A stretch of 64,000 nt of DNA from the NCBI GenBank assembly GCA_902573325.1, contig CACGJH010000003.1, positions 41,592 to 105,591 of the forward strand, in the 5' to 3' direction. Of the stretch, positions 1 through 64,000 are shown one piece after another. Numbering within the stretch: the stretch's first letter is position 1; the number at the start of each line of letters is the position of its first letter. Both the position numbers and the translations under genes were made by a program. This DNA is from an uncultured Alphaproteobacteria bacterium (GTDB lineage Bacteria; Pseudomonadota; Alphaproteobacteria; HIMB59; GCA-002718135). The notes beneath the pieces are model-generated. The model was given only the letters and a program-made list of their open reading frames with translations, did no database searches and had not been told where the DNA came from.

Positions 1-695
1 TCATTAGGAGATGATGTAAAGAATTCAATTTTGTTATATATGTCTTCATCATATAAGAGTAATTTTCTAACAAGTTCTGAAGATAAAAAAATTAAATTTG
101 AATCATATTCATATAAACCTAGATCAAATACACCTACTACCTCCAATGTTTTAAATCTTGGAATATTTCCTAATATTGTTTTATCAGTCTTTGGAATTGC
201 AATTTTAACCTCATCTCCCACACTTAAATTCATTTCGTTCGCTAAGGAGTCTCCAATTAATATTTCACTTTTTGGATTTTGAATTAATGCACCCATATTG
301 ATTGAATTAAACAAATAATGATTTTTATCATATGCATCATAGCCTTTGATCATCACACCTTTTGAGTTATTTGATTTTATAATTAATCCATTTGTTTCAA
401 TAGATTTGTAGTATTGGTAAAAAAAAGAATTATCAATATTCAATATAAGTTCATCAGCTTGCTTATTTATTATTTCATTATCAAAACTATAAATATTAAG
501 ATGCGAATTAAGTCCAATTATTCTGTTAGTTAGATCAACTCTAAAACCATTCATAACAGACATAACTATAATAATTGCTGCTACACCTAAACTAATACCT
601 ATTATTGAAAACCAAGCGAAAATAGACACATAGCCATCAGATTTCTTAGAAAATAAAAACCTAAAAATCAGTAATCGTTCTGATTTAGAAATCAT
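1..695 (-). CDS. lolE: Lipoprotein-releasing ABC transporter permease LolC/E (3'-truncated by window edge)
   Basis: Manual translation from ATG at 695: MISKSERLLIFRFLFSKKSDGYVSIFAWFSIIGISLGVAAIIIVMSVMNGFRVDLTNRIIGLNSH, the typical LolC/E N-terminus; directly downstream of proS as usual in alphaproteobacteria. Confidence 0.88.
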   Translation of the reverse strand, partial: MISKSERLLIFRFLFSKKSDGYVSIFAWFSIIGISLGVAAIIIVMSVMNGFRVDLTNRIIGLNSHLNIYSFDNEIINKQADELILNIDNSFFYQYYKSIETNGLIIKSNNSKGVMIKGYDAYDKNHYLFNSINMGALIQNPKSEILIGDSLANEMNLSVGDEVKIAIPKTDKTILGNIPRFKTLEVVGVFDLGLYEYDSNLIFLSSELVRKLLLYDEDIYNKIEFFTSSPN

Positions 696-1991
696 CTATT
701 TTTTTAACTTATTATTAATAAAATCAAATACACTACTGGAAGAAATTTTTTCACTTTCATTATTTTGGCGATTTTTTATCTCTACTAAATTATCTTTTAA
801 ATCTCTTTTGCCAATAATAATTTGATATGGTGTACCAATTAACTCATTATCAGATAATTTTTTTCCTATACTGCAGATTCTATCATCTAAAATGACTTCA
901 ATATTGTTTTTCATAAAATATTCATAATATTCTGATGATTTTGTGGCACAATCTTGATCTTCTGGCATTAAATTAACAATGGAAACCTTAAATGGAGCAA
1001 CCTCTAAAGGCCACCTAATTCCTTTTTCATCATGATAAGCTTCTATAATTGCACCCACAAGTCTTGAAACACCAATGCCATATGATCCCATATGTACTGG
1101 AAAATTTTTCCCACTTTTATCTTGAACAAATGCGTTTAATTTCTCAGAATATTTTGTTCCAAAATAAAATATATGACCCACTTCAATGCCCTTAGAAATT
1201 TTTAAATCTTCATTTGAAATTGGGCAATTTTTTTCATCATGTTGATCATCAACTGCAGCATAAAATGACTGCAACTCATTTGGGTCTATAGTTTCAGGGT
1301 TTAGTGTTTCTAATTTTTTATCATAATAAAGTGTACTTTCACCAGTCTTAGCTAGTATTTGAAATTCATGACTTAAGTTACCGCCAATTGGTCCAGTATC
1401 CGCTCTTAAGGAAATTGGTGTTAAACCCATTCTAATAAAAGTTTTTATGTATGCTTTAAACATATTGTCATAAGATTTTTTTGCTTCGTTTTCATCAAGA
1501 TCAAATGAATAATTATCCTTCATTAAGAATTCTCTTCCTCGCATTACTCCAAACCTAGGCCTAACTTCATCTCGGAATTTCCATTGAATATGATAAAGAT
1601 TTTTTGGAAGATCTTTGTAAGAATTTATATGTGCTTGAAATATATCTGTAATTAATTCTTCATTTGTTGGGCCGTAAAGCATTTCCCTTCCACTTCTATC
1701 TGTAATCCTTAACATTTCTTTTCCATAATCATCGTATCTTCCTGATTTAATCCATAAATCAGAAGATTGAATCGTAGGCATAAGCAGTTCTACTGCTCCT
1801 GCATTATTTTGTTCCTCTCTAACAATCTGTTCAATTTTTTTTAATACAAGTAGACCTAAAGGTAACCACGAATAAATACCGGCACTAGATTGTTTAATCA
1901 TGCCAGCTCTGATCATTAATTTATGTGAAATTATTTCAGCATCTGATGGCGCATCTTTAATAGTAGGAAGAAAAAAGTTAGAATATTTCAT
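696..1991 (-). CDS. proS: Proline--tRNA ligase (short form without editing domain)
   Basis: GPTNEE, QWKFRDEVRPRFGVMRGREFLMKD, GIEVGHIF, MGSYGIGVSR motifs. Confidence 0.97.
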   Translation of the reverse strand: MKYSNFFLPTIKDAPSDAEIISHKLMIRAGMIKQSSAGIYSWLPLGLLVLKKIEQIVREEQNNAGAVELLMPTIQSSDLWIKSGRYDDYGKEMLRITDRSGREMLYGPTNEELITDIFQAHINSYKDLPKNLYHIQWKFRDEVRPRFGVMRGREFLMKDNYSFDLDENEAKKSYDNMFKAYIKTFIRMGLTPISLRADTGPIGGNLSHEFQILAKTGESTLYYDKKLETLNPETIDPNELQSFYAAVDDQHDEKNCPISNEDLKISKGIEVGHIFYFGTKYSEKLNAFVQDKSGKNFPVHMGSYGIGVSRLVGAIIEAYHDEKGIRWPLEVAPFKVSIVNLMPEDQDCATKSSEYYEYFMKNNIEVILDDRICSIGKKLSDNELIGTPYQIIIGKRDLKDNLVEIKNRQNNESEKISSSSVFDFINNKLKK

Positions 1992-2221
1992 TTATTAAAT
2001 ATATTTGATAAATCAAATCCAAATAAAATCAAAAAAAATAAAATTAAAGCTGCTATTAATGAAGTTGCAATAAATTTTATTAGAAGATATGGCTTATTTG
2101 GAGCACTTTTTGCATGTCCAGATTCTACTTTTTGGGGTACTTTTATCTTAATCGGTAGGAGTATGAAAAATAAAATCCACCAAACAAGGATAAAAATTAG
2201 AACATGAGTAAATAATGCCAT
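1988..2221 (-). CDS. DUF1467-family small membrane protein
   Basis: WWILFFILLP...GHAKSAP..P motif with two hydrophobic helices; conserved position upstream of proS. Confidence 0.8.
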   Translation of the reverse strand: MALFTHVLIFILVWWILFFILLPIKIKVPQKVESGHAKSAPNKPYLLIKFIATSLIAALILFFLILFGFDLSNIFNK

Positions 2222-3894
2222 TAAGATCGTATTAAATGAACTTCAATTTCTGGTTTTTTTTGAATTGAATTTTTTATAATCTTTCTAAAACTACTTTTAA
2301 CTAAGTCAGATACTATAAGATCTGATGATTTTTGATCTTTGTTAAGTTTTGAATAGTTTTCTATAAAAAGTATTTTAAAATCATTTTTAATATTTTCTTC
2401 ATCTATTCCCGGCAATCCTTTTAAAGTAAGTAACATATTTTTATTAATTGAATAGTCATCATCATTAATAATTAAAGAAATTAAAACTAGACCTTCAAAT
2501 GAATATTTCCTTCTCTCTTTAATAAAAGCAGATTCAGAGTCGTAAAGATTTTTACCCTCAACAATTAACTTTCCAGTTTCAAATTTTTCTACAATTTTAG
2601 GTTCACCTGGTGCAATTTTGAGACATTTTCCATTTTCTAAAATTTTAGTAAATGGCACTTGAGATGAGTAAGATAATTGTTTATGTGCCTCTAGATGTAT
2701 AGGTTCACCATGCACAGGAATAGATAAGTAAGGTTTTGTCCAATTATACATTTGTTTTATTTCATCTGCATAACCATGACCTGAAACATGTACTAAATCA
2801 TCATCAGCAGTTACTATCTCAACTCTTTGTCTAATAAGTAAGTTCTTTAAATTATTTATTGATTTTTCATTACCAGGAATATCTCTAGAGCTAAAAATTA
2901 CTACATCTTCAGGCTCTAAATGTAAATGTTGATGAGAATTATAAGCTATTCTGAAAAGTGCAGATCTTTTTTCACCCTGACTTCCAGTACAAATTATGAC
3001 TAAATTTTCTCTTGGTATATAAGAGGCTTCATCTTCACCAATAAAAATTTCATCATCTGCAACATAACCACATTTTCTTGCTACTTCGATATTTTTTTTC
3101 ATACTCCTACCAACAAGAGCGACCTTTCTTTTATTTTTTTTTGCTGCTTGAATAATATTTTTCATTCGTGCAATATTTGAAGAAAAACAGGTAACAACAA
3201 TTCTATTCGAAAATCTTGAAAATATACTTGTCAGTTCATCTCTAACATCACTTTCAGATTCTGATTTACCAGGCACATTTGCGTTAGTAGAGTCACCTAT
3301 TAAGGCAAGTAATCCATCATTTCCTAATTTTTCAAATTTTTCTTTTGAAAATGAATCTCCTAAAGTAGGTGAATGATCTATTTTCCAATCAGCAGTATGA
3401 AGTAATGATCCATATGTTGTTTTAATTACTATTGCAGTTGGTTCAGGAATTGAGTGTGTAGTTGGAATAAAACTTATATCGAAATTATTGAGTATTAATT
3501 TTTTGTCTAGATTTATCTCTTTTAAAGTAAATCCTTCTACTTTATTGAATTCTTTTAGCCTATTTTCGATAAGAAATTTTGCAAATTTACTAGCATATAC
3601 AGGACATTTAATTTTATTTGCTAAGAACGCAACAGCTCCTGCATGATCTTCATGACCATGGCTGATAATAATAGCCTCGAGATTATCTTCTAAACTTTCA
3701 ATATGATCTATTTTTGGTACCAATAAATCTACACCAGGAAACTTTTCATCTGCAAATGAAAGACCTAAATCTATCATTATCCATTTTCCATCACATCCGT
3801 AAAGATAGCAATTTGCACCTATTTCGCCAATACCACCAAGAGATAAAAAGTGTAGTCCTTCATTAAAATCATTTAGTTGTAAATTATTACTCAT
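2221..3894 (-). CDS. rnj: Ribonuclease J
   Basis: LGGIGEIGAN, SHGHEDH metallo-beta-lactamase motif, HTADWK, TGSQGE, HVSGH, PVHGE. Confidence 0.95.
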   Translation of the reverse strand: MSNNLQLNDFNEGLHFLSLGGIGEIGANCYLYGCDGKWIMIDLGLSFADEKFPGVDLLVPKIDHIESLEDNLEAIIISHGHEDHAGAVAFLANKIKCPVYASKFAKFLIENRLKEFNKVEGFTLKEINLDKKLILNNFDISFIPTTHSIPEPTAIVIKTTYGSLLHTADWKIDHSPTLGDSFSKEKFEKLGNDGLLALIGDSTNANVPGKSESESDVRDELTSIFSRFSNRIVVTCFSSNIARMKNIIQAAKKNKRKVALVGRSMKKNIEVARKCGYVADDEIFIGEDEASYIPRENLVIICTGSQGEKRSALFRIAYNSHQHLHLEPEDVVIFSSRDIPGNEKSINNLKNLLIRQRVEIVTADDDLVHVSGHGYADEIKQMYNWTKPYLSIPVHGEPIHLEAHKQLSYSSQVPFTKILENGKCLKIAPGEPKIVEKFETGKLIVEGKNLYDSESAFIKERRKYSFEGLVLISLIINDDDYSINKNMLLTLKGLPGIDEENIKNDFKILFIENYSKLNKDQKSSDLIVSDLVKSSFRKIIKNSIQKKPEIEVHLIRS

Positions 3895-4648
3895 AAAAAT
3901 GTTTGTTACCGATTTCTTTTATTCCTTCTAATGTCAAATGCTCCATATATATAGGTTTATAAATAATTTTATCCCTAAATATTTTACCTAGACCACCCGT
4001 AATATAGACTTTGGGCTTAAAGTTATTCTCCTTAATAATTTGCTTTAATATGCCATTAACTGCATGTAAATAACCAAAATAGAAACCTGATTGAATAGAA
4101 GCTGATGTATTATTATTAACAATTTTATTTGATTTTGAAATTTTTGAAGTTTTTATTAACTCAGCATTTTTTAAAAGTGTCTCCATTGAAAGATTTATAC
4201 CTGGAAAAATTAATCCACCTAAATATTGATTATTTTTAATGACATCAAAAGTAGTAGCTGTACCAAAGTCAAGAATTATACAGTCTTTGATTTTCTTACT
4301 ATATACATAGGCATAGTTTGCTATTCGATCACTTCCAATTTGATTTAAATTATAATTGATACTATTTTTAAATGATATTTTTTTGGGATTAATTACATAA
4401 AATTTGAATTTATTCTTTTGGAAAATATTTTTAAAAATTAAATTTAAAGAAGGTACAACAGAGGACAAGATACAAAATCTATCTTTAAGATTATTAATCA
4501 ACTTTTTGTTAGATTTAAAAAAATTATTTATTTCTTTTTGTGTAATGTTGATTTTTTTTTCTGTTTTTAATCTAATAATTTTATTTAATTTGTTTTTTGT
4601 ATAAAAACCTATAACTATATTAGTATTACCTGCATCTATAACAATCAT
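3887..4648 (-). CDS. coaX: Type III pantothenate kinase
   Basis: IDAGNT, GSDR, DFGTATT, GGLIFPG, TGG motifs. Confidence 0.93.
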   Translation of the reverse strand: MIVIDAGNTNIVIGFYTKNKLNKIIRLKTEKKINITQKEINNFFKSNKKLINNLKDRFCILSSVVPSLNLIFKNIFQKNKFKFYVINPKKISFKNSINYNLNQIGSDRIANYAYVYSKKIKDCIILDFGTATTFDVIKNNQYLGGLIFPGINLSMETLLKNAELIKTSKISKSNKIVNNNTSASIQSGFYFGYLHAVNGILKQIIKENNFKPKVYITGGLGKIFRDKIIYKPIYMEHLTLEGIKEIGNKHFYE

Positions 4649-5382
4649 TAAATTATTCTAGCGTTATATATATTTTCAAAATTAATATTATTTTTTAAAG
4701 TGATTGACCCATCTGGGTTAAGATTATGAAATATTCCTTGTTTTACATTTTGTTCATCGATTTTTAAATTAATATTGCCTCCTAAATATAATAATCTACT
4801 TTTATATTCGGTCATAATTTTTTCGTGATCATTTAGCAGTTGTTTAAAATTGTTAAAATACTCTTCCATAATTTCATATACAAAATAAAAATTATTAATT
4901 TCTTTATTATATTTATAAATATTAGTTGTAGGATAATTTTCTATTTTTGGAGAAGATACAATGTTAACTCCAAAACCAGTATTTATATATTTATCACTTT
5001 TGATACTAAATATTTCAGAAATTATTCCAGAAATTTTTTCGTTATTAATTAAAATATCATTTGGCCATTTAATTTGAGTTTTAACATTACAAATATTTTC
5101 AATTACAGAACAGATCATATTAGTAATAAAAGCATTATTTAAAAAATGATTTTCTATTGGCAATATATTTTTAGATAAAATAGAAATATAGACATTATTT
5201 TTTGGACTTTCCCAAGTTGTACCTCTTCTTCCAAATCCTTTTTTTTGTTCATTTGCCATCAAACATATATTTCTATTATAAATAAGTTTTTTAATCTCTG
5301 ACATTGTAGAATCTACAGATTCAATAAAATGAAAATCAAAATTGTTTTTATCTAATAGATTTTTAATTTTATCTAATGACAT
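4648..5382 (-). CDS. birA: Biotin--[acetyl-CoA-carboxylase] ligase
   Basis: SVDST, QKKGFGRRG..WESP, KWPND, KISGI motifs; nuoN-birA-coaX-rnj synteny. Confidence 0.92.
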   Translation of the reverse strand: MSLDKIKNLLDKNNFDFHFIESVDSTMSEIKKLIYNRNICLMANEQKKGFGRRGTTWESPKNNVYISILSKNILPIENHFLNNAFITNMICSVIENICNVKTQIKWPNDILINNEKISGIISEIFSIKSDKYINTGFGVNIVSSPKIENYPTTNIYKYNKEINNFYFVYEIMEEYFNNFKQLLNDHEKIMTEYKSRLLYLGGNINLKIDEQNVKQGIFHNLNPDGSITLKNNINFENIYNARII

Positions 5383-5385
5383 TAA

Positions 5386-6822
5386 TTAAATGGTCAAATT
5401 TGCTGATATATTAATCAATAAAGACGGGTAAAATATGAAACAAATAATTAAAAACAAACTTAAGGATAGAATAATTTTTGATTGAAAGGAAATTTTAAAA
5501 TTGATTATTTCTTCACTTATACTTTCATCAAAATACATTATCTTAATAATTCTTAAATAATAAAAAGCAGAAATAACACTAGCTAGGACACCAAGAACCG
5601 AAAGTACATATAATTCCTGTTCAATTGCAGCAATGAAAACGTAAAACTTTCCAAAAAATCCTATAAAAGGTGGAATACCAGCCATAGATAGCATTATTAT
5701 TGAAATAGAAAGACTAACGATTGGGTTACTTTTACTTAACCCTTTTAAATCACTTATGTTAATTAAATATTCATTTTTAACTTTTAATGAAAGTAAAATA
5801 GCAAAAATTGCAACATTCATTATCATGTATGAAAACATATAAATAGATGCTGCTTTAATTCCATCATCATTTGCGGCAACTAAAGCTATTAATATATAAC
5901 CTATATGTCCGATAGAACTATAAGCTAATAATCTTTTAATATTTGATTGTGCTATAGCCGCGATAGCCCCAAGAAACATTGAGGCTATTGATAAAAATAA
6001 AATTATTTGACTCCATTCTAAGTAAAAATTTTCAAATGGAACTAAGCAAAAACGATAAATTAAAGCTACTGCAGCAATCTTAGGGACAATAGCAAAAAAA
6101 CCTGTAATTGAATTTGGCGCTCCTTCATAAACATCGGGAGTCCACATATGGAAAGGTACGGCTGAAACCTTAAAAGCCAAGCCTACCATCACAAATACAA
6201 GACCAAATATTAGACCTAAATTTAAATTATTATATTTTGATAAATAGAAACTTATATCATCAAAATTCATTGAACCAGTGAATCCATAAATTAAGGAGAA
6301 ACCATACAATAGTATACCAGACGATAATGCTCCTAAAATAAAGTATTTTACTCCTGACTCAGCTGATGAAATTGAGTCTCTTTTTATTGCTGCAGCAACA
6401 TACAAAGATAAACTTTGCAGTTCTATTGCTAAATACATGGACATAAGATTATTTGAAGAAATCATTAACATCATCCCAAGTGTTGAAAATAAAAATAAAA
6501 CAGGAATTTCAAAATTCTTAAGCTTAATGCCTAAGAAATAATCTTTAGAAATAATGATACTAGCTATAGATCCTAATAGAGCTAATATTTTAAAAAAATT
6601 TGTAAAAGAAGAATGGCTAAATAAACTTTTATAATTTGCAAAATTGGATTCACTATCATAGTAAACAAGCAAAATGGTTAAAAATAAAACGAAAACTGCT
6701 AGATTAGAAGTTTGCCTAAAGGCATTCTTTTTTAAAAAAAGACCAAAAAGTAAGCATACAAAAGAAGAGCATGCTAAAAAAATTTCAGGTATAAAAAAAA
6801 TATTGTAAATATTATTTAGCAT
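5386..6822 (-). CDS. nuoN: NADH-quinone oxidoreductase subunit N
   Basis: ELQSLSLY, KYFILGALSSG, FKVSAVPFHMWTPDVYEG. Confidence 0.97.
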   Translation of the reverse strand: MLNNIYNIFFIPEIFLACSSFVCLLFGLFLKKNAFRQTSNLAVFVLFLTILLVYYDSESNFANYKSLFSHSSFTNFFKILALLGSIASIIISKDYFLGIKLKNFEIPVLFLFSTLGMMLMISSNNLMSMYLAIELQSLSLYVAAAIKRDSISSAESGVKYFILGALSSGILLYGFSLIYGFTGSMNFDDISFYLSKYNNLNLGLIFGLVFVMVGLAFKVSAVPFHMWTPDVYEGAPNSITGFFAIVPKIAAVALIYRFCLVPFENFYLEWSQIILFLSIASMFLGAIAAIAQSNIKRLLAYSSIGHIGYILIALVAANDDGIKAASIYMFSYMIMNVAIFAILLSLKVKNEYLINISDLKGLSKSNPIVSLSISIIMLSMAGIPPFIGFFGKFYVFIAAIEQELYVLSVLGVLASVISAFYYLRIIKIMYFDESISEEIINFKISFQSKIILSLSLFLIICFIFYPSLLINISANLTI

Positions 6823-8296
6823 TGGCTATTTCATAGTTTGTTATAATTAGTTCAAGTGATAATCTCATAGGATCTAAAAATAGATTTGGAAATATACCTA
6901 GTAATATTACTGAAATTGCTAAAGGAATTAATATGATTTTCTCTCTTGTGTTTATATCTAAAATATCTGCAAGTTTATTATTAGTTATGGTGCCAAAAAT
7001 AATTCTTTTATAAAGATATAGCATGTAAACAGCGGACAATATTATTCCAAAAGCCGCGCCAATAACAACGTAACTTGAAAATTTAAATGCTCCAATAATA
7101 ACTAAAAATTCTCCAACAAAACCACTAGTCCCAGGTAATCCAACTGATCCCAGCATAAAAATCATAAATACTGTTGCATAAAGTGGCATTCTTTGAACTA
7201 ATCCTCCATAAAATTCAATTTCTCTAGTATGCATTCGATCATAAATAACACCAACACATAAAAATAATGCTGCTGAAACTAGTCCATGACTAATCATTTG
7301 CATCATTGCCCCTTCTAAACCTTGTTGATTAACTAAGAAAATTCCTATTGTTACAATTCCCATATGAGCAACAGATGAATATGCAATTAGTTTTTTAATA
7401 TCAGTTTGTGCTAGTGCTACTAAGGAAGTGTATACTATGGCAACTATACTTAATGTCATAATTAAAGGAATAAAAAACTCTGTTGCTTCTGGAAGCATGC
7501 CTAAAGAGAAACGGATAAAACCATATCCGCCCATTTTTAAAAGTACTCCAGCTAAAATAACAGATCCAGCCGTTGGAGCTTCAACATGTGCATCAGGCAA
7601 CCATGTATGAAAAGGCCACATAGGAATTTTAACTGCAAAGGAAGCAAAGAAGGCAAGCCATAGAAACAATTGAGTATTATAGGAAAAATAATTACCTTGT
7701 AAGAACTCTATACTCATTGAGCTTGTATTTCTATACATCACAATAATAGCAATCAACATGAGTACTGACCCCAAAAGAGTATAGAGAAAGAATTTAAAAG
7801 AAGCATAGATTCTTCTATTTCCTCCCCAAATACCTATGATTAGATACATTGGTATTAATACGGCTTCAAAAAAAATGTAAAATAAAAGTATATCTATAGA
7901 AGCAAACATGCCAATCATTACAGTCTCTAAAAATAGAAAAGAAAGCATATATTCCTTGACTCTTTTTTTTATATTATTCCAACTAGCTAAAATACAAAGT
8001 GGGGTTAAAAATGTACTTAATAAAATCATAAAAAGTGAGATACCGTCAACACCAACATGGTAGAAGAAATTAAAATCATCGAACCATCTAAATTTTTCTT
8101 CATATTGATAAGATGGATTTGAATAATCAAATTGTAACCAAAGTATTAAACTTAAAATAAATGTTCCTAACGTTGTTAGTAAAGCAGCCCATTTAATATT
8201 AATTGATGTTAATTCATCTTCTTTAATAAAAAGAATAATTAAAGCACCAATTAAAGGTAAAAAAATTATTACTGATACTAGTGGCCAGTCAATCAT
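6812..8296 (-). CDS. nuoM: NADH-quinone oxidoreductase subunit M
   Basis: KIPMWPFHTWLPDAHVEAPTAGS, LIAYSSVAHMG. Confidence 0.97.
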   Translation of the reverse strand: MIDWPLVSVIIFLPLIGALIILFIKEDELTSINIKWAALLTTLGTFILSLILWLQFDYSNPSYQYEEKFRWFDDFNFFYHVGVDGISLFMILLSTFLTPLCILASWNNIKKRVKEYMLSFLFLETVMIGMFASIDILLFYIFFEAVLIPMYLIIGIWGGNRRIYASFKFFLYTLLGSVLMLIAIIVMYRNTSSMSIEFLQGNYFSYNTQLFLWLAFFASFAVKIPMWPFHTWLPDAHVEAPTAGSVILAGVLLKMGGYGFIRFSLGMLPEATEFFIPLIMTLSIVAIVYTSLVALAQTDIKKLIAYSSVAHMGIVTIGIFLVNQQGLEGAMMQMISHGLVSAALFLCVGVIYDRMHTREIEFYGGLVQRMPLYATVFMIFMLGSVGLPGTSGFVGEFLVIIGAFKFSSYVVIGAAFGIILSAVYMLYLYKRIIFGTITNNKLADILDINTREKIILIPLAISVILLGIFPNLFLDPMRLSLELIITNYEIANAK

Positions 8297-10204
8297 TTAG
8301 TAATATAAAAACCATGTTAAAATTATTACTAACCCGCCAAGCATAGCAAAAGCATAATGAAACAAATACCCTGATTGAAATAAACTTACATAAGATGAAG
8401 ATTTTGAAATAATCCAGGACACTCCGTTTGGCCCTAAACCATCGATAGTTTTTTCATCTCCTCTTTTCCAAAAAAAGTTTGCTAATTTGAAAAAAGTTAA
8501 AACAAATACTTTATGATATAGTTCATCCACATACCATTTATTTTTAGAAAGAGAATATAGGGGATCTAAATTATGAGAAAGATTTTTTGCTCTATTTAAA
8601 TTATTTGAATATATCAACACACAGACAAGAATTCCAATTGCAACAGCTGATTTTGATATTAAGGATTGTGTAAGAGGAAGATATTTATGAGAGCTCTCTG
8701 TTAATAATACTGCATTATCCCAAAATTCTTTTTTGTAATATCCAATAAAATAATCAGCAAAGAATATTCCTGAAAAAATAGAACCAATTGCAAGAATAAA
8801 CAATGGAGCTGTCATAACTAAAGGTGATTCATGGGCGTGATCATATGTTTTATTTTCTGATCTATTTTCACCATGAAATGTTAGAAATAATAATCTCCAT
8901 GAATAAAAAGCTGTAAGTAGAGCAGTTAAAATACCTACTAAATATGCAAAATATGCTATTCCATTTGATGCATAGAAAGCATTTTCTAAAATACTTTCTT
9001 TAGAATAGTAGCCAGATAAATACGGGAAACCAATAATTGCAAGAGATCCAATCCACATCATTGTAGCGGTAAAAGGTATTTTTTTGAAAAGTCCGCCCAT
9101 TTTTCTCATATCCTGTTCATGATGCATTGCGTGAATTACAGAACCTGCAGAAAGAAATAGAAGAGCCTTAAAAAAGGCATGGGTTGTTAAGTGAAATATT
9201 GATGCATTATAAGCACCTACACCTGCTGCAAAAAACATATATCCTAATTGACTACATGTTGAATATGCAATGACTCGTTTAATATCATTTTGTGTTAAGG
9301 CTATAGAGGCGGCAAAAATAGCTGTAGCCGCGCCTACAAAAGTAATGAATAAATTAGTAAATGCAGCAAACTCATAAAGAGGACTCATTCTTGCAACTAA
9401 AAATACGCCAGCTGTTACCATTGTTGCAGCATGTATTAGCGCAGAAACAGGAGTAGGTCCTTCCATAGCATCTGGCAGCCAAGTGTGTAAACCTAATTGG
9501 GCAGATTTACCCATTGCTCCTATAAATAAAAGAAAACATAAAAAATCTAAAGTTGGAAAACTAAATGAAAGGAATTGAATTTGATGCTCACTAAATTGAT
9601 CCACTTGCTCAAATATACTGTCGAAACTTATCGTACCAAAAATGTAAAAAATTCCTGCAATTCCAATTGCGTATCCAAAATCTCCAACTCTATTTACGAC
9701 AAATGCTTTTATAGCAGCTTTGTTGGCTGAATCTTTATGGTGCCAAAAACCAATTAATAAATATGAAGCTAGTCCAACACCCTCCCAACCAAAAAACATT
9801 TGCAACAAGTTATTACTTGATACAAGCACAAGCATAAAAAAAGTAAATAAGCTTAGATAGCCCATAAATCTTATCTTTGATGGATCTTCTTCCATATAAC
9901 CTATTGAATATAAGTGAACACAAGCGGAAACAGTTGTAACCACAATGAACATTACGGCAGTTAATGTGTCTAATCTTATTGACCAATCAACAATAAAGTT
10001 TCCAGAAGTAATCCAGTTAAGAATAAAGATTGTTTCAGTTTCCTTATTATTAATAAACTGAATGAAAATTATCCAAGAAAATAATGCGCAAAGAAAAAGA
10101 ATTGAAGTTGTTGATATTTGATAAATCTTATAGTGAAACTGTTTACCTAGCAAAAAACAAAAAAGAAAACCAAGTAGAGGTAAAAATATAATTGAGGTTG
10201 CCAT
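8297..10204 (-). CDS. nuoL: NADH-quinone oxidoreductase subunit L
   Basis: GKSAQLGLHTWLPDAMEGPTPVSALIHAATMV. Confidence 0.97.
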   Translation of the reverse strand: MATSIIFLPLLGFLFCFLLGKQFHYKIYQISTTSILFLCALFSWIIFIQFINNKETETIFILNWITSGNFIVDWSIRLDTLTAVMFIVVTTVSACVHLYSIGYMEEDPSKIRFMGYLSLFTFFMLVLVSSNNLLQMFFGWEGVGLASYLLIGFWHHKDSANKAAIKAFVVNRVGDFGYAIGIAGIFYIFGTISFDSIFEQVDQFSEHQIQFLSFSFPTLDFLCFLLFIGAMGKSAQLGLHTWLPDAMEGPTPVSALIHAATMVTAGVFLVARMSPLYEFAAFTNLFITFVGAATAIFAASIALTQNDIKRVIAYSTCSQLGYMFFAAGVGAYNASIFHLTTHAFFKALLFLSAGSVIHAMHHEQDMRKMGGLFKKIPFTATMMWIGSLAIIGFPYLSGYYSKESILENAFYASNGIAYFAYLVGILTALLTAFYSWRLLFLTFHGENRSENKTYDHAHESPLVMTAPLFILAIGSIFSGIFFADYFIGYYKKEFWDNAVLLTESSHKYLPLTQSLISKSAVAIGILVCVLIYSNNLNRAKNLSHNLDPLYSLSKNKWYVDELYHKVFVLTFFKLANFFWKRGDEKTIDGLGPNGVSWIISKSSSYVSLFQSGYLFHYAFAMLGGLVIILTWFLYY

Positions 10205-10207
10205 CTG

Positions 10208-10513
10208 CTATCCCTTTAGCTGATTAATTTTATTTACTTCTATTGATCCTAAATTTCTAAAAAATACTACAAGTATGGCAAGTCCAATTGCTGCTTCAGC
10301 TGCTGCAACAGTAAGTGTAAGCATTGCAAAAATTTGCCCTGAGATATCATTAATATACGCTGAAAAAGCAATAAAATTAATATTTACTGACAACAAGATG
10401 AGTTCTATAGACATTAAAATTATAATTAAATTTTTCTTATTTAAAAATATTCCCAAAACACCTAAGGTAAAAATAATTGCGCCGAGAAAAAGATAGTGTT
10501 CAAGAGTAATCAT
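10208..10513 (-). CDS. nuoK: NADH-quinone oxidoreductase subunit K
   Basis: [18 protein letters not shown]. Confidence 0.97.
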
Positions 10514-10516
10514 TAA

Positions 10517-11128
10517 TTAAATTCCTTCGCCTATTTTTACTTTTTTCTTTTCTATAGCTGTTGACGCATCAACTGTATTTTGAGAATCTATATTTTGCCT
10601 TTTAACACCACCTTTATCTCTTAATGTAAGTGTAATAGAGCCAATCATTGCGACTAATAAAATTATCCCACATATTTGAAATAAATAAAAATATTCAGTG
10701 TAGAGTATTTGCCCAATCATTTTTGTATTTTCCACTTCATTAACTATAGGTTGTAGTGGTGTTTGATTATTATAAATATTAGACGATCTATCTGTTAAAA
10801 AAAGTATTCCAAGCTCAATTACTAGAACTATCCCTAATAATGCTCCAAAAGGTAAATATTGCAAAAAACCTTCTCTCAACTTTACAAAATTTATATCAAG
10901 CATCATTACAACGAATAAAAAAAGGACGGCAACAGCACCAACATATACAACGACAAGGATCATTGCCAAAAATTCAGCACCTAATAAAACAAAGAGTCCT
11001 GATGCGTTAACAAAGCTTAAAATTAAGAACAAAACTGAATGAACTGGATTTTTTGCACTTATAACCATTAGAGCAGAAAGAACTGCAACAGATGAAAAAA
11101 GATAAAATGTTAATGAATAAAGAACCAT
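10517..11128 (-). CDS. nuoJ: NADH-quinone oxidoreductase subunit J
   Basis: NPVHSVLFL, VYVGAVAVLFLFVVMML. Confidence 0.97.
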   Translation of the reverse strand: MVLYSLTFYLFSSVAVLSALMVISAKNPVHSVLFLILSFVNASGLFVLLGAEFLAMILVVVYVGAVAVLFLFVVMMLDINFVKLREGFLQYLPFGALLGIVLVIELGILFLTDRSSNIYNNQTPLQPIVNEVENTKMIGQILYTEYFYLFQICGIILLVAMIGSITLTLRDKGGVKRQNIDSQNTVDASTAIEKKKVKIGEGI

Positions 11129-11130
11129 TA

Positions 11131-11610
11131 TTATCTATATTTTCTATCGAGATGAATATTTTGAGCAATTTCTTGCTCCCATCTATCTCCATTTTCTAAA
11201 AGTTTATCTTTATTATAAATTAATTCTTCTCTTGTTTCAGTGGCAAATTCAAAATTTGGTCCTTCTACTATCGCATCAACTGGGCAAGATTCTTGACATA
11301 AACCACAGTAAATACATTTAGTCATATCTATATCATATCTTGTTGTTCTTCTACTTCCATCCTCTCTTGGCTCTGCTTCAATTGTAATTGCCTGAGCAGG
11401 GCATACTGCTTCACAAAGTTTACATGCGATACATCTCTCTTCCCCACTTGGATATCTTCTCAAAGCATGCTCGCCTCTAAAACGTGGGCTTAATGGACCT
11501 TTTTCGTGAGGATAATTTATTGTAACCTTAGATTTAAATATGTATTTGAAAGTTAAAAATAGTCCTTGAAATAATTCAAATAAAGTAAAAGATTTAATTA
11601 ATTTATACAT
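11131..11610 (-). CDS. nuoI: NADH-quinone oxidoreductase subunit I
   Basis: Two CxxCxxCxxxCP 4Fe-4S motifs; start placed at ATG 11610 just after the nuoH stop rather than 11631. Confidence 0.96.
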
Positions 11611-11611
11611 A

Positions 11612-12613
11612 TTAATTTGGCAGCATGTCAAAATATACTAAAAAACCAGAAGTTGCCACAACCCAAAACAAAGAAAACGGTAAAAAAACTTTCCATCCAA
11701 GTCTCATTAACTGATCATATCTATATCTTGGGAAAGTTCCTCTAACCCAAATAAATAAAAATAATATAAATATTACTTTTACAGTAAACCAGATTACTCC
11801 AGGAACAACATTTAATGGGTATACATCAAATGGAGGAAGCCATCCGCCTAAAAAAAGAATGACAGTCATAGAAGACATTAAAATCATACTCGCGTATTCA
11901 CCTAAAAAAAATAATACAAATGAAGCAGATGAATATTCAGTAAAAAATCCTGCAACAAGTGTTGATTCATCCTCAGGAAGATCAAAAGGTAATCTATTTG
12001 TTTCAGCTAACGCAGAAATAAAAAAAATAATAAACATAGGTAATAATGGAATTGCAAACCATACAGTCTGCTGAGCTAAAACTATCTTTGATAAATTTAA
12101 AGAACCTACACATAATAATACAGTAATTATTACAAATCCAATAGATACTTCATATGAAACCATTTGAGCAGCTGATCTTAATGCTCCTAGAAAAGGATAT
12201 TGAGAGTTACTAGCCCATCCAGCCATTATTATTCCATATACTCCAAGAGATGATACTGCAAACAGATACATGATACCTACGTTAATATCAGAGACTACCC
12301 ATCCTGGAGCAAAAGGTATTACTGCCCAACCTGCTAAGCTAAGTACCATTGTTATTATGGGTGCTAAAATAAAAACAATTTTATTTGATCCACTAGGTAT
12401 AATATTCTCTTTAGTAATAAGTTTTAATGCATCAGCAAAGCTCTGTAATATACCAAAAGGCCCAACTATATTTGGACCTCTTCTTAATTGAATTAATGCT
12501 AATACTTTTCTTTCAGCATAAACTAAAAAAGCTACAGATATTAAAACTGGCACAACAACAGCAAGTATTTGGGCAATGATTATTAACCCTGTAATTAATA
12601 TATCATAAGTCAT
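11612..12613 (-). CDS. nuoH: NADH-quinone oxidoreductase subunit H
   Basis: ERKV...[26 protein letters not shown]. Confidence 0.97.
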
Positions 12614-12620
12614 CTAATTA

Positions 12621-14660
12621 TTATGCTGCCTTATTTAAAATATCTTTAGTACATTTTGCCATTGTTTCAGAAGATCTAGAAATAGAATCATTCATATAAA
12701 AATTTTCAATGTTATACTTAATTTTAATATTCTCAATTTTATTATTTTTAGCAAAAGTTATTTCGCCAATAGAATTAACTTCATTTAAGAGAGCAAATTG
12801 ACCATAGGTACTTGTAATCTCATTTCGAAGCTCCCCAAGATTATTAAAATTTAAATTTTTTTCAAATAAGTCACTTAAAACTCTAAAAATTTTCCACTCC
12901 TCTTTTGCTTCACCTATTGGATTATGACACTTAGTTGTTTGAATAACTCTACCTTCTATATTCATATAAGTAGAACTTTTCTCAGTATATGCAGGGGTTG
13001 GTAAAATTATATCAGCTATAGATGCTGAAACATCTCCATGATGACCAAGATAAACAACAAAAGCATTTTCAAATGTTGAAAAATTTATCTCATCTAATCC
13101 CATTAAGAAAACTACAGGCTTTGTTTTATCAATATGTTTTTTTAATTGTTTATTGTAGTCATTATCAAATTTTTTATTATAAAATTTCAAATCTAATGCT
13201 CCTACTCTAGAAATATCTTGGTTAAGAATATTTAATGGATTTATATTTTTATTTTTTTGAATTTTTTTCGCAATTAATCCTGCAGTTTCTAATATTTTTT
13301 TTCCATGACCATTATTTATTGCTGAAGTACCTAAAATTATAAGTGGGTTTTTTGCAGATTTTAAAACTTTATTGAATTCAGATTTATTATTAGATAATTT
13401 ATTTAGGTAATCTAAAGAATCAGATAAATGATGATAATCGTAAGTTAGATCTAATTTAGGACCTACAAGGCCAATTTTGCAGTTATTTTCAATATATGCC
13501 TTTCTAATTCTAGCGTTTAGTACCGCTGCTTCCCATCTAGGGTTTGATCCGATTAAAAGAATAGCATCAGCCTTTTCAATTTCTTGAATTGTTGAATTAA
13601 ATTTATAGCTTGAAGATGCATTATCGATAATTTGTGTATTATCAAATCTGCAATCATAGTTTTTTGATTTTAGTGAATTGCTAAATTTTTGTGCGGAATA
13701 TAAAGTTTCAATATCGGTAAACTTACCAGATAGGAATACAGTATTTTCTTTACCTCTTTTTGTAATTTCTTTTTTTATTAATTCAAATGCATTATCCCAT
13801 GAAGATTTTTGGAGTTTATTATTTGATTTAGAATATACATTATCCAATCTTTGACTTGAGAGTCCATCAACTGCAAATCTAGATTTATCACTTATCCATT
13901 CTTCATTGGTTTCTTCATTTATTCTAGGAAGAGCTCTTAAAACTTTTTTTCCTCTTGTATCAATCCTTATACTTGAACCTATACCATCAAACACATCAAA
14001 TGTTTCTGTCTTGGTTAGCTCCCATGGTCTAGATTTAAATGCATATGGTTTACTTGTTAAAGCACCTACGGGGCATAAATCAATTACATTTCCAGATAAT
14101 TCTGACTCAATAGTTTTTTCTAAGTACGTCGTGATCTCAGCATTTTCACCTCTGCCAAGTAATCCTATATCATCAACACCCGCAACTTCTGTAGAAAACC
14201 TTACGCATCTTGTACAATGTATACATCTTGTCATAATTGTTTTGACAAGTGGTCCCATATTTTTATTTTGAACTGCTCTTTTGTTTTCTTCATATCTAGT
14301 TTTATCAAAACCATAATACATCGCTTGATCTTGAAGATCACATTCTCCTCCTTGATCACAAATAGGGCAGTCCAATGGATGATTAATGAGAAGAAACTCC
14401 ATTACACCTTTTCGAGCTTTTTTAACTGTTTCTGTTTTTGTTTTTATAACCATTCCATCTGCAGCTGGCATGGCACATGATGCAATAGGTTTAGGAGCTT
14501 TTTCCATTTCTACTAAACACATTCTACAGTTTCCTGCTATTGAGAGTTTTTCATGATAACAAAATCTTGGAATTTCAGTTCCAGCTTGTTCACAAGCTTG
14601 CATTACGGTCATGCCGTTTTCAAATTCGTATTCTTTATTATCAATTGTTATCTTTGGCAC
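12621..14660 (-). CDS. nuoG: NADH-quinone oxidoreductase subunit G
   Basis: IPRFCYH, GNCRMCLVE, HPLDCPICDQGGEC, RCIHCTRCVRF; GTG start. Confidence 0.97.
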   Translation of the reverse strand: MPKITIDNKEYEFENGMTVMQACEQAGTEIPRFCYHEKLSIAGNCRMCLVEMEKAPKPIASCAMPAADGMVIKTKTETVKKARKGVMEFLLINHPLDCPICDQGGECDLQDQAMYYGFDKTRYEENKRAVQNKNMGPLVKTIMTRCIHCTRCVRFSTEVAGVDDIGLLGRGENAEITTYLEKTIESELSGNVIDLCPVGALTSKPYAFKSRPWELTKTETFDVFDGIGSSIRIDTRGKKVLRALPRINEETNEEWISDKSRFAVDGLSSQRLDNVYSKSNNKLQKSSWDNAFELIKKEITKRGKENTVFLSGKFTDIETLYSAQKFSNSLKSKNYDCRFDNTQIIDNASSSYKFNSTIQEIEKADAILLIGSNPRWEAAVLNARIRKAYIENNCKIGLVGPKLDLTYDYHHLSDSLDYLNKLSNNKSEFNKVLKSAKNPLIILGTSAINNGHGKKILETAGLIAKKIQKNKNINPLNILNQDISRVGALDLKFYNKKFDNDYNKQLKKHIDKTKPVVFLMGLDEINFSTFENAFVVYLGHHGDVSASIADIILPTPAYTEKSSTYMNIEGRVIQTTKCHNPIGEAKEEWKIFRVLSDLFEKNLNFNNLGELRNEITSTYGQFALLNEVNSIGEITFAKNNKIENIKIKYNIENFYMNDSISRSSETMAKCTKDILNKAA

Positions 14661-15934
14661 TAGGCTACTCTTCTATTTCTTTCTTGAATTCTTTTTTCAA
14701 TTTCAGGTCTAAAGTGCCTAAACAAACCTTGAATAGGCCAAGCAGCAGCATCACCTAAGGCACAAATAGTATGACCTTCAATTTGCTTAGTCACATCTAA
14801 AATTTTATCAATATCTTGATGTTCAACATTTCCATGAACCATTTTTTCCATCATTCTGTACATCCATCCAGTACCTTCTCTGCAAGGTGTACATTGACCA
14901 CAGCTTTCATGTTTATAAAAATGTGATAATCTAGCTATTGCTTCAACAATATCTGTTGATTTATTCATTACAATAACAGCAGCAGTTCCTAATCCACTTT
15001 GAACTTCTTTTAGGCTATCAAAATCCATTTTAACTGTATCGCAAATAGACTTAGGTAATAAAGGCACACTTGCACCTCCAGGAATTACAGCTAATAAATT
15101 TTCCCAACCACCAATTACACCACCTGCATGTTTTTCAATCAGTTCTTTTAATGGTATCCCCATTTCCTCTTCTACATTGCATGGATTATTAACGTGTCCT
15201 GAAATACTAAAAATTTTTGTACCTGTATTGTTGGCACTTCCTAAATCAGCGAACCATTTTGAACCACGTCTTAAAATAGTTGGTGAAACAGCAACTGTTT
15301 CAACATTTGTAACTGTTGTTGGGCATCCATATAAACCTGCGCCAGCGGGAAACGGAGGTTTTAATCGAGGTTGGCCTTTTTTACCCTCTAAACTTTCAAG
15401 TAAAGCAGTTTCTTCACCACAAATATATGCTCCTGCTCCTCTGTGAAGATAAATATTAAAATCCCACCCTGTACCACATGCATTTTTACCAATTAAATTA
15501 TTTGCATAGGCTTCATCTATTGCTTTTTGTAAATTAGAAGATTCAGAATAATATTCACCCCTTATATAAATATAACAAGTATGTGCATGCATAGCAAAGG
15601 CAGCAACCAAACAACCTTCTAAAAGAAGATGTGGGTCGTTTCTCATAATCTCTCGATCTTTACATGTGCCTGGCTCTGACTCATCTGCATTAACGACTAG
15701 GTAATGATCTTTTCCAGAGTCTTTTGGCATAAATGACCACTTAAGCCCCGCAGGGAAACCTGCTCCTCCCCTTCCTCTTAATTGACTATTTTTAATTTCC
15801 TCAACAATTTTTTCGCTACCCATTTTAATAAGTTCTTTAGTATTTGACCAAATACCTCTTTTTTTGGCACCTTCTAATTTCCAGTCGTCAAAACCGTATA
15901 GATTTTTAAAAATTTTATCTTTTTCCTTAAGCAT
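14660..15934 (-). CDS. nuoF: NADH-quinone oxidoreductase subunit F
   Basis: [37 protein letters not shown]; probable start ATG 15934 (MLKEKD). Confidence 0.97.
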
Positions 15935-16526
15935 CAAATTTTCTTTCAGGTTGTGATGATTTTCTACCAATTTGTGAACCTACTTTTATTGATTTATTAT
16001 CTTTTAAATCTTGAAGTATTTTTTTAAAACTCTCTTCATCTAAATCTTCATAATAATCATCATTGATCTGGACCATAGGAGCATTGCAACATGCGCCTAA
16101 GCATTCAACTTCAACAACTGTAAATATTTCATCATCACTTGTCTCACCAATATTAGTTTCGCAAACTTCTTGTGCAACTTTAGACAGTTTATCACTCCCT
16201 CTTAACCAACAAGGTGTCGTTCTACAAATTTGTACAAAATTTTTACCAATAGGTTCTAAATTAAACATGGAATAAAAAGTGGCAACTTCCAGCACTCTTA
16301 TATAAGACATACTTAGAGTTTCAGCTACTTTTTCCATTGAGTTTTTACTTAGCCATCCATTATTTTGTCTTTGTGCTAAATCAAGTAAAGGAATAACTGC
16401 GCTTTGAAGACGGTTTGATGGATATTTTTTTATTATTTCAGAAATTTTTTTAAAATTTTCTGATGACCATTCAAAATTATCATTAATTTTTTTATATACT
16501 TTATTATTTGTACCAGGATGATGCAT
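15927..16526 (-). CDS. nuoE: NADH-quinone oxidoreductase subunit E
   Basis: [22 protein letters not shown] 2Fe-2S ligands. Confidence 0.97.
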
Positions 16527-17704
16527 TATCTATCTATCTCTCCAAAAACAATATCTAAGCTACCTAGTATAGCGGCTATGTCAGCCATTAAGTGACCTTT
16601 AGATAAATGATCCAATGTTTGAAGGTGTGCAAAACCTGGTGCTCTTATTTTACATCTATATGGTTTACTAGATCCATCAGAAACAAGGTAAACGCCAAAT
16701 TCACCCTTTGGAGCTTCTACTGCACTATAAACTTGACCAGCGGGAACACGGTAACCTTCAGTGAAAAGTTTAAAATGATGAATTAAAGCCTCCATTGATT
16801 TTTTCATTTGATTTCTTTTAGGAGGTGTAATTTTATTATCCTCAATTGATATTGGACCTGGTTTGATTTTATTTAAACATTGGTTAATAATACTAATGCT
16901 TTGTCTCATTTCCTCTATGCGAACCAAATATCGATCAAAACAATCACCCTTTTTTCCAACAGGAACTTCAAAATCAACTTGATCATAGGCGTCATAAGGT
17001 TGAGATCTTCTTAAATCCCATGCTACACCTGCACTTCTTAATACAGGACCAGAACACCCCCATTCAATTGCTTCTGACTTTGAAATTATTCCTATATCAA
17101 CTGATCTTTGTCTTAAAATTCTGTTATTAGTAAGCAAACTTTCAAGATCATCAATAAATTTTGGAAGAGTTTTAAAATGTTCAAATAATTTTTCTTCCAT
17201 TCCTTCTGGCATATCCTGATGAACGCCGCCAGGTCTAAAATAGGCTGCATGAAATCTTGCCCCAGATACTGCTTCATGAAACTCCAAAAGCTTTTCCCTT
17301 TCTTCAAAACACCATAAAAAAGGTGTCACTGCACCAATGTCAGCAGCATAGGCAGGTATATTTAATAAATGATTTAGTATTCTAGTAATTTCTGCAAAAA
17401 TAACCCGAATATATTTAGCTCTTTCAGGAACATTGATACCTAGGAGATTTTCGGTTGCCAATGCAAAAGCATGTTCTTGACACATTGGTGAAACGTAATC
17501 AAGTCTATCAAAATAAGGGACAGCCTGAAGATAAGTTTTATATTCAATTAATTTTTCTGTCCCCCTATGTAACAATCCGATGTGTGGTTCTGTTCTTTGA
17601 ACTACTTCACCTTCAAGCTCAACTACTAAACGTAAAACACCATGCGCAGCTGGATGTTGAGGGCCAAAGTTAATTGTAGTTGTATTAAGCTCTACTTCTT
17701 TCAT
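16526..17704 (-). CDS. nuoD: NADH-quinone oxidoreductase subunit D
   Basis: [29 protein letters not shown]. Confidence 0.98.
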
Positions 17705-18286
17705 TTAATTTTCACCAGTAGATTTATCATCACCAAAAAGTTTGTTTTCCATTCCTTCCCAAGGAGATTCACTATCGAAATTTCTAAATTCTTGAGTTAA
17801 CTTAACAGGCTCATATATTACTTTTTTTTCAAGATCATCGTAACGAACTTCTGTATGTCCTGTTAAAGGAAAATCTTTGCGCAACGGATAACCATCAAAA
17901 TTATAATCCGTCATTATCCTTCTTAAATCAGGATGGTTAATAAATTCAATTCCAAATAAATCATAACATTCTCTTTCATACCAATCCGCAGATTTGTGAA
18001 TATTTGTTATTGATTCTATGTTTTCATTTTCTTTAATAAAAGTTTTAAGAATAATTTTTTTATTTTTAGTTAAACTTTGCAAAATATAAATCAAATCAAA
18101 TCTAAATTCTCTTGAAGGATAATCTACAGCTGTAATATCTAATAATTGATTAAAATTAAGCTCAGTATTATCTCTCAATTCGTTAAAAATTTTTATAATA
18201 TTATTTTTTTCAAATTCTATTTCTAACAAATTATTATTCTCTAAAACATTATTTATGCCATCTATTTTAGTAAGAAATTTAATCAT
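17705..18286 (-). CDS. nuoC: NADH-quinone oxidoreductase subunit C
   Basis: WYERECYDLFG, HPDLRRI, PLRKDFP. Confidence 0.97.
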   Translation of the reverse strand: MIKFLTKIDGINNVLENNNLLEIEFEKNNIIKIFNELRDNTELNFNQLLDITAVDYPSREFRFDLIYILQSLTKNKKIILKTFIKENENIESITNIHKSADWYERECYDLFGIEFINHPDLRRIMTDYNFDGYPLRKDFPLTGHTEVRYDDLEKKVIYEPVKLTQEFRNFDSESPWEGMENKLFGDDKSTGEN

Positions 18287-18292
18287 ATAAAA

Positions 18293-18805
18293 TTATCTTT
18301 TAAATTTATTTTCTCTTCTAATTTTTTTCTGTAATTGCAATATACCGTAGACTAATGCTTCTGCTGTTGGGGGGCATCCTGGTACATAAACGTCAACGGG
18401 AACTATCCTATCACACCCTCTAACTACTGAATACGAGTAGTGATAATATCCACCACCATTTGCACATGAACCCATTGATATTACCCACCGAGGTTCAGGC
18501 ATTTGATCATAAACTTTTCTTAAAGCCGGTGCCATTTTATTTGTTAGTGTTCCAGCAACAATCATTACATCAGATTGTCTAGGACTACCTCTTGGTATAA
18601 CTCCATAACGATCTAGATCATATCTTGCCATATAAGAATGTATCATTTCTACTCCACAACATGCCAATCCGAATGTCATAGGCCATAAGGAACCAGTTCT
18701 AGCCCAGGTAAGAATTTTATCATAGCTTGCAACTAAGAAACCCTTAGAAGATAATTCTGTGTTTAGATTATCATCAACAATTTTTTTTGCTTCATCTACT
18801 CCCAT
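18293..18805 (-). CDS. nuoB: NADH-quinone oxidoreductase subunit B
   Basis: [22 protein letters not shown]; probable start ATG 18805 (MGVDE). Confidence 0.97.
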
Positions 18806-19161
18806 TCTAAAGCACCTTTTTTCCATTCATAAATAAAACCAATAGTTAAGACAGTCAGGAATATCATCATTGACCAAAAACCAAACAATCCAATTTTACC
18901 AAGTGTTATTGCCCACGGAAACAAGAAGGCAACTTCTAAATCAAAGATAATAAATAAGATTGCTACTAAATAAAATCTTACATCAAATCGTCCACGAGCA
19001 TCATCAAAAGCCTCAAATCCACACTCATAAGCAGACAATTTTTCTTTATCTGGCTGAGAGTCTCCAACTACAAAAGATAATAAAGTCATTCCAATAGCCA
19101 ATGCCAAAGCTATGAAAATAAAAATTAATATTGGTAAATATTCAAATAGAAACTCTGACAC
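18796..19161 (-). CDS. nuoA: NADH-quinone oxidoreductase subunit A
   Basis: [23 protein letters not shown]; GTG start. Confidence 0.97.
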
Positions 19162-19260
19162 TATAATCTCACAATTAAATTAGTAATGTATTTAACGATT
19201 TATTCAACAATAACAACGTGTCTAGTTGCGACTTTAGTACACAAAAAATTCATAAATAAG

Positions 19261-19337
19261 TGGCGCGAGAGACGGGATTCGAACCCGCGGCCTCTGCCGT
19301 GACAGGGCAGCGTTCTAACCAGCTGAACTACTCCCGC
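19261..19337 (-). tRNA. tRNA-Asp (GTC)
   Basis: Reverse complement GCGGGAG TAGTTCAGCTGGTTAGAAC G CTGCC CT GTC AC GGCAG ... GGTTCGAATCC ... CTCTCGC G CCA. Confidence 0.97.
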
Positions 19338-19340
19338 GCA

Positions 19341-19416
19341 TGGTGGGTGTTGAGAGACTTGAACTCCCGACCCTCTCGGTGTAAACGAGATGCTCTACCA
19401 ACTGAGCTAAACACCC
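19341..19416 (-). tRNA. tRNA-Val (TAC)
   Basis: GGGTGTT TAGCTCAGTTGGTAGAGC A TCTCG TT TAC AC CGAGA ... GTTCAAGTC ... AACACCC A CCA. Confidence 0.97.
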
Positions 19417-19425
19417 AAATAAAAT

Positions 19426-19451
19426 CGGCTGTTAAATTTATTTAACAGCCG
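19426..19451 (-). terminator. Inverted repeat / probable intrinsic terminator of HU gene
   Basis: Perfect 12-bp IR CGGCTGTTAAAT-tt-ATTTAACAGCCG, followed on the minus strand by ATTTTATTT. Confidence 0.65.
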
Positions 19452-19471
19452 GTGCAAGAAAAAAAGGTAAT

Positions 19472-19747
19472 TTAATTGTTTACTGAGTCTTTTAAAGCTT
19501 TTCCAACAGTAAATTTAGGTCTCTTAGATGCTGGTATTTGAATAGACTCACCCGTTCTAGGGTTTCTACCAGTAGTAGCTTTTCTATGGCTAACGCTAAA
19601 ATTACCAAAACCTACAATGCTAACCTTTTCATCTCTTTTTAAAGAATTAGTTATTGCATCTAGAAAGCTTTCAATTGCCCTAGTTGCGTCAGATTTTGAT
19701 AGTCCTGCGGAAGATGCTACGGAAGCAATAAGATCATTTTTGTTCAC
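19472..19747 (-). CDS. hupB: DNA-binding protein HU
   Basis: MNKNDLI, GFGNF, GRNPRTGE, PKFTVGKALK; downstream of lon. Confidence 0.95.
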   Translation of the reverse strand: MNKNDLIASVASSAGLSKSDATRAIESFLDAITNSLKRDEKVSIVGFGNFSVSHRKATTGRNPRTGESIQIPASKRPKFTVGKALKDSVNN

Positions 19748-19883
19748 TTTTAATCTCCTTTAATAAATTTTTTTGATAATTGTCTGTTTTTAAAACAAGT
19801 CAACATTATTATAAGAATTTTCCCAGAAAAAAGGGAATTTAACAATAAAATGGCTAAATATAATGATTATTTATGATTTAATA

Positions 19884-22250
19884 TTAATGAGTACTAGTGG
19901 TATTTTGATTATTTTTTAATTGAGATTCGCTTAAATTTAACGGAATTATTGATTTTGTTAGAGTATGCTCAAGAATTGCAAAAGCATCAGATACAGGAAT
20001 TATCTTAATTCCTTTAATTACTTCTTTATCAAATTCAGAAACTTCTCTAAAATTTTCTTGAGGTACAAGAACTTTTTTTATACCTGCTCTGCTTGCTGCA
20101 TATATCTTTTCTTTTAATCCCCCAATTGGCAAAACTCTTCCCCTAAGCGTAATTTCACCTGTCATTGCTACATCTCTTTTAATCTTATTGTTTGTAAGGG
20201 ATGATACTAAAGAATTAAAAATAGCAATGCCTGCGCTTGGACCATCTTTAGGTGTTGCTCCTTCTGGGACATGTATATGAATGTCATAATTCTCAAAATC
20301 TTTTGGGTTTATACCTAAACTTATAGATTTAGACTTTACATAGGAAGTGGCAGCTTGAATTGATTCCTTCATTACTTCACCTAATTTGCCTGTAATAGTC
20401 AGTTTTCCTTTACCTATAGATAAAATAACCTCAACTGATAAAATTTCTCCTCCTACTTCAGTCCATGCTAGACCATTAGTGACACCCACAAGATTCTTTT
20501 TTTCAATTTCACTCGATCTAAATTTTGCAATACCTAATAGATCTTGTAAAGATTTATCGTTTAATTTAATATTTTTTAATCTGGTGGTTTCTAATTTCTT
20601 TACAGTCTTTCTACAAACTTTAGATATTTCTTTTTCAAGATTTCTGACGCCCGCTTCTTTTGTATAATTTCTAATTATTGAATTTATAACTTTGGAATTA
20701 AATGAAATTTCAGATTTTTTTATACCATGATTTTTGATTTGCTTAGGAATTAAGTATCTTTTTGCAATTTGATTTTTTTCTTTTTCTGTGTAACCAGGTA
20801 TTCTTATAACCTCCATTCTATCAAGAAGAGCTGGGGGTATATTAAGAGTATTTGCAGTACATACAAACATTACATCGGAGAGATCATAGTCTAGTTCTAA
20901 ATAATGATCATTGAACTTACTATTTTGTTCAGGATCTAGGACTTCCAGAAGTGCAGAAGACGGATCACCTCTCCAATCGGCTCCGAGTTTATCAATTTCA
21001 TCTAATAAGATTAATGGGTTAGAAGATCTTGATTTTTTCATTGCTTGAATGAACCTACCAGGCATTGATCCAATGTATGTTTTTCTGTGACCTCTAATTT
21101 CTGCCTCATCTCTTACACCACCAAGAGACATTCTTACAAAACTTCTTCCTGTAGAATTTGCAATAGATTTACCGAGAGATGTCTTTCCAACACCAGGGGG
21201 TCCAACCAAACATAAAATAGGACCTTTAAGTTTATTGGTTCTTTTTTGAACAGCTAAATATTCAAGAATTCTCTCTTTAACTTTTTCTAATCCATAGTGG
21301 TCATTTTCTAATATATTGGAAGCTTTATTGATATTTTGAGAAATTTGATCAGGATTATTCCAAGGTATGGACATTACCCAGTCTAAATAGTTTCTAATTA
21401 CAGTTGCCTCAGCTGACATAGGGCTCATATTTTTTAATTTTTTAATTTCTGCTGAACATTTATCTTTAGCTTCTTTTGATAAATTATACTGGTTTACTTT
21501 TTTTTCTAACTCAGCAATTTCATCTAAATCTTCATTTTCTCCTAATTCCTTTTGAATAGCTTTCATTTGTTCATTTAAATAATATTCTTTCTGTGTTTTC
21601 TCCATTTGTCTTTTTACTCGACCCTTAATTTTTTTCTCAACTTGAAAAGAATCAATTTCAGATACTAAATAACCATAGACTTTATTAAGTCTATCTTCTG
21701 TATTTGTGATTTCTAAAATCTCTTGTTTTTGGGATATAGAAATTGAAATGTTAGATACAATTGCATCAACAATTTTATCTGGATCACTAAATGTTCTAAC
21801 ATTGTTGATTACATCAAGAGAAACTTTTTTATTAATTTTTTGAAATTCAACAAATTGTTCAATAATAAGTTTTTGCAAAGCTCTTATATTTGAATTTTTT
21901 TTAGTTTTTTTATTAATTTCAGTAATTGATGCAGAAATGAATTCTTTATTAAAATTTATTTTATTTATTTTTGCTCTTTGGATACCTTCAACTAAAACCT
22001 TAAGAGTTCCATCTGGTAGTTTTAATAGCTGGATAATTTTAGCAATGGTTCCTATAGAATATAGGTTTTCCCTATTAGGATTATCAATTTTTGAATTCTT
22101 TTGAGAGACTAAAAAAATTTTCTTATCACCTGTCATTACGTGGTTTAGAGCATTTACTGATTGCTCTCTTCCTACAAATAGAGGCGCAACCATATTAGGA
22201 AATACCACTATATCTCTAAGCGGGAGAACAGGGATTTGATTTTTTGCCAT
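19884..22250 (-). CDS. lon: Lon protease
   Basis: PLRDIVVFP, GPPGVGKT, DEIDK, PKDGPSAG, IGGLKEK. Confidence 0.98.
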   Translation of the reverse strand: MAKNQIPVLPLRDIVVFPNMVAPLFVGREQSVNALNHVMTGDKKIFLVSQKNSKIDNPNRENLYSIGTIAKIIQLLKLPDGTLKVLVEGIQRAKINKINFNKEFISASITEINKKTKKNSNIRALQKLIIEQFVEFQKINKKVSLDVINNVRTFSDPDKIVDAIVSNISISISQKQEILEITNTEDRLNKVYGYLVSEIDSFQVEKKIKGRVKRQMEKTQKEYYLNEQMKAIQKELGENEDLDEIAELEKKVNQYNLSKEAKDKCSAEIKKLKNMSPMSAEATVIRNYLDWVMSIPWNNPDQISQNINKASNILENDHYGLEKVKERILEYLAVQKRTNKLKGPILCLVGPPGVGKTSLGKSIANSTGRSFVRMSLGGVRDEAEIRGHRKTYIGSMPGRFIQAMKKSRSSNPLILLDEIDKLGADWRGDPSSALLEVLDPEQNSKFNDHYLELDYDLSDVMFVCTANTLNIPPALLDRMEVIRIPGYTEKEKNQIAKRYLIPKQIKNHGIKKSEISFNSKVINSIIRNYTKEAGVRNLEKEISKVCRKTVKKLETTRLKNIKLNDKSLQDLLGIAKFRSSEIEKKNLVGVTNGLAWTEVGGEILSVEVILSIGKGKLTITGKLGEVMKESIQAATSYVKSKSISLGINPKDFENYDIHIHVPEGATPKDGPSAGIAIFNSLVSSLTNNKIKRDVAMTGEITLRGRVLPIGGLKEKIYAASRAGIKKVLVPQENFREVSEFDKEVIKGIKIIPVSDAFAILEHTLTKSIIPLNLSESQLKNNQNTTSTH

Positions 22251-22280
22251 ATTTTATAAATGTCTATATATTGATTAAAT

Positions 22281-23546
22281 TCAAGAGTTATTAGTCATTA
22301 ATTTTTGGCTATTTTCTTTATTTGAATAAATTAAAATAGGATCATTTTTTTTTAAAATTACATCCTTATTTATTACTACTTTATATAAATCCTTTTGATC
22401 TGGAATTTTATACATGAGATCCATTAGTGAGTCTTCTATTATAGATCTTAATCCTCTAGCGCCAGTATTTTGAGATACTGCTAACTTTGCAATTTCTTTT
22501 AAAGCATCTTCTTTAATTTCCAATTTAACCCCATCCATTTTCAAGAGAGATTCAAATTGCTTTACGATGGCGTTTTTTGGCTGAGTCATTATTCGAATTA
22601 GCATATCTTCATCAAGTTCACTCAAAGTGGTAATTACTGGAAGTCTTCCAATAAATTCTGGTATCATTCCAAATTTTAATAAATCTTGGTTTTCCAATTT
22701 ATTAAGTGATACACCAACAGTTTTTTTAGTATCCAAATCTAATTTAGAATTAAAACCAATTGCAGTTCCTTTTAAACGATAATTTATAATTTCTTCTAAT
22801 CCTGAAAATGCTCCTCCACATATGAAAAGTATGTTTGAAGTATCGACTTGTAAAAATTCTTGTTGAGGATGTTTTCTTCCTCCTTGAGGTGGAACACTAG
22901 CTATAGTTCCTTCCATAATTTTAAGTAGTGCCTGCTGCACACCTTCCCCGGAAACATCTCTGGTTATAGATGGATTATCGCTTTTTCTTCCAATTTTATC
23001 AATTTCATCAATATAAACTATTCCTTTTTGTGCACGCTCAACATTATAATCAGACGCTTGCAATAATTTAAGTATTATATTCTCAACATCCTCACCAACA
23101 TAACCTGCTTCTGTTAAACTCGTTGCATCAGCAACAGTAAAAGGAACATCTAATATTTTTGCTAATGTTTGAGCTAATAATGTTTTACCGGTTCCAGTTG
23201 GGCCAACAAGAAGAATATTAGATTTTGAAATTTCGATATTATCATTTTCTAAATTGGAAGATAATCTTTTATAGTGATTGTAAACAGCTACAGAGAGTAT
23301 TTTTTTTGAATCTTTCTGACCTATAACATAATCATTTAAAAATTTATTTATTTCTGAGGGCTTAGGTATATCTTTTTTAATCTTGAATTTATTATTTTTA
23401 TTATCCTCTTTAATGATGTCCATGCATAGTTCTACACATTCATCACATACAAAAACAGTCGGACCAGCTATTAACTTTTTAACTTCTTTTTGATTTTTGC
23501 CGCAAAAAGAGCAAAACAATGAGTCTTTATCATTTTTCTTATTCAT
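22281..23546 (-). CDS. clpX: ATP-dependent Clp protease ATP-binding subunit ClpX
   Basis: CSFCGK zinc finger, [33 protein letters not shown] loop. Confidence 0.98.
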
Positions 23547-24157
23547 TATTTCCTGCCCTTTACAACTTTATCTATTAAACCAAATTTAATTGCTTCATCA
23601 GCGGAGAAATACTTATCTCTTTCCATGATACTTGAAATTTCTGATAACTTCTTTCCCGTATGTTTTGAATAAATTTCATTTAATTTCAATTTTGTTTTTT
23701 TAATTTCATTAGTCTGGATTTCAATATCTGTTACCTGCCCTTGCATACCACCACTAGGTTGATGAACCATAATTCTTGAATTTGGAAGAGAAAATCTCAT
23801 TCCTTTTTCACCTGCAGTTAAAAGAAGAGAGCCTGCTGATGCAGCCTGCCCTATACAAATAGTCATAATTTTCGAAGAAACATACTGCATAGTATCATAT
23901 ATCGCTAATCCTGACCAAACAATACCTCCAGGAGAATTAATATAAAAAGAAATTTCTTTTTTTGGGTTTTCAGACTCTAGAAATAATATTTGCGCACATA
24001 TTAGACTTGCAATGTTATCGTCAATAGGACCAGTTAGAAAGATTATTCTTTCTTTTAACAGTCTTGAATAGATGTCATAAGATCTTTCACCTCTTGATGA
24101 TTGCTCAACAACCATTGGAATTAGGTTATTTGTAAAATTATCTATCGGATCTTTCAT
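23546..24157 (-). CDS. clpP: Clp protease proteolytic subunit
   Basis: [32 protein letters not shown]. Confidence 0.98.
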
Positions 24158-25506
24158 TTTTTTGTATCTTTAATATCAAATGTTTTAACTTCAAGTTTTT
24201 TATATTCATCTTCATTTAATTTTATAACATTTGTTTTCGATTTGGAAATAATTGAATCCATTACTTTTTGCTCTAAAAGAGGTGCTCGAATTGTGTCTAG
24301 CGATGATGGATTTTTTTCAAAGTATTCCATAATCTGCTTTTCTTGACCAGGATATTGTCTGGTATATTCTAATATACCTTTGTTAATTTCTTCTTCAGAT
24401 ACAACAACTTTTTCTTCTGAAGCTATATGTTGCATTAATAAACCAAGCTTAACTCTTCTTTTTGAAATTTTTTTATATCTTTTTTTAAGATCATCGTCAT
24501 TTAATAGTTTATCATCCTCATCTAAGCTACCTTCTTTTTTAGCCTGCTCTAAACGACTCCATATTTGATTAAAATCATCTTCTAGTACTCCATCAGGTAA
24601 GTCAAATTTATAATTATTATCCAAAAGGTCCATTAATTCTTTTTTTTCTATTTGTTTTATACCTTGCTCATATTGAGTTTTGATATTACTCACTAGCAAT
24701 TCTTTAAGATCTTTTTCAGTTTTGAAACCATTCTTATCTAAATACTCTTTTGTAAGTTCAAATTTGATTTTTTCTTCAATTGAAATTATTTCAAAATTAA
24801 AAGTTGTTTTATTATATTTATCATCTTTAAGAATTTTGGACAAATTTATTTCTAGGTCTAACTTATCACCGACTTTTACTTTTTTAGAAATCAACTCCTT
24901 GTTTAAATTTGGAAGTATTCCATCATCGAACTCAAGATCTATAGGAAAATTTTTTTGAGATTTTAAATATTCTGGAAGGTCTTCTTGAGCAGATTTAAAA
25001 TTAACAATAACCTTGTCTGTATTTTTAACTTGTCTAGAACTTTCAATTTTTTTAAAGTTTTTTTGTGAAGCAATAAAATTTTTAAACTGATTTTCCTCTT
25101 CTTTTTTGCCTAATTTAATTTCATATTTATTTATTTTAAGATCTTTAAAATCTTTGAGTTTAATTTCAGGCTTTAAATCCAATTTTAAATTTATTGTTAT
25201 AGGTTTATTTTTTTCATATTTACTAAGCTCAACCTTAGGAGCTCTAAAAAGTGAGAATTTTTTTTCATCAATTAATTTCTTTGCATTCGTATCTATTACC
25301 TTTTGAATCACTTCATTTAAAACATTGTCTTCATATTTTTTCTTAACAATGTTTAAAGGCGCTTTACCCTTTCTAAAGCCAGGTATGTTTACTGTTGGTA
25401 ATATTTGATTTATTTTATTATCTACTTCAATATCAATTTCTTCATATGGAATTTCCAATGAGTATTCTTTATAAAGTTTTGTAGATTTTAATTCTTTTGT
25501 GTTCAT
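24154..25506 (-). CDS. tig: Trigger factor
   Basis: GFRKGKAP ribosome-binding signature, RRVKLGL; tig-clpP-clpX-lon order. Confidence 0.93.
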
Positions 25507-25522
25507 AACTCTTTAAACCTTA

Positions 25523-25607
25523 TGGTAGGCCGGAAAGGACTTGAACCTTCACACCTCGCGGCACTAGAACCTAAATCTAGCGTGTCTACCAATTCCACCA
25601 CCGGCCC
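25523..25607 (-). tRNA. tRNA-Leu (TAG)
   Basis: GGGCCGG TGGTGGAATTGGTAGACAC G CTAGA TT TAG GT TCTAG, long variable arm, GGTTCAAGTCC, CCGGCCT A CCA. Confidence 0.96.
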
Positions 25608-25673
25608 TATTATTATAAGCCTTTTATGTACAATAAATTAAAAAACAATAGAGAAAATAAACTAAATAGAAAA

Positions 25674-25751
25674 TGGGGCGAACGATGGGATTCGAACCCA
25701 CGGCATCAGGCACCACAAGCCTGCGCTCTAACCAACTGAGCTACGCTCGCC
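25674..25751 (-). tRNA. tRNA-His (GTG) with encoded G-1 and C73
   Basis: G-GCGAGCG TAGCTCAGTTGGTTAGAGC G CAGGC TT GTG GT GCCTG ... GGTTCGAATCC ... CGTTCGC C CCA. Confidence 0.96.
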
Positions 25752-25804
25752 ATATAACTTAATTAAAAAGTTTAATTTTTATATTAAATCGCTATATCAA
25801 AAAT

Positions 25805-26962
25805 ATGGAAGTTTCAAAAAGAATATTTAATCTTGAAACAGAAACTGCATTCTCTATTCTTGCTAAAGCCAATGATTTAGCAGCCAAAGGTAAAGATATT
25901 ATAAATTTGGGAATTGGACAACCTGATTTTCCAACACCAATTAATATTCAAGAAGCTGCTATTAAAGCAATTAAAGATGGTTATCATGGATATACTCCAT
26001 CAAATGGTATACCTGAATTACGAGAGGCAATTTCAGAATTAGTACTCAACAAATATAAAACAAATATCAAACCAGAAAATGTTTTAATAACTCCAGGAGG
26101 TAAGCCAGTAATTTTCATTTCAGCATTATTATTAGGAAGTGAAGACAGAGAAATAATTTTTCCCGATCCTGGTTTTCCAATTTATAGATCTATGATTAAG
26201 TATAGTGGTGCAAAAGCTGTACCATTACAACTTTCTGAAAAAGATAATTTTGAAATTAATACTGAACAATTAAAAGAATTAATTTCTGATAAAACGAGTT
26301 TGATAATAATAAATAATCCAAACAATCCAACAGGATCATATATGAATAAGAAAAAAATTACTGATCTTGTTAATTTATTAGAGCAGTACCCAAACGTATC
26401 CATTTTAAGTGATGAAATTTATAGTAATATTATTTTTAATAATGAACAAATGCCATCATTATTAGAATACGAAAGTATAAGAGATAGATTAATAGTTCTT
26501 GAGGGATGGAGCAAAACATATTGCATGACTGGATGGAGATTAGGTTGGAGTATATGGCCAGAAAATTTAATTGAACATGCTAACAAAATATGTGTCAATT
26601 ATAATTCCTGCGCTACCTCAATTTCGCAATATGCAGGATTAGAAGCAATAAAAGGTTCTCAGAAAGAAATAACAAAAATTGTTAGTGAATTTCAAAAAAG
26701 AAAAGATTACGTTTTTAATGAATTGAATAGATTGGAAAAAATTTCTTGTTTTGAACCGGGCGGCGCTTTTTATGCCTTCCCAAATATCTCAAAAACTGGA
26801 TTAAGCGGAAGTAAATTTTCAAAAGTAGCACTTCAAGAAAAAGGAGTTGCTTTAGTTCCAGGATCAAGCTTTGGAGATAATGCGAATGATTTTGTTAGAA
26901 TAAGTTTTGCTAATTCTCTAGAAAACATTAAAGAAGCAATTAAAAGATTATCTACAATATGA
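25805..26962 (+). CDS. PLP-dependent class I/II aminotransferase (aspartate aminotransferase-like)
   Basis: LGIGQPDF, NNPNNPTG, SDEIY, SKTYCMTGWRLG (PLP lysine). Confidence 0.92.
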   Translation: MEVSKRIFNLETETAFSILAKANDLAAKGKDIINLGIGQPDFPTPINIQEAAIKAIKDGYHGYTPSNGIPELREAISELVLNKYKTNIKPENVLITPGGKPVIFISALLLGSEDREIIFPDPGFPIYRSMIKYSGAKAVPLQLSEKDNFEINTEQLKELISDKTSLIIINNPNNPTGSYMNKKKITDLVNLLEQYPNVSILSDEIYSNIIFNNEQMPSLLEYESIRDRLIVLEGWSKTYCMTGWRLGWSIWPENLIEHANKICVNYNSCATSISQYAGLEAIKGSQKEITKIVSEFQKRKDYVFNELNRLEKISCFEPGGAFYAFPNISKTGLSGSKFSKVALQEKGVALVPGSSFGDNANDFVRISFANSLENIKEAIKRLSTI

Positions 26963-27300
26963 AAAAAATAGAAGCAATCATCAAACCTTTTAAACTTTCT
27001 CAAGTAAAAGAAGCGCTTCATGAAATTGGCATATCCGGAATGACATTAATTGATGTTAAGGGTTTTGGAAGACAACGAGGATCGACTGGAGGTATGGATG
27101 CTAATGAAGCTTATGATGATGAATTTTTGGCTAAAATGAAATTAGAGGTAATTGTTGAAGATAATCAAGTCGATGAAGTTATAGAATCAATAAAATCTAG
27201 TGCATACTCTGGAAAAATTGGAGATGGTAAGATTTTTGTATCAAATATAGAACAAGTATTAAGAATAAGAACCGGTGAAAAAGACAGTGATGCTGTCTAA
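26959..27300 (+). CDS. glnB: Nitrogen regulatory protein P-II with atypical T-loop
   Basis: MKKIEAIIKPFKL, KGFGRQ, GKIGDGKIFV, RIRTGE; upstream of glnA; ATGA overlap with aminotransferase. Confidence 0.93.
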   Translation: MKKIEAIIKPFKLSQVKEALHEIGISGMTLIDVKGFGRQRGSTGGMDANEAYDDEFLAKMKLEVIVEDNQVDEVIESIKSSAYSGKIGDGKIFVSNIEQVLRIRTGEKDSDAV

Positions 27301-27341
27301 TTTTTCTTTACTTTTATTTAAAAGCAAGTAATTAATCTATA

Positions 27342-27391
27342 ATCGTTCAACTCTTTTAGAGTCGGAAGTAGGCATTGTGCTGAAGGAACGC
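27342..27391 (+). ncRNA. Glutamine riboswitch aptamer 1 (glnA RNA motif)
   Basis: ATCGTTCA-ACTCT ttt AGAGT-CGGAAGTA-GGCA ttg TGCT-GAAG-GAACGC: P1 CGTTC/GAACG, P2 hairpin, AGTA/GAA E-loop, P3; upstream of glnA. Confidence 0.85.
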
Positions 27392-27406
27392 ATGCAAAAG
27401 TTATAA

Positions 27407-27460
27407 ATCGTTCAACCTATTCTAATAGGTCGGAAGTAGGCTTAAAAGCTGAAGGAACGC
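27407..27460 (+). ncRNA. Glutamine riboswitch aptamer 2 (glnA RNA motif)
   Basis: ATCGTTCA-ACCTATT ct AATAGGT-CGGAAGTA-GGCTT aa AAGCT-GAAG-GAACGC; same core as aptamer 1 with different but still paired P2/P3 stems. Confidence 0.85.
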
Positions 27461-27547
27461 GCATCAAAAGCAGATTTCATAACTAGAGCATGATTTAACC
27501 GGGTAACGCTGGATAGCATACCCTTTTGTTGAAGTAAGGAGATAGAT

Positions 27548-28978
27548 ATGAAATTAAAAAGCTCGACTCCAAAAGATTTAATGTCTGAAATTAAAGATAT
27601 GGACATTAAAATGGTTGATATGCGCTTTACTGATATACCAGGAACAACTCAACATTTTACAATACCAATTAAATTTTTAGACGAAGATATATTTTCTGAT
27701 GGACTTGGATTTGATGGATCTTCAGTAAGAGGTTTCCAAGAAATTCAAGACAGTGATATGATTGTTTTGCCAGATGCAACAACTGCATACATTGATCCAT
27801 TTTTTTCAGAAAAAACTTTAGCATTACATTGTAATATTAAAGATCCTGTAACTTTGGTTGATTATAGTCGTGACCCAAGAAATATTGCTAAAAAAGCTGA
27901 GGCATATTTAAAATCATCTGGAATTGGTGACACAGCATTTTTTGGACCAGAAGCAGAATTTTTTGTCTTTAATAATGTTCAGTTTGATTCTGGATCAAAC
28001 TTTGCATTTCACGAAGTTGATTCTGTTGAAGGTACTTGGAATAGTGGCGCAGATGAAAATCCAAACCTAGGTCATAAACCTAGACATAAAGAAGGTTATT
28101 TTCCTTTACCGCCAGTTGATACACTTCAAGATGTTAGAACTGAAATGGTAATGACAATGCAAGACATTGGTCTTACTGTTGAAGCACATCACCATGAAGT
28201 TGCAACAGGTGGACAGTGTGAAATTGATTTAGAATTTTCACCACTGTTAAAGATGGCCGATGATATGATGAAATATAAGTATGTTGTAAAAAATGTTGCC
28301 AGACAACATGGAATGACTGCTACATTTATGCCTAAACCTTTATTTGAAGATAATGGTTCAGGAATGCACGTGCATCAAAGTGTTTGGAAAGACGGTGACA
28401 CATTAATGTATAAAGAAGGTAACTATGCTAACCTAAGTGATTTAGCTCTAAACTATATTGGAGGTATTCTTAAACATGCACCTGCTCTATTAGCTTTTTG
28501 TGCTCCAACAACTAACTCTTATAAAAGATTGGTACCAGGCTTTGAGGCTCCGGTAAACATTGTTTACTCTCAAAGAAATAGAACTGCATCTGTTAGAATT
28601 CCTGCTTATTCTCAAAGCCCTAAAGCAAAAAGAATGGAATTTAGATGTCCAGATCCAAGTGCAAATCCATACTTAGCATTCTCAGCAATGTTAATGGCAG
28701 GATTAGATGGAATTAAAAATAAAATTAATCCTGGTGATCCAACAGATATAAATCTCTATGCTGCTAGCGATGAAGTTTTGTCTAAAATTCAATCTACGCC
28801 TGGATCTTTAGCTGAATCTCTTGAAGCTCTTGAGAAAGATCATGCATTTTTATTAGAGGGTGATGTATTCACCAAAGATGTAATTGAAACTTATATAAGC
28901 TATAAAAAAGAGAGTGAGGTTGACCCTATTAATATTAGACCTCATCCACACGAGTTTAAATTATACTACGACGTGTAG
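27548..28978 (+). CDS. glnA: Glutamine synthetase type I
   Basis: [64 protein letters not shown]; AAGGAG RBS at 27536. Confidence 0.98.
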
Positions 28979-29002
28979 AATTATATACTTGTCTCTATAA
29001 AG

Positions 29003-29028
29003 AAAACCGCCTTAGGGCGGTTTTTTTT
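29003..29028 (+). terminator. Intrinsic terminator of glnA
   Basis: AAAACCGCC-ttag-GGCGG followed by T8. Confidence 0.9.
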
Positions 29029-29064
29029 ATGTTTTTAGAACAACACTTTTGATAAGAAATATTT

Positions 29065-30999
29065 GTGGCTAAAAAATCTACTTATAATGCCAAAGATATT
29101 GAAGTACTTGAGGGTCTTGAGCCAGTTCGTAAAAGACCGGGTATGTATATTGGAAGCACAAATCAAGATGGTCTTCATCATTTAGTTAACGAAGTACTAG
29201 ATAATAGTATAGATGAAGTTTTAGCTGGTCACGCGACCGATATAACTTTTCAATATAAAAAAGATGGTTCGATAAAAATAAAAGATAATGGAAGAGGTAT
29301 TCCTATTGATTTTCATCCAAAATATAAAAATAAAAGAGCACTTGAAGTAGTTTTAACTACACTTCACGCAGGTGGTAAATTTAACAGTAATGCTTACAAA
29401 ACTTCTGGTGGATTACACGGGGTTGGGATTTCTGTTGTAAATGCATTAAGTTCTTTATTACAAGTTCAGGTATTCAAAGATGGAAAAGTGTATAAACAAG
29501 ATTACTCAAAAGGAAAAGTTAAGACAAAAATAAAAATTGAAAAATGTAGCAAAAAATTAAAAGGTACAGAAATTTCTTTTATCCCAGATGAAAGCATATT
29601 TGAAGAAACACAATTTGTTCCAAAAAAATTATATAATTTTATAAATATGAAATCAGTATTAGTTGGAGGCACAACTATCAACTTTGAAATTGATAAAGAA
29701 TTAATAAAAGATAAAACTCCTTACAAAAAAAGTTTTTTTTATAAAAAAGGAATTGAAGATTATTTTCAATTAGAATACGCAAACGACTCTAAATTATTTG
29801 AAAAAAATTTTTTATTGAAATCAAAAATTAAAGATAATGAAAATTTTGAAACTTTAATTTCATTTAATACAAATGAAAATTCAAGTTTAATGTCATATTG
29901 TAACACTATTGAAACACCAGACGGCGGCTCTCATGAAAATGGTATTCGTAATGGAATTCTAAAAGCTATAAAACTTTATGGCCAAAAAAATCAATTCTCA
30001 AAAATCAGCAATATCAATCACAGTGATATTTTTGATTACTCTAACGTTATTATTTCAATCTTTATAAATGATCCAAGTTTTGAAGGTCAAACTAAAAAGA
30101 GAATAATAATGCCAAATTTACAAAAAGAAATTGAAACAAAAACACAACAAGAATTTTTATTATGGTTAAATGCTAATAAGAAAAATTCAAAAATACTTTT
30201 AGATAATTTAATTGAAAGAGCTCTTCAAAGAACTGATTTATCAAAAATTAAAGAGTTAGATAGAAAAAGTATAAAAGAAAGAAATCGTCTTCCAGGTAAA
30301 TTAGTAGATTGTTCGAGTAAATCAATAAAAGATTCTGAAATATTTATTGTTGAAGGTGACAGTGCTGGAGGTTCTGCTAAGCAAGCAAGAAATAGAGAAT
30401 TTCAAGCAATACTTCCTTTAAGGGGGAAAATATTAAATGTTTATAATGTTGGGTTATCTAAAATTGCTGATAACAATGAAATACAAAATCTTATTCAATC
30501 TTTAGGTTGTGGTATTGGAAAAAACTTTGAAATTTCAAAACTTCGATATGAGAAAATAATTTTAATGACTGATGCGGACGTAGATGGTTCACATATTGCA
30601 ACTCTGCTTATTACTTTTTTTTATAAATATATGAAAAGTTTAATTGATGAAAATAAACTATATCTAGCAATGCCTCCTTTATTTAAAATTTATAACAAAA
30701 ATAAATCTTTTTATGCATATGATGAAGAAGAGAAAGATAAATTAATTGAAAAAGAATTTAAGTCTGACAATTATAACATTACAAGATTTAAAGGTTTGGG
30801 TGAAATGCCAGCTGATCAATTGAAAGAGACCACAATGGATCAAAACAAAAGAAATCTAATATTGATTAACTCTGAAAAAGCTAAGAAAGATATGAAGAAT
30901 ACAGAAAGTTTATTCGAAACCTTAATGGGAAAACAAGCAGAGTTACGTTTTAAATTTATTCAAAATAATGCTAACTTCATTAAAAATTTAGACGTCTAA
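29065..30999 (+). CDS. parE: DNA topoisomerase IV subunit B
   Basis: EGLEPVRKRPGMYIG, LHAGGKF, VEGDSAGGSAKQAR, PLRGKILN, MTDADVDGSHI, RFKGLGEM; 644 aa without GyrB insert. Confidence 0.88.
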   Translation: MAKKSTYNAKDIEVLEGLEPVRKRPGMYIGSTNQDGLHHLVNEVLDNSIDEVLAGHATDITFQYKKDGSIKIKDNGRGIPIDFHPKYKNKRALEVVLTTLHAGGKFNSNAYKTSGGLHGVGISVVNALSSLLQVQVFKDGKVYKQDYSKGKVKTKIKIEKCSKKLKGTEISFIPDESIFEETQFVPKKLYNFINMKSVLVGGTTINFEIDKELIKDKTPYKKSFFYKKGIEDYFQLEYANDSKLFEKNFLLKSKIKDNENFETLISFNTNENSSLMSYCNTIETPDGGSHENGIRNGILKAIKLYGQKNQFSKISNINHSDIFDYSNVIISIFINDPSFEGQTKKRIIMPNLQKEIETKTQQEFLLWLNANKKNSKILLDNLIERALQRTDLSKIKELDRKSIKERNRLPGKLVDCSSKSIKDSEIFIVEGDSAGGSAKQARNREFQAILPLRGKILNVYNVGLSKIADNNEIQNLIQSLGCGIGKNFEISKLRYEKIILMTDADVDGSHIATLLITFFYKYMKSLIDENKLYLAMPPLFKIYNKNKSFYAYDEEEKDKLIEKEFKSDNYNITRFKGLGEMPADQLKETTMDQNKRNLILINSEKAKKDMKNTESLFETLMGKQAELRFKFIQNNANFIKNLDV

Positions 31000-31002
31000 T
31001 TT

Positions 31003-32484
31003 ATGAAAAAATATTTTTTGGTAATAGATCAAGGAACAACAAGTTCAAGAATTGTACTGTATAATAAAAAATTTGAAATATTCGATATTGTCCAAAAAGA
31101 ATTTAAACAATATTTTCCCAATGAAGGATGGGTAGAACATAATGCAACAGAAATTTGGGATGATGTAAGAAATTTAATTTCAAAAATATTAAGAAAAAAT
31201 AAGCTAAATTCAAAAAATATAATTTCAATTGGAATTACCAATCAAAGAGAAACAACAGTTTTGTGGAATAAGAAAACTGGGAAACCAGTTTACAGAGCAA
31301 TAGTCTGGCAAGATAGAAGAACAGCTAATCTTTGTGAAAATTTAAAAAAAAGGGGGATTGATAAAAAAATTCAAAAAATAACTGGTCTAGAGCTTGATCC
31401 ATATTTTTCAGCTACTAAAATTAAATGGATTATTGATAATGTTAAGGAAGTAAATAAGAATTTAAAAAATAATAATTTACTTTTTGGAACAATAGACACC
31501 TGGCTATTATGGAAATTAACCAAGGGAAAATCTCACATAACAGATATATCAAATGCCTCAAGAACCATGATTTTTGATTCTCAAAAAGAGCAGTGGTCTG
31601 ACAAAATTTTAAAAATATTTAATATTCCAAAAAATATCTTACCAACTGTAGTTGAAAATGCATATGATTTTGGCTCTACTAAATTATTTGGTGATTCAAT
31701 ACCAATTGGAGGCATGGCTGGAGACCAACAGTCAGCAACAATTGGTCAAGCTTGTTTTAAAAAAGGGCAATCAAAAAGTACATATGGTACAGGCTGTTTT
31801 CTTCTTATGAATATTGGAGAAAAATTTAAATTATCTAAAAATAGATTACTAACAACTGTTGCTTTTAAAATAAATGGTAAAAAAATGTTTTGCTATGAAG
31901 GAAGTATTTTTGTAGCAGGCTCTGCCATACAATGGCTTCGCGATAATTTAAAATTTATAAAAGATTCTAGTGAAACTGATAAATTTTATAAAAAAGCTAA
32001 TAAAGATGAAAGTTTATTTTTTGTCCCAGCCTTAACAGGACTTGGCGCCCCATATTGGAACCCTAATGCAAGAGGAACATTTTTTGGCATCACTAGAAAT
32101 ACGTCTAAAGAAGATATCATCAAAGCAACTTTGGACAGCCTATCTTTTCAAACTTATGAATTAATTGAGTGTATGGAAAAAGACTCTAAAACAAAGATTA
32201 ATGAAATAAGAGTTGATGGAGGTATGGTTAAAAATAATAGCTTTCTACAAAGTTTAGCAAATATTTCTCAAATTAAAATTATTAGACCAAGTAATGTTGA
32301 GACTACTTCACTTGGCGCAGCATATCTTGCAGCAATTCAATCTGGATATTTAAAAAATACAAGCCAAATAAGTAAACTTTGGAAAAGAGATAAAACAGTA
32401 AAAGCAAATATTAACAAATCCATTTCAACTTCTAATATTAGTAAGTGGAAATCAATTATAAATGTAGTCAATAATTTTTATTAA
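31003..32484 (+). CDS. glpK: Glycerol kinase
   Basis: DQGTTSSR, ITNQRETT, WQDRRT, DPYFSATK, GDQQ, KSTYGTG, GLGAPYW. Confidence 0.95.
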   Translation: MKKYFLVIDQGTTSSRIVLYNKKFEIFDIVQKEFKQYFPNEGWVEHNATEIWDDVRNLISKILRKNKLNSKNIISIGITNQRETTVLWNKKTGKPVYRAIVWQDRRTANLCENLKKRGIDKKIQKITGLELDPYFSATKIKWIIDNVKEVNKNLKNNNLLFGTIDTWLLWKLTKGKSHITDISNASRTMIFDSQKEQWSDKILKIFNIPKNILPTVVENAYDFGSTKLFGDSIPIGGMAGDQQSATIGQACFKKGQSKSTYGTGCFLLMNIGEKFKLSKNRLLTTVAFKINGKKMFCYEGSIFVAGSAIQWLRDNLKFIKDSSETDKFYKKANKDESLFFVPALTGLGAPYWNPNARGTFFGITRNTSKEDIIKATLDSLSFQTYELIECMEKDSKTKINEIRVDGGMVKNNSFLQSLANISQIKIIRPSNVETTSLGAAYLAAIQSGYLKNTSQISKLWKRDKTVKANINKSISTSNISKWKSIINVVNNFY

Positions 32485-33289
32485 GATTTAACCAATTTGA
32501 AAGTTCTAAAGAATGGATGTCTTCATCAACTACATCATCATATATATGTAATTCTTTTTTCTCAAGATTATCAGGGTTTTGTAAAATCATTTTTTCGTTT
32601 TCAAATTCTGATAAATTTTCATATACTTTTTGTTCCAACAAAATATCTTTTCTCATTTCCATAAGTCCGGCCATCCATTTTGAATTAAATTCTGGATGGT
32701 ATTGCACTGCCCAAACACTTGATTGATTTACTTCAAAGCTTATAGATTGGAATTGACTGATCTTATTTGAGGCTAGTACCTTAGTTTCTTTTGGAAGCTT
32801 TTCTGCTTCATCATAATGCCAACATAGTGCATTAAATGATTTTTTTTTGTTTTTATACATGGGATGAATTTCACCATCTTGATTTAATGTAATATTTTTA
32901 GCTAAAACTGCTTCAAGGCCATTTGGATTTTTTCTTACTTTACCTCCTGCGGCAGTTACTAAAACCTGAAGCCCCCAACAACTACCAAATATTTTATTCT
33001 TTTTTTTAAATAATTCTTTAGCTAAATCTATTTGATTAGTTATGGATTTTGTCATGTTATATATATTAAGTAAGCTTCCTGTCCAAGCAACCGCTTCGAA
33101 ATCGTCAAGACTTATGCCTAAAGGAAGATAATTATTATGAACAGCAGGATGAATTGTTGTAATATTGATAGTTGAACTAGAATATTTTTTTAAAATTTTT
33201 TCATATACTTGAAATTGAGTATCCATACCCAATTTTGTATACCGATCAGAAGCTTCTTTTTCATTTCCATCGACTAATAATATGTTCAT
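32468..33289 (-). CDS. Class I glutamine amidotransferase-like protein
   Basis: WTGS, GSCWGLQ nucleophile elbow, QYHPE His-Glu. Confidence 0.85.
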   Translation of the reverse strand: MNILLVDGNEKEASDRYTKLGMDTQFQVYEKILKKYSSSTINITTIHPAVHNNYLPLGISLDDFEAVAWTGSLLNIYNMTKSITNQIDLAKELFKKKNKIFGSCWGLQVLVTAAGGKVRKNPNGLEAVLAKNITLNQDGEIHPMYKNKKKSFNALCWHYDEAEKLPKETKVLASNKISQFQSISFEVNQSSVWAVQYHPEFNSKWMAGLMEMRKDILLEQKVYENLSEFENEKMILQNPDNLEKKELHIYDDVVDEDIHSLELSNWLNLNKNY

Positions 33290-33332
33290 ATTTATCTTTA
33301 TTTTTCATCTATCATGAAATATGTAAAACTTC

Positions 33333-34226
33333 ATGAAAATTAAACTTGGTATCGCGCCTATTGCATGGAGCAATGATGATATGCCAGAACTAGGAGGTGA
33401 CACTCCGATTGAAAAATGTTTAGAAGATGCAAGCACATCTGGATTTTCAGGTATTGAATTAGGTGGAAAATTTCCAAGAAATCCTGGAATAACAAAATAT
33501 CTTTTAGAAAAATTTAATTTAAAAATGCCAGGTGGTTGGTATGGCGCAATGGTTAGAGAAAGAAGTGTGAAAGAAGAATGGATAGCACTACAAGATCATT
33601 TAAATTTATTAAAGTTAATTAATGCTGATGTTTTTGTTTTTGCTGATGTATCTGGATCAATCCAAGGCGATCAATCAATAGCTCTTAGTAAAAGACCAAT
33701 ACTTGAAAAAGATGAATGGGATAGCTATTGCAAAAAAATCAGTGAATTATCTGATATGCTGATGGATGAAGGAATGCCAATGTCGTATCATGAGCATATG
33801 GGAACAATTATACAGTCTGAGGAAGATGTAGATCGATTTATGAATATGACAAATCAAAATACATTTTTGCTTTACGATACTGGACACTTAATGTTTGCCG
33901 AAGCAAATTATGAAAGAGTATTAAAAAATTATATTTCTCGAATTAACCATGTTCATTGTAAAGATATTAGAAAAGATGTTTTTTTAAAATCTATTAAAGA
34001 TGACTTAAGTTTTAGAAAGTCTTTTTTAGATGGTGTTTTCACTGTTCCTGGAGATGGATGTATCGATTATGAACCATTAATTAAAATATTATTTGAAGAA
34101 AAGTATCAAAAATGGCTTATAATTGAAGCTGAACAGGATCCTAAAAAAGCTAACCCACTTGAATATGCTAAAATTGGATATAATTACCTTTTATCTACAT
34201 TAAAAAAAAATGGTTATACGCTTTAA
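33333..34226 (+). CDS. iolE: myo-Inosose-2 dehydratase
   Basis: GIAPIAWSNDDMPELGG, YHEHMGT, DTGH, HVHCKD, FTVPGDG, EAEQDP. Confidence 0.92.
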   Translation: MKIKLGIAPIAWSNDDMPELGGDTPIEKCLEDASTSGFSGIELGGKFPRNPGITKYLLEKFNLKMPGGWYGAMVRERSVKEEWIALQDHLNLLKLINADVFVFADVSGSIQGDQSIALSKRPILEKDEWDSYCKKISELSDMLMDEGMPMSYHEHMGTIIQSEEDVDRFMNMTNQNTFLLYDTGHLMFAEANYERVLKNYISRINHVHCKDIRKDVFLKSIKDDLSFRKSFLDGVFTVPGDGCIDYEPLIKILFEEKYQKWLIIEAEQDPKKANPLEYAKIGYNYLLSTLKKNGYTL

Positions 34227-34659
34227 AATTATACTCATAATACTATCGTTGATTACGCCTACTATTTTGATGGGTCATAAAGTAACTTTAGAAGATAAAT
34301 CTCTTGAAGAGATCGTTAATAATAGAATGGCTTTAATGCAAAAAGTTAAAAGCACGTCATCTCAAATATTTCGATTGTTAAAAACAAATGATTATGAAGC
34401 AATTCTTGAATTAAACGAAACTCTGCTACACGTAGCATCGGATTTTAAAGATCACTATCCTGAAGGAAGTCAGCACAAAGGAGCTAGTGAAGAAATATGG
34501 AATGATAGAGAAACTTTTAATGAATTTAACGATAAGTTTGTTAGTGATATTGAAATGATTTCACTTAGCGCTGAATTAGAAGATAGTGAAATGTTAAATG
34601 ATGCTTTTAAAGTAATGTCAGCAAATTGTGGGGCATGTCACAAAAAATTTAGAAATTAA
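34210..34659 (+). CDS. Cytochrome c' / c556 (class II four-helix cytochrome c)
   Basis: N-terminal signal-like stretch, R.ALM, YPEGS, A.EEIW, C-terminal CGACH..FR. Confidence 0.85.
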   Translation: MVIRFKIILIILSLITPTILMGHKVTLEDKSLEEIVNNRMALMQKVKSTSSQIFRLLKTNDYEAILELNETLLHVASDFKDHYPEGSQHKGASEEIWNDRETFNEFNDKFVSDIEMISLSAELEDSEMLNDAFKVMSANCGACHKKFRN

Positions 34660-35366
34660 TTACTTAATCTTAAGTGTGGATTATATTTCCATTCTAAATA
34701 TTTAACGAATTGTACCATTAAAAAATTTAAAAATAGATAAAGTATACCTGCAGCAATAAATGCTTCTACTGGTGCAAATGTTTTTGCCATTATCTTTCTA
34801 GCGATACCTGTCATTTCCATGTAGGTTGTAAGACTAACTAAAGAGGTGGCTTTAACCATTAGTATTAATTCATTACCATAAGATGGTAAAACTTTTCGTA
34901 TAGCTATAGGTAGTATAATTTTTCTTAAAAGTAAAAATTTTCCAAATCCTAGTGATAAGCCAGATTCAACCTGACTTTTCTCAATTGATTGAATGCCACC
35001 GCGAAAAATTTCTGCTCCATATGCAACAGTATTAATTGTAAGCGCTATTACCCCACACCAAAAAGGTTCTTTTAATGCATACCACAAAAAACTTTCTCGA
35101 ATAAATTTTACAGAACCTAAACCGAAATAAATTAAATATATTTGAACAAGTAAAGGGGTTCCTCTAATGATAAAAATATAACTAGCAATTGTTCTTGATA
35201 ATAATGTAATTTTAGAAACTCTTCCTAGAGCAAATAATAATGCTAATACAAAACCAAGTGGTAGTGAAATTAATAATAATAAAATTGTATTATCTAAGCC
35301 AGATAGAACCAAAAAGAAATTTTTATAAATAAGAGAATTTTGAATACTATTTAAAAATTCAATCAT
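34656..35366 (-). CDS. Polar amino acid ABC transporter permease (HisM-like)
   Basis: RGTPLLVQ, AYGAEIFRGG, EAA-type loop, MVKATSL. Confidence 0.9.
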   Translation of the reverse strand: MIEFLNSIQNSLIYKNFFLVLSGLDNTILLLLISLPLGFVLALLFALGRVSKITLLSRTIASYIFIIRGTPLLVQIYLIYFGLGSVKFIRESFLWYALKEPFWCGVIALTINTVAYGAEIFRGGIQSIEKSQVESGLSLGFGKFLLLRKIILPIAIRKVLPSYGNELILMVKATSLVSLTTYMEMTGIARKIMAKTFAPVEAFIAAGILYLFLNFLMVQFVKYLEWKYNPHLRLSN

Positions 35367-36070
35367 GTAGAAAATCCTTTTGAATAATTTACTTCTAGCG
35401 TTTTAAAAACCCTACCAGAGATTGTTGTTAAACATAAATACAATATTGCGGCTGTTATTAAGAAAGTTAAAGGTGAATGCTCAACGTTAGAAGATATTCT
35501 AGATTGACGCATAATTTCAACAAGACCAGTTACAGAAATGAGGGAAGTATCTTTAAGAGTTATTTGCCATACATTCCCAATTCCTGGTAAAGCATGTCTT
35601 ATAACTTGAGGGGAAATAACTTTAAAAAAAATACTAAATTTATTCATACCTAGTGCTCTTGCAGCTTCTATTTGACCCTTAGATATAGCCAAATAAGAAG
35701 CTCTTAAAACTTCACTAGAATATGTAGCTGATATTACTGCAATGGCAATTGTCGCAATTGTAAGTGCATTTAGTTCTATATATTTATTATATCCAAATAC
35801 TTTAGCAATACTCATAACAACAGCATTACCGCCAAAGAAAATTAGATAAATAACTAATAATTCAGGAACACCTCTTATTACTGTTGTATAAAAATTTGCA
35901 ATAAATCTTGTTATTCTGTTTTGTATTATCTTTGCCCAAACTGTAATAATTGCTAAAAAAAGACCCAGCCCCATTGATAAAATGCTTACTAGTAGAGTCA
36001 TGAGTGTTGCTATAAGAAATTCATCGCCCCACCCTGCATCTCCAAATACAAGTTTGTCAAATTTGAACAT
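35363..36070 (-). CDS. Polar amino acid ABC transporter permease (HisQ-like)
   Basis: YTTVIRGVPELL, GQIEAARALG, ALPGIGNVW, LKDTSL. Confidence 0.9.
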   Translation of the reverse strand: MFKFDKLVFGDAGWGDEFLIATLMTLLVSILSMGLGLFLAIITVWAKIIQNRITRFIANFYTTVIRGVPELLVIYLIFFGGNAVVMSIAKVFGYNKYIELNALTIATIAIAVISATYSSEVLRASYLAISKGQIEAARALGMNKFSIFFKVISPQVIRHALPGIGNVWQITLKDTSLISVTGLVEIMRQSRISSNVEHSPLTFLITAAILYLCLTTISGRVFKTLEVNYSKGFST

Positions 36071-36129
36071 ATAAAAGTAAACAAGTAATGATGAAAAATA
36101 TACTTGTCTACCTTCTAATATATGAAATT

Positions 36130-37104
36130 TTAAATCAGAACTTTTTCTATTTCTTCAATAACTCTAGAGACAGGTATTTTATTGATATTTTTTGAGTTAA
36201 AATCACTTGAAGATATCGAAAATAGATTTGGATTTTCAGGAGTAAATTTTGTAGAATCTTTTGGACCAAAGAGTTTAATTAATGGACAATATCCAGTTGA
36301 TAACATATGACTAACACCACTATCGTTCGATATGGCTAATTGTAAATATTTGGTGGTAGCCATAATAATTTCTATATTTTGAAATCCAGTAATATGATCC
36401 TCGATAAATATTGAGTGAGGATAAAGATTTTTTAATTTTTCTTTTAAATATACTTCATCAGGTCCAATAAAAAAAACTATAGTCTTATTATTTACTTGAA
36501 GATAGTTACATAACTCGATGTATTTCTCTAAAGGCCAAATCTTATTCTTTTCTCCAGCACCAGGTGCAATTCCTACATAGCTTTTATGTTTTAATAAAAT
36601 ATTACTTATTATTCCCTCTAGATTTTCACTTATTGGAATTTTAAAATCATCTCTATTTTTTTTAATAACTATTAAATCTAATAAATCTAAAATGTAGTTT
36701 AAATAATACTTTCTTTTCTTATCACTTTTAATTTTTTTGGAAGAAAAAAAACCATTAGCTGATCCAGAAATAAAATTTTTATGCTTGATACGTTTTAATG
36801 CTATAGTTCTTATTACTGATTTTTGTGTATCTAAAATATAATCAAAAAATTCATTATCTAATTTATATCTTTTTGATATTTTATTCCAAAAAAATGGATT
36901 AAGATCTGATTGGTCAAGAATCTCATCAATATAATTACTTGCAATGAATTTAAGAGTGCTTGAATAAACAGTCTTACCCTTATTAGTAAGCCAATATAGT
37001 TTATAGTTTGGAAGTCTTGTTTTAATTTCGTGAAGAAGTTGTAATTTAATTATTCCATCTCCAATTTTTTCACCATTTGAAAAAACTAAAATTTTTTTAG
37101 TCAT
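36130..37104 (-). CDS. Glycosyltransferase family 9 (heptosyltransferase-like)
   Basis: IGDG, APGAG..K.WP, SNDSGVSHM, LFGP; probable start ATG 37104. Confidence 0.85.
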   Translation of the reverse strand: MTKKILVFSNGEKIGDGIIKLQLLHEIKTRLPNYKLYWLTNKGKTVYSSTLKFIASNYIDEILDQSDLNPFFWNKISKRYKLDNEFFDYILDTQKSVIRTIALKRIKHKNFISGSANGFFSSKKIKSDKKRKYYLNYILDLLDLIVIKKNRDDFKIPISENLEGIISNILLKHKSYVGIAPGAGEKNKIWPLEKYIELCNYLQVNNKTIVFFIGPDEVYLKEKLKNLYPHSIFIEDHITGFQNIEIIMATTKYLQLAISNDSGVSHMLSTGYCPLIKLFGPKDSTKFTPENPNLFSISSSDFNSKNINKIPVSRVIEEIEKVLI

Positions 37105-37326
37105 ATTAGAACACTTTAACACAAATTTTTTAAGAGTCTAATTTTGAAAAATTGTAGGATTAAATATCGTAAATAAAACAAAACATTTCGAGGATGGTAA
37201 AAGGTGACATTTACGACCTAATTAACTAACCAAAAATTAACAAAACTTAGACTTTTCTCTAATAAAAGCTGAGTAGTTTATCTTTGCGAAAGCAGAAAAG
37301 TTACCTTCAAAAAAAAGTAAAAAAAG

Positions 37327-37402
<76 letters not shown>

Positions 37403-37454
37403 ACAAGACATCAGATAAAGTATTTATAATTAAATTCAATTAAAAATAGGATAA

Positions 37455-37634
37455 TTAATCAGATTTTATTTGCAGCCCATGTTCATCAGTTAGCCATTTC
37501 ATCAAATCAAGACTAGCACATTTTTTTGAACAAAAAGGTATAAATGGTTCCTTAGAAACCTTTTTACATGTTGGGCATTTAGATTTTTTTTTTAAAGAAA
37601 TGATATTATTTTTTTTAGATTTTTTTATTTCCAT
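37455..37634 (-). CDS. yacG: DNA gyrase inhibitor YacG (59 aa, absent from ORF track)
   Basis: Manual translation [59 protein letters not shown]: CPxC...PFCSxxC...DL..W motif; infA-yacG-tRNA-Phe synteny. Confidence 0.88.
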
Positions 37635-37843
37635 CTAAAAGTAATTCTGCCTTTTGTTAAATCATAAGGTGTCATTTCTACTGTCACTTTATCACCAGCT
37701 AATACTCTTATTCTATTTTTTCTCATTTTTCCTGATGAGTGAGCTAGAATTTCATGATCATTTTCTAATTTTACTTTAAACATTGCATTTGGAAGAAGTT
37801 CTAATACAACTCCTTGAAATTCAATCGATCCTTCTTTTGGCAT
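37625..37843 (-). CDS. infA: Translation initiation factor IF-1
   Basis: [35 protein letters not shown]. Confidence 0.98.
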
Positions 37844-37867
37844 ATTTTTATAAGCTTATAGTAAAAA

Positions 37868-39148
37868 TTATTTCTTTTGTCTAATTTTAACTGACATTTT
37901 ATGTCCATCTAGACCTTCAAGTCCTGACATTTTTTCAGTATCTTCCGAAAGAGCATTAAAAGATTTTTTATTCATATCAACAACAGAGGTTCTTTTCATA
38001 AAATCTAAAACACCTAACCCTGATGAAAATTTTGCCGCTCCTGATGTCGGCAACACATGGTTAGTTCCTACAATATAATCACCAAAAGCTTCGACAGAGT
38101 ATTCACCTAAAAATATACCGCCAGCATTATTTATATTCGATAATAATTTTTTATTATTAGAAATGTGAATATGTAAATGTTCTGGTGCAACAAAATTTAT
38201 GATTTCTGAAGCAAGTTCTATATTATCGACCAAAGCAATAATTCCATTATTTTTTAAACTTTTTTCAATTATTTTCTTTTTTGATAAATCTTTTTTAATT
38301 TTTTTAATTGAACTTAAGACTTTAGTTGCAAAATCTTTACTATCCGTAATTAAAATTGATTGTGCATTTTCATCATGTTCTGCTTGAGCTATTAGATCTG
38401 AAGCTACCCAATCTGGATTATTATTGTTATTTGCAACAACTATTATTTCAGATGGTCCTGCTAGTAAATCTATACCTACTTTTCCATACAATTGTTTTTT
38501 TGCCTCTGCTACATAAGCATTACCAGGTCCAAATATTTTATTAACTGGCTTAATAGTCTGAGTGCCAAACGTTAGTGCACTAATAGCTTGAGCTCCTCCT
38601 ACAAAATATGTTTCTTTAATACCTAATTCCTTTATTAATTTTATAAAATATGGATTAATTGATTTAGTTGGTGGTGTAATACAAACAATTCTTTTTACTC
38701 CAGCTATGATTGCAGGTACTGCATTCATAATTAAAGATGAGGGATAAAAAGCCCTTCCTCCAGGTACGTACAAGCCAACTGAGTCAATAGGTTTCCATAG
38801 AGATTTCAATGTTGCACCATTATTAGTATAGATGATATTTTTAGGTAATTGTTTTTTGTGAAATGATGAAATATTTTTTATAGCTTTTTTAAAACTATTA
38901 AATATTTGTGACTCAACTTTACTTTGTATTTTTATTTTAGATAAATCTAAACTAAGATCTTGTTTGCTAATTTTAACTTTATCAAATTTTGCTGCATACT
39001 TAATTAGAGATTTATCACCATTTTTTTTAACATCATAAATAATTTTTTTTACATCTTCATGAATTGATATACTTGATAATGAATTTCTTTTTTCAATCTT
39101 TGTCTTAAATTGATTATAAAAATTTTTATTAAATTTTATTATTTTCAT
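37868..39148 (-). CDS. hisD: Histidinol dehydrogenase
   Basis: GLYVPGG, GPGNAYVAEAK, AGPSE, AQAEHD, APEHL, GTNHVLPT. Confidence 0.96.
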   Translation of the reverse strand: MKIIKFNKNFYNQFKTKIEKRNSLSSISIHEDVKKIIYDVKKNGDKSLIKYAAKFDKVKISKQDLSLDLSKIKIQSKVESQIFNSFKKAIKNISSFHKKQLPKNIIYTNNGATLKSLWKPIDSVGLYVPGGRAFYPSSLIMNAVPAIIAGVKRIVCITPPTKSINPYFIKLIKELGIKETYFVGGAQAISALTFGTQTIKPVNKIFGPGNAYVAEAKKQLYGKVGIDLLAGPSEIIVVANNNNNPDWVASDLIAQAEHDENAQSILITDSKDFATKVLSSIKKIKKDLSKKKIIEKSLKNNGIIALVDNIELASEIINFVAPEHLHIHISNNKKLLSNINNAGGIFLGEYSVEAFGDYIVGTNHVLPTSGAAKFSSGLGVLDFMKRTSVVDMNKKSFNALSEDTEKMSGLEGLDGHKMSVKIRQKK

Positions 39149-39792
39149 TTAACAAAAGTACCTATTTCAGAAATAATTTTTGAAACCTCATTCATATTTG
39201 TCTTATAAGCTGATCTATTGACAATTAATTTAGATTGAATTTTCATTATTTCTTCAATTTCAGTCAAACCATTTTCTTTTAATGTTTTTCCTGTAGAAAC
39301 TAAATCTACAATTCTCCTACACATATTTAAAGAAGGGGCTAATTCCATTGATCCACTTAGTTTTATAATTTCAACTTGTATTCCCTTATTATAAAAAAAT
39401 TTTTTAGCAATATTTGGGTATTTAGTAGCAATTCTAATATTACTCCAGGTTTCTGGATCCTCTTTTTTTAATAAAGATTTCAGAGCAGCTACAGAAATTC
39501 GACAATGACCAATATTTAAATCAAGAGGAGCATATATTTCTGAGTAATCAAATTCATTAATTACATCTTCACCAGCTATTCCTATTTGTGCAGCTCCAAA
39601 TGCAACAAATGTACATGCATCAAAGGCTCTTACTTTAATATACTCAATGTTTCTTTTTTTAGATTTGAAGGTTAACTTTCTTGTATCTTTATCAAATAGT
39701 AGAGGATCAGGTGCAAAACTTGTTTTAAGTAACAAGTTTTTACATTCTTTTGTTATTCTGCCTCTTGGTACTGCAATAACTATTTTGCTCAT
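39145..39792 (-). CDS. hisG: ATP phosphoribosyltransferase (short form)
   Basis: AVPRGR, RIATKYP, GSMELAP, IVDLVSTG.TL. Confidence 0.95.
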   Translation of the reverse strand: MSKIVIAVPRGRITKECKNLLLKTSFAPDPLLFDKDTRKLTFKSKKRNIEYIKVRAFDACTFVAFGAAQIGIAGEDVINEFDYSEIYAPLDLNIGHCRISVAALKSLLKKEDPETWSNIRIATKYPNIAKKFFYNKGIQVEIIKLSGSMELAPSLNMCRRIVDLVSTGKTLKENGLTEIEEIMKIQSKLIVNRSAYKTNMNEVSKIISEIGTFVK

Positions 39793-39838
39793 AAATTGCA
39801 GGCTTTTATATTGTGATCAAAGAAAAAACTAGAAAAAG

Positions 39839-41095
39839 TTAGTTTTTCTGTCTTTTTATTTTTGCCCCTAAGCTACCTAATGTTTTTTCAATATTTTCAT
39901 AGCCTCTATCAAGATGATAGACACGATTTAGTGTTGTTTGACCATTCGCATTCATAGCAGCTAATACTAAACTTATACTAGCTCGTAAATCACTAGCCAT
40001 TACCTGCGCTCCTTTAAATGTTTGATTGCCTATTATTGTAGCGGTATCTTTTTCTACTGTAATATTCGCACCTAACCGATTCAGTTCAGGAACATGCATG
40101 AATCTATTTTCAAAAATTGTTTCTTTAATTTTTGACTTCCCATCAGAGATACACATAAGAGACATTAACTGAGCTTGTAAATCAGTGGGAAAACCTGGAT
40201 ATGGACTAGTTGAAAGACTAGTAGATTTTAGTTTTGATCCTTTAGAGACTTTTATCGAATTTTTACTTACTTTTAATTTTGCTCCCATTTTTTTTAAAAT
40301 ATCAATTAACGATTTTAAATAAATAGTATTAAAGTTGTTTATTTCTAAAGCTGAATTTAACATCAAAGCTGCAATTATATATGTGCCAGCTACAATTCTA
40401 TCAGCAATTATCTCATGCTCTGCTTTTTTTAAATTTGTTACACCTTGTACAAGAATAGTTTTTGTTCCATGACCTTCTATTTTTGCACCCATTTTTATAA
40501 GGCATTTTGACAAATCTTCTATTTCTGGTTCTCTTGCAGCATTAGAAATTTTAGTTTCACCTTTTGCCAATACTGAGGCCATTAGTATATTTTCAGTTGC
40601 TCCTACACTTGGAAATGGTAATTTAATTTTATTTCCAATTAATTGTGATTTAACACTGCCAACGACAAAACCATTTTGAATTTCAAAATTAGCTCCCAAT
40701 TTTGATAAACCAGCAAGATGTATATCTATTGGCCTAGTTCCAATGGCACATCCTCCTGGTAAAGATATTCTAGCCTCACCAAATCGAGAAAGTAATGGAC
40801 CTAGAATCAATATAGAGGCTCTCATTTTTCGCACAACATCATAATCTGCTGATAGATTCTTAATTTTTGATGGATTTATTTTTAATTTATTTTTTTTGTG
40901 TTCAATTTTTACACCATAATTTTTCAGTAGTTTTATTAAATTTAGAACATCAACCACATTAGGTACATTTGAGAGTTTTAAAGTTTCTTTAGATAAAAGA
41001 GAAGATACAATAATCGGTAGTGCAGAATTTTTTGAACCGTGAACATTAACTGAGCCAGAAATTTTAGAACCTCCTTTTATTATTAATTTATCCAT
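39839..41095 (-). CDS. murA: UDP-N-acetylglucosamine 1-carboxyvinyltransferase
   Basis: GSKNS, MRAS, LPGGCAIGTRP, PGFPTD, DLRA, HLDRGY. Confidence 0.98.
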   Translation of the reverse strand: MDKLIIKGGSKISGSVNVHGSKNSALPIIVSSLLSKETLKLSNVPNVVDVLNLIKLLKNYGVKIEHKKNKLKINPSKIKNLSADYDVVRKMRASILILGPLLSRFGEARISLPGGCAIGTRPIDIHLAGLSKLGANFEIQNGFVVGSVKSQLIGNKIKLPFPSVGATENILMASVLAKGETKISNAAREPEIEDLSKCLIKMGAKIEGHGTKTILVQGVTNLKKAEHEIIADRIVAGTYIIAALMLNSALEINNFNTIYLKSLIDILKKMGAKLKVSKNSIKVSKGSKLKSTSLSTSPYPGFPTDLQAQLMSLMCISDGKSKIKETIFENRFMHVPELNRLGANITVEKDTATIIGNQTFKGAQVMASDLRASISLVLAAMNANGQTTLNRVYHLDRGYENIEKTLGSLGAKIKRQKN

Positions 41096-41237
41096 TTTTG
41101 CTAATAGCTTGTTTTCTTTTTAAAATATTTGATTTCAGTTTTTTTTCTAACCTTTTTAATCTCGTTAAGCGTATTTCTTTTTTAGAATCATCTTTTGCTT
41201 GATGTATATCTTTTTTTTTATTTAATTTATCTGTCAT
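41088..41237 (-). CDS. Small basic hypothetical protein (49 aa) upstream of murA
   Basis: Manual translation MTDKLNKKKDIHQAKDDSKKEIRLTRLKRLEKKLKSNILKRKQAISKNG; stop overlaps murA start; resembles the RL...LR.NL.RRK peptide found before murA in alphaproteobacteria. Confidence 0.65.
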   Translation of the reverse strand: MTDKLNKKKDIHQAKDDSKKEIRLTRLKRLEKKLKSNILKRKQAISKNG

Positions 41238-41246
41238 AAATAAGAT

Positions 41247-41411
<165 letters not shown>

Positions 41412-41415
41412 GATT

Positions 41416-42564
41416 TTACTCAAATAGGTAAAAATATCCGTAGGCAACAACTAATGCAGGAATTGCACTATAAAGGGTTGCTAAAATCGCAGCTTTTGGG
41501 GCAAGAGCAATTGCTGGGAATAAAGCATCACCATCATTTGAAATAGCATTACCAAGCTCTGCAGAAAGAGGAATATAGCCATTTAGATAAAACGTTGCTA
41601 CAACAACCTGCGGTCCACAACCAGGTAAAAAACCAAATAGAATTGCTACCAATGGAACAAACGGCAGCCATAAATCAAAAAATATTTTTAAATCTAAACT
41701 TGTAAAGTACATAAATATTTCAAAGACAAGAAAACCACTTATGACCCAGGTGGTTACAAAATTAGTTGTATCTACTACTCTTGATAATAATCCTCTACTT
41801 TTGTCAGTTGAGCATTGAAAATCACTTAATGGATTTAATGACCACATAAATATTGAAAGTATTGCTCCAGCAGAAGCTACAAAAACCAAAATTGAGTTGT
41901 AAGCTGGTGAAAATTCTATCTGAAATGCAACTAGAATACCTAAAATAAAACCAGGGATAAATAAAAAAAGCCAAAAGAAATTAAAATTCGATACAAAAGT
42001 TTTATTTATTTTTTCAAATTCAACTTTTATTTTTGTCTCTGATTGCAAAAAATTTATGCCATGAATAAAATCAATTATATAACCTGAAATTGATCCAACA
42101 ATTATTCCAATACCAAATATTAAAAGTCCTGTTGTAGGCTCAATAGCAAGTATTAAAAAAGCTGCATCGCCCATTGTTGCTGTTAACACAGCAACTAAGG
42201 ATCCAAAAGAAATACGCCCCTGAATATATTGCGTCACAACTATTATAGCTCCACCACATCCAGGTATTGCACCTAAAAAAGCAGCTATACCGACATGGAA
42301 CTTTTGTGTCTTAGATAAAAAATTCTTTACATCAAACTGTGTTAAACTGTCCAATCCAATAAAAACAAAAAGAGTAAATCCTACAAAAACAGATACTTGG
42401 ATATAAGCATCTATCATTGATGATCGTATAACTTCTCCAAACTCTCCTCCTTGAAAAACAAGAGAAAGCAATAATAGACCAAAAAAAGATTTCTTTAATA
42501 ACCTTCCATCATTCTCAAGAATGATCTTTGTTTTTTCATTAATAGCGTTAATTAGTGCATTCAT
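41416..42564 (-). CDS. Putative manganese transporter (DUF2899-like multi-TM protein)
   Basis: Duplicated motifs [16 protein letters not shown] and [16 protein letters not shown]; divergent from mntR with an MntR box between. Confidence 0.78.
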
Positions 42565-42584
42565 TAAATGTATATATAGCTAAT

Positions 42585-42606
42585 AAATATAGCTATGGCT
42601 ATATTT
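42585..42606. promoter_or_regulatory. MntR operator
   Basis: Perfect palindrome AAATATAGC-tatg-GCTATATTT resembling the E. coli MntR box AAACATAGC-N4-GCTATGTTT, in the 65-bp divergent spacer. Confidence 0.8.
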
Positions 42607-42629
42607 TCTGTTAATTTTTACTGATTATT

Positions 42630-43034
42630 ATGTTAAAAAAAAGGATGTCATTCAGCAAAGTCCGAAATGCTCATAAAACAGAAAATACTGAAGATTATTT
42701 AGAGCTAATTGCAGAACTTTTAAATTCCAAAGGTGAAGCTCGTATCGTTGATATTGCTGAAAGTTTGGGTATTGCACAAGCCACAGCCAATAAAACAATA
42801 CAAAGATTACAAACACAGGGTTTCATTAAAAGAGAACCTTATCGATCAATTTTTTTAACTTTTAAAGGTCAAAGAATAGCAAGTGAATCAAAAAAAAGGC
42901 ACAATATTGTATACAATTTTTTAATAAATCTTGGTTTAGACAAGAATACGGCCTCTGAAGATGCTGAAGGAATAGAGCACCATGTTAGTGAAAAGACACT
43001 TCGAAAAATGGATAGTTTTAACTCAAAGAAATAA
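42630..43034 (+). CDS. mntR: Manganese-binding transcriptional regulator MntR (DtxR family)
   Basis: EDYLELI, EARIVDIA, PYRSIFLT..G, RH, DAEGIEHHVS. Confidence 0.92.
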   Translation: MLKKRMSFSKVRNAHKTENTEDYLELIAELLNSKGEARIVDIAESLGIAQATANKTIQRLQTQGFIKREPYRSIFLTFKGQRIASESKKRHNIVYNFLINLGLDKNTASEDAEGIEHHVSEKTLRKMDSFNSKK

Positions 43035-43074
43035 ATTAAATTTGTTGCCAAATCAATTTTATCTAGTGTATAAA

Positions 43075-43107
43075 AAAAGAAGGGACACGGCGAATATCCC
43101 TTCTTTT
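43075..43107. terminator. Bidirectional terminator-like hairpin between convergent genes
   Basis: AAAAGAAGGGA-11 nt-TCCCTTCTTTT. Confidence 0.6.
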
Positions 43108-43198
43108 CATTCTTGGTTTATGGATAGAATATAAACCTAGCTAATAAATACCCGATTCTTGTTTTTGGCTCAAATTTTTTTATAAAAAACCTCAATTT

Positions 43199-43822
43199 TT
43201 AATATTTTTGTAATAAAACAATTTTTATTTTTATTTTATTTTTGAAGTCTTTGTTCATGGGTAAATAATGTAAAGGTCGAGAAATTTTAGTAATTTTTAA
43301 TAACTTTTGATGTTTTTTTAAAATACTTAAAAAATCCTGTTTCTCCCATAAATCTATTCTATGGGTAAATAGTACCAAGCCTTTTTCTTTAAGATTTTTA
43401 TTAATATTAGCAAAAAGTTTATCAAAGTTTTTGCAATACGTCATCGAACCAATCAAAGAAATAAGATTAAATTTTATTTTATAATGATGTAATTCTTCAA
43501 AGTTTTTTATTTGTAATTTCGTATAAATTTTTTTTTCTAAAGAAATTTTTAAGCTTTTTTTTGAAATATCTGATCCATATATATGGCTTTTTGGATAAAT
43601 TTTTTTTAATTCAGCACCAAATAAGCCGGTTCCACATGCTAAATCTAAAATATTTTTTGGTTTAAAATTAGTTGTTTCTTTTAAAAATTTAATGCTTTTT
43701 TTAGGTGCTTGATAATTCCATAACTTAAGTGTTGCATCATAATTTTTGGACCAATCATCATAATATTTTTTTGTTTTATTCAAATTGCCAACACCAGAAA
43801 CTAGTGATTTAAAATTACTCAT
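43199..43822 (-). CDS. Class I SAM-dependent methyltransferase
   Basis: YDDWS..YD, ILDLACGTG, GSDIS. Confidence 0.85.
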   Translation of the reverse strand: MSNFKSLVSGVGNLNKTKKYYDDWSKNYDATLKLWNYQAPKKSIKFLKETTNFKPKNILDLACGTGLFGAELKKIYPKSHIYGSDISKKSLKISLEKKIYTKLQIKNFEELHHYKIKFNLISLIGSMTYCKNFDKLFANINKNLKEKGLVLFTHRIDLWEKQDFLSILKKHQKLLKITKISRPLHYLPMNKDFKNKIKIKIVLLQKY

Positions 43823-44621
43823 ATTTTAAAGAAGGAATCTTTTTTCTTATTTTTTTTACATCAGAAATATTAATGGTTGAGTGAAGAATTGCAGGCTTAT
43901 TTTTAGTACTATTTACAATGTTTCCCCATGGATCTGCTAAAAGAGAATATCCATAAGTCTTTCTTTTCATATGATGATTTCCACACATACCTGTTGCTAC
44001 AATAAAAACATTATTCTCTATAGCTCGTGATCTATTCAAAACCTCCCAATGATCTTTTCCGGTTGGTCTAGTAAAAGCAGCAGGAACTAAAATAATTGAA
44101 CAATCTTTTTTAGCAAGCTGCCTATACAAATTAGGAAATCGTAAATCATAACAAATTGTCAATCCTAATTTAATATTATTAATTTTTGTAAAAATTATTT
44201 TATTTCCTGCTTTAAATAAATATGATTCTTGATGTTTTTCATTATTATTAATTTTGACATCAAACATATGAATTTTATCATATGTTTTTTTTATTACTCC
44301 ATGATTATCAATAAAAAAAGATCTGTTAACTAGTTTGCGTTGTTTTTTTACTTTTAAGAGTAAAGAACCAAGATTTATATTAACCTTATTTTTTTTAGCA
44401 AAATTTTTTGCCATTTTTAAAACTGGGCATGTATTTTGATATGGGGCATTTAATAATAAAAAATTTTTATCATTAGTAATAATGTTGGAGCATTCTGGTG
44501 TGCAAATCAAATGAGGTTTAAATTTTAATGTTTTTTTAAAATTTTTTTCTAAATTGTTTGCATTCAAATTTGCTATGTGACTAGCAGAAAATTGAATTTG
44601 AGATATTCTAAGTTTACCCAT
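43815..44621 (-). CDS. Carbon-nitrogen hydrolase (Nit1/YbeM-like, deaminated glutathione amidase-like)
   Basis: E-K-C triad: TPE, YDKIHMFDV, ICYDLRFP; PAAFT.PTG..HW...RAIEN. Confidence 0.88.
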   Translation of the reverse strand: MGKLRISQIQFSASHIANLNANNLEKNFKKTLKFKPHLICTPECSNIITNDKNFLLLNAPYQNTCPVLKMAKNFAKKNKVNINLGSLLLKVKKQRKLVNRSFFIDNHGVIKKTYDKIHMFDVKINNNEKHQESYLFKAGNKIIFTKINNIKLGLTICYDLRFPNLYRQLAKKDCSIILVPAAFTRPTGKDHWEVLNRSRAIENNVFIVATGMCGNHHMKRKTYGYSLLADPWGNIVNSTKNKPAILHSTINISDVKKIRKKIPSLKYE

Positions 44622-44626
44622 TATTT

Positions 44627-45787
44627 TTACTTATATTTAAATAAAAATATAACAGCACAAATAAATACAACAAATGTTAATAAATACATATTTAATGTTA
44701 ATGAATATGTTTCAGCTAGAAAACCAATTCCAGCAGGCAAAATCATTGTAGAAGACAATCCAATTGTTATAAGATTAGTCACAGTCATTGGGATACTTTC
44801 ATTGGATTGTTTAACCGCTTGTCGAATTATTATAGGAACTAAATTTGCAATAGCAAATCCATAAATACATAGAACTGCTAGTATAATGTAGAAGTTATTG
44901 GTTAATAAAGACAAAAACATTATAGCTGCGCCAATCATCACAAAGTGACAACCTACAACTTTTTCAGTGAATAAATTAATCAAAGAATTTGAAAATAAAT
45001 TAGCAAAAATCCCTCCAATGCTAAAAAAGATTAATCCCATACTTGCTAAGTAAAGAGGAGTATTCAAATCTTTTGACAGCCATAATGTCGACCAATCCAT
45101 AATTATTCCACCTGATCCAAAAACAAAAAATAACAAAAATCCAAATAAAAGAATATTCATCTCTGGTAATTTAAATTTCTCACCTTCACCTTTAAAATCT
45201 AAATCTCGGGGTAATCCATAAGAATATACAAAAGAAGAAACTAAGATTGATAAAAAGGATAAGATCGTAAACGATATGTAAGGTTCATAATTATTTCTCA
45301 TTATTAAACCTGCTAATCCCCCTCCAAGGAGAATTCCTAAATTAAATCCCATAGCATAATACGGTGTTATAATTTTTTTAAAATGTCTTTCAATAAGTTG
45401 ACTATGTATACCTCCAATTGGTCCAGATGCGCCCCATCCTATTCCACCAGATATAAAAGTTAATAAAAAATAAAAATATGATGAAGAAATAACAGTCAAT
45501 AAGGCAGAAAATGTAACAATAGGAAAAGCTAAACTCATAACTAATTTAGTTCCATATTTTGGGACTAATATCCTTCCAGCAATTTGGTTAGAAATTATAA
45601 AAAAAATTCCAAAAAGTAATATCGCATAGCTTAAATCAGACTCGTCAATTGAAAGTCTCTCCATATTCCAAGGTGTTATTCCAAAATAACAGCCCACGAC
45701 TATCATTGGATAGGTAGAAGTAATTACAGACGCAATGGTAGCTCTTCTAAAAATTATTTTTTCTTCTAACACAAAATTTTTTACCAA
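44627..45787 (-). CDS. MFS transporter
   Basis: About 12 hydrophobic segments, E/DW motif at start of second half, IGFLAE; start uncertain (TTG 45787 or GTG 45772). Confidence 0.75.
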   Translation of the reverse strand: MVKNFVLEEKIIFRRATIASVITSTYPMIVVGCYFGITPWNMERLSIDESDLSYAILLFGIFFIISNQIAGRILVPKYGTKLVMSLAFPIVTFSALLTVISSSYFYFLLTFISGGIGWGASGPIGGIHSQLIERHFKKIITPYYAMGFNLGILLGGGLAGLIMRNNYEPYISFTILSFLSILVSSFVYSYGLPRDLDFKGEGEKFKLPEMNILLFGFLLFFVFGSGGIIMDWSTLWLSKDLNTPLYLASMGLIFFSIGGIFANLFSNSLINLFTEKVVGCHFVMIGAAIMFLSLLTNNFYIILAVLCIYGFAIANLVPIIIRQAVKQSNESIPMTVTNLITIGLSSTMILPAGIGFLAETYSLTLNMYLLTFVVFICAVIFLFKYK

Positions 45788-46764
45788 CGATGATGCACAT
45801 CATCAAAAAAATATTCTGTGTAAATATTACTAATTTTTTCCATCAAAGAAGAAATTTCATTAATATTTGAAGAAGAAGTATTTAAATTCACATGATCTTT
45901 ATTTTTAGCACCCGGAATAACAACACTAACTGCATCATGCATCAAAATCCATCTTAGCGATAATTGTGATAAAGTTATTTCAGTTGGCAAAATATTTTTT
46001 AAATCTTCAACTGCATCTAATGCTTTGTTAAAATTAACACCTGAAAATGTTTCTCCAACATCAAATGCATCACCATTTATATTATAATTTCTATGATCAT
46101 CAGGAGCAAAAGAAGAATCTTTTGAGAACTTACCTGTTAACAAACCACTTGCAAGAGGCACCCTGACTATAATTGCAACTTTTTTTTCTTTTGCTATTTG
46201 AAATAATTTTTCAGCAGGTTTTTGTCTAAAAATATTAAAAATAACTTGTATCGATTTTGTATTTGGACGTTTGATACAAGCTAAAGCTTCATCAACTGTT
46301 TGAACACTAAATCCGTAATTTTGAATTTTTCCTTTACTCACTAAATAATCTAACATTTCAAATGCATGATCAGATGAATATACTTCGGTTGGAGGACAAT
46401 GCATTTGTAACAGATCAATTGTTTCAACATTAAGATTTGATAAAGATTGATCTACATAAGACTCCATTAATTCCTTATTATAGTATCCCTCGGCTACATG
46501 AGGATTGATTTGTCTCCCAGCTTTTGTTGCCACATAAATTCTTTCAGATACTGATTTAATAAATTCACCTACAAATTTTTCACTTCTACCCATGCCATAG
46601 ACATCAGCAGTATCAAAAAAATTAACACCATTTTCAAATGATGATTTTAATACTTCTTTAGCTTTATCTTCACTAACTTCTCCCCAGTCTGCTCCAATTT
46701 GCCAGCAACCCAATCCAATTTCGGATACGTTCCAATCTAATGATCCAAATTTTCTATATTTCAT
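45781..46764 (-). CDS. Aldo/keto reductase
   Basis: VSEIGLG, FFDTADVYG, ATKAG, DLLQMH, PLASGLLTGK, VIPGAK. Confidence 0.92.
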   Translation of the reverse strand: MKYRKFGSLDWNVSEIGLGCWQIGADWGEVSEDKAKEVLKSSFENGVNFFDTADVYGMGRSEKFVGEFIKSVSERIYVATKAGRQINPHVAEGYYNKELMESYVDQSLSNLNVETIDLLQMHCPPTEVYSSDHAFEMLDYLVSKGKIQNYGFSVQTVDEALACIKRPNTKSIQVIFNIFRQKPAEKLFQIAKEKKVAIIVRVPLASGLLTGKFSKDSSFAPDDHRNYNINGDAFDVGETFSGVNFNKALDAVEDLKNILPTEITLSQLSLRWILMHDAVSVVIPGAKNKDHVNLNTSSSNINEISSLMEKISNIYTEYFFDDVHHRW

Positions 46765-46766
46765 AT

Positions 46767-48926
46767 TTATCCTACAACTATTTCATCAGTGACTAATGTA
46801 CCATCCTCAACAATCAATCCCATAGCTCCTGAGTCAAGAAGATTATTTTTATCTTCATATTCTAAAACTAATTTATTTTCTAAATATGCAGAAAGAACAT
46901 TATCTTTAATTTTAAGAGATAATTTATAATTTTTAAAATATTCTAAATTAAAATCTATCTCCTTTAAAACACTTACTTCATTTACCACTTTTATTAATTG
47001 AAGTTTGTTTGAAGAATTAATTACCAGTCCATAGTATCTATTTAAACCTTGTACTCTTACAGCAAGGCCGCCGGTAGTAAGTCTTTGCACTGCTATATCT
47101 GCGCTAACAGTATAGTTTTTCCAAGCTTCATTACCCGTAATGATAATCCCTCTCCCACTATCTTTTGTTATTCTAAATGTTCTTGCACCTACTTCCCATT
47201 TATCAACAGCATTTACCCAACTTGATTTCCACATAACAGCTTTTGATGTTTTCACACCCCGTTTATGTTCTCCAATATGTTTTGGTTTATAAAATGAACA
47301 ATCTGGTTCTCCCGTAAATGTTAGATAGTTTATTAATAAGCTGCCAGAATTTGCTTCTTCAGATTCAATAGAAAATCCAACTTGAGTAATTGGATTTCCC
47401 TCAGTTGAAGGAATTTTCCATTTTAAGTTATGTGATTTACCTGGATACAAAATTATTTCCTCTGAATTAATTCTTTCATATTGATCATCTTTCCCAAACA
47501 TATTTATGAAACATTTAACATTGATTGGTTTATCTGAACTTGTAACAAAATTAATTTCAGATTCAATTGTTTGACCAGAATATAATAATGGAGATGAAAT
47601 AAAATTATAACTTTGAAAAAATCTCTCTCTAGCTTTCCCCGTTAATTCGTGTAACTCTTGAGGAAAAAATACATCTACCAATGCTTCAGAGAAGACACCG
47701 GGCGCTACTCTATCAAATTTAATCTCAAGGGCTCTTTTTCCAATCTTACTATCATATTTTATATTTTGTACATGAGTTGAAATGTTCTTATTTTCTTTAT
47801 AGTTAGCTCTCCACCCTTGAACTGAACCAGGCATTTCAAAATGAAATCTAGATCCATTTTTAGGCTGAACAATTTCCTCATTGTTCATTCTTTTTGCAGT
47901 ATTAATTACTTTATAAGCTTCAGTTAATGCGTCTGTCTGTGTTTCGCCACCATTTGCCGTAGGGCAATACATTCTATCTTGGATTGGAGAAAGATAATCT
48001 GGGCCATTATTTAATCCCTCAAGTCCATTTTTAATTCCCATCAGGCAACCAACATTTCCTGAATTACAATCTGTATCTCGACCTGCAGTATTAACAATCA
48101 TTAATGTTTTTTGAAGATCATCATCCCCAAATAATAATGATAGAATGATAATAGCATGGTTAGGTATCATGTGACACTCACCTAAATATTTATCATAATC
48201 ATAGTTTTCAGCTAAAAATTCTCTTGCTTGCATCCAGTCACTATTACCTGATCGTATATTTTGTAATTCTCCAATTACTTTGTAAATCTCAGATGTATTT
48301 GGAATATATTTTTTACTTTCATTAATAATTTTATTAATATCTTTTTCAATAAAAGCTAAAGACTCCATAGCGGCTACCATTTGTGCTCCGTAAATCGCTT
48401 CGCCATCATGACTTACGCTTGCAGCTTTTTTTGCAAGATCAGCGGCTTTTTCTGGATCTCCTGGTGATACTAAAGCCCATCCATCAATAAATATTTGAGC
48501 TCCTATTTGTTGTGCAACAACTTCTCCATTTGTTTCAATAGAACCACTCATTGGAGCGTGAATGCCTGCCTTAAGGTTTTGGAACGCAGTATCCTCAGCT
48601 GAATGACCTCTACCTCCCCACCACAAAACAGTTTTATTTTCTATAAGATTATTTAACCAACTTTGACCAATTTGTTTTGGCGTAATGTTTGGATCATAAT
48701 TATTTTCTCTTAAAGCTCTTAAAAAAGTAAAGGTACCAGTAATATCATCATCTGTTACTACTAAAGGAACATTTAATTTCTCATTTACATAGTAATTAAT
48801 CTCACCTAACTCTTCTAATATTCTTTCATGAGTCCATTGTTCAAAAGGACGTCCTAGATAAACACCAATTAACTTGCCAAGTACCCCTGCATATACTTTT
48901 TCTTCATACACTTTATCTAGTTTCAT
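46767..48926 (-). CDS. ADP-ribosylglycohydrolase-family protein with long C-terminal extension (paralogue D)
   Basis: GK.IGV.LG.PFE, TDDD and DTDCN Mg-binding motifs, SVSHDGE; SD AAGGGGAG. Confidence 0.85.
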   Translation of the reverse strand: MKLDKVYEEKVYAGVLGKLIGVYLGRPFEQWTHERILEELGEINYYVNEKLNVPLVVTDDDITGTFTFLRALRENNYDPNITPKQIGQSWLNNLIENKTVLWWGGRGHSAEDTAFQNLKAGIHAPMSGSIETNGEVVAQQIGAQIFIDGWALVSPGDPEKAADLAKKAASVSHDGEAIYGAQMVAAMESLAFIEKDINKIINESKKYIPNTSEIYKVIGELQNIRSGNSDWMQAREFLAENYDYDKYLGECHMIPNHAIIILSLLFGDDDLQKTLMIVNTAGRDTDCNSGNVGCLMGIKNGLEGLNNGPDYLSPIQDRMYCPTANGGETQTDALTEAYKVINTAKRMNNEEIVQPKNGSRFHFEMPGSVQGWRANYKENKNISTHVQNIKYDSKIGKRALEIKFDRVAPGVFSEALVDVFFPQELHELTGKARERFFQSYNFISSPLLYSGQTIESEINFVTSSDKPINVKCFINMFGKDDQYERINSEEIILYPGKSHNLKWKIPSTEGNPITQVGFSIESEEANSGSLLINYLTFTGEPDCSFYKPKHIGEHKRGVKTSKAVMWKSSWVNAVDKWEVGARTFRITKDSGRGIIITGNEAWKNYTVSADIAVQRLTTGGLAVRVQGLNRYYGLVINSSNKLQLIKVVNEVSVLKEIDFNLEYFKNYKLSLKIKDNVLSAYLENKLVLEYEDKNNLLDSGAMGLIVEDGTLVTDEIVVG

Positions 48927-48950
48927 TATTTCTCCCCTTTTTTTATAAAT

Positions 48951-51113
48951 TTATTCTATAGATATTGAATTACTTTGAATTGCTCCATTTTCAGTTAAAA
49001 ATCCCATCATACCTTCCTCAAATGGATTAGATGAATCTTCTGCTTCAATTAGTAATTGATTATCAACATAACCTTGAAGTTTATTGCCATCTACTTTAAA
49101 TTTTAAATCATATTCTTTAAAATATTCTAAATTAAAATCTATTTCATTAAGTGTTTTTAATTCATATTCCATTTTATTAATCTTGAGTTTATTTTTAGAA
49201 GTTAACTCAAGAGAATAATATCTTTTTAAACCTTGAGACCTAACAATTAATCCAGCGGCAGATGCAAGAGGAATAGATATCTTTGAAGAAATTGAATAAT
49301 CTTTCCATGTCTCACTCCCAGTCATTATGTGACCACGACCTATACCCCTTACTACTTTAAATGATTCATTATGTCGGTATTGCCATTTATCTACATCATT
49401 GACCCAAGCTCTTTTCCATAATTGACCGTAAACCTCCTCTTTATAAAATATGCCTCTTTTATATTCATCTATATGGTCAGGTCTTCTAAAAGTCATTTTT
49501 GGAGTTCCAGAGATATTTAAATAATTAATTAAAATTTTTCCTGAAACATTATCATCAGAATTAATACTAATACCTATCTGTCCTATTGGATTTGCAAAAG
49601 TATCAGGAACAACCCATTCAATTGTATTATTTTCTTTACTCCTTAAATTAAAATCATCAGAAGATAATTTGATTAATTTATCTTCTTCTCCCCAATATTT
49701 AATAAATAAATTAATTCGCAAATCTTTTTCAGATTGAGATATAATTTGTGCTTTGATCTTTTGTCCAGAATATACAATAGGACAAGCGACATAATCATAA
49801 TGAAAATATCTTTGAACTTGATAGCCTTCTAATTTTGTAAACCATTCTGGGAAAAAACTATCTACAAAAATTTCACTTGCAAGACCAAATGATAGATCAT
49901 TAAAACTGACTTGTAACGCTCTCGTTCCATTATCTGATTTATAATCAACATTAGATAAGCTTGTATTTAGATTGTTATCATTTGATTTATCAACCATCCA
50001 TCCTTGTGTAGATGTTTCCATTTCAAAATTATATCTAGCATTATTTTTGATAACCTTGCTTTCAAGACCATTCATTTTTCTTGTTATATTAATAATGTTC
50101 TGACTTTCCAATAAAGCATCAGTCATTGTTTCAGAACCATATGCTGTTGGTAAATAAATGATATCATTTACAGGAGTTATATAGTCTGGACCCTGTTTAA
50201 TTCCTTCTAATCCATTTTTTATTCCTAAGATACAACCAACATTTCCTGAGTTACAATCTGTATCCCATCCTGCTGTATTGACGATCATTAAGGATTTTTG
50301 AAAATCATCATCTCCGAATAACAACGATAAAATAATTAGTGCGTGATTAGGAACGATATGACAATTACCTGGAAATTTACTATACCCATACTTATCTTCA
50401 ATCTTGGATCTAGCTTGTTCCCAATCTAAATTACCAGAGCTCCAATCTTGGATATCAGAAATCAATTTATAAATTATTGAATCATTTGGAACAAATTTTT
50501 TACTGTCCTCTATTATTTTTTTTATATCTTTTTCTATAAATGCATAGGCTTCCATAGCAGCAACAACTTGAGCACCGTAAACAGATTCACCGTCATGACT
50601 AACACTCCCTGCTCTTTTTGCTAGATCAACAGCTTGTTCTGGATCACCTGGAGAAACCATTCCCCAGCCATCAATAAATATTTGCGCTCCGATTTGTTCC
50701 GCAATTACTTTACCATTTTTAGCAATGGAACCACTTTCAGGTGCGTGGATACCTTGTTTAAGATTCATGTATGCGCTTTCTTCAGTTAAAATTCCTTTTC
50801 CTGCCCACGCAAGTACAGTTTGATTTTCTAAACAATAATTTAACCAAGTTTGTCCAATTTGTTTTGGCGAAATATTTTTATCAAAATTAAAATGTTTAAG
50901 AGCATTTATAAATCTAAAAGTACCTGTTAGATCATCATCTGTGACATGTATTGGAAAATCAAGTTTATCATTTACGTAATAATTAATTGGACCAAGTTCT
51001 TCCATGATCCTGTCATAATACCAACCTTCAAATGGTCTACCTAAATAAACACCAATAATTTTTCCTAGGACACCAGCATAAACTTTTTCTTCAAATACTT
51101 TATCTAAATTCAT
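48951..51113 (-). CDS. ADP-ribosylglycohydrolase-family protein with long C-terminal extension (paralogue C)
   Basis: TDDDL, GWDTDCN, SVSHDGE; SD GGAGGGAGG. Confidence 0.85.
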   Translation of the reverse strand: MNLDKVFEEKVYAGVLGKIIGVYLGRPFEGWYYDRIMEELGPINYYVNDKLDFPIHVTDDDLTGTFRFINALKHFNFDKNISPKQIGQTWLNYCLENQTVLAWAGKGILTEESAYMNLKQGIHAPESGSIAKNGKVIAEQIGAQIFIDGWGMVSPGDPEQAVDLAKRAGSVSHDGESVYGAQVVAAMEAYAFIEKDIKKIIEDSKKFVPNDSIIYKLISDIQDWSSGNLDWEQARSKIEDKYGYSKFPGNCHIVPNHALIILSLLFGDDDFQKSLMIVNTAGWDTDCNSGNVGCILGIKNGLEGIKQGPDYITPVNDIIYLPTAYGSETMTDALLESQNIINITRKMNGLESKVIKNNARYNFEMETSTQGWMVDKSNDNNLNTSLSNVDYKSDNGTRALQVSFNDLSFGLASEIFVDSFFPEWFTKLEGYQVQRYFHYDYVACPIVYSGQKIKAQIISQSEKDLRINLFIKYWGEEDKLIKLSSDDFNLRSKENNTIEWVVPDTFANPIGQIGISINSDDNVSGKILINYLNISGTPKMTFRRPDHIDEYKRGIFYKEEVYGQLWKRAWVNDVDKWQYRHNESFKVVRGIGRGHIMTGSETWKDYSISSKISIPLASAAGLIVRSQGLKRYYSLELTSKNKLKINKMEYELKTLNEIDFNLEYFKEYDLKFKVDGNKLQGYVDNQLLIEAEDSSNPFEEGMMGFLTENGAIQSNSISIE

Positions 51114-51139
51114 TTTCCTCCCTCCAAATGAATATTATC

Positions 51140-53344
51140 TCAATTTATAGAAATTTCATCACTAATTATAGTTCCATTTTCAACAATACAGCCTATCATA
51201 CCTTTTTCAAATTGATTTGATTTATCTTCTACCTCAATTAACAATTCATTGTTAATAAAGCCTTTTAAAAAATTATTATCAGCCTCAAAACGCATAAAGT
51301 ATTCCTCAAATGGCTCAAAAGAAAAATCTACTTCTTTTAATATTTTTAGACCATATTCCATTTTATTAATCTGTAATTTATTTGTTGATTTAATTTCTAA
51401 TGAATAATACCTCTGCAAACCCTGAGATCGAATTACTAATCCTCCAGATGATGCTAAACGAAACATTATTTTTGAAGTTACCGAATAATTTTTCCAATCA
51501 GAGGATCCTGTAAATACATGCCCTCTTGATGCATTTTTGATTAACCCAAATGAATTTTTTCCATAACTATACCATTTATCTACATCATTTACCCAAGCCA
51601 ATTTCCATAACTGACCATAATATTTTTCATCATCTGGAATATAAACACCATTTGTTAAAGATTTAATATTATGACTTGTCGTATTTACTTTGTCGTTTTT
51701 AATATGCTCAGGTTTTTTAAAAGTCATCTTAGGTATTCCAGAAATATCAATATAATTTATTAATATTTTACCTGATACTTGTTCATCAGATGCAATACTA
51801 TATCCAAGTTGATTAATGGGATTTGATAATGTATCAGGAATAGTCCATTCTATTTTTTTTGTTCCATTTTCTGAGAAGTAAAATTCCTCCGAGCCTAATT
51901 TAAATAACTTATCTCCTTCACCATAATACTTAATAAATAATTTAATTTTTATATTTTTTTTCGTCTTCGATATAATTTCTGTTTTAATTTTTTGACCTGA
52001 GTAAACTGTAGGACAACCAACAAAACTGTAAACCATAAGCATCATTTCTTGTTGCTCATTCAATCTTGTAAATTCTTCTGGGAAAAATGTATTCACATAT
52101 AATTCACTATTAATTCCTTTTGTAAGATTGTTAAAATTTATCTCTAAAGCTCTTTTGCCAATAGCAGAGATATGTTCACAGTTTTTTAAAAAAGTATTTT
52201 GATTATTGTTATTTGATTTATCAATCATCCATCCTTGCGTAGATGTTTCCATTTCAAAATTATATCGAGCATTGTTTTTAATAGATTGATGTTCAAGGCC
52301 ATCTAATTTTCTTCTAATATTAATTATATTCTGGCTTTCAGTTAATGCATCAGTCATAGTTTCTGAACCACGAGCAGATGTAATATATAAAGTGTCATTA
52401 ACAGGTGTAATAAAATCTGCACCTTTTTGAATGCCCTCTAGACCATTTTTAATACCCATATAACAGCCAACATTTCCAGAGTTACAATCTGTATCCCACC
52501 CTGCTGTATTAACAATCATTAACGTTTTTTGAAAATCATCATCTCCAAATAAAAGAGCTAGAATTATCAAAGCATGATTTGGCACAATATGACAAAATCC
52601 TTGGTATTTGTCATATCCATAGTGTTCTTCAATTTTGAATCTAGCTTGTTCCCAATCTAAATTACCAGAACTCCAATCTTGAATATCTGAAATTAATTTA
52701 TAAATCACAGAATTCTTAGGAATGTAACTTTTACAATGCTCAATTATTTTTTTTGTATCGCTTTCAATAAAAGCCATTGCTTCCATAGAAGCAACCATTT
52801 GAGCACCATAAACAGACTCACCATCATGACTAACACTCCCTGCTCTTTTTGCTAAATCAGATGCAAAGTCTGGATCACCTGCTGCAATCATTCCCCAACC
52901 ATCAATAAATATTTGTGCACCAATTTGCTCTGCAATAATTTTACCATTCCTTTTAATTGATCCACTCTCTGGGGCTTCAATACCTTCTTTTAAATTTAAA
53001 TACGCACTCTCTTCGGTCAATAATCCCTTTCCAGCCCATGCTAAAACAGCCTGATTTTCTAAACAATAATTTAACCACGTATCACCAATTTGCTTTGAAG
53101 TTATATTTCGATTAAAATTAAAGTCTTTAAAAGCTTTAATAAAAGTAAAAGTACCATTTAGATCATCATCTGTAACATGAAGAGGTAAATTTAATTTGTC
53201 GTTTACGTAATAATAAATAGGCCCAAGTTCTTTCATTATTTTATCATAGGGCCAACCCTCAAATGGTCTTCCTAAATAAACTCCAATAATTTTTCCTAAG
53301 ACACCAGCATAAACTTTCTTTTCAAAATTATTATCTAATTTCAT
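51140..53344 (-). CDS. ADP-ribosylglycohydrolase-family protein with long C-terminal extension (paralogue B)
   Basis: TDDDL, GWDTDCN, SVSHDGE. Confidence 0.85.
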   Translation of the reverse strand: MKLDNNFEKKVYAGVLGKIIGVYLGRPFEGWPYDKIMKELGPIYYYVNDKLNLPLHVTDDDLNGTFTFIKAFKDFNFNRNITSKQIGDTWLNYCLENQAVLAWAGKGLLTEESAYLNLKEGIEAPESGSIKRNGKIIAEQIGAQIFIDGWGMIAAGDPDFASDLAKRAGSVSHDGESVYGAQMVASMEAMAFIESDTKKIIEHCKSYIPKNSVIYKLISDIQDWSSGNLDWEQARFKIEEHYGYDKYQGFCHIVPNHALIILALLFGDDDFQKTLMIVNTAGWDTDCNSGNVGCYMGIKNGLEGIQKGADFITPVNDTLYITSARGSETMTDALTESQNIINIRRKLDGLEHQSIKNNARYNFEMETSTQGWMIDKSNNNNQNTFLKNCEHISAIGKRALEINFNNLTKGINSELYVNTFFPEEFTRLNEQQEMMLMVYSFVGCPTVYSGQKIKTEIISKTKKNIKIKLFIKYYGEGDKLFKLGSEEFYFSENGTKKIEWTIPDTLSNPINQLGYSIASDEQVSGKILINYIDISGIPKMTFKKPEHIKNDKVNTTSHNIKSLTNGVYIPDDEKYYGQLWKLAWVNDVDKWYSYGKNSFGLIKNASRGHVFTGSSDWKNYSVTSKIMFRLASSGGLVIRSQGLQRYYSLEIKSTNKLQINKMEYGLKILKEVDFSFEPFEEYFMRFEADNNFLKGFINNELLIEVEDKSNQFEKGMIGCIVENGTIISDEISIN

Positions 53345-53356
53345 ACTCTTATATTT

Positions 53357-55522
53357 TTACTCTATGCTTATTGAATTGGATGATAATGTTCCATCTTGTG
53401 TAACAAAACCTATCATACCTGTTTCAAAAGAATTATCTTTATCGTGTGTTTCAATTAATAACTTATCATCAACATAACCCAATAATTTATTTCCATTCAC
53501 TTCAAATTTTAATTCATATTCCTTATAAAACTCAAAGTTAAAATCGATTTCTTTTAATGTTTCTATTTCATAAAACATTTTATTAATCTGCAGTTTATTA
53601 TTGGAAGTAAGTTCTAAAGAGTAATATCGCTTTACTCCTTGAGATCTAATTATTAATCCTCCAGCTGATGCTAATGGAAAGTTCACTTTTGAAGTAACGG
53701 TGTAATCTTTCCAGGAAGATGATCCTTGTAAAATATGACCTCTACCAACTCCATTGATAATTTTAAATGACTCTAACCACCTATATTGCCATTTATCGAT
53801 ATCATTTACCCATGCTCTTTTCCATAATTGACCATAAAATTCTTGGTTAAAAAAATATCCATTTTTTGATGCATTTTCTATGTGTTCAGGTCTTTTAAAT
53901 GTAACTTTTGGTGTGCCCGTAATATCAAGAAAATTAATTAGTAACTTTCCTGAAGTATTAACATCTGCTGATATGACAAATCCAATTTGTCCAATTGGAT
54001 TTGCATGTGTATCTGGAACTATCCATTCAATTGATTTTACTTCATTATTTGAAAGCTCATATTCTTCAGCATCTATTTGTTTTAATTTATCTTCTTCACC
54101 CCAATATTTTATAAATAAAGTAACTTTAATATTATTTTTACTTTTTGAAATAATTTCAGTTTTAATCTTTTGTCCACTATGGACAATTGGACATCCAACA
54201 AAGTCATAGTGAAAAAATTTCTGCCGCTGAGATCCTTTTAGTTCAGTAAACCAGTCTGGAAAAAATGTATCAACATAGGCAACACTTGAATGCCCGATTG
54301 ACAAATTAGAAAAGTCAATTTCTAATGCTCTTTCACCAATCTTGGTTTCATAAGGAACATTAGTGATTGTAGTATTTAAATTATTATCATTAGTCTTATT
54401 AATTTTCCAAGCTTGAGTAGAGCCTGGCATTTCAAAATTATATCTTGCATTTTCTTTTACTATCTTGTTTTCCATACCATTAATTCGTCTAGCAATATTA
54501 ACAATATTTTGACTTTCTCTTAATGCGTCAGTCATCGTTTCAGCACCATTACTTGTTGGAAGAAAAATTGTATCATTAACTGGTGTAATATAGTCGGGTC
54601 CGTCTTTAATACTCTCTAATCCATTTTTAATTCCAAGAAAACATCCGACATTTCCTGAATTACAATCTGTGTCCCAACCTGAAGTATTTACAATCATTAA
54701 GGATTTTTGAAAGTTATCATCTCCAAATAGTAATGCTAAAATAATTAATGCATGATTTGGTACAATATGAACGCCGCCTATAAATTTTTCATAACCATAA
54801 ATATCATCTATTTTTTCTCTTGCTTGTTCCCAGTCTAGATTACCAGAACTCCAATCTTGAATATCAGATATAAGTTTAAAAATTGTTGAATCTTTAGGGA
54901 TATATCTTTTGCAATGCTCAATAATTTTTTTTGTATCTTTTTCTATAAACGCCATTGCTTCCATTGCAGCAACAACTTGAGCAGCATAAACAGATTCACC
55001 ATCATGACTTACACTTCCAGCTTTTTTTGCAAAATCAGCTGCTTGATCTGGATCACCTGGCGAAACTAATCCCCATCCATCAATAAATATTTGAGCACCT
55101 ATTTGCTCAGCAACAATTCGACCATTTGTTTTTATAGAACCACTATCTGGAGCATGAATACCTTGTTTAAGATTTTGATAAGCGGTATCTTCTGATGATG
55201 TTCCTTTACCACCCCACCATAAAACAGCTTGGTTTTCCAAACAATAATTTAACCATGTTTGACCAATTTGTTTAGAAGAAATATTTTTATTAAAATTAAA
55301 ATCTTTTAGAGCGTTGATGAATCTAAACGTTCCAGTCAAATCATCATCGGTGATTTGAACAGGCATATTTAATTTATCATTTACATAATAATTAATTGGG
55401 CCTAATTCTTTTATAATTCTATCATACCACCAACCCTCAAAAGGTCTGCCAAGATAGACACCTATGATTTTACCTAAAACTCCTGAATATACTTTCTCCT
55501 CATATTCTTTGTTAAGTTCCAT
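53357..55522 (-). CDS. ADP-ribosylglycohydrolase-family protein with long C-terminal extension (paralogue A)
   Basis: TDDDL, GWDTDCN, SVSHDGE; SD GGGAGG. Confidence 0.85.
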   Translation of the reverse strand: MELNKEYEEKVYSGVLGKIIGVYLGRPFEGWWYDRIIKELGPINYYVNDKLNMPVQITDDDLTGTFRFINALKDFNFNKNISSKQIGQTWLNYCLENQAVLWWGGKGTSSEDTAYQNLKQGIHAPDSGSIKTNGRIVAEQIGAQIFIDGWGLVSPGDPDQAADFAKKAGSVSHDGESVYAAQVVAAMEAMAFIEKDTKKIIEHCKRYIPKDSTIFKLISDIQDWSSGNLDWEQAREKIDDIYGYEKFIGGVHIVPNHALIILALLFGDDNFQKSLMIVNTSGWDTDCNSGNVGCFLGIKNGLESIKDGPDYITPVNDTIFLPTSNGAETMTDALRESQNIVNIARRINGMENKIVKENARYNFEMPGSTQAWKINKTNDNNLNTTITNVPYETKIGERALEIDFSNLSIGHSSVAYVDTFFPDWFTELKGSQRQKFFHYDFVGCPIVHSGQKIKTEIISKSKNNIKVTLFIKYWGEEDKLKQIDAEEYELSNNEVKSIEWIVPDTHANPIGQIGFVISADVNTSGKLLINFLDITGTPKVTFKRPEHIENASKNGYFFNQEFYGQLWKRAWVNDIDKWQYRWLESFKIINGVGRGHILQGSSSWKDYTVTSKVNFPLASAGGLIIRSQGVKRYYSLELTSNNKLQINKMFYEIETLKEIDFNFEFYKEYELKFEVNGNKLLGYVDDKLLIETHDKDNSFETGMIGFVTQDGTLSSNSISIE

Positions 55523-55537
55523 CTTCCTCCCATTAAA

Positions 55538-56380
55538 CTAACCTTTTGTAGCACCACTGGTTAACCCAGCGATGAATCGTCTTTGAAAAAACATAAATAA
55601 AATAGCAATTGGTGCAGCCATTAAAATAGATGCAGCGCTCACTAGTCCATAATCATTTGCAAACCTGCTTTGAAAAGCAAATAATATAGATGAAATAGGT
55701 TTATAATCATCCGTAATAATAAAGGTAATTGCAAATAAAAATTCGTTCCAAACATTTAATGATACAATTAAAGCTGTAGTTAAAAATACAGGCCAAGATA
55801 ATGGTAACGCTACTCTTGTAAATAATTGCATTGTTGAAGCTCCATCAAGTTTCGCAGCTTCAAAGAGTTCAGTTGGTAATTGAAGCATATAGGATCGAAT
55901 TAAAAAAGTTGCAAAGGGTGCATTTAAGGCACTATAAATAATAATTAACCCAATCCTTGTGTCCAGAAGATACAAGCTTTTCCACATAAGAAATAATGGT
56001 AAAATATATAATTGTGCGGGTATACTAATTCCAACTAATAGATATAAACCAACAACAACTGTTTGAATGCCTCTAGGATTTAAAGCGGCTAAACTAAATG
56101 CAGCAAGACCAGAAACTGTTAAATTTAAAATTAACGTTCCTACAACAAGAGTCATTGAGTTAAAAAATATTTGAGTATAGTTACCATTTACCCAAGCATC
56201 ATAATAATTCATCAATCTTATTTCAGATGGAAAGCCCAAAGGATTGGAACCAAATTCCTCAACAGGTTTTACAGAGTTAAAAATTAATACTAGTAATGGC
56301 AATATAATAGTTAAGGCCATAAAAAATAAAATGGAATGGTTTATATAACTAGATCTTTGTCTAAATTTTGCAGTTGCCAT
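55538..56380 (-). CDS. Carbohydrate ABC transporter permease (MalG-like)
   Basis: LPTELFEAAKLDGA EAA motif, WNEF, FQRRFIAGLTSGATKG. Confidence 0.93.
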   Translation of the reverse strand: MATAKFRQRSSYINHSILFFMALTIILPLLVLIFNSVKPVEEFGSNPLGFPSEIRLMNYYDAWVNGNYTQIFFNSMTLVVGTLILNLTVSGLAAFSLAALNPRGIQTVVVGLYLLVGISIPAQLYILPLFLMWKSLYLLDTRIGLIIIYSALNAPFATFLIRSYMLQLPTELFEAAKLDGASTMQLFTRVALPLSWPVFLTTALIVSLNVWNEFLFAITFIITDDYKPISSILFAFQSRFANDYGLVSAASILMAAPIAILFMFFQRRFIAGLTSGATKG

Positions 56381-56389
56381 TTGTAATTT

Positions 56390-57268
56390 TTATACCTCCC
56401 AACCCAAACGCCTTAGAAGTGCAAAGAAGCCAACTATTATACCCACATAGAAGAACATCATAACACCGATAGTAGATGCATAGCCAACATTCATTCGTTG
56501 AAACGCTTGAGAGTATAGATGATTAGCTACAACTTCTGAGCTATATGCTGGGCCTCCCATTGTTAAAATATAAACATAATCAAATGTTGGAACAGACCAA
56601 ATAATTATAATGATTAAAGATAATATAAAAATTGGTCTTATCATTGGTATAGTAATGTATCTAAATTTTTGAAATTTCGTTGCACCTTCAATATCTGCAG
56701 CTTCATAAAGAGACTCATCTACTTGATACATACCAGTTAAATAAATGATAACTAAGAAACCCCAGAAGTGCCACATGTCAACCCAGGCAACGGCGTATAA
56801 CGCTGTTTCTTTCATAGCAAAAGGTGATTTTGAGAGAAAATCAATACCTTGGTTTTCAAACCATCCGCCCAGTCCATGTTTTGGATGAAAGATATATCTC
56901 CAAATTAAACAATTAACTATACTTGCTAAAATATAAGGGAAAAAATAAACGAGTCTGTAAAAAAGCTGCCCTCTTTTAATTCCAGTTAAGAGATAAGCTA
57001 TGATCAAAGCGACAATTACTGGAATAGTTAAAAACATTATTGTCCATATGAAATTATGATAAACAGCCTTTTTGAAAATTCTATCCCTAAATAATTCTTC
57101 AAAATTTTCTAAACCTACATAGTTTATTTTTCCAAAACCATTCCAATCAGTTAAACATAAGAGTAAACTGAGTATAGATGGAAATGCTATAACAAAGAAA
57201 TGTATGAACAATACTGGCATTAAAAAATACCATGATATTGCGTTTATATTAGTCAAAAACTTTGGCAT
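56390..57268 (-). CDS. Carbohydrate ABC transporter permease (MalF-like)
   Basis: VGLENF, LYEAADIEGA, FRYITIP, FDYVYILT.GGP. Confidence 0.93.
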   Translation of the reverse strand: MPKFLTNINAISWYFLMPVLFIHFFVIAFPSILSLLLCLTDWNGFGKINYVGLENFEELFRDRIFKKAVYHNFIWTIMFLTIPVIVALIIAYLLTGIKRGQLFYRLVYFFPYILASIVNCLIWRYIFHPKHGLGGWFENQGIDFLSKSPFAMKETALYAVAWVDMWHFWGFLVIIYLTGMYQVDESLYEAADIEGATKFQKFRYITIPMIRPIFILSLIIIIIWSVPTFDYVYILTMGGPAYSSEVVANHLYSQAFQRMNVGYASTIGVMMFFYVGIIVGFFALLRRLGWEV

Positions 57269-57285
57269 ATTTTTTATATTTTTAA

Positions 57286-57312
57286 AATAAGGGGAATAAA
57301 ATTCCCCTTATT
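57286..57312 (-). terminator. Intercistronic stem-loop after the SBP gene (partial terminator / mRNA stabiliser)
   Basis: Perfect IR AATAAGGGGAAT-aaa-ATTCCCCTTATT between SBP and first permease. Confidence 0.7.
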
Positions 57313-57327
57313 GAAAATAAATTGGAA

Positions 57328-58656
57328 TTATCTTTTTCCAACTGGAACTAATGCATCGTCTTCACGTGCTTTGTCCCATAGTCTTTGTGATTCTTCCATG
57401 AACTCAAGCGGAGTAATATCCCCTGCCCAAACAACTTCCATATCTTTCCAAATGTGAACACCTGGATCATTAGGATAGAAAGTCCATGTCGTGTAACCAT
57501 AATTTCCAGATCCTGTAGCTTCAGCAAATTCAGTTAAGAATCTTTTTTGTCTTGGATCAATATTTGGATCAAAGTCACTGTCTTCATAATGTAGTGGCAT
57601 CAACCATGCGCCGTAGCCTAATTGACCAGTTACACTAAGAACTCTTGCTCTATCTGATAGAATCCAATCAATAACCTTTGCAGCAGCTTCAGGATTTTTA
57701 GATGCAGCATTTACTGACATTGTTCCACCTGTTGCAAGTTGATAATTTGGTCTATCTCCTGCTTGAGGATGAAGTATAGGCAAAGCAGCCCAATCCCAAT
57801 CATCAGAACTTTCAGCAAAGTTTGTAGCAGTTACATTGAAGCCCCAAGTTCCGATCATTAACATTGCTGATTCTCTGTTAACAAATTCACCATTGAAGTC
57901 GTCCCAACCTAGAGAGTAATATGTCTCTAAACCACCAGACCAATAACCATCATCGACCATGTGTTTTCTTAAAAGTTCAATTGACTCTACAAATTCTGGA
58001 TCAGTCCATTTTTTTTCACCAATTAATGCTTTGTAAACATTATCTGGTCCAGCGTAAGTGTTAAAATAGTTACCTACTAAGTGCTCGTGTGTTGGCTGCC
58101 AACCAGTAGATCCATAAGCATAAGGATTCATACCTTTAGCTTTTATTTTTGCAGCTAATGCTTCAACCTCTTCTAAATTATTAGGTAGACTCCATCCATT
58201 TTCTTCGAACAACGTTTTATTATAAAAATAAATCATTGTTTCATAGTTTTTTGGAATTGAGTATAGTTCACCATTAAACACACCTGAATTGTAAGCCCAC
58301 TCTAAAAGTTTATCTTGCCAACCATATTGATCAGCATACTCTTGCAATGATTTTACAAGTCCAGCATCTTGATAAATTTTTATGTAAGATGCACCTGGTG
58401 TATCAAAAATATCAGGACCACTTCCAGAAAGAAGAGCTGGTCTAATTGTATCGTTGATATCTTCTTTAAAAACAACTTCTAATTCAATATCATCATGTTC
58501 AGCATTAAATGCGTCAACAAAGAATTCTTGTACTACTGGGTCAGTTGTTGCATCACTTTCCATCCACCAGACTACTTTTGTAGCAGCAAACGTTGAAGTT
58601 GCAAAAAATGCAGTAAGAACAAAAGATAAGAAAAAATTAAAAATTTTATTCATCAT
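57328..58656 (-). CDS. Carbohydrate ABC transporter substrate-binding protein (CUT1)
   Basis: Signal peptide MNKIFNFFLSFVLTAFFATSTFA, SGSGPDIF, LYSIP, YNKTLFE..G..LP, MIGTW; SD GGAGGG favours start at 58656 or 58653 over 58665. Confidence 0.9.
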   Translation of the reverse strand: MMNKIFNFFLSFVLTAFFATSTFAATKVVWWMESDATTDPVVQEFFVDAFNAEHDDIELEVVFKEDINDTIRPALLSGSGPDIFDTPGASYIKIYQDAGLVKSLQEYADQYGWQDKLLEWAYNSGVFNGELYSIPKNYETMIYFYNKTLFEENGWSLPNNLEEVEALAAKIKAKGMNPYAYGSTGWQPTHEHLVGNYFNTYAGPDNVYKALIGEKKWTDPEFVESIELLRKHMVDDGYWSGGLETYYSLGWDDFNGEFVNRESAMLMIGTWGFNVTATNFAESSDDWDWAALPILHPQAGDRPNYQLATGGTMSVNAASKNPEAAAKVIDWILSDRARVLSVTGQLGYGAWLMPLHYEDSDFDPNIDPRQKRFLTEFAEATGSGNYGYTTWTFYPNDPGVHIWKDMEVVWAGDITPLEFMEESQRLWDKAREDDALVPVGKR

Positions 58657-58957
58657 TCCCTCCATTAATAGAAAAATTATACCCTAAATATGAACCCTGT
58701 AAATCTATTTATGCAAGATAATGAATAAAAAAATCAAGTAATATATATGTTTGCGGCATTTTTTTTATAGCAAAAATATCATTTGTTCCCTTATTAAATC
58801 AAAAAAATAGTTAAAGGAAAAATAAAAAACTAAAACAAAAAAAATTATTATAATTGACCATATTAAAAATTTATTCATTTTTTGTTTTTATAAAATAGAT
58901 ATTATTTAAGTATAATAAATATAAATTTTAATATATTAACAAATTTCAACTGTAATT

Positions 58958-59746
58958 ATGAAAAACAAATTATTTGATATTTGGAAGCAAGATAAGGCTT
59001 CAATAAATGCTTGGTTATCGATACCAAATTCTTTTACTGCTGAAGCCTTTGGGAAAATGGGCTGGGATTCAGTAACTATCGATATGCAGCATGGCCAGAA
59101 TGATTATTCAAGTTCAATTGCAATGATTCAAGGGTTAACTAATAGTGATACTGTACCTATGACAAGAGTTCCATGGAACGAGCCAGGTATTATTATGAAG
59201 ATGTTAGATTTAGGCATTCAAGGAATTATTGCACCAATGATTAATACTAAAGAGGACTGTGAAAAGTTTGTTTCATATTGTTATTATCCTCCAATAGGTC
59301 AAAGAAGTTTTGGTCCAATGAGAGCTCAAGTAGTTTATGGTTCAGATTACTATCAACACGCAAATGATAATATTGTAAGTTTGGCAATGATCGAAACGAA
59401 ACAAGCAGTTGAAAATTTAGATTCCATTCTTTCAGTTCCAAATTTGACTGGTATCTATATTGGGCCTGCAGACATGAGTTCTTCTTATGGCTTACCGCCT
59501 AAATTTGATGTTCGTGAAGATCCAGTATTTTCAAACATTAAAATGATTGCAAAAAAAGCAAAAGAAAAAGGAAAGATTGCAGGTATCCATAATGGATCAG
59601 TAAAGTATATGAAAGAAATGATGGAATATGGTTTTCAATTTACCACCTTACTTTCTGATTTTAGAATGATGACATCACATGCTGAAAGTTTATTAAAAGA
59701 ATTGAAAGATGTAGATACTAAATCTGATAATACTAGCGCATATTAA
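58958..59746 (+). CDS. HpcH/HpaI-family class II pyruvate aldolase
   Basis: IDMQHG, RVPWN, LDLG..GIIAPM, YPP.G.RS.GP, MIET, YIGPAD. Confidence 0.9.
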   Translation: MKNKLFDIWKQDKASINAWLSIPNSFTAEAFGKMGWDSVTIDMQHGQNDYSSSIAMIQGLTNSDTVPMTRVPWNEPGIIMKMLDLGIQGIIAPMINTKEDCEKFVSYCYYPPIGQRSFGPMRAQVVYGSDYYQHANDNIVSLAMIETKQAVENLDSILSVPNLTGIYIGPADMSSSYGLPPKFDVREDPVFSNIKMIAKKAKEKGKIAGIHNGSVKYMKEMMEYGFQFTTLLSDFRMMTSHAESLLKELKDVDTKSDNTSAY

Positions 59747-59753
59747 TTGTCGC

Positions 59754-61568
59754 TTAATTACTAACTAGATCCTCTTCCATTTTAATTAATTCAAACCATC
59801 TATTCTCTTTTGTATTGAGATCATTATTAAGAACTTCCATTTTGGAAGTTATTTCTTGATAACGTTCAAAATTTTCCAAATATAGGTTTGTATCCTTCAA
59901 TTCATTTTTAATATCTTCTAATTCTTGTTGAATATTTTTTATTTGGTTTGGTAATTGCTCTAATTCATATTGAAACTTATACGATAATTTATGTTTTGAA
60001 CTTTTTACTTTGTTGTTTTCTGAATGTGATTTTTTTGTTTCTTTATTTTTAGCAACTTGTTGATTTTCAGATTTCAAAAAATCACTATATCCTCCAAAAA
60101 ACAATGAAACATTTCCATCTTCTTTGAAATGTAAAATTTTGTTTACAGTTTGATCTAAAAAATCTCGGTCATGCGATACTATTAGTAATGTTCCATTATA
60201 ATTGGATAACATTTCAGTTAACAGATCTAGCGTCTCTAAATCTAGGTCATTTGTTGGCTCATCTAAAATAAGTCCAGTTTTGGGATTAGCTAATACTTTT
60301 GCTAAAAGTAACCTATTTTGCTCTCCTCCTGATAATGTTTGTATCGTATGATTAACATTCTTAGGATCAAACTGAAAATCTTTCACATAGCTACAAACAT
60401 GCCTATCTCTTCCTTGAACTTTTAAATAATCACCTCCAGAGGGAACTAAAATATCTTTAATTGATTTTCTTCCATTAAGATCATTACGCATCTGATCAAA
60501 ATAAGAAAATTCTAAATTTTTTTTCAACTTAATTTTACCTTTAGTAATTTTTATTTCATTAAGAATTGTACGAAGAAAAGTTGATTTACCACTCCCATTA
60601 TTCCCTAAAAGACCAATACGATCATTTTTTGAAATTTTAATAGATAAATTTTTAAAAACAAATTCACTTTGATTTGGATATTTCACAAAAACTTCTTGAA
60701 GTTCAGCAATAAACTTAGATTGATCTGCAGATTTTTTAGAAACTTGCGGTCTTAAAGATTTAATTGCACTTCTGTATGAAGCTTCATCCTTTTCTAATTG
60801 CGCTTTTAATTCTTTCGCTCTTTTTAATCTTTTTTCATTTCGCTTAACTCGCGCCTTTACTCCTTTATTTGCCCACTCTAGTTCAATATTGACAAATTGC
60901 TTTCTATTTTTCAATTCTCTATATTCTTGATCTAGTAACTCCTCTGACCATTTGTCAAAATCCTTAAATCCCCTTGGGCTTACTCGTAATTTTCCTCTAT
61001 CTATCCAAAATACTTTATTCGTGAAATTGCTTAGAAAAGTTCTATCATGACTCACACATATAATTGTCTTATTTAAATTACGTAAATAACTTTCTAGCCA
61101 TTCAATACATTGTAAATCTAGATGATTAGTTGGCTCATCTAATAACAAAACATCGGAGTCTTTTAATAAAGATCTAATTAAATAAACTTTTCTTTTTTGA
61201 CCTCCTGAAAGATCTTCAACATTAGCAAGTTTATCTAAATTGAGTTTATTGCAAAATATATCAACAAAATGTTTATTTTGTTCATTAAGTAAGTCTGAAA
61301 AATTCTCTTCAATGGTTTTGTTATCTAGTTTTTCAAATTTTTGATTAAAGTATCCAACTTTAAGACCAGGGTAATTCCATAATTCTCCTGCATCTAAATC
61401 TTGATCACCATAAATTGTTTTCATTAAGGTAGTTTTTCCTACACCATTCTTACCAACGAGTGCAATCATATCACCCTTGTGTAAATTTAGGTTTAAATCT
61501 TGAAAAATTACTTTTTTTCCAAACTTAATTTCTACTTCTCGGAGAGAAAATAATAAATCACTTGCCAC
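59754..61568 (-). CDS. uup: ABC-F family ATPase (Uup-like)
   Basis: Two ABC domains (GKNGVGKT, LSGG, DEPTNHLD; GNNGSGKS, DEPTNDLD) and KLSYK.Q.EL..LP C-terminal coiled coil. Confidence 0.88.
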   Translation of the reverse strand: MASDLLFSLREVEIKFGKKVIFQDLNLNLHKGDMIALVGKNGVGKTTLMKTIYGDQDLDAGELWNYPGLKVGYFNQKFEKLDNKTIEENFSDLLNEQNKHFVDIFCNKLNLDKLANVEDLSGGQKRKVYLIRSLLKDSDVLLLDEPTNHLDLQCIEWLESYLRNLNKTIICVSHDRTFLSNFTNKVFWIDRGKLRVSPRGFKDFDKWSEELLDQEYRELKNRKQFVNIELEWANKGVKARVKRNEKRLKRAKELKAQLEKDEASYRSAIKSLRPQVSKKSADQSKFIAELQEVFVKYPNQSEFVFKNLSIKISKNDRIGLLGNNGSGKSTFLRTILNEIKITKGKIKLKKNLEFSYFDQMRNDLNGRKSIKDILVPSGGDYLKVQGRDRHVCSYVKDFQFDPKNVNHTIQTLSGGEQNRLLLAKVLANPKTGLILDEPTNDLDLETLDLLTEMLSNYNGTLLIVSHDRDFLDQTVNKILHFKEDGNVSLFFGGYSDFLKSENQQVAKNKETKKSHSENNKVKSSKHKLSYKFQYELEQLPNQIKNIQQELEDIKNELKDTNLYLENFERYQEITSKMEVLNNDLNTKENRWFELIKMEEDLVSN

Positions 61569-61741
61569 GAATTAAAGTCTTATATAATTTTATAATAAAC
61601 AACTATAAAATCTAATATCATAAATATTATAAACAAAATTGCGACTCTAAGTAGAGACCATTGACCTTTAGGGAAAATATATTCAAAAAATTTCATAATT
61701 AACTCTATAATTGATTTTTTGAATGAAGAAAATTTAAATTA

Positions 61742-61757
61742 GCGGGCAAATGCCCGC
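61742..61757 (-). terminator. Probable terminator hairpin
   Basis: GCGGGCA-aa-TGCCCGC immediately after the 61762 stop, followed by T-rich tract on the minus strand. Confidence 0.6.
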
Positions 61758-61761
61758 ATAA

Positions 61762-62130
61762 TTATGATCTACTATAAATGTAAAAAGCTAACGTAAATAA
61801 AGCAGTTAAAACAACATTTACATACGGTGTAGCACCAGCAATAACTCCTGTTACAATATGGAATAAGATAATCCCAGTAAATAAAAGACTACCAAAAGCA
61901 AATAACATTCCAATTGATTTCAGATTTTCTGCAGCAATATCAGGAAATCTCCAGCTCCAAATACCAACTACAAAAAGCACAACTCCTGTAAACTGACCAA
62001 ATGTAATTAAATCTGGCGTAGCTTCCCAACCAGTACCAAGTGCAATCCAAATTGATCCCAAAAATAATGAGCCTAACCCATTAACTATTAATACAACACC
62101 TTGAATTTTGAAAAGTAAACTAAGATTCAT
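61762..62130 (-). CDS. Hypothetical 4-TM membrane protein
   Basis: Four hydrophobic segments; strong SD AAGGAGG; own terminator. Confidence 0.75.
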   Translation of the reverse strand: MNLSLLFKIQGVVLIVNGLGSLFLGSIWIALGTGWEATPDLITFGQFTGVVLFVVGIWSWRFPDIAAENLKSIGMLFAFGSLLFTGIILFHIVTGVIAGATPYVNVVLTALFTLAFYIYSRS

Positions 62131-62218
62131 TTATCCTCCTTCAAATATTAAGAACTAAATATTAAAGATAAAGATTCTGTAAAAACTTTTTGTATTAATT
62201 TATAATACTAAAAAATCA

Positions 62219-62824
62219 TTATTTTTCATTTAATCGTAACCATTTAATACAATCTTCAAGTCTATCATCACCCCAGAATACTTCCCTTCCATCGTATATA
62301 AATGTAGGACTTCCAAAAACTCCTTTTTTATAAGCATATTCTGTATTGCTTAAGTATTGATCTTTTATTTCCTGATCGTTTGCTTTTTTTAAGGTCTCAT
62401 CAGCATCTAAATTAAGCTCTTGAAAAATTTCATTTAAATTTGGCTGAGTAGCTGGTTCTTTGCCTTGCTGAAACCATCGTTGATATGTTTTATAAACGTA
62501 GTCAACACCCCAACCCTCATTCATTCCAAGAATGGCAATTTGATTTGCTAAATCAAATTCTTTTAAAGGATAAGGAGCAGGAACCTTAGCTTCAAAACCG
62601 TAAAATTGTGCTCGTCTATCTATATCTCTCCACATGTAATCTGATTTTATTTTTTTAGCTGGCGGCGTGAATGGAATATTATCCATATCCATCATAATTT
62701 TTCGAACACTGAAAGGGTGCCAATTGAATTTGATATTTTCTTTTTTTGCTACATCATGCAATCTATTAACTGTTAAATAAGTATATGTACTGCCAATAGA
62801 AAACCAAAAATTTATTTCTTTCAT
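62219..62824 (-). CDS. 2-hydroxychromene-2-carboxylate isomerase / kappa-class GST (DsbA-like)
   Basis: FWFSIGSTYTYL, YMWRD..RRA, GVFGSPTF, FWGDDRL. Confidence 0.88.
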   Translation of the reverse strand: MKEINFWFSIGSTYTYLTVNRLHDVAKKENIKFNWHPFSVRKIMMDMDNIPFTPPAKKIKSDYMWRDIDRRAQFYGFEAKVPAPYPLKEFDLANQIAILGMNEGWGVDYVYKTYQRWFQQGKEPATQPNLNEIFQELNLDADETLKKANDQEIKDQYLSNTEYAYKKGVFGSPTFIYDGREVFWGDDRLEDCIKWLRLNEK

Positions 62825-62850
62825 AAAGAATCCTTCTAAACTATTTTTTT

Positions 62851-63708
62851 TTATTCGATAATAATTTCTTCAGGTGTTGTATCATTATCAATTACTGGAT
62901 CCCAAGTAATACCACTCTTACCTGATCCAAACTTAGCACCTTTATTGGTAAAAGGTAATTTATATAATTCTGAATTTAAATATTTTTGCAATTTAGGAAG
63001 TTGTATAAAATTATTAAAGAAGTCAGATACGAGTGGAAATCCTGCTAATTCAAAAATATTTTCATCTTTAGCATCTTTGATAAAATTATAATGAAATAAA
63101 AATTTTTTATATAAATCTAACGTATCGAATAGATTAAAATCAGGAGCAGAAATATTGTTACCTACAAGAAATGTTTTTACAAGATTATCATCTTTTGCAT
63201 TTAACCAATGTTCAAATTTTTGTAATTTTCCTGAGTTAGAATTTTCAAATGCAGAAGTAAAAACTTCTTTTGCAGCTTGCAATTCGTCTTCTTCTGATTG
63301 AAAATGAGTATAAGCAAACTTTGTTACAATATTTCGCAAATCTACACTTTCTTGAAGTAGTTGTTCACATTCTAATTCTTCGTGCATATTTTCTCCAAAC
63401 ATTCCTAATTCTTTTCCTAAAAAGGTAAGACATGTATTAGAATGTGAAATAACAAATTCTTTATTATCTTTTATAAATTGCAAGTAAGGTAAATTGATTA
63501 AACTATTTTTATTTTTTAAATTTATTTTATCATTATCATGCCAAGAACTACCTTCATAAATTATTTCACCATTTTCTTCTTTGGGTAGTACTTTATAAAT
63601 TTTAGCAACTAACGGTGTTCCAGCATAAATAATCATTTGTCTGGAGGCAGATCCTAAGCCTTTTGTACTCCAATAACCTAGTATAAATTTATTAATTTTT
63701 GAGGACAT
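62851..63708 (-). CDS. Glutathione S-transferase, Mu-class-like
   Basis: LGYW..KGL, Mu-loop-like Y..SSW, NLPY, SHSN, FLVGN.IS.PDF. Confidence 0.78.
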   Translation of the reverse strand: MSSKINKFILGYWSTKGLGSASRQMIIYAGTPLVAKIYKVLPKEENGEIIYEGSSWHDNDKINLKNKNSLINLPYLQFIKDNKEFVISHSNTCLTFLGKELGMFGENMHEELECEQLLQESVDLRNIVTKFAYTHFQSEEDELQAAKEVFTSAFENSNSGKLQKFEHWLNAKDDNLVKTFLVGNNISAPDFNLFDTLDLYKKFLFHYNFIKDAKDENIFELAGFPLVSDFFNNFIQLPKLQKYLNSELYKLPFTNKGAKFGSGKSGITWDPVIDNDTTPEEIIIE

Positions 63709-63842
63709 AACTTAATTTTTTATAGTTAAGATTACTCTAAACTCAAGTCAATCAATTCACAAATAATTAAATTTTAATATTTTAATTAATATGAAATATT
63801 TTTAACTTAGTATCCTTATTAATAATCTAAGAAGGAGGTAAT

Positions 63843-64000
63843 ATGATGATTGTTGCATGGAAATATAGAACGACTTTTGAGAATGCTTATGATTCTTTTG
63901 AAAAGATTTCAAAATTTCAAAAAAGTGCCGGCGCAGATTGGGTAAATATGTATATTACAACCGGTGCCGACAATGGATCTTTTTTAACAGCTGTTGGTTT
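63843..64000 (+). CDS. Hypothetical protein (5' part, runs off window)
   Basis: SD AAGGAGGT then open frame MMIVAWKYRTTFENAYDSFEKISKFQKSAGADWVNMYITTGADNGSFLTAVG. Confidence 0.65.
   Translation, partial: MMIVAWKYRTTFENAYDSFEKISKFQKSAGADWVNMYITTGADNGSFLTAVG

Follow-up and report, generated by a model that had tools for sequence, protein, structure and literature searches.

Type-1 glutamine riboswitches, or glnA RNAs (Rfam RF01739), are an aptamer class in which binding of glutamine recruits a linchpin cytidine into a G23–C60 pair (PMC11477058, PMC6212724). In the 5′ UTR of Synechocystis gifB, the gene for the glutamine synthetase (GS) inhibitor IF17, the linchpin C starts a helix that blocks the ribosome-binding site (RBS), and glutamine lowers GS activity (PMC6212724). 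Tandem glnA RNAs and their nitrogen-gene targets were described by Weinberg and colleagues in 2010 (PMC2864571), and marine-metagenome members without a host, tandems among them, lie upstream of genes for GS, ammonium transporters, GOGAT and PII (PMC2864571, PMC6212724). Table S2 of Klähn and colleagues (2018) counts the targets in environmental DNA as Ammonium_transp 223, Gln-synt_C 132 and CP_ATPgrasp_2 38, and that article states that the host and the effect of binding are unknown for the marine-metagenome glnA-linked riboswitches (PMC6212724). The available portions of PMC2864571 and PMC6212724 describe no expression platform for these metagenome RNAs. A non-cyanobacterial context is already in print in passing, since the accessible text of two further articles mentions RF01739 in deletions of SAR86 MAGs (PMC12379486) and in marine phages of heterotrophs (PMC9004378).

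Two other described systems are close to the locus studied here. In strain HIMB59, a GlnD–PII–GlnE cascade has the same input, glutamine, the same outputs, GS and AmtB, and a tig-glnB-glnA locus (PMC3870248); our family differs in having RNA in place of protein modification, lacking GlnD and GlnE and carrying a rewritten PII T-loop. Pelagibacter (SAR11) is likewise a streamlined marine alphaproteobacterium without GlnD, for which RNA control of amt has been proposed, but its amt/amtB leader RNAs, linked to a PII-independent response, belong to other motifs of unknown ligand (PMC3870248), whereas here an aptamer class of known ligand is used and also stands before glnA. With gifB the locus shares the aptamer class, a linchpin C that opens a regulatory helix and, as predicted here, a lowering of GS activity by glutamine. 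It differs in being a tandem in a heterotrophic alphaproteobacterium that heads glnA, with sister copies preceding amtB twice and a CP-ATP-grasp operon once, instead of a GS inhibitor gene (PMC6212724). It also differs in that its linchpin strand is predicted to pair with a distant anti-RBS box and not with the RBS itself, so that the predicted outcome is OFF, not ON.

Our analysis started from a 64,000-nucleotide (nt) stretch of DNA (hereafter, the window) from a member of the family GCA-002718135 in the order HIMB59. On its forward strand, the spacer between glnB (26959–27300) and glnA (27548–28978) contains two matches to the RF01739 covariance model, aptamer 1 at 27342–27394 (62.1 bits, E 2.5e-11) and aptamer 2 at 27407–27463 (62.0 bits, E 2.7e-11), where the gathering score is 35; both span model positions 1–53, and glnA starts 84 nt downstream of aptamer 2. 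In aptamer 1, P1 is formed by 27344–27348 and 27386–27390, J2/3 (CGGAAGUA) occupies 27363–27370 and the linchpin C is 27391; the linchpin C of aptamer 2 is 27460. In the model alignment, all eight copies in the genome form a three-stem junction in which P1 is CGUUC/GAACG while P2 and P3 vary but stay paired. Within the window, P2 reads ACUCU/AGAGU in one unit and ACCUAU/AUAGGU in the other, both paired, and the P3 closing pair is A–U in one and U–A in the other. The exact 23-nt core, observed eight times, has a chance expectation of about 1.6e-6 per genome, and J2/3 CGGAAGUA and the C after P1, the linchpin partners, show no variation in either aptamer across 44 aligned leaders. No match to the type-2 glutamine riboswitch (RF01704) reaches its gathering score within the window. 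The spacer units are members of the known type-1 class and, judged by their sequence, almost certainly genuine glutamine binders. The original prediction, made from the letters alone, had thus been right about the two units and their identical cores, about their differing yet paired P2 and P3 stems and about a tandem glutamine riboswitch, which it proposed to check with the Rfam model, and its assignment of the motif to a heterotrophic marine alphaproteobacterial host is supported. The GCAT(G)CAAAAG linker that it saw after both units is present in the glnA locus but is not general, because amtB and CP-ATP-grasp tandems carry CGGATCTT after aptamer 2. The functional element also reaches further downstream than it had placed it, up to the glnA start at 27548–27555.

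The tandem is one of four. The genome (G000; 1.47 Mb, 89.7% complete) carries its eight aptamers as tandems before glnA, before two ammonium transporter (amtB) genes (contig C17, 36–160 and 2076–2198) and before a circularly permuted (CP) ATP-grasp gene and its operon (contig C15, 26300–26422), together handled as L001–L008; the original prediction described the glnA tandem, which is real, and overlooked the other three and the downstream platform. Genes of these kinds serve nitrogen acquisition, and since all four targets do so, repression by glutamine makes physiological sense. A 124-amino acid (aa) open reading frame (ORF) without a Pfam match lies between the two C17 amtB genes, and one likewise lies behind amtB in L142; the two ORFs after the CP-ATP-grasp gene presumably correspond to alpha-E and transglutaminase partners. 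Two further GS-family genes in the genome have no aptamer and, from their scores, appear to be non-assimilatory paralogs. CP-ATP-grasp leaders (G000 C15, L010, L020, L032, L102 and others) have an SD-like GAAAGG in a hairpin loop and a leader ORF of 16–22 codons, unconserved in sequence, that ends at or near the main start, an arrangement whose sequence suggests translational coupling.

The order HIMB59 is split into f_HIMB59 and f_GCA002718135, the latter with about 29% GC and 1.7 Mb in the accessible part of PMC10734472. In our set, GlnA and PII from a genome of the first family (G037) match exactly the proteins named ‘alpha proteobacterium HIMB59’, and one GlnA of the second carries the name ‘MarineAlpha5_Bin12’. 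Family GCA-002718135 is probably AEGEAN-169 subclade II, because the available text of PMC10308909 assigns both AEGEAN-169 isolates to subclade I; the words ‘glutamine’ and ‘riboswitch’ do not occur in that article. Scoring 42 candidates per genome in genomes at least 70% complete, we found RF01739 in 70 of 72 genomes of GCA-002718135, spanning 7 of its 8 genera, versus 0 of 49 HIMB59-family genomes, and a smaller census gave 35/36 versus 0/24. The two genomes without the riboswitch (G015 and G112) are no counterexamples, because the GSI-beta glnA was likewise not found in them. An even draw of 150 other alphaproteobacterial genomes had RF01739 in one, as a single aptamer before a CP-ATP-grasp-like gene. 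GCA-002718135 is very probably a major source of the hostless metagenome reads, which share its tandem arrangement and target classes.

The loss of the protein cascade follows the same boundary. In genomes with a completeness of 80% or more, GlnD turned up in 0 of 45 members of GCA-002718135 versus 34 of 34 of the HIMB59 family, and GlnE in 0 of 45 versus 31 of 34, a contrast that counts as a single evolutionary event between two families. RpoN was found in none of 80 genomes of the order at the same completeness, including 34 riboswitch-free genomes of the HIMB59 family. NtrC was found above the cut-off in none of 33 genomes of either family, with a model that also misses Caulobacter NtrC and weak matches that are NtrX-like. 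The original prediction had proposed that RNA sensing replaces NtrBC/sigma-54 control of glnA and suggested looking for the corresponding genes. We reject that replacement, since RpoN is absent from both families alike, and for the same reason the lack of a sigma-54 promoter in the spacer is uninformative. The gene check gave a split answer: rpoN, glnD and glnE have no match in the window's own genome, and across the order it is the loss of GlnD and GlnE that tracks the riboswitch, while sigma-54 does not. The RNA therefore appears to stand in for the glutamine sensing of GlnD and GlnE.

The proteins encoded at the locus are altered as well. The glnB product (Pfam P-II, 114.9 bits) has the acidic T-loop RQRGSTGGMDANEAYDDEF in place of RQKGHTELYRGAEYVVDF, and across 17 variants from the family the T-loop is rewritten, variable and fast-changing, whereas the HIMB59 family and other alphaproteobacteria keep the canonical one. 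No second PII (glnK) was found in G000 or in a further genome (G093), and glnB is missing from the locus in two genera of the family (L136, L138). The syntenic locus of the HIMB59 family has a 44-nt glnB–glnA spacer, a canonical PII T-loop and an adjoining glnE, in agreement with the available text of PMC3870248. A terminator-like hairpin with a T-run at the end of glnB (27282–27308, forward strand; one found versus 0.9 expected in shuffles) may separate glnB from the glnA leader. The glnA gene encodes a type I (GSI-beta) GS (TIGR00653, 665 bits, cut-off 429) with a degenerate adenylylation loop (DINLYAAS in the window), as in 9 of 10 rows from the family; the PII T-loop and the GS adenylylation loop are both degenerate in GCA-002718135 only. 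Identity of the window GlnA is 74–100% within the family, 59–62% to the HIMB59 family, 57–62% to cyanobacterial matches and 49–58% to other alphaproteobacterial matches, with a single one at 65%. In a quick 45-row tree with SH-aLRT support only, 14 of 27 class loci and few phyla, the GlnA of both families (window 27548–28978; L144–L146 and L151) falls outside the canonical alphaproteobacterial GSI clade and neither nests in cyanobacteria, the tree giving no firm branching between the two families. Because GlnA does not nest in cyanobacteria, the idea that riboswitch and glnA arrived together in a cyanobacterial cassette is unsupported. A homolog search and member look-ups yielded no named donor; of the named relatives that came up, the nearest was GlnA from a Microvirga plasmid, with 64% identity.

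Between aptamer 1 and the glnA start lies a conserved expression platform, situated outside the Rfam model. Leaders with this wiring, denoted type A, are ordered as aptamer 1, a CAUGC-loop-GUUAU linker, aptamer 2, spacer, box, hairpin and RBS. In the window, all on the forward strand, the linker at 27391–27404 (CAUGC, a 3-nt loop and AGUUAU) starts at the aptamer 1 linchpin C and forms the 5′ strand of a predicted helix A, in which 27391–27395 pair with 27488–27492 and 27399–27404 with 27479–27484; aptamer 2 lies within its loop. The 3′ strand belongs to the switch box GAUUUCAUAACUAGAGCAUGA (27473–27493), nearly invariant in the 44 aligned leaders, whose 5′ half is also the anti-start-codon strand of a predicted helix B, with 9 base pairs between 27473–27481 and the start region UAUGAAAUU (27547–27555), which together with the Shine–Dalgarno (SD) sequence AAGGAG (27536–27541) occupies 27536–27555. 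A spacer hairpin of variable sequence (27494–27533) places the box beside the RBS; its z-score is below −2 in 21 of 24 glnA, 19 of 28 amtB and 9 of 12 CP-ATP-grasp leaders. An upstream ORF beginning at the AUG conserved in the box was considered and rejected, since frames and lengths are inconsistent, from two codons to an in-frame fusion.

Helix A is maintained across the type-A leaders. The 74 leaders compared, of which orthologous ones are not independent of one another, contain 25 distinct pairings of linker and box; the outer five pairs of the helix are nearly invariant and form in all 25, and its inner six mostly form, with pairs i1, i5 and i6 broken in 2, 3 and 2 combinations. Pairs were counted on anchored segments because MAFFT misregistered the inner helix of glnA versus amtB leaders. 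The changes seen are one-sided and compatible (A–U to G–U, U–A to U–G), none of the pairs has a two-sided compensatory change in the 25 combinations, and 20 of them have a symmetric internal loop, 3×3 in glnA and 2×2 in amtB leaders.

We consider it likely, with a probability of about 0.6, that the tandem heading glnA turns translation off in response to glutamine and so provides glutamine sensing to a family lacking GlnD and GlnE. When glutamine is scarce, the linker beginning at the aptamer 1 linchpin C (27391, the C60 equivalent) would pair with the box as helix A (5 + 6 base pairs), which in the folding models leaves the start codon free, so that GS would be produced. When glutamine binds, the C would be drawn into the G23–C60 linchpin and helix A weakened; the freed 5′ half of the box, brought near by the spacer hairpin, could then pair with UAUGAAAU in glnA, or with AUGGAG at the SD of amtB, and block initiation. 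Such a design would amount to the cyanobacterial gifB mechanism with one extra relay that inverts its sign. The bases after the linchpin C do not pair directly with the RBS, as they do in gifB; they are predicted to pair with the box instead. Aptamer 2 would probably sharpen the response or loosen the box from inside the loop, and helix A as predicted would physically join both aptamers. A net OFF effect of glutamine is very probable; that it comes about through the exchange of helices A and B is a prediction from the folding models to which we give appreciably less weight, while still favouring it.

Folding calculations bear directly on this exchange. With both aptamer cores enforced and a blocked base as a crude proxy for ligand binding, the window leader at 25 °C gives helix A 0.91 and helix B 0.09 when the aptamer 1 linchpin C is free, and 0.03 and 0.97 when it is blocked; the flip has the same sign from 10 to 37 °C. 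The model is fragile, however: folded without constraints, the window leader gives helix B 0.96 with misfolded aptamers. With the C blocked, opening the initiation region of glnA leaders costs 2.3 kcal/mol more on average. Among 60 leaders, the effect exceeds 0.5 kcal/mol in 21 of 23 glnA, 1 of 25 amtB and 5 of 12 CP-ATP-grasp leaders, and the models thus predict OFF for glnA and barely for amtB. Blocking the whole linker has an effect greater than 1 in 22 of 23, 12 of 25 and 10 of 12 leaders, respectively. The effect is gone when linker and box are blocked together, and blocking the C of aptamer 2 has no effect in any leader class. Real tails average 2.07 kcal/mol versus 0.75 for shuffled ones (12 leaders, 5 shuffles each), with 32% of shuffles above 1 kcal/mol. 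As modelled, the OFF mechanism is well motivated for glnA but less so, and weakly, for the remaining targets.

Helix A stays at about 0.9–1.0 in most amtB leaders despite a blocked linchpin C, and this would suit a different, unlikely arrangement in which the two aptamers build one composite fold with helix A as its constitutive scaffold, and OFF arises through another exchange. The anti-RBS AUUUCC could, for example, be held by J2/3 (GGAAGU) in its ligand-free state, or by the GGA that follows aptamer 2, until glutamine brings order to that element. The complementarity of AUUUCC to GGAAGU is directly visible in the sequence, amtB leaders have a predicted GGA/UCC stem behind aptamer 2, and aptamer 2 would be handed a job. 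However, helices A and B share bases (AUA[A/G]), so a full helix B needs helix A at least partly open, and the J2/3 pairing would be a putative pseudoknot.

The match between box and start region differs by target class. The UAUGAAAU motif occurs in 24 of 24 distinct glnA leaders versus 20 of 1,178 ORF starts genome-wide, with residue 3 of glnA being Leu, Tyr or Phe and every codon for it beginning with U, and AUGGAG occurs in 30 of 31 amtB-type leaders versus 8 of 70 GGAG sites. The sole glnA leader with an amtB-type box (L136) has its target switched to UAUGGAG, with the start AUG UAU. When boxes and targets are swapped between classes, duplex energies favour the cognate pairing for glnA (−9.6 versus −8.2) and amtB (−10.8 versus −8.0), but not for CP-ATP-grasp; the anti-RBS match is within the top 5% of genome start regions in 15 of 19 amtB, 7 of 21 glnA and 1 of 12 CP-ATP-grasp leaders. 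Both this class-matched complementarity and the joint switch in L136 would go unexplained if control acted on the mRNA, by glutamine-dependent exposure of an AU-rich RNase site or by Rho-dependent termination, with the spacer hairpin shielding a processed 5′ end. We hold that scheme to be rather less probable still, although it could draw on the AU-rich stretch after aptamer 2 in amtB and CP-ATP-grasp leaders, on a sequence-variable hairpin conserved in position and on the weak RBS pairing of the CP-ATP-grasp class; decay could also merely result from a block of translation.

Also against the model, helix A has a probability of 0.00 in a transcript ending at 27559, with the C blocked or free. 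Helix A is the predicted fold until the RBS is transcribed, which suits a reversible translational switch. Intrinsic attenuation, with the hairpin at 27494–27533 and the subsequent U-rich stretch as a glutamine-dependent terminator, is improbable: the window leader does have a hairpin that contains GC pairs and runs into UUUUGUU, and the U-run is longer in some glnA orthologs (L034, L141), but the hairpin is absent from the output of a terminator scan, the U-run pairs back into its lower stem, amtB and CP-ATP-grasp leaders have no U-tract, and no anti-terminator overlap was seen. An ON switch like that of gifB, with more GS, AmtB and CP-ATP-grasp protein at high glutamine, is very improbable, for although ON is the only experimentally tested direction for this aptamer class in the available text of PMC6212724 and bound P1 helices could stack on and stabilize helix A, it makes little physiological sense for genes of ammonium uptake and assimilation, and neither linchpin C is followed here by bases complementary to the RBS, unlike in the type-B tandems described below.

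The wiring assigned here to a translational OFF switch is also found outside the order. When species genomes were scanned for the tandem pattern, at least 126 loci were obtained, with titles for 80; after dropping duplicates and loci without two exact aptamers and adding three contigs of G000, at least 120 distinct tandems were kept. Type A accounts for at least 92, mostly titled uncultured Alphaproteobacteria and in a few cases SAR116 or Rhodobacterales. Type B comprises at least 17 (L013, L019, L024, L054, L055, L060, L064, L065, L080, L083, L090, L092, L108, L119, L123, L129 and L133), with a short linker and with bases from the aptamer 2 linchpin C pairing directly with the SD of a 30–54-aa basic ORF, a pairing with one compensated U–A to C–G change. 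The encoded peptides have net charges of +4 to +10 and belong to several unrelated families (no Pfam family above cut-off in 9 of 9 tested); the wiring is like that of the cyanobacterial ON switch, and the hosts, titled SAR86, Gammaproteobacteria, Betaproteobacteria or Rhodospirillaceae, mostly keep GlnD. Type C comprises at least 11 tandems titled SAR86 or Gammaproteobacteria (L017, L030, L038, L042, L069, L081, L087, L094, L112, L115 and L127), with a different, hairpin-rich leader, three aptamers at two loci and downstream genes that we take to be GSII-like and porin-like. Among 28 hosts of unstated completeness, GlnD is present in 1 of 10 with type A, 0 of 7 with type C, 9 of 10 with type B (one of them split) and 0 of 1 cyanobacterium.

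At even odds, we suggest that family GCA-002718135 swapped GlnD–PII–GlnE for an RNA-only glutamine regulon on a sign-inverting platform, gated by the aptamer 1 linchpin C through an anti-anti-RBS helix, as one of three wirings in streamlined marine heterotrophs: types A and C would turn assimilation genes OFF in hosts lacking GlnD, and type B would directly turn ON small basic peptides in hosts that retain it. Known before were the motif and its targets from hostless metagenome reads; new are the family identified as host, the regulon of four operons, the loss of GlnD and GlnE in mirror image to the riboswitch and the predicted sign-inverting platform. In the literature searched, mostly without subscription titles, no paper was found that places the riboswitch in GCA-002718135 or describes the platform, and the switch, if confirmed, would be the first OFF-type glutamine riboswitch that we found described there. 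The sister families would offer an example of a protein signalling cascade exchanged for RNA during genome streamlining, one that bears on the control of ammonium uptake in a widespread and abundant bacterioplankton clade. With a named host family, a four-operon regulon and a specific 240-nt RNA with base-level predictions, the proposal is assayable without culturing, and a compact ligand-to-OFF inverter would be a useful part for synthetic biology.

Parts of the stretch are present in 14 RNA runs. In two of the four runs examined, RNA contigs, which reveal neither starts, ends, strand, level nor a single transcript, span aptamer 2 into the glnA coding region (X1, 27389–27573; X4, 27369–27609); among the contigs listed for these four runs none reaches from glnB to aptamer 1, and glnB itself is thinly covered. 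A control stretch gave 11–28 records per run versus 388–516, in runs that were picked using the glnA stretch, so the numbers do not rank expression. A consensus scan of the spacer found no leader promoter, and fewer sites than in shuffles.

Three observations stand apart from the glnA locus. The type-A amtB cassette also occurs at L009, L018 and L063, in larger genomes of 1.9–2.2 Mb titled SAR116 or Rhodobacterales with another gene neighbourhood, and one of these hosts keeps GlnD; the riboswitch–amtB unit has possibly spread horizontally. A single aptamer at L155 (G172:C4:503707–503757), in another alphaproteobacterial family with a canonical PII, has a leader containing CUCUUUCC, which is complementary both to the SD and to the J2/3 of its own aptamer. 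Elsewhere in the window, at 46767–55522, four consecutive minus-strand ORFs of 719–734 aa are likely to form an array of paralogs.

Follow-up and report, generated by a model that had tools for sequence, protein, structure and literature searches.

Known systems related to the locus

The closest described relatives of the proteins reported here are ARH3, ARH1, DraG, Tri1 and MJ1187, members of the ADP-ribosylglycohydrolase (ARH) family. Every characterized ARH-fold enzyme holds ribose via the di-metal site (PMC8319183). The proteins of the present locus, designated ARH-long, share with these relatives the PF03747 domain, the all-helical ARH fold (Z 26-31, rmsd 2.9-3.6 A over 277-316 residues) and an acidic di-metal site with T-D-D-D and D-T-D motifs, and the Glu of the 'P-x-E' motif in MJ1187 is aligned with a Glu of ARH-long. 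However, the identity is only 10-19%, and a profile search reached no solved ARH other than MJ1187 (E 1e-4). ARH-long also differs in possessing invariant Val and Cys residues, about 370 extra residues with two CBM-like domains and no match to the DraG or Tri1 equivalogs, and in being located in a sugar-uptake operon without a transferase partner. No ARH-fold enzyme is known to act on a simple glycoside, and our literature search found no paper on a ribofuranosidase. Nor did it find one on the ARH-long family or on a pathway with its architecture. ARH-long is an uncharacterized family, and the system is a candidate undescribed one, as the first-pass annotation proposed.

The yegTUV genes of E. 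coli encode a nucleoside-type MFS transporter (YegT), an ARH protein (YegU) and a PfkB kinase (YegV). Compared by operon logic, this combination of transporter, ARH and PfkB recurs in 12 of the 56 ARH-long loci found outside the genus. The transporter is an MFS protein in yegTUV and an ABC importer of the CUT1 type here; YegU is a short ARH protein, whereas ARH-long is a three-domain protein of 720 aa; and YegV has no counterpart in our gene block. The regulator is the GntR-type GgaR in E. coli and LacI in ARH-long loci of other phyla. No function has as yet been assigned to yegTUV (PMC10819704).

Two further likenesses concern the additional domains. The C-terminal domain of ARH-long superposes on CBM66 of the Bacillus subtilis levanase SacC (4azz, 4b1l, 4b1m), a likeness at fold level, and the tandem of beta-sandwich and lectin domains in galactocerebrosidase GALC (GH59, 3zr5) is the top Foldseek match across both beta domains. 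In contrast to SacC and GALC, ARH-long carries the module inside the cytoplasm, where its fusion partner is an ARH domain and not a catalytic domain of GH32 or GH59. The transporter is organized as in CUT1 importers with a shared MalK/MsiK-type ATPase, with SBP_bac_1, two BPD_transp_1 proteins and the ATPase outside the operon, but it has no equivalog assignment.

Organization and boundaries of the gene block

The window, that is the whole analyzed stretch of 64,000 nucleotides, contains an inserted 14-kb accessory block (44627-58665) with a conserved housekeeping flank on either side. Block and flanks consist of the following features:

43199..43822, methyltransferase, conserved flank beyond the CN-hydrolase
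43815..44621, minus strand, carbon-nitrogen hydrolase (CN-hydrolase, PF00795), right flank
44627..45787, minus strand, MFS transporter (PF07690, E 2.4e-19)
45781..46764, minus strand, aldo/keto reductase (AKR; PF00248, E 1.6e-60; best PDB match IolS 1pyf, 7e-36)
46767..48926, minus strand, ARH-long paralogue D, 719 aa (PF03747, E 3.2e-50; PF21708, E 2.7e-6; tree clade D; omega 0.050-0.077)
48951..51113, minus strand, ARH-long paralogue C, 720 aa, the modelled copy (PF03747, E 7.8e-49; tree clade C; omega 0.050-0.076)
51140..53344, minus strand, ARH-long paralogue B, 734 aa (PF03747, E 3.3e-45; tree clade B; omega 0.069-0.105)
53357..55522, minus strand, ARH-long paralogue A, 721 aa (PF03747, E 1.7e-45; tree clade A; omega 0.055-0.058 against orthologues)
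55538..56380, minus strand, second ABC permease, UgpE/MalG-like (PF00528, E 1e-17)
56390..57268, minus strand, first ABC permease, UgpA/MalF-like (PF00528, Pfam)
57328..58665, minus strand, CUT1-type periplasmic substrate-binding protein (SBP), 445 aa as called (PF01547, E 1e-30)
58676..58703, minus strand, candidate promoter directly upstream of the SBP gene (TTTACA-16-TATAAT, 11/12, best of the region)
58958..59746, plus strand, divergent HpcH/HpaI aldolase (PF03328), left flank

Open reading frames and Pfam agree on the minus-strand run read in the first-pass annotation, with gaps from SBP to MFS of 59, 9, 15, 12, 26, 24 and 2 nt in order, followed by a 7-nt overlap between AKR and MFS. The tight packing does not end there and continues through the CN-hydrolase and methyltransferase flanks. 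The promoter upstream of SBP is no more than a candidate, since promoter-like sites are not more numerous in this region than by chance (103 observed, 101 in shuffles). All four ARH genes are intact, each with a PF03747 match (155-172 bits against the Pfam cut-off of 26.2, E 3e-45 to 3e-50), and these are exactly the four PF03747 matches in the genome. Domain search of the block revealed no ABC ATPase; the neighboring 604-aa ABC protein is of the ABC-F type.

In genomes of the genus that lack ARH genes, the gene order at this site is ABC-F, HpcH, CN-hydrolase, and the movable unit therefore extends from SBP through MFS. In the four ARH-less genomes examined, HpcH adjoins ABC-F in all four (69-75% identity) and CN-hydrolase lies 0.1-1.2 kb from HpcH in all four, which places both genes outside the system and does not bear out the earlier proposal that the HpcH aldolase takes part in sugar catabolism. 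AKR and MFS are missing from the site in these genomes, and where the block is present in the genus, AKR follows the last ARH gene, together with MFS.

Domain architecture and active site

The first-pass description of the four proteins as ARH/DraG-family members applies to their N-terminal half, since PF03747 spans only residues 14-307 of each copy and the ARH domain residues 1-350. What was overlooked is the other half: in the predicted structure, the remaining ~370 C-terminal residues form two beta-sandwiches of carbohydrate-binding type, the last being CBM66-like. The AlphaFold model of paralogue C (pLDDT 92.8, pTM 0.93) comprises three domains:

50070..51113, minus strand, ARH catalytic domain, residues 1-348 (Z 30.9 to ARH3, 6g1p; 30.7 to MJ1187, 1t5j)
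49506..50051, minus strand, middle CBM-like beta-sandwich, residues ~355-536 (VIA-align Z 17.5 to 2c26, 15.9 to the CBM of mannanase 1wky)
48954..49496, minus strand, C-terminal CBM66-like, ConA-type lectin domain, residues ~540-720 (VIA-align Z 21 to 4azz/4b1m)

The ARH domain aligns to 6g1p and 1t5j with an rmsd of 2.9 A over 294-302 residues at 15-18% identity (VIA-align). For the C-terminal domain, the rmsd to 4azz/4b1m is 1.8 A over 151 residues at 23-24% identity, and phmmer links it to the levanase CBM66 with E 1e-3. Of 65 family members, 38 contain PF21708, the C-terminal lectin domain of GH59.

The metal-binding motifs T58-D59-D60-D61 and D284-T285-D286-C287-N288, reported earlier, are identical across the four window copies. 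The predicted catalytic residues E29, D60, D61, D284, D286, S172-H173 and H252/N256/H257 are invariant in 65/65 family members, window copies included. V22 and C287 are likewise invariant in the family, where the canonical ARH has the Asp of the 'GDALG' motif and a Ser/Thr metal ligand, respectively; the chemistry of the family may differ from that assumed because these two residues depart from the canonical signature. No signal peptide was found in the four proteins, in which the ARH fold starts at residue ~4, and judged from sequence they are cytoplasmic, as first annotated. Searched against NCBIfam, none of the four reached any model at E <= 0.01, the DraG and Tri1 equivalogs included.

The importer

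For SBP the probable start of translation is M4 or M5 (58656 or 58653), after GGAGGG, and from its sequence the protein would carry a Sec signal peptide cleaved between TFA and AT. Its best PDB sequence matches are 4g68 (8.5e-22), then 3vxb and 7ehp (NagB1). Descriptions of the closest solved SBPs name sugars or oligosaccharides as their ligands, and chitin-oligosaccharide binders are among these proteins. With the best NCBIfam model, NgcE, the score is 83 bits at a cut-off of 400, which gives no equivalog assignment. The permeases likewise match under the cut-offs, the first to UgpA and GlcT and the second to GlcU, with UgpE also among their best matches. Three MalK-type ATPases are encoded at other sites of the genome. 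Blocks with one, two or four ARH enzymes alike have a single SBP and a single pair of permeases, and the SBP is of the same type in two-copy and four-copy blocks (87-99% identity).

Distribution and gene neighborhoods of the family

The architecture of an ARH domain with two beta-sandwiches occurs in at least 432 species of several phyla. In a search of 1.84 billion representatives, the 10 odd-length matches examined were all ARH-long fragments, and no other catalytic partner was found among them. The linkage of importer and ARH-long is conserved across phyla, in line with the first-pass expectation of sugar transporters beside ARH genes in other genomes: of 56 non-genus loci, 21 have a CUT1 permease gene as the immediate upstream neighbor in the same orientation, and 25 have one no more than 3 ORFs away. 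The other 31 loci, many on short contigs, are permease-free within 3 ORFs. Transporter genes at non-genus loci are 32-52% identical to those of the window, constituting an orthologous importer.

Of 59 loci, 17 have a LacI regulator (no more than 3 ORFs from the ARH gene in 6/56), and a PfkB kinase was found near the ARH gene in 12/56. Such partners are typical of catabolic operons. True ribokinases adjoin ARH-long in 3/56 loci (L033, L047 and L052; 340-373 bits against the equivalog cut-off of 299.65), while 9 of the 12 kinase-linked loci have divergent PfkB proteins, with 68 bits at best against the same cut-off. No kinase is encoded in the block and no regulator in the window; the genome encodes its own ribokinase (311 bits) elsewhere. 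GFO/IDH/MocA oxidoreductases occur within 3 ORFs in 4/56 loci.

The earlier assignment of AKR and MFS to the pathway stands in part. Both travel with the block in the genus, but no homologue of AKR, MFS or HpcH lies beside an ARH gene in 59 other loci outside it, the AKR of L035 being 27% identical and ~7 kb away. Because the linkage is restricted to the genus, their pathway role is lineage-specific at best.

Origin and divergence of the paralogues

The four copies are old and form, in the tree, a monophyletic expansion that arose within this lineage; other genomes have orthologues of each of the four types. Paralogue D diverged earliest, and copies were gained stepwise, D and C first and A and B afterwards. 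Copy number is polymorphic (1, 2 or 4), with several genomes retaining single-copy blocks. In most other phyla there is a single copy; two or more were found in 7 of 56 non-genus loci. This polymorphism, the wide distribution of the family and the service of four enzymes by one SBP had all gone unremarked in the first reading.

All four paralogues are under purifying selection (omega 0.05-0.105). Constraint is strongest on the ARH domain (omega 0.02-0.05), where identity between copies is 63-80% compared to 36-67% in the beta-sandwich domains. Since the ARH domain is conserved and the beta-sandwich domains have diverged, chemistry and glycone are most likely common to all paralogues, whereas the accepted aglycone or linkage differs. 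This pattern would suit the previous suggestion of a different aglycone for each paralogue, with which the presence of a single SBP fits awkwardly.

Proposed function and alternatives

We lean, at somewhat better than even, toward an importer feeding cytoplasmic ARH-fold glycosidases that release a sugar, most likely a furanose, with ribose as the best single guess. SBP and the two permeases would take up one small compound of carbohydrate type, or several related ones, with energy supplied by a MalK-type ATPase, one of the three encoded elsewhere. The four di-metal paralogues would each hydrolyze a glycosidic bond of the imported compound in the cytoplasm. The released furanose, plausibly ribose, would then be phosphorylated by the ribokinase that the genome encodes, and AKR and MFS might plausibly reduce and/or export the other product. 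Such a block hints at an unrecognized seawater food source for a small marine bacterial genome.

By the same logic the sugar released could be a hexose or a furanose other than ribose, with fructofuranosides, arabino- or galactofuranosides and compatible-solute glycosides as examples of the substrate, an alternative that we consider unlikely. The levanase module CBM66 as closest relative of the C-terminal domain, the prevalence of divergent PfkB among linked kinases, the ligands of the nearest solved SBPs and the occasional GFO/IDH/MocA oxidoreductases all point this way. However, the CBM66 likeness is at fold level, true ribokinases do adjoin ARH-long, and the characterized ARH-fold enzymes hold ribose at the di-metal site as cited above.

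It is decidedly unlikely that the paralogues act in turn on different linkages of one imported oligosaccharide or oligomer, or form a hetero-oligomer. A single SBP and permease pair for one, two or four enzymes, the chitin-oligosaccharide binders among related SBPs and the stepwise gain of copies are consistent with such cooperation, but the persistence of single-copy blocks shows that one enzyme suffices, and multiple copies are found in few loci.

Classical ADP-ribose-directed hydrolysis, acting on proteins, small molecules or imported compounds that contain ADP-ribose, NAD-derived metabolites for example, with the transporter link being secondary, appears quite improbable. PF03747 membership, the ARH3/DraG-like fold and the retained metal motifs and catalytic Glu conform to it. 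The UgpA and UgpE matches do so too, as CUT1 importers of Ugp type can carry phosphodiesters. The failure to reach the DraG and Tri1 equivalogs argues against it, as do the catabolic neighborhood of LacI, sugar SBP and sugar kinase and the CBM-type domains making up half of each protein. Four copies of a regulatory reversal enzyme are also hard to square with a 1.47-Mb genome. As stated in the first-pass annotation, the window has no draT, nif or ART gene; the genome-wide DraT/ART search (PF07357/PF01129) also gave no match, with silent controls and no positive control. That the proteins are non-hydrolases, i.e. cytoplasmic sugar-binding or sensor pseudoenzymes retaining or sensing the imported compound, is highly improbable: the V22 and C287 replacements, the window without a regulator and the non-enzymatic ARH-fold jellyfish crystallin J1 speak for it, but the acidic metal ligands and catalytic Glu are invariant in 65 sequences of several phyla, the ARH domain is the most constrained, and operons of other phyla already have a LacI regulator.

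Coverage in RNA libraries

Contigs assembled from RNA libraries in four studies match SBP, both permeases, the four ARH genes, AKR and MFS at >=92% identity and cover them all. Contigs span the junctions of second permease and paralogue A, paralogues B and C, paralogue D and AKR, and AKR and MFS, which is no proof of a single transcript, and DNA can occur in RNA libraries. In four RNA libraries, contig word depth is greatest over SBP.

Gene organization of the importer/ARH block

The first-pass annotation had described a minus-strand run consisting of a substrate-binding protein (SBP), two permeases, four ADP-ribosylglycohydrolase (ARH) paralogues, an aldo/keto reductase (AKR) and an MFS transporter, and each of these assignments was upheld by Pfam. 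The run, here called the block, and the divergent gene next to it comprise the following features.

57328-58665, minus strand, SBP (ORF listing and Pfam)
56390-57268, minus strand, permease (ORF listing and Pfam)
55538-56380, minus strand, permease (ORF listing and Pfam)
53357-55522, minus strand, ARH-long copy A, 721 aa (PF03747)
51140-53344, minus strand, ARH-long copy B, 734 aa (PF03747)
48951-51113, minus strand, ARH-long copy C, 720 aa (PF03747)
46767-48926, minus strand, ARH-long copy D, 719 aa (PF03747)
45781-46764, minus strand, aldo/keto reductase (Pfam)
44627-45787, minus strand, MFS transporter (Pfam)
58958-59746, plus strand, divergent HpcH/HpaI aldolase (Pfam)

The G+C content is about 29% across the window. 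From the SBP to the AKR the gaps between genes measure 59, 9, 15, 12, 26, 24 and 2 nt; AKR and MFS overlap by 7 nt, and the packed minus-strand run extends past the MFS gene into a CN-hydrolase and a methyltransferase. No transporter ATPase is encoded in the run, and the adjoining 604-aa ABC protein is of the ABC-F type. The SBP possesses a Sec signal peptide, the mature protein beginning at A28; judged from the sequence, its most likely start would be M4 or M5 behind GGAGGG (ATG at 58656 or 58653), with the called start at 58665 sitting inside the Shine-Dalgarno. A search with PF03747 matched all four enzyme copies (E 3e-45 to 3e-50; 155-172 bits against a cut-off of 26.2) with the match confined to residues 14-307, and the TDDD and DTDCN motifs noticed on first pass are identical across them. 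By the Pfam assignments, the PF03747 matches and the identical motifs, the initial observation is correct. The four genes are the only PF03747 genes found by searching the genome. A 122-aa ORF without Pfam family (61762-62130, minus strand) separates the ABC-F gene from one that is DsbA-like.

Domain architecture and metal site

The proteins were initially regarded as ARH enzymes only, an account that overlooked two C-terminal beta-sandwich domains. The fold of copy C was modelled with a pLDDT of 34.6 from the single sequence and of 92.8 (pTM 0.93) from a 65-sequence family alignment, and the latter gives a confident model of three packed domains. Residues 2-348 form the ARH fold, with Z scores of 30.9 to ARH3 (6g1p), 30.7 to MJ1187 and 27.5-27.8 to DraG, and superpose with an rmsd of 2.9-3.3 A at only 10-19% identity. 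Next comes a beta-sandwich of CBM type (residues ~355-536; Z 17.5 to 2c26), and residues ~540-720 constitute a ConA-like lectin domain resembling CBM66 (Z 21; 151 of ~161 residues superposed with rmsd 1.8 A; 24% identity), a likeness also detected by sequence (phmmer E 1e-3). CBM66 is an extracellular module appended to GH32, whereas in these proteins, here called ARH-long, the module is found in the cytoplasm and has an ARH domain as its fusion partner. PF03747 was found in all 65 members of the family set and PF21708 in 38 of them.

The residues T58-D59-D60-D61, D284-T285-D286 and E29 show little or no variation in the 65-sequence alignment, in which all 95 family-invariant positions are present in copies A-D by construction, the copies being within the set. 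None of the four copies shows any sign of decay. An ARH-only profile alignment pairs E29 and D284/D286 with the 'PTE' and 'DTD' of MJ1187, whose positions we take to be equivalent to those of ARH3. In the accessible text of PMC8319183, metal binding and catalysis in hARH3 are assigned to T76/D77/D78, D-x-D-T317 and the catalytic Glu E41, along with D34, and the adenosine contacts are F143, S148, Y149 and G150. The Asp of the canonical 'GDALG' is replaced by an invariant Val (V22) in ARH-long, and the Ser/Thr metal ligand by an invariant Cys (C287). These two substitutions may mark a shift away from ADP-ribose substrates.

MJ1187 is the only solved ARH structure reached by the ARH-domain-only sequence profile, and when PDB sequences were searched using the full protein or a profile of the whole family, CBM66 and a marginal MJ1187 match came up, nothing else. 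No NCBIfam family matched the four proteins at E <= 0.01, including the equivalogs for DraG (TIGR02662) and Tri1 (NF041672). The ESM Atlas search gave clusters that were unnamed or called 'ADP-ribosylglycohydrolase', with no functional lead.

The C-terminal module alone is represented by 580 clusters at E <= 1e-30. Its profile was also run against 1.84 billion representatives in search of fusions with another catalytic partner. Ten odd-length proteins were scanned from among the best 150 matches, and all were ARH-long fragments; seven have a partial PF03747, and the remaining three are considered fragments because they begin within the conserved terminal part of that domain. The search yielded no pointer to the substrate. 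The CBM66-like lectin domain is repeated 7-13 times, with no ARH domain, in the giant library proteins P0124 (3465 aa), P0157 (3027 aa) and P0267 (1912 aa), which may be surface adhesin-like.

Family distribution and genomic neighbourhoods

Of 8000 candidates scored with the full-length protein as query, 7218 clusters had E <= 0.001. Relatives are present in at least 432 species genomes, among them genomes of Chloroflexota, Bacillota, SAR324, Poribacteria, Nitrospirales and Chthonomonadales, with ~45% full-length identity. One of the Chloroflexota is the cultured Anaerolinea thermolimosa, whose strain IMO-1 carries two copies along with LacI, SBP and permeases (L054). The family is common in marine metagenomes and also occurs in marine RNA libraries.

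Every ORF of 59 loci outside the genus was clustered; three loci were left out of the distance counts, the ARH ORF there being displaced by an overlapping antisense ORF in ORF picking. Linkage to a sugar-type importer proved to be conserved outside the genus, with a same-strand CUT1 permease as the immediate upstream neighbour in 21 of 56 loci and a permease within three ORFs in 25. Within the same distance an SBP occurs in 20 of 56 loci, a PfkB kinase in 12 and a short stand-alone ARH in five. Seven loci carry at least two ARH-long ORFs, and a LacI regulator was found in 17 of 59. The transporter genes of these loci are orthologous to those in the window (32-52% identity). The linked kinases are of two kinds: those of L033, L047 and L052 score above the ribokinase equivalog cut-off (340-373 bits against 299.65), and the nine others are divergent PfkB proteins with a best ribokinase score of 68 bits.

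The nearest operon analogue is yegTUV of E. coli, the function of which is still not known according to the available part of PMC10819704. A yegTUV-type operon combines a transporter, an ARH-family gene and a PfkB kinase; the window block has the first two without PfkB, whereas 12 of the 56 loci from other phyla show the full trio.

Two other arrangements were observed. In the Chloroflexota loci L040, L044, L056, L057, L083 and L085 a short ARH lies right before ARH-long in the same operon (e.g. 376 aa, L044:8753-9883), and the two ARH types may act together there; the short ARH of L044 matches the DraG and Tri1 NCBIfam models weakly. In several Anaerolineae loci (L069, L071, L072, L078, L080 and L083) a single ARH-long and a divergent PfkB are preceded by two full SBP-permease-permease sets arranged in tandem.

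Supporting genes in the genome

The genome (1.47 Mb, 89.7% complete, 29% G+C) encodes three MalK-type ATPases bearing the OB_MalK domain, all outside the block, so that the make-up of a CUT1 importer is complete, with SBP_bac_1 and two permeases in the block and the ATPases elsewhere. Four PfkB genes are located on contigs other than that of the window, and a true ribokinase (311 bits) is present. For a streamlined marine alphaproteobacterium, a genome with 16 SBP_bac_1 matches and three MalK-type ATPases has an unusual orientation towards sugars. A sugar-oriented AEGEAN-169/HIMB59 group is described in the accessible text of PMC10308909, where 'ADP-ribosyl' has 0 occurrences and the enzyme is not mentioned; by trait resemblance our genome would belong with this group.

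A variable hot-spot in the genus

ARH-long was found in 13 of 24 same-genus genomes, and the window query did not retrieve it from any of 16 sister-family genomes. At the same site in genus relatives, one, two or four ARH-long genes are always located between the transporter and AKR-MFS, in a block of 9-15 kb. Four same-genus genomes that lack ARH-long (72-83% complete) keep the synteny of ABC-F, HpcH, CN-hydrolase, methyltransferase, DtxR, ArsP and EPSPS. Between HpcH and CN-hydrolase there is ~100 bp in one ARH-less genome (L115:8328-8430), an unrelated 355-aa secreted protein in another (L116:15015-16082) and a ~1.2-kb gap in two further ones. The site between these two genes (44621-58958 in the window) is a variable hot-spot of the genus, and the order of genes in the ARH-less genomes delimits the unit of presence and absence as SBP through MFS. 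HpcH, CN-hydrolase and methyltransferase are flanks of the block. The aldolase had been proposed as a pathway member, a role we reject since the gene stays at the site where ARH-long is absent.

The proposed part of AKR and MFS in the pathway may hold for the genus block; homologues of AKR, MFS and HpcH were found beside ARH-long in 0 of 59 loci outside the genus, one locus having a 27%-identical AKR ~7 kb off. AKR and MFS are thus lineage-specific passengers or partners of the block. Three ARH-less genomes have AKR homologues (61-63% identity) in different surroundings, and these were treated as paralogues. In one of the three, the same-genus genome G019, another CUT1 SBP-permease-permease set is followed, after two ~260-aa ORFs and a distance of ~2.4 kb, by a 63%-identical AKR (L097:3821-10228), and a sugar importer may be a repeated neighbour of AKRs in this lineage. 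An ArsP_2-type 10-TM exporter divergent from a regulator of the DtxR/iron-dependent-repressor family (41416-43034) is kept beside the hot-spot in all same-genus genomes examined.

Paralogue history and selection

A maximum-likelihood tree of 32 rows was constructed after dropping the near-duplicates L011, L023, L029, L027 and L028. All genus copies group together with support 100/99, branching as (D,(single-copy type,(L026,(A,(B,C))))). Genomes with two copies carry C+D and those with four A+B+C+D, and orthologues of every paralogue type exist in other genomes. Nei-Gojobori omega against orthologues is 0.05-0.105 for whole genes, 0.02-0.05 for the ARH domain and 0.04-0.18 for the beta domains; identity between paralogues is 63-80% in the ARH domain versus 36-67% in the two beta-sandwich domains. 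A conserved catalytic domain with diverged beta domains would suit paralogues that share their chemistry and differ in aglycone or linkage. Given the single SBP that serves all four copies, they may alternatively process one oligomer in succession. Copy numbers of 0, 1, 2 or 4 at one hot-spot provide a natural experiment tying gene content to substrate range.

Functional interpretation

An ADP-ribosylation partner was sought, and no DraT/NifH or ART toxin was found among the 19 window proteins scanned, in agreement with the initial reading. PF07357 and PF01129 gave 0 matches in the 89.7%-complete genome, both being silent in every control genome as well. The only NifH-family match in the genome is a generic P-loop stretch (28.5 bits) of a type found in all 14 controls, and was rejected. 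The conserved pairing with a sugar-type importer, LacI repressor and sugar kinase, together with the cytoplasmic location, conserved acidic metal-site residues and CBM-type domains, is what would be expected of a catabolic glycosidase rather than of a protein-modification eraser.

As to the released sugar, ribose would be the best single guess, on minority evidence: by the available text of PMC8319183, ribose is held at the metal site in all characterised ARH enzymes, and a true ribokinase is linked at three loci. A sugar other than ribose is a serious rival. A tentative reading, possible rather than probable in our judgement, is that ARH-long founds a new class of di-metal ARH-fold glycoside hydrolases, cytoplasmic (ribo)furanosidases in which the CBM-like domains would form the aglycone-recognition site. 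Abundant streamlined marine bacteria would then harvest an unrecognised ribose/furanose pool of dissolved organic matter via a dedicated ABC importer, with the one-, two- and four-copy alleles as niche-partitioning variants that widen the aglycone range. If the enzymes are glycosidases, they represent a new catalytic scaffold for carbohydrate catabolism and a concrete route for very abundant oligotrophic bacteria to take seawater carbon.

We found no account in the literature of the ARH plus CBM-like architecture, nor of an ARH-fold glycosidase. New in this study are the limits of the block, the exclusion of the aldolase from the pathway, the order in which the copies arose within the lineage, the domain-wise estimates of selection, the sorting of linked kinases into true ribokinases and divergent PfkB proteins, the V22/C287 signature and the coverage by RNA libraries.

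RNA-library coverage and candidate regulatory sites

Parts of the stretch are present in twelve RNA-library runs. Contigs of four runs from four studies, at >=92% identity, cover the SBP, both permeases, the four ARH genes, AKR and MFS and bridge four gene junctions. A single transcript is beyond what the contigs prove, and DNA may be present in RNA libraries. The gap in contig depth between the SBP and the ARH genes was not taken as an expression ranking because contig depth cannot give one, and cover was missing from some bins in some runs. Contigs of two studies end at 58655 and continue into adapter, a weak hint that this position may be the 5' end of a transcript with a very short leader or none.

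The Rfam scan of 42000-62000 at E <= 1 gave 0 matches and no riboswitch. Counts in the promoter and terminator scan were not above shuffles, with nine terminator-like sites in the region versus 5.7 +/- 2.5 by chance. A candidate promoter-like site lies just before the SBP (58676-58703, minus strand), in an SBP start region of 58651-58703. A small GC hairpin with a T-rich tail behind it (57292-57307, minus strand) is located within the 59 nt that separate the SBP from the first permease, and this hairpin may be an attenuator yielding excess SBP transcript.
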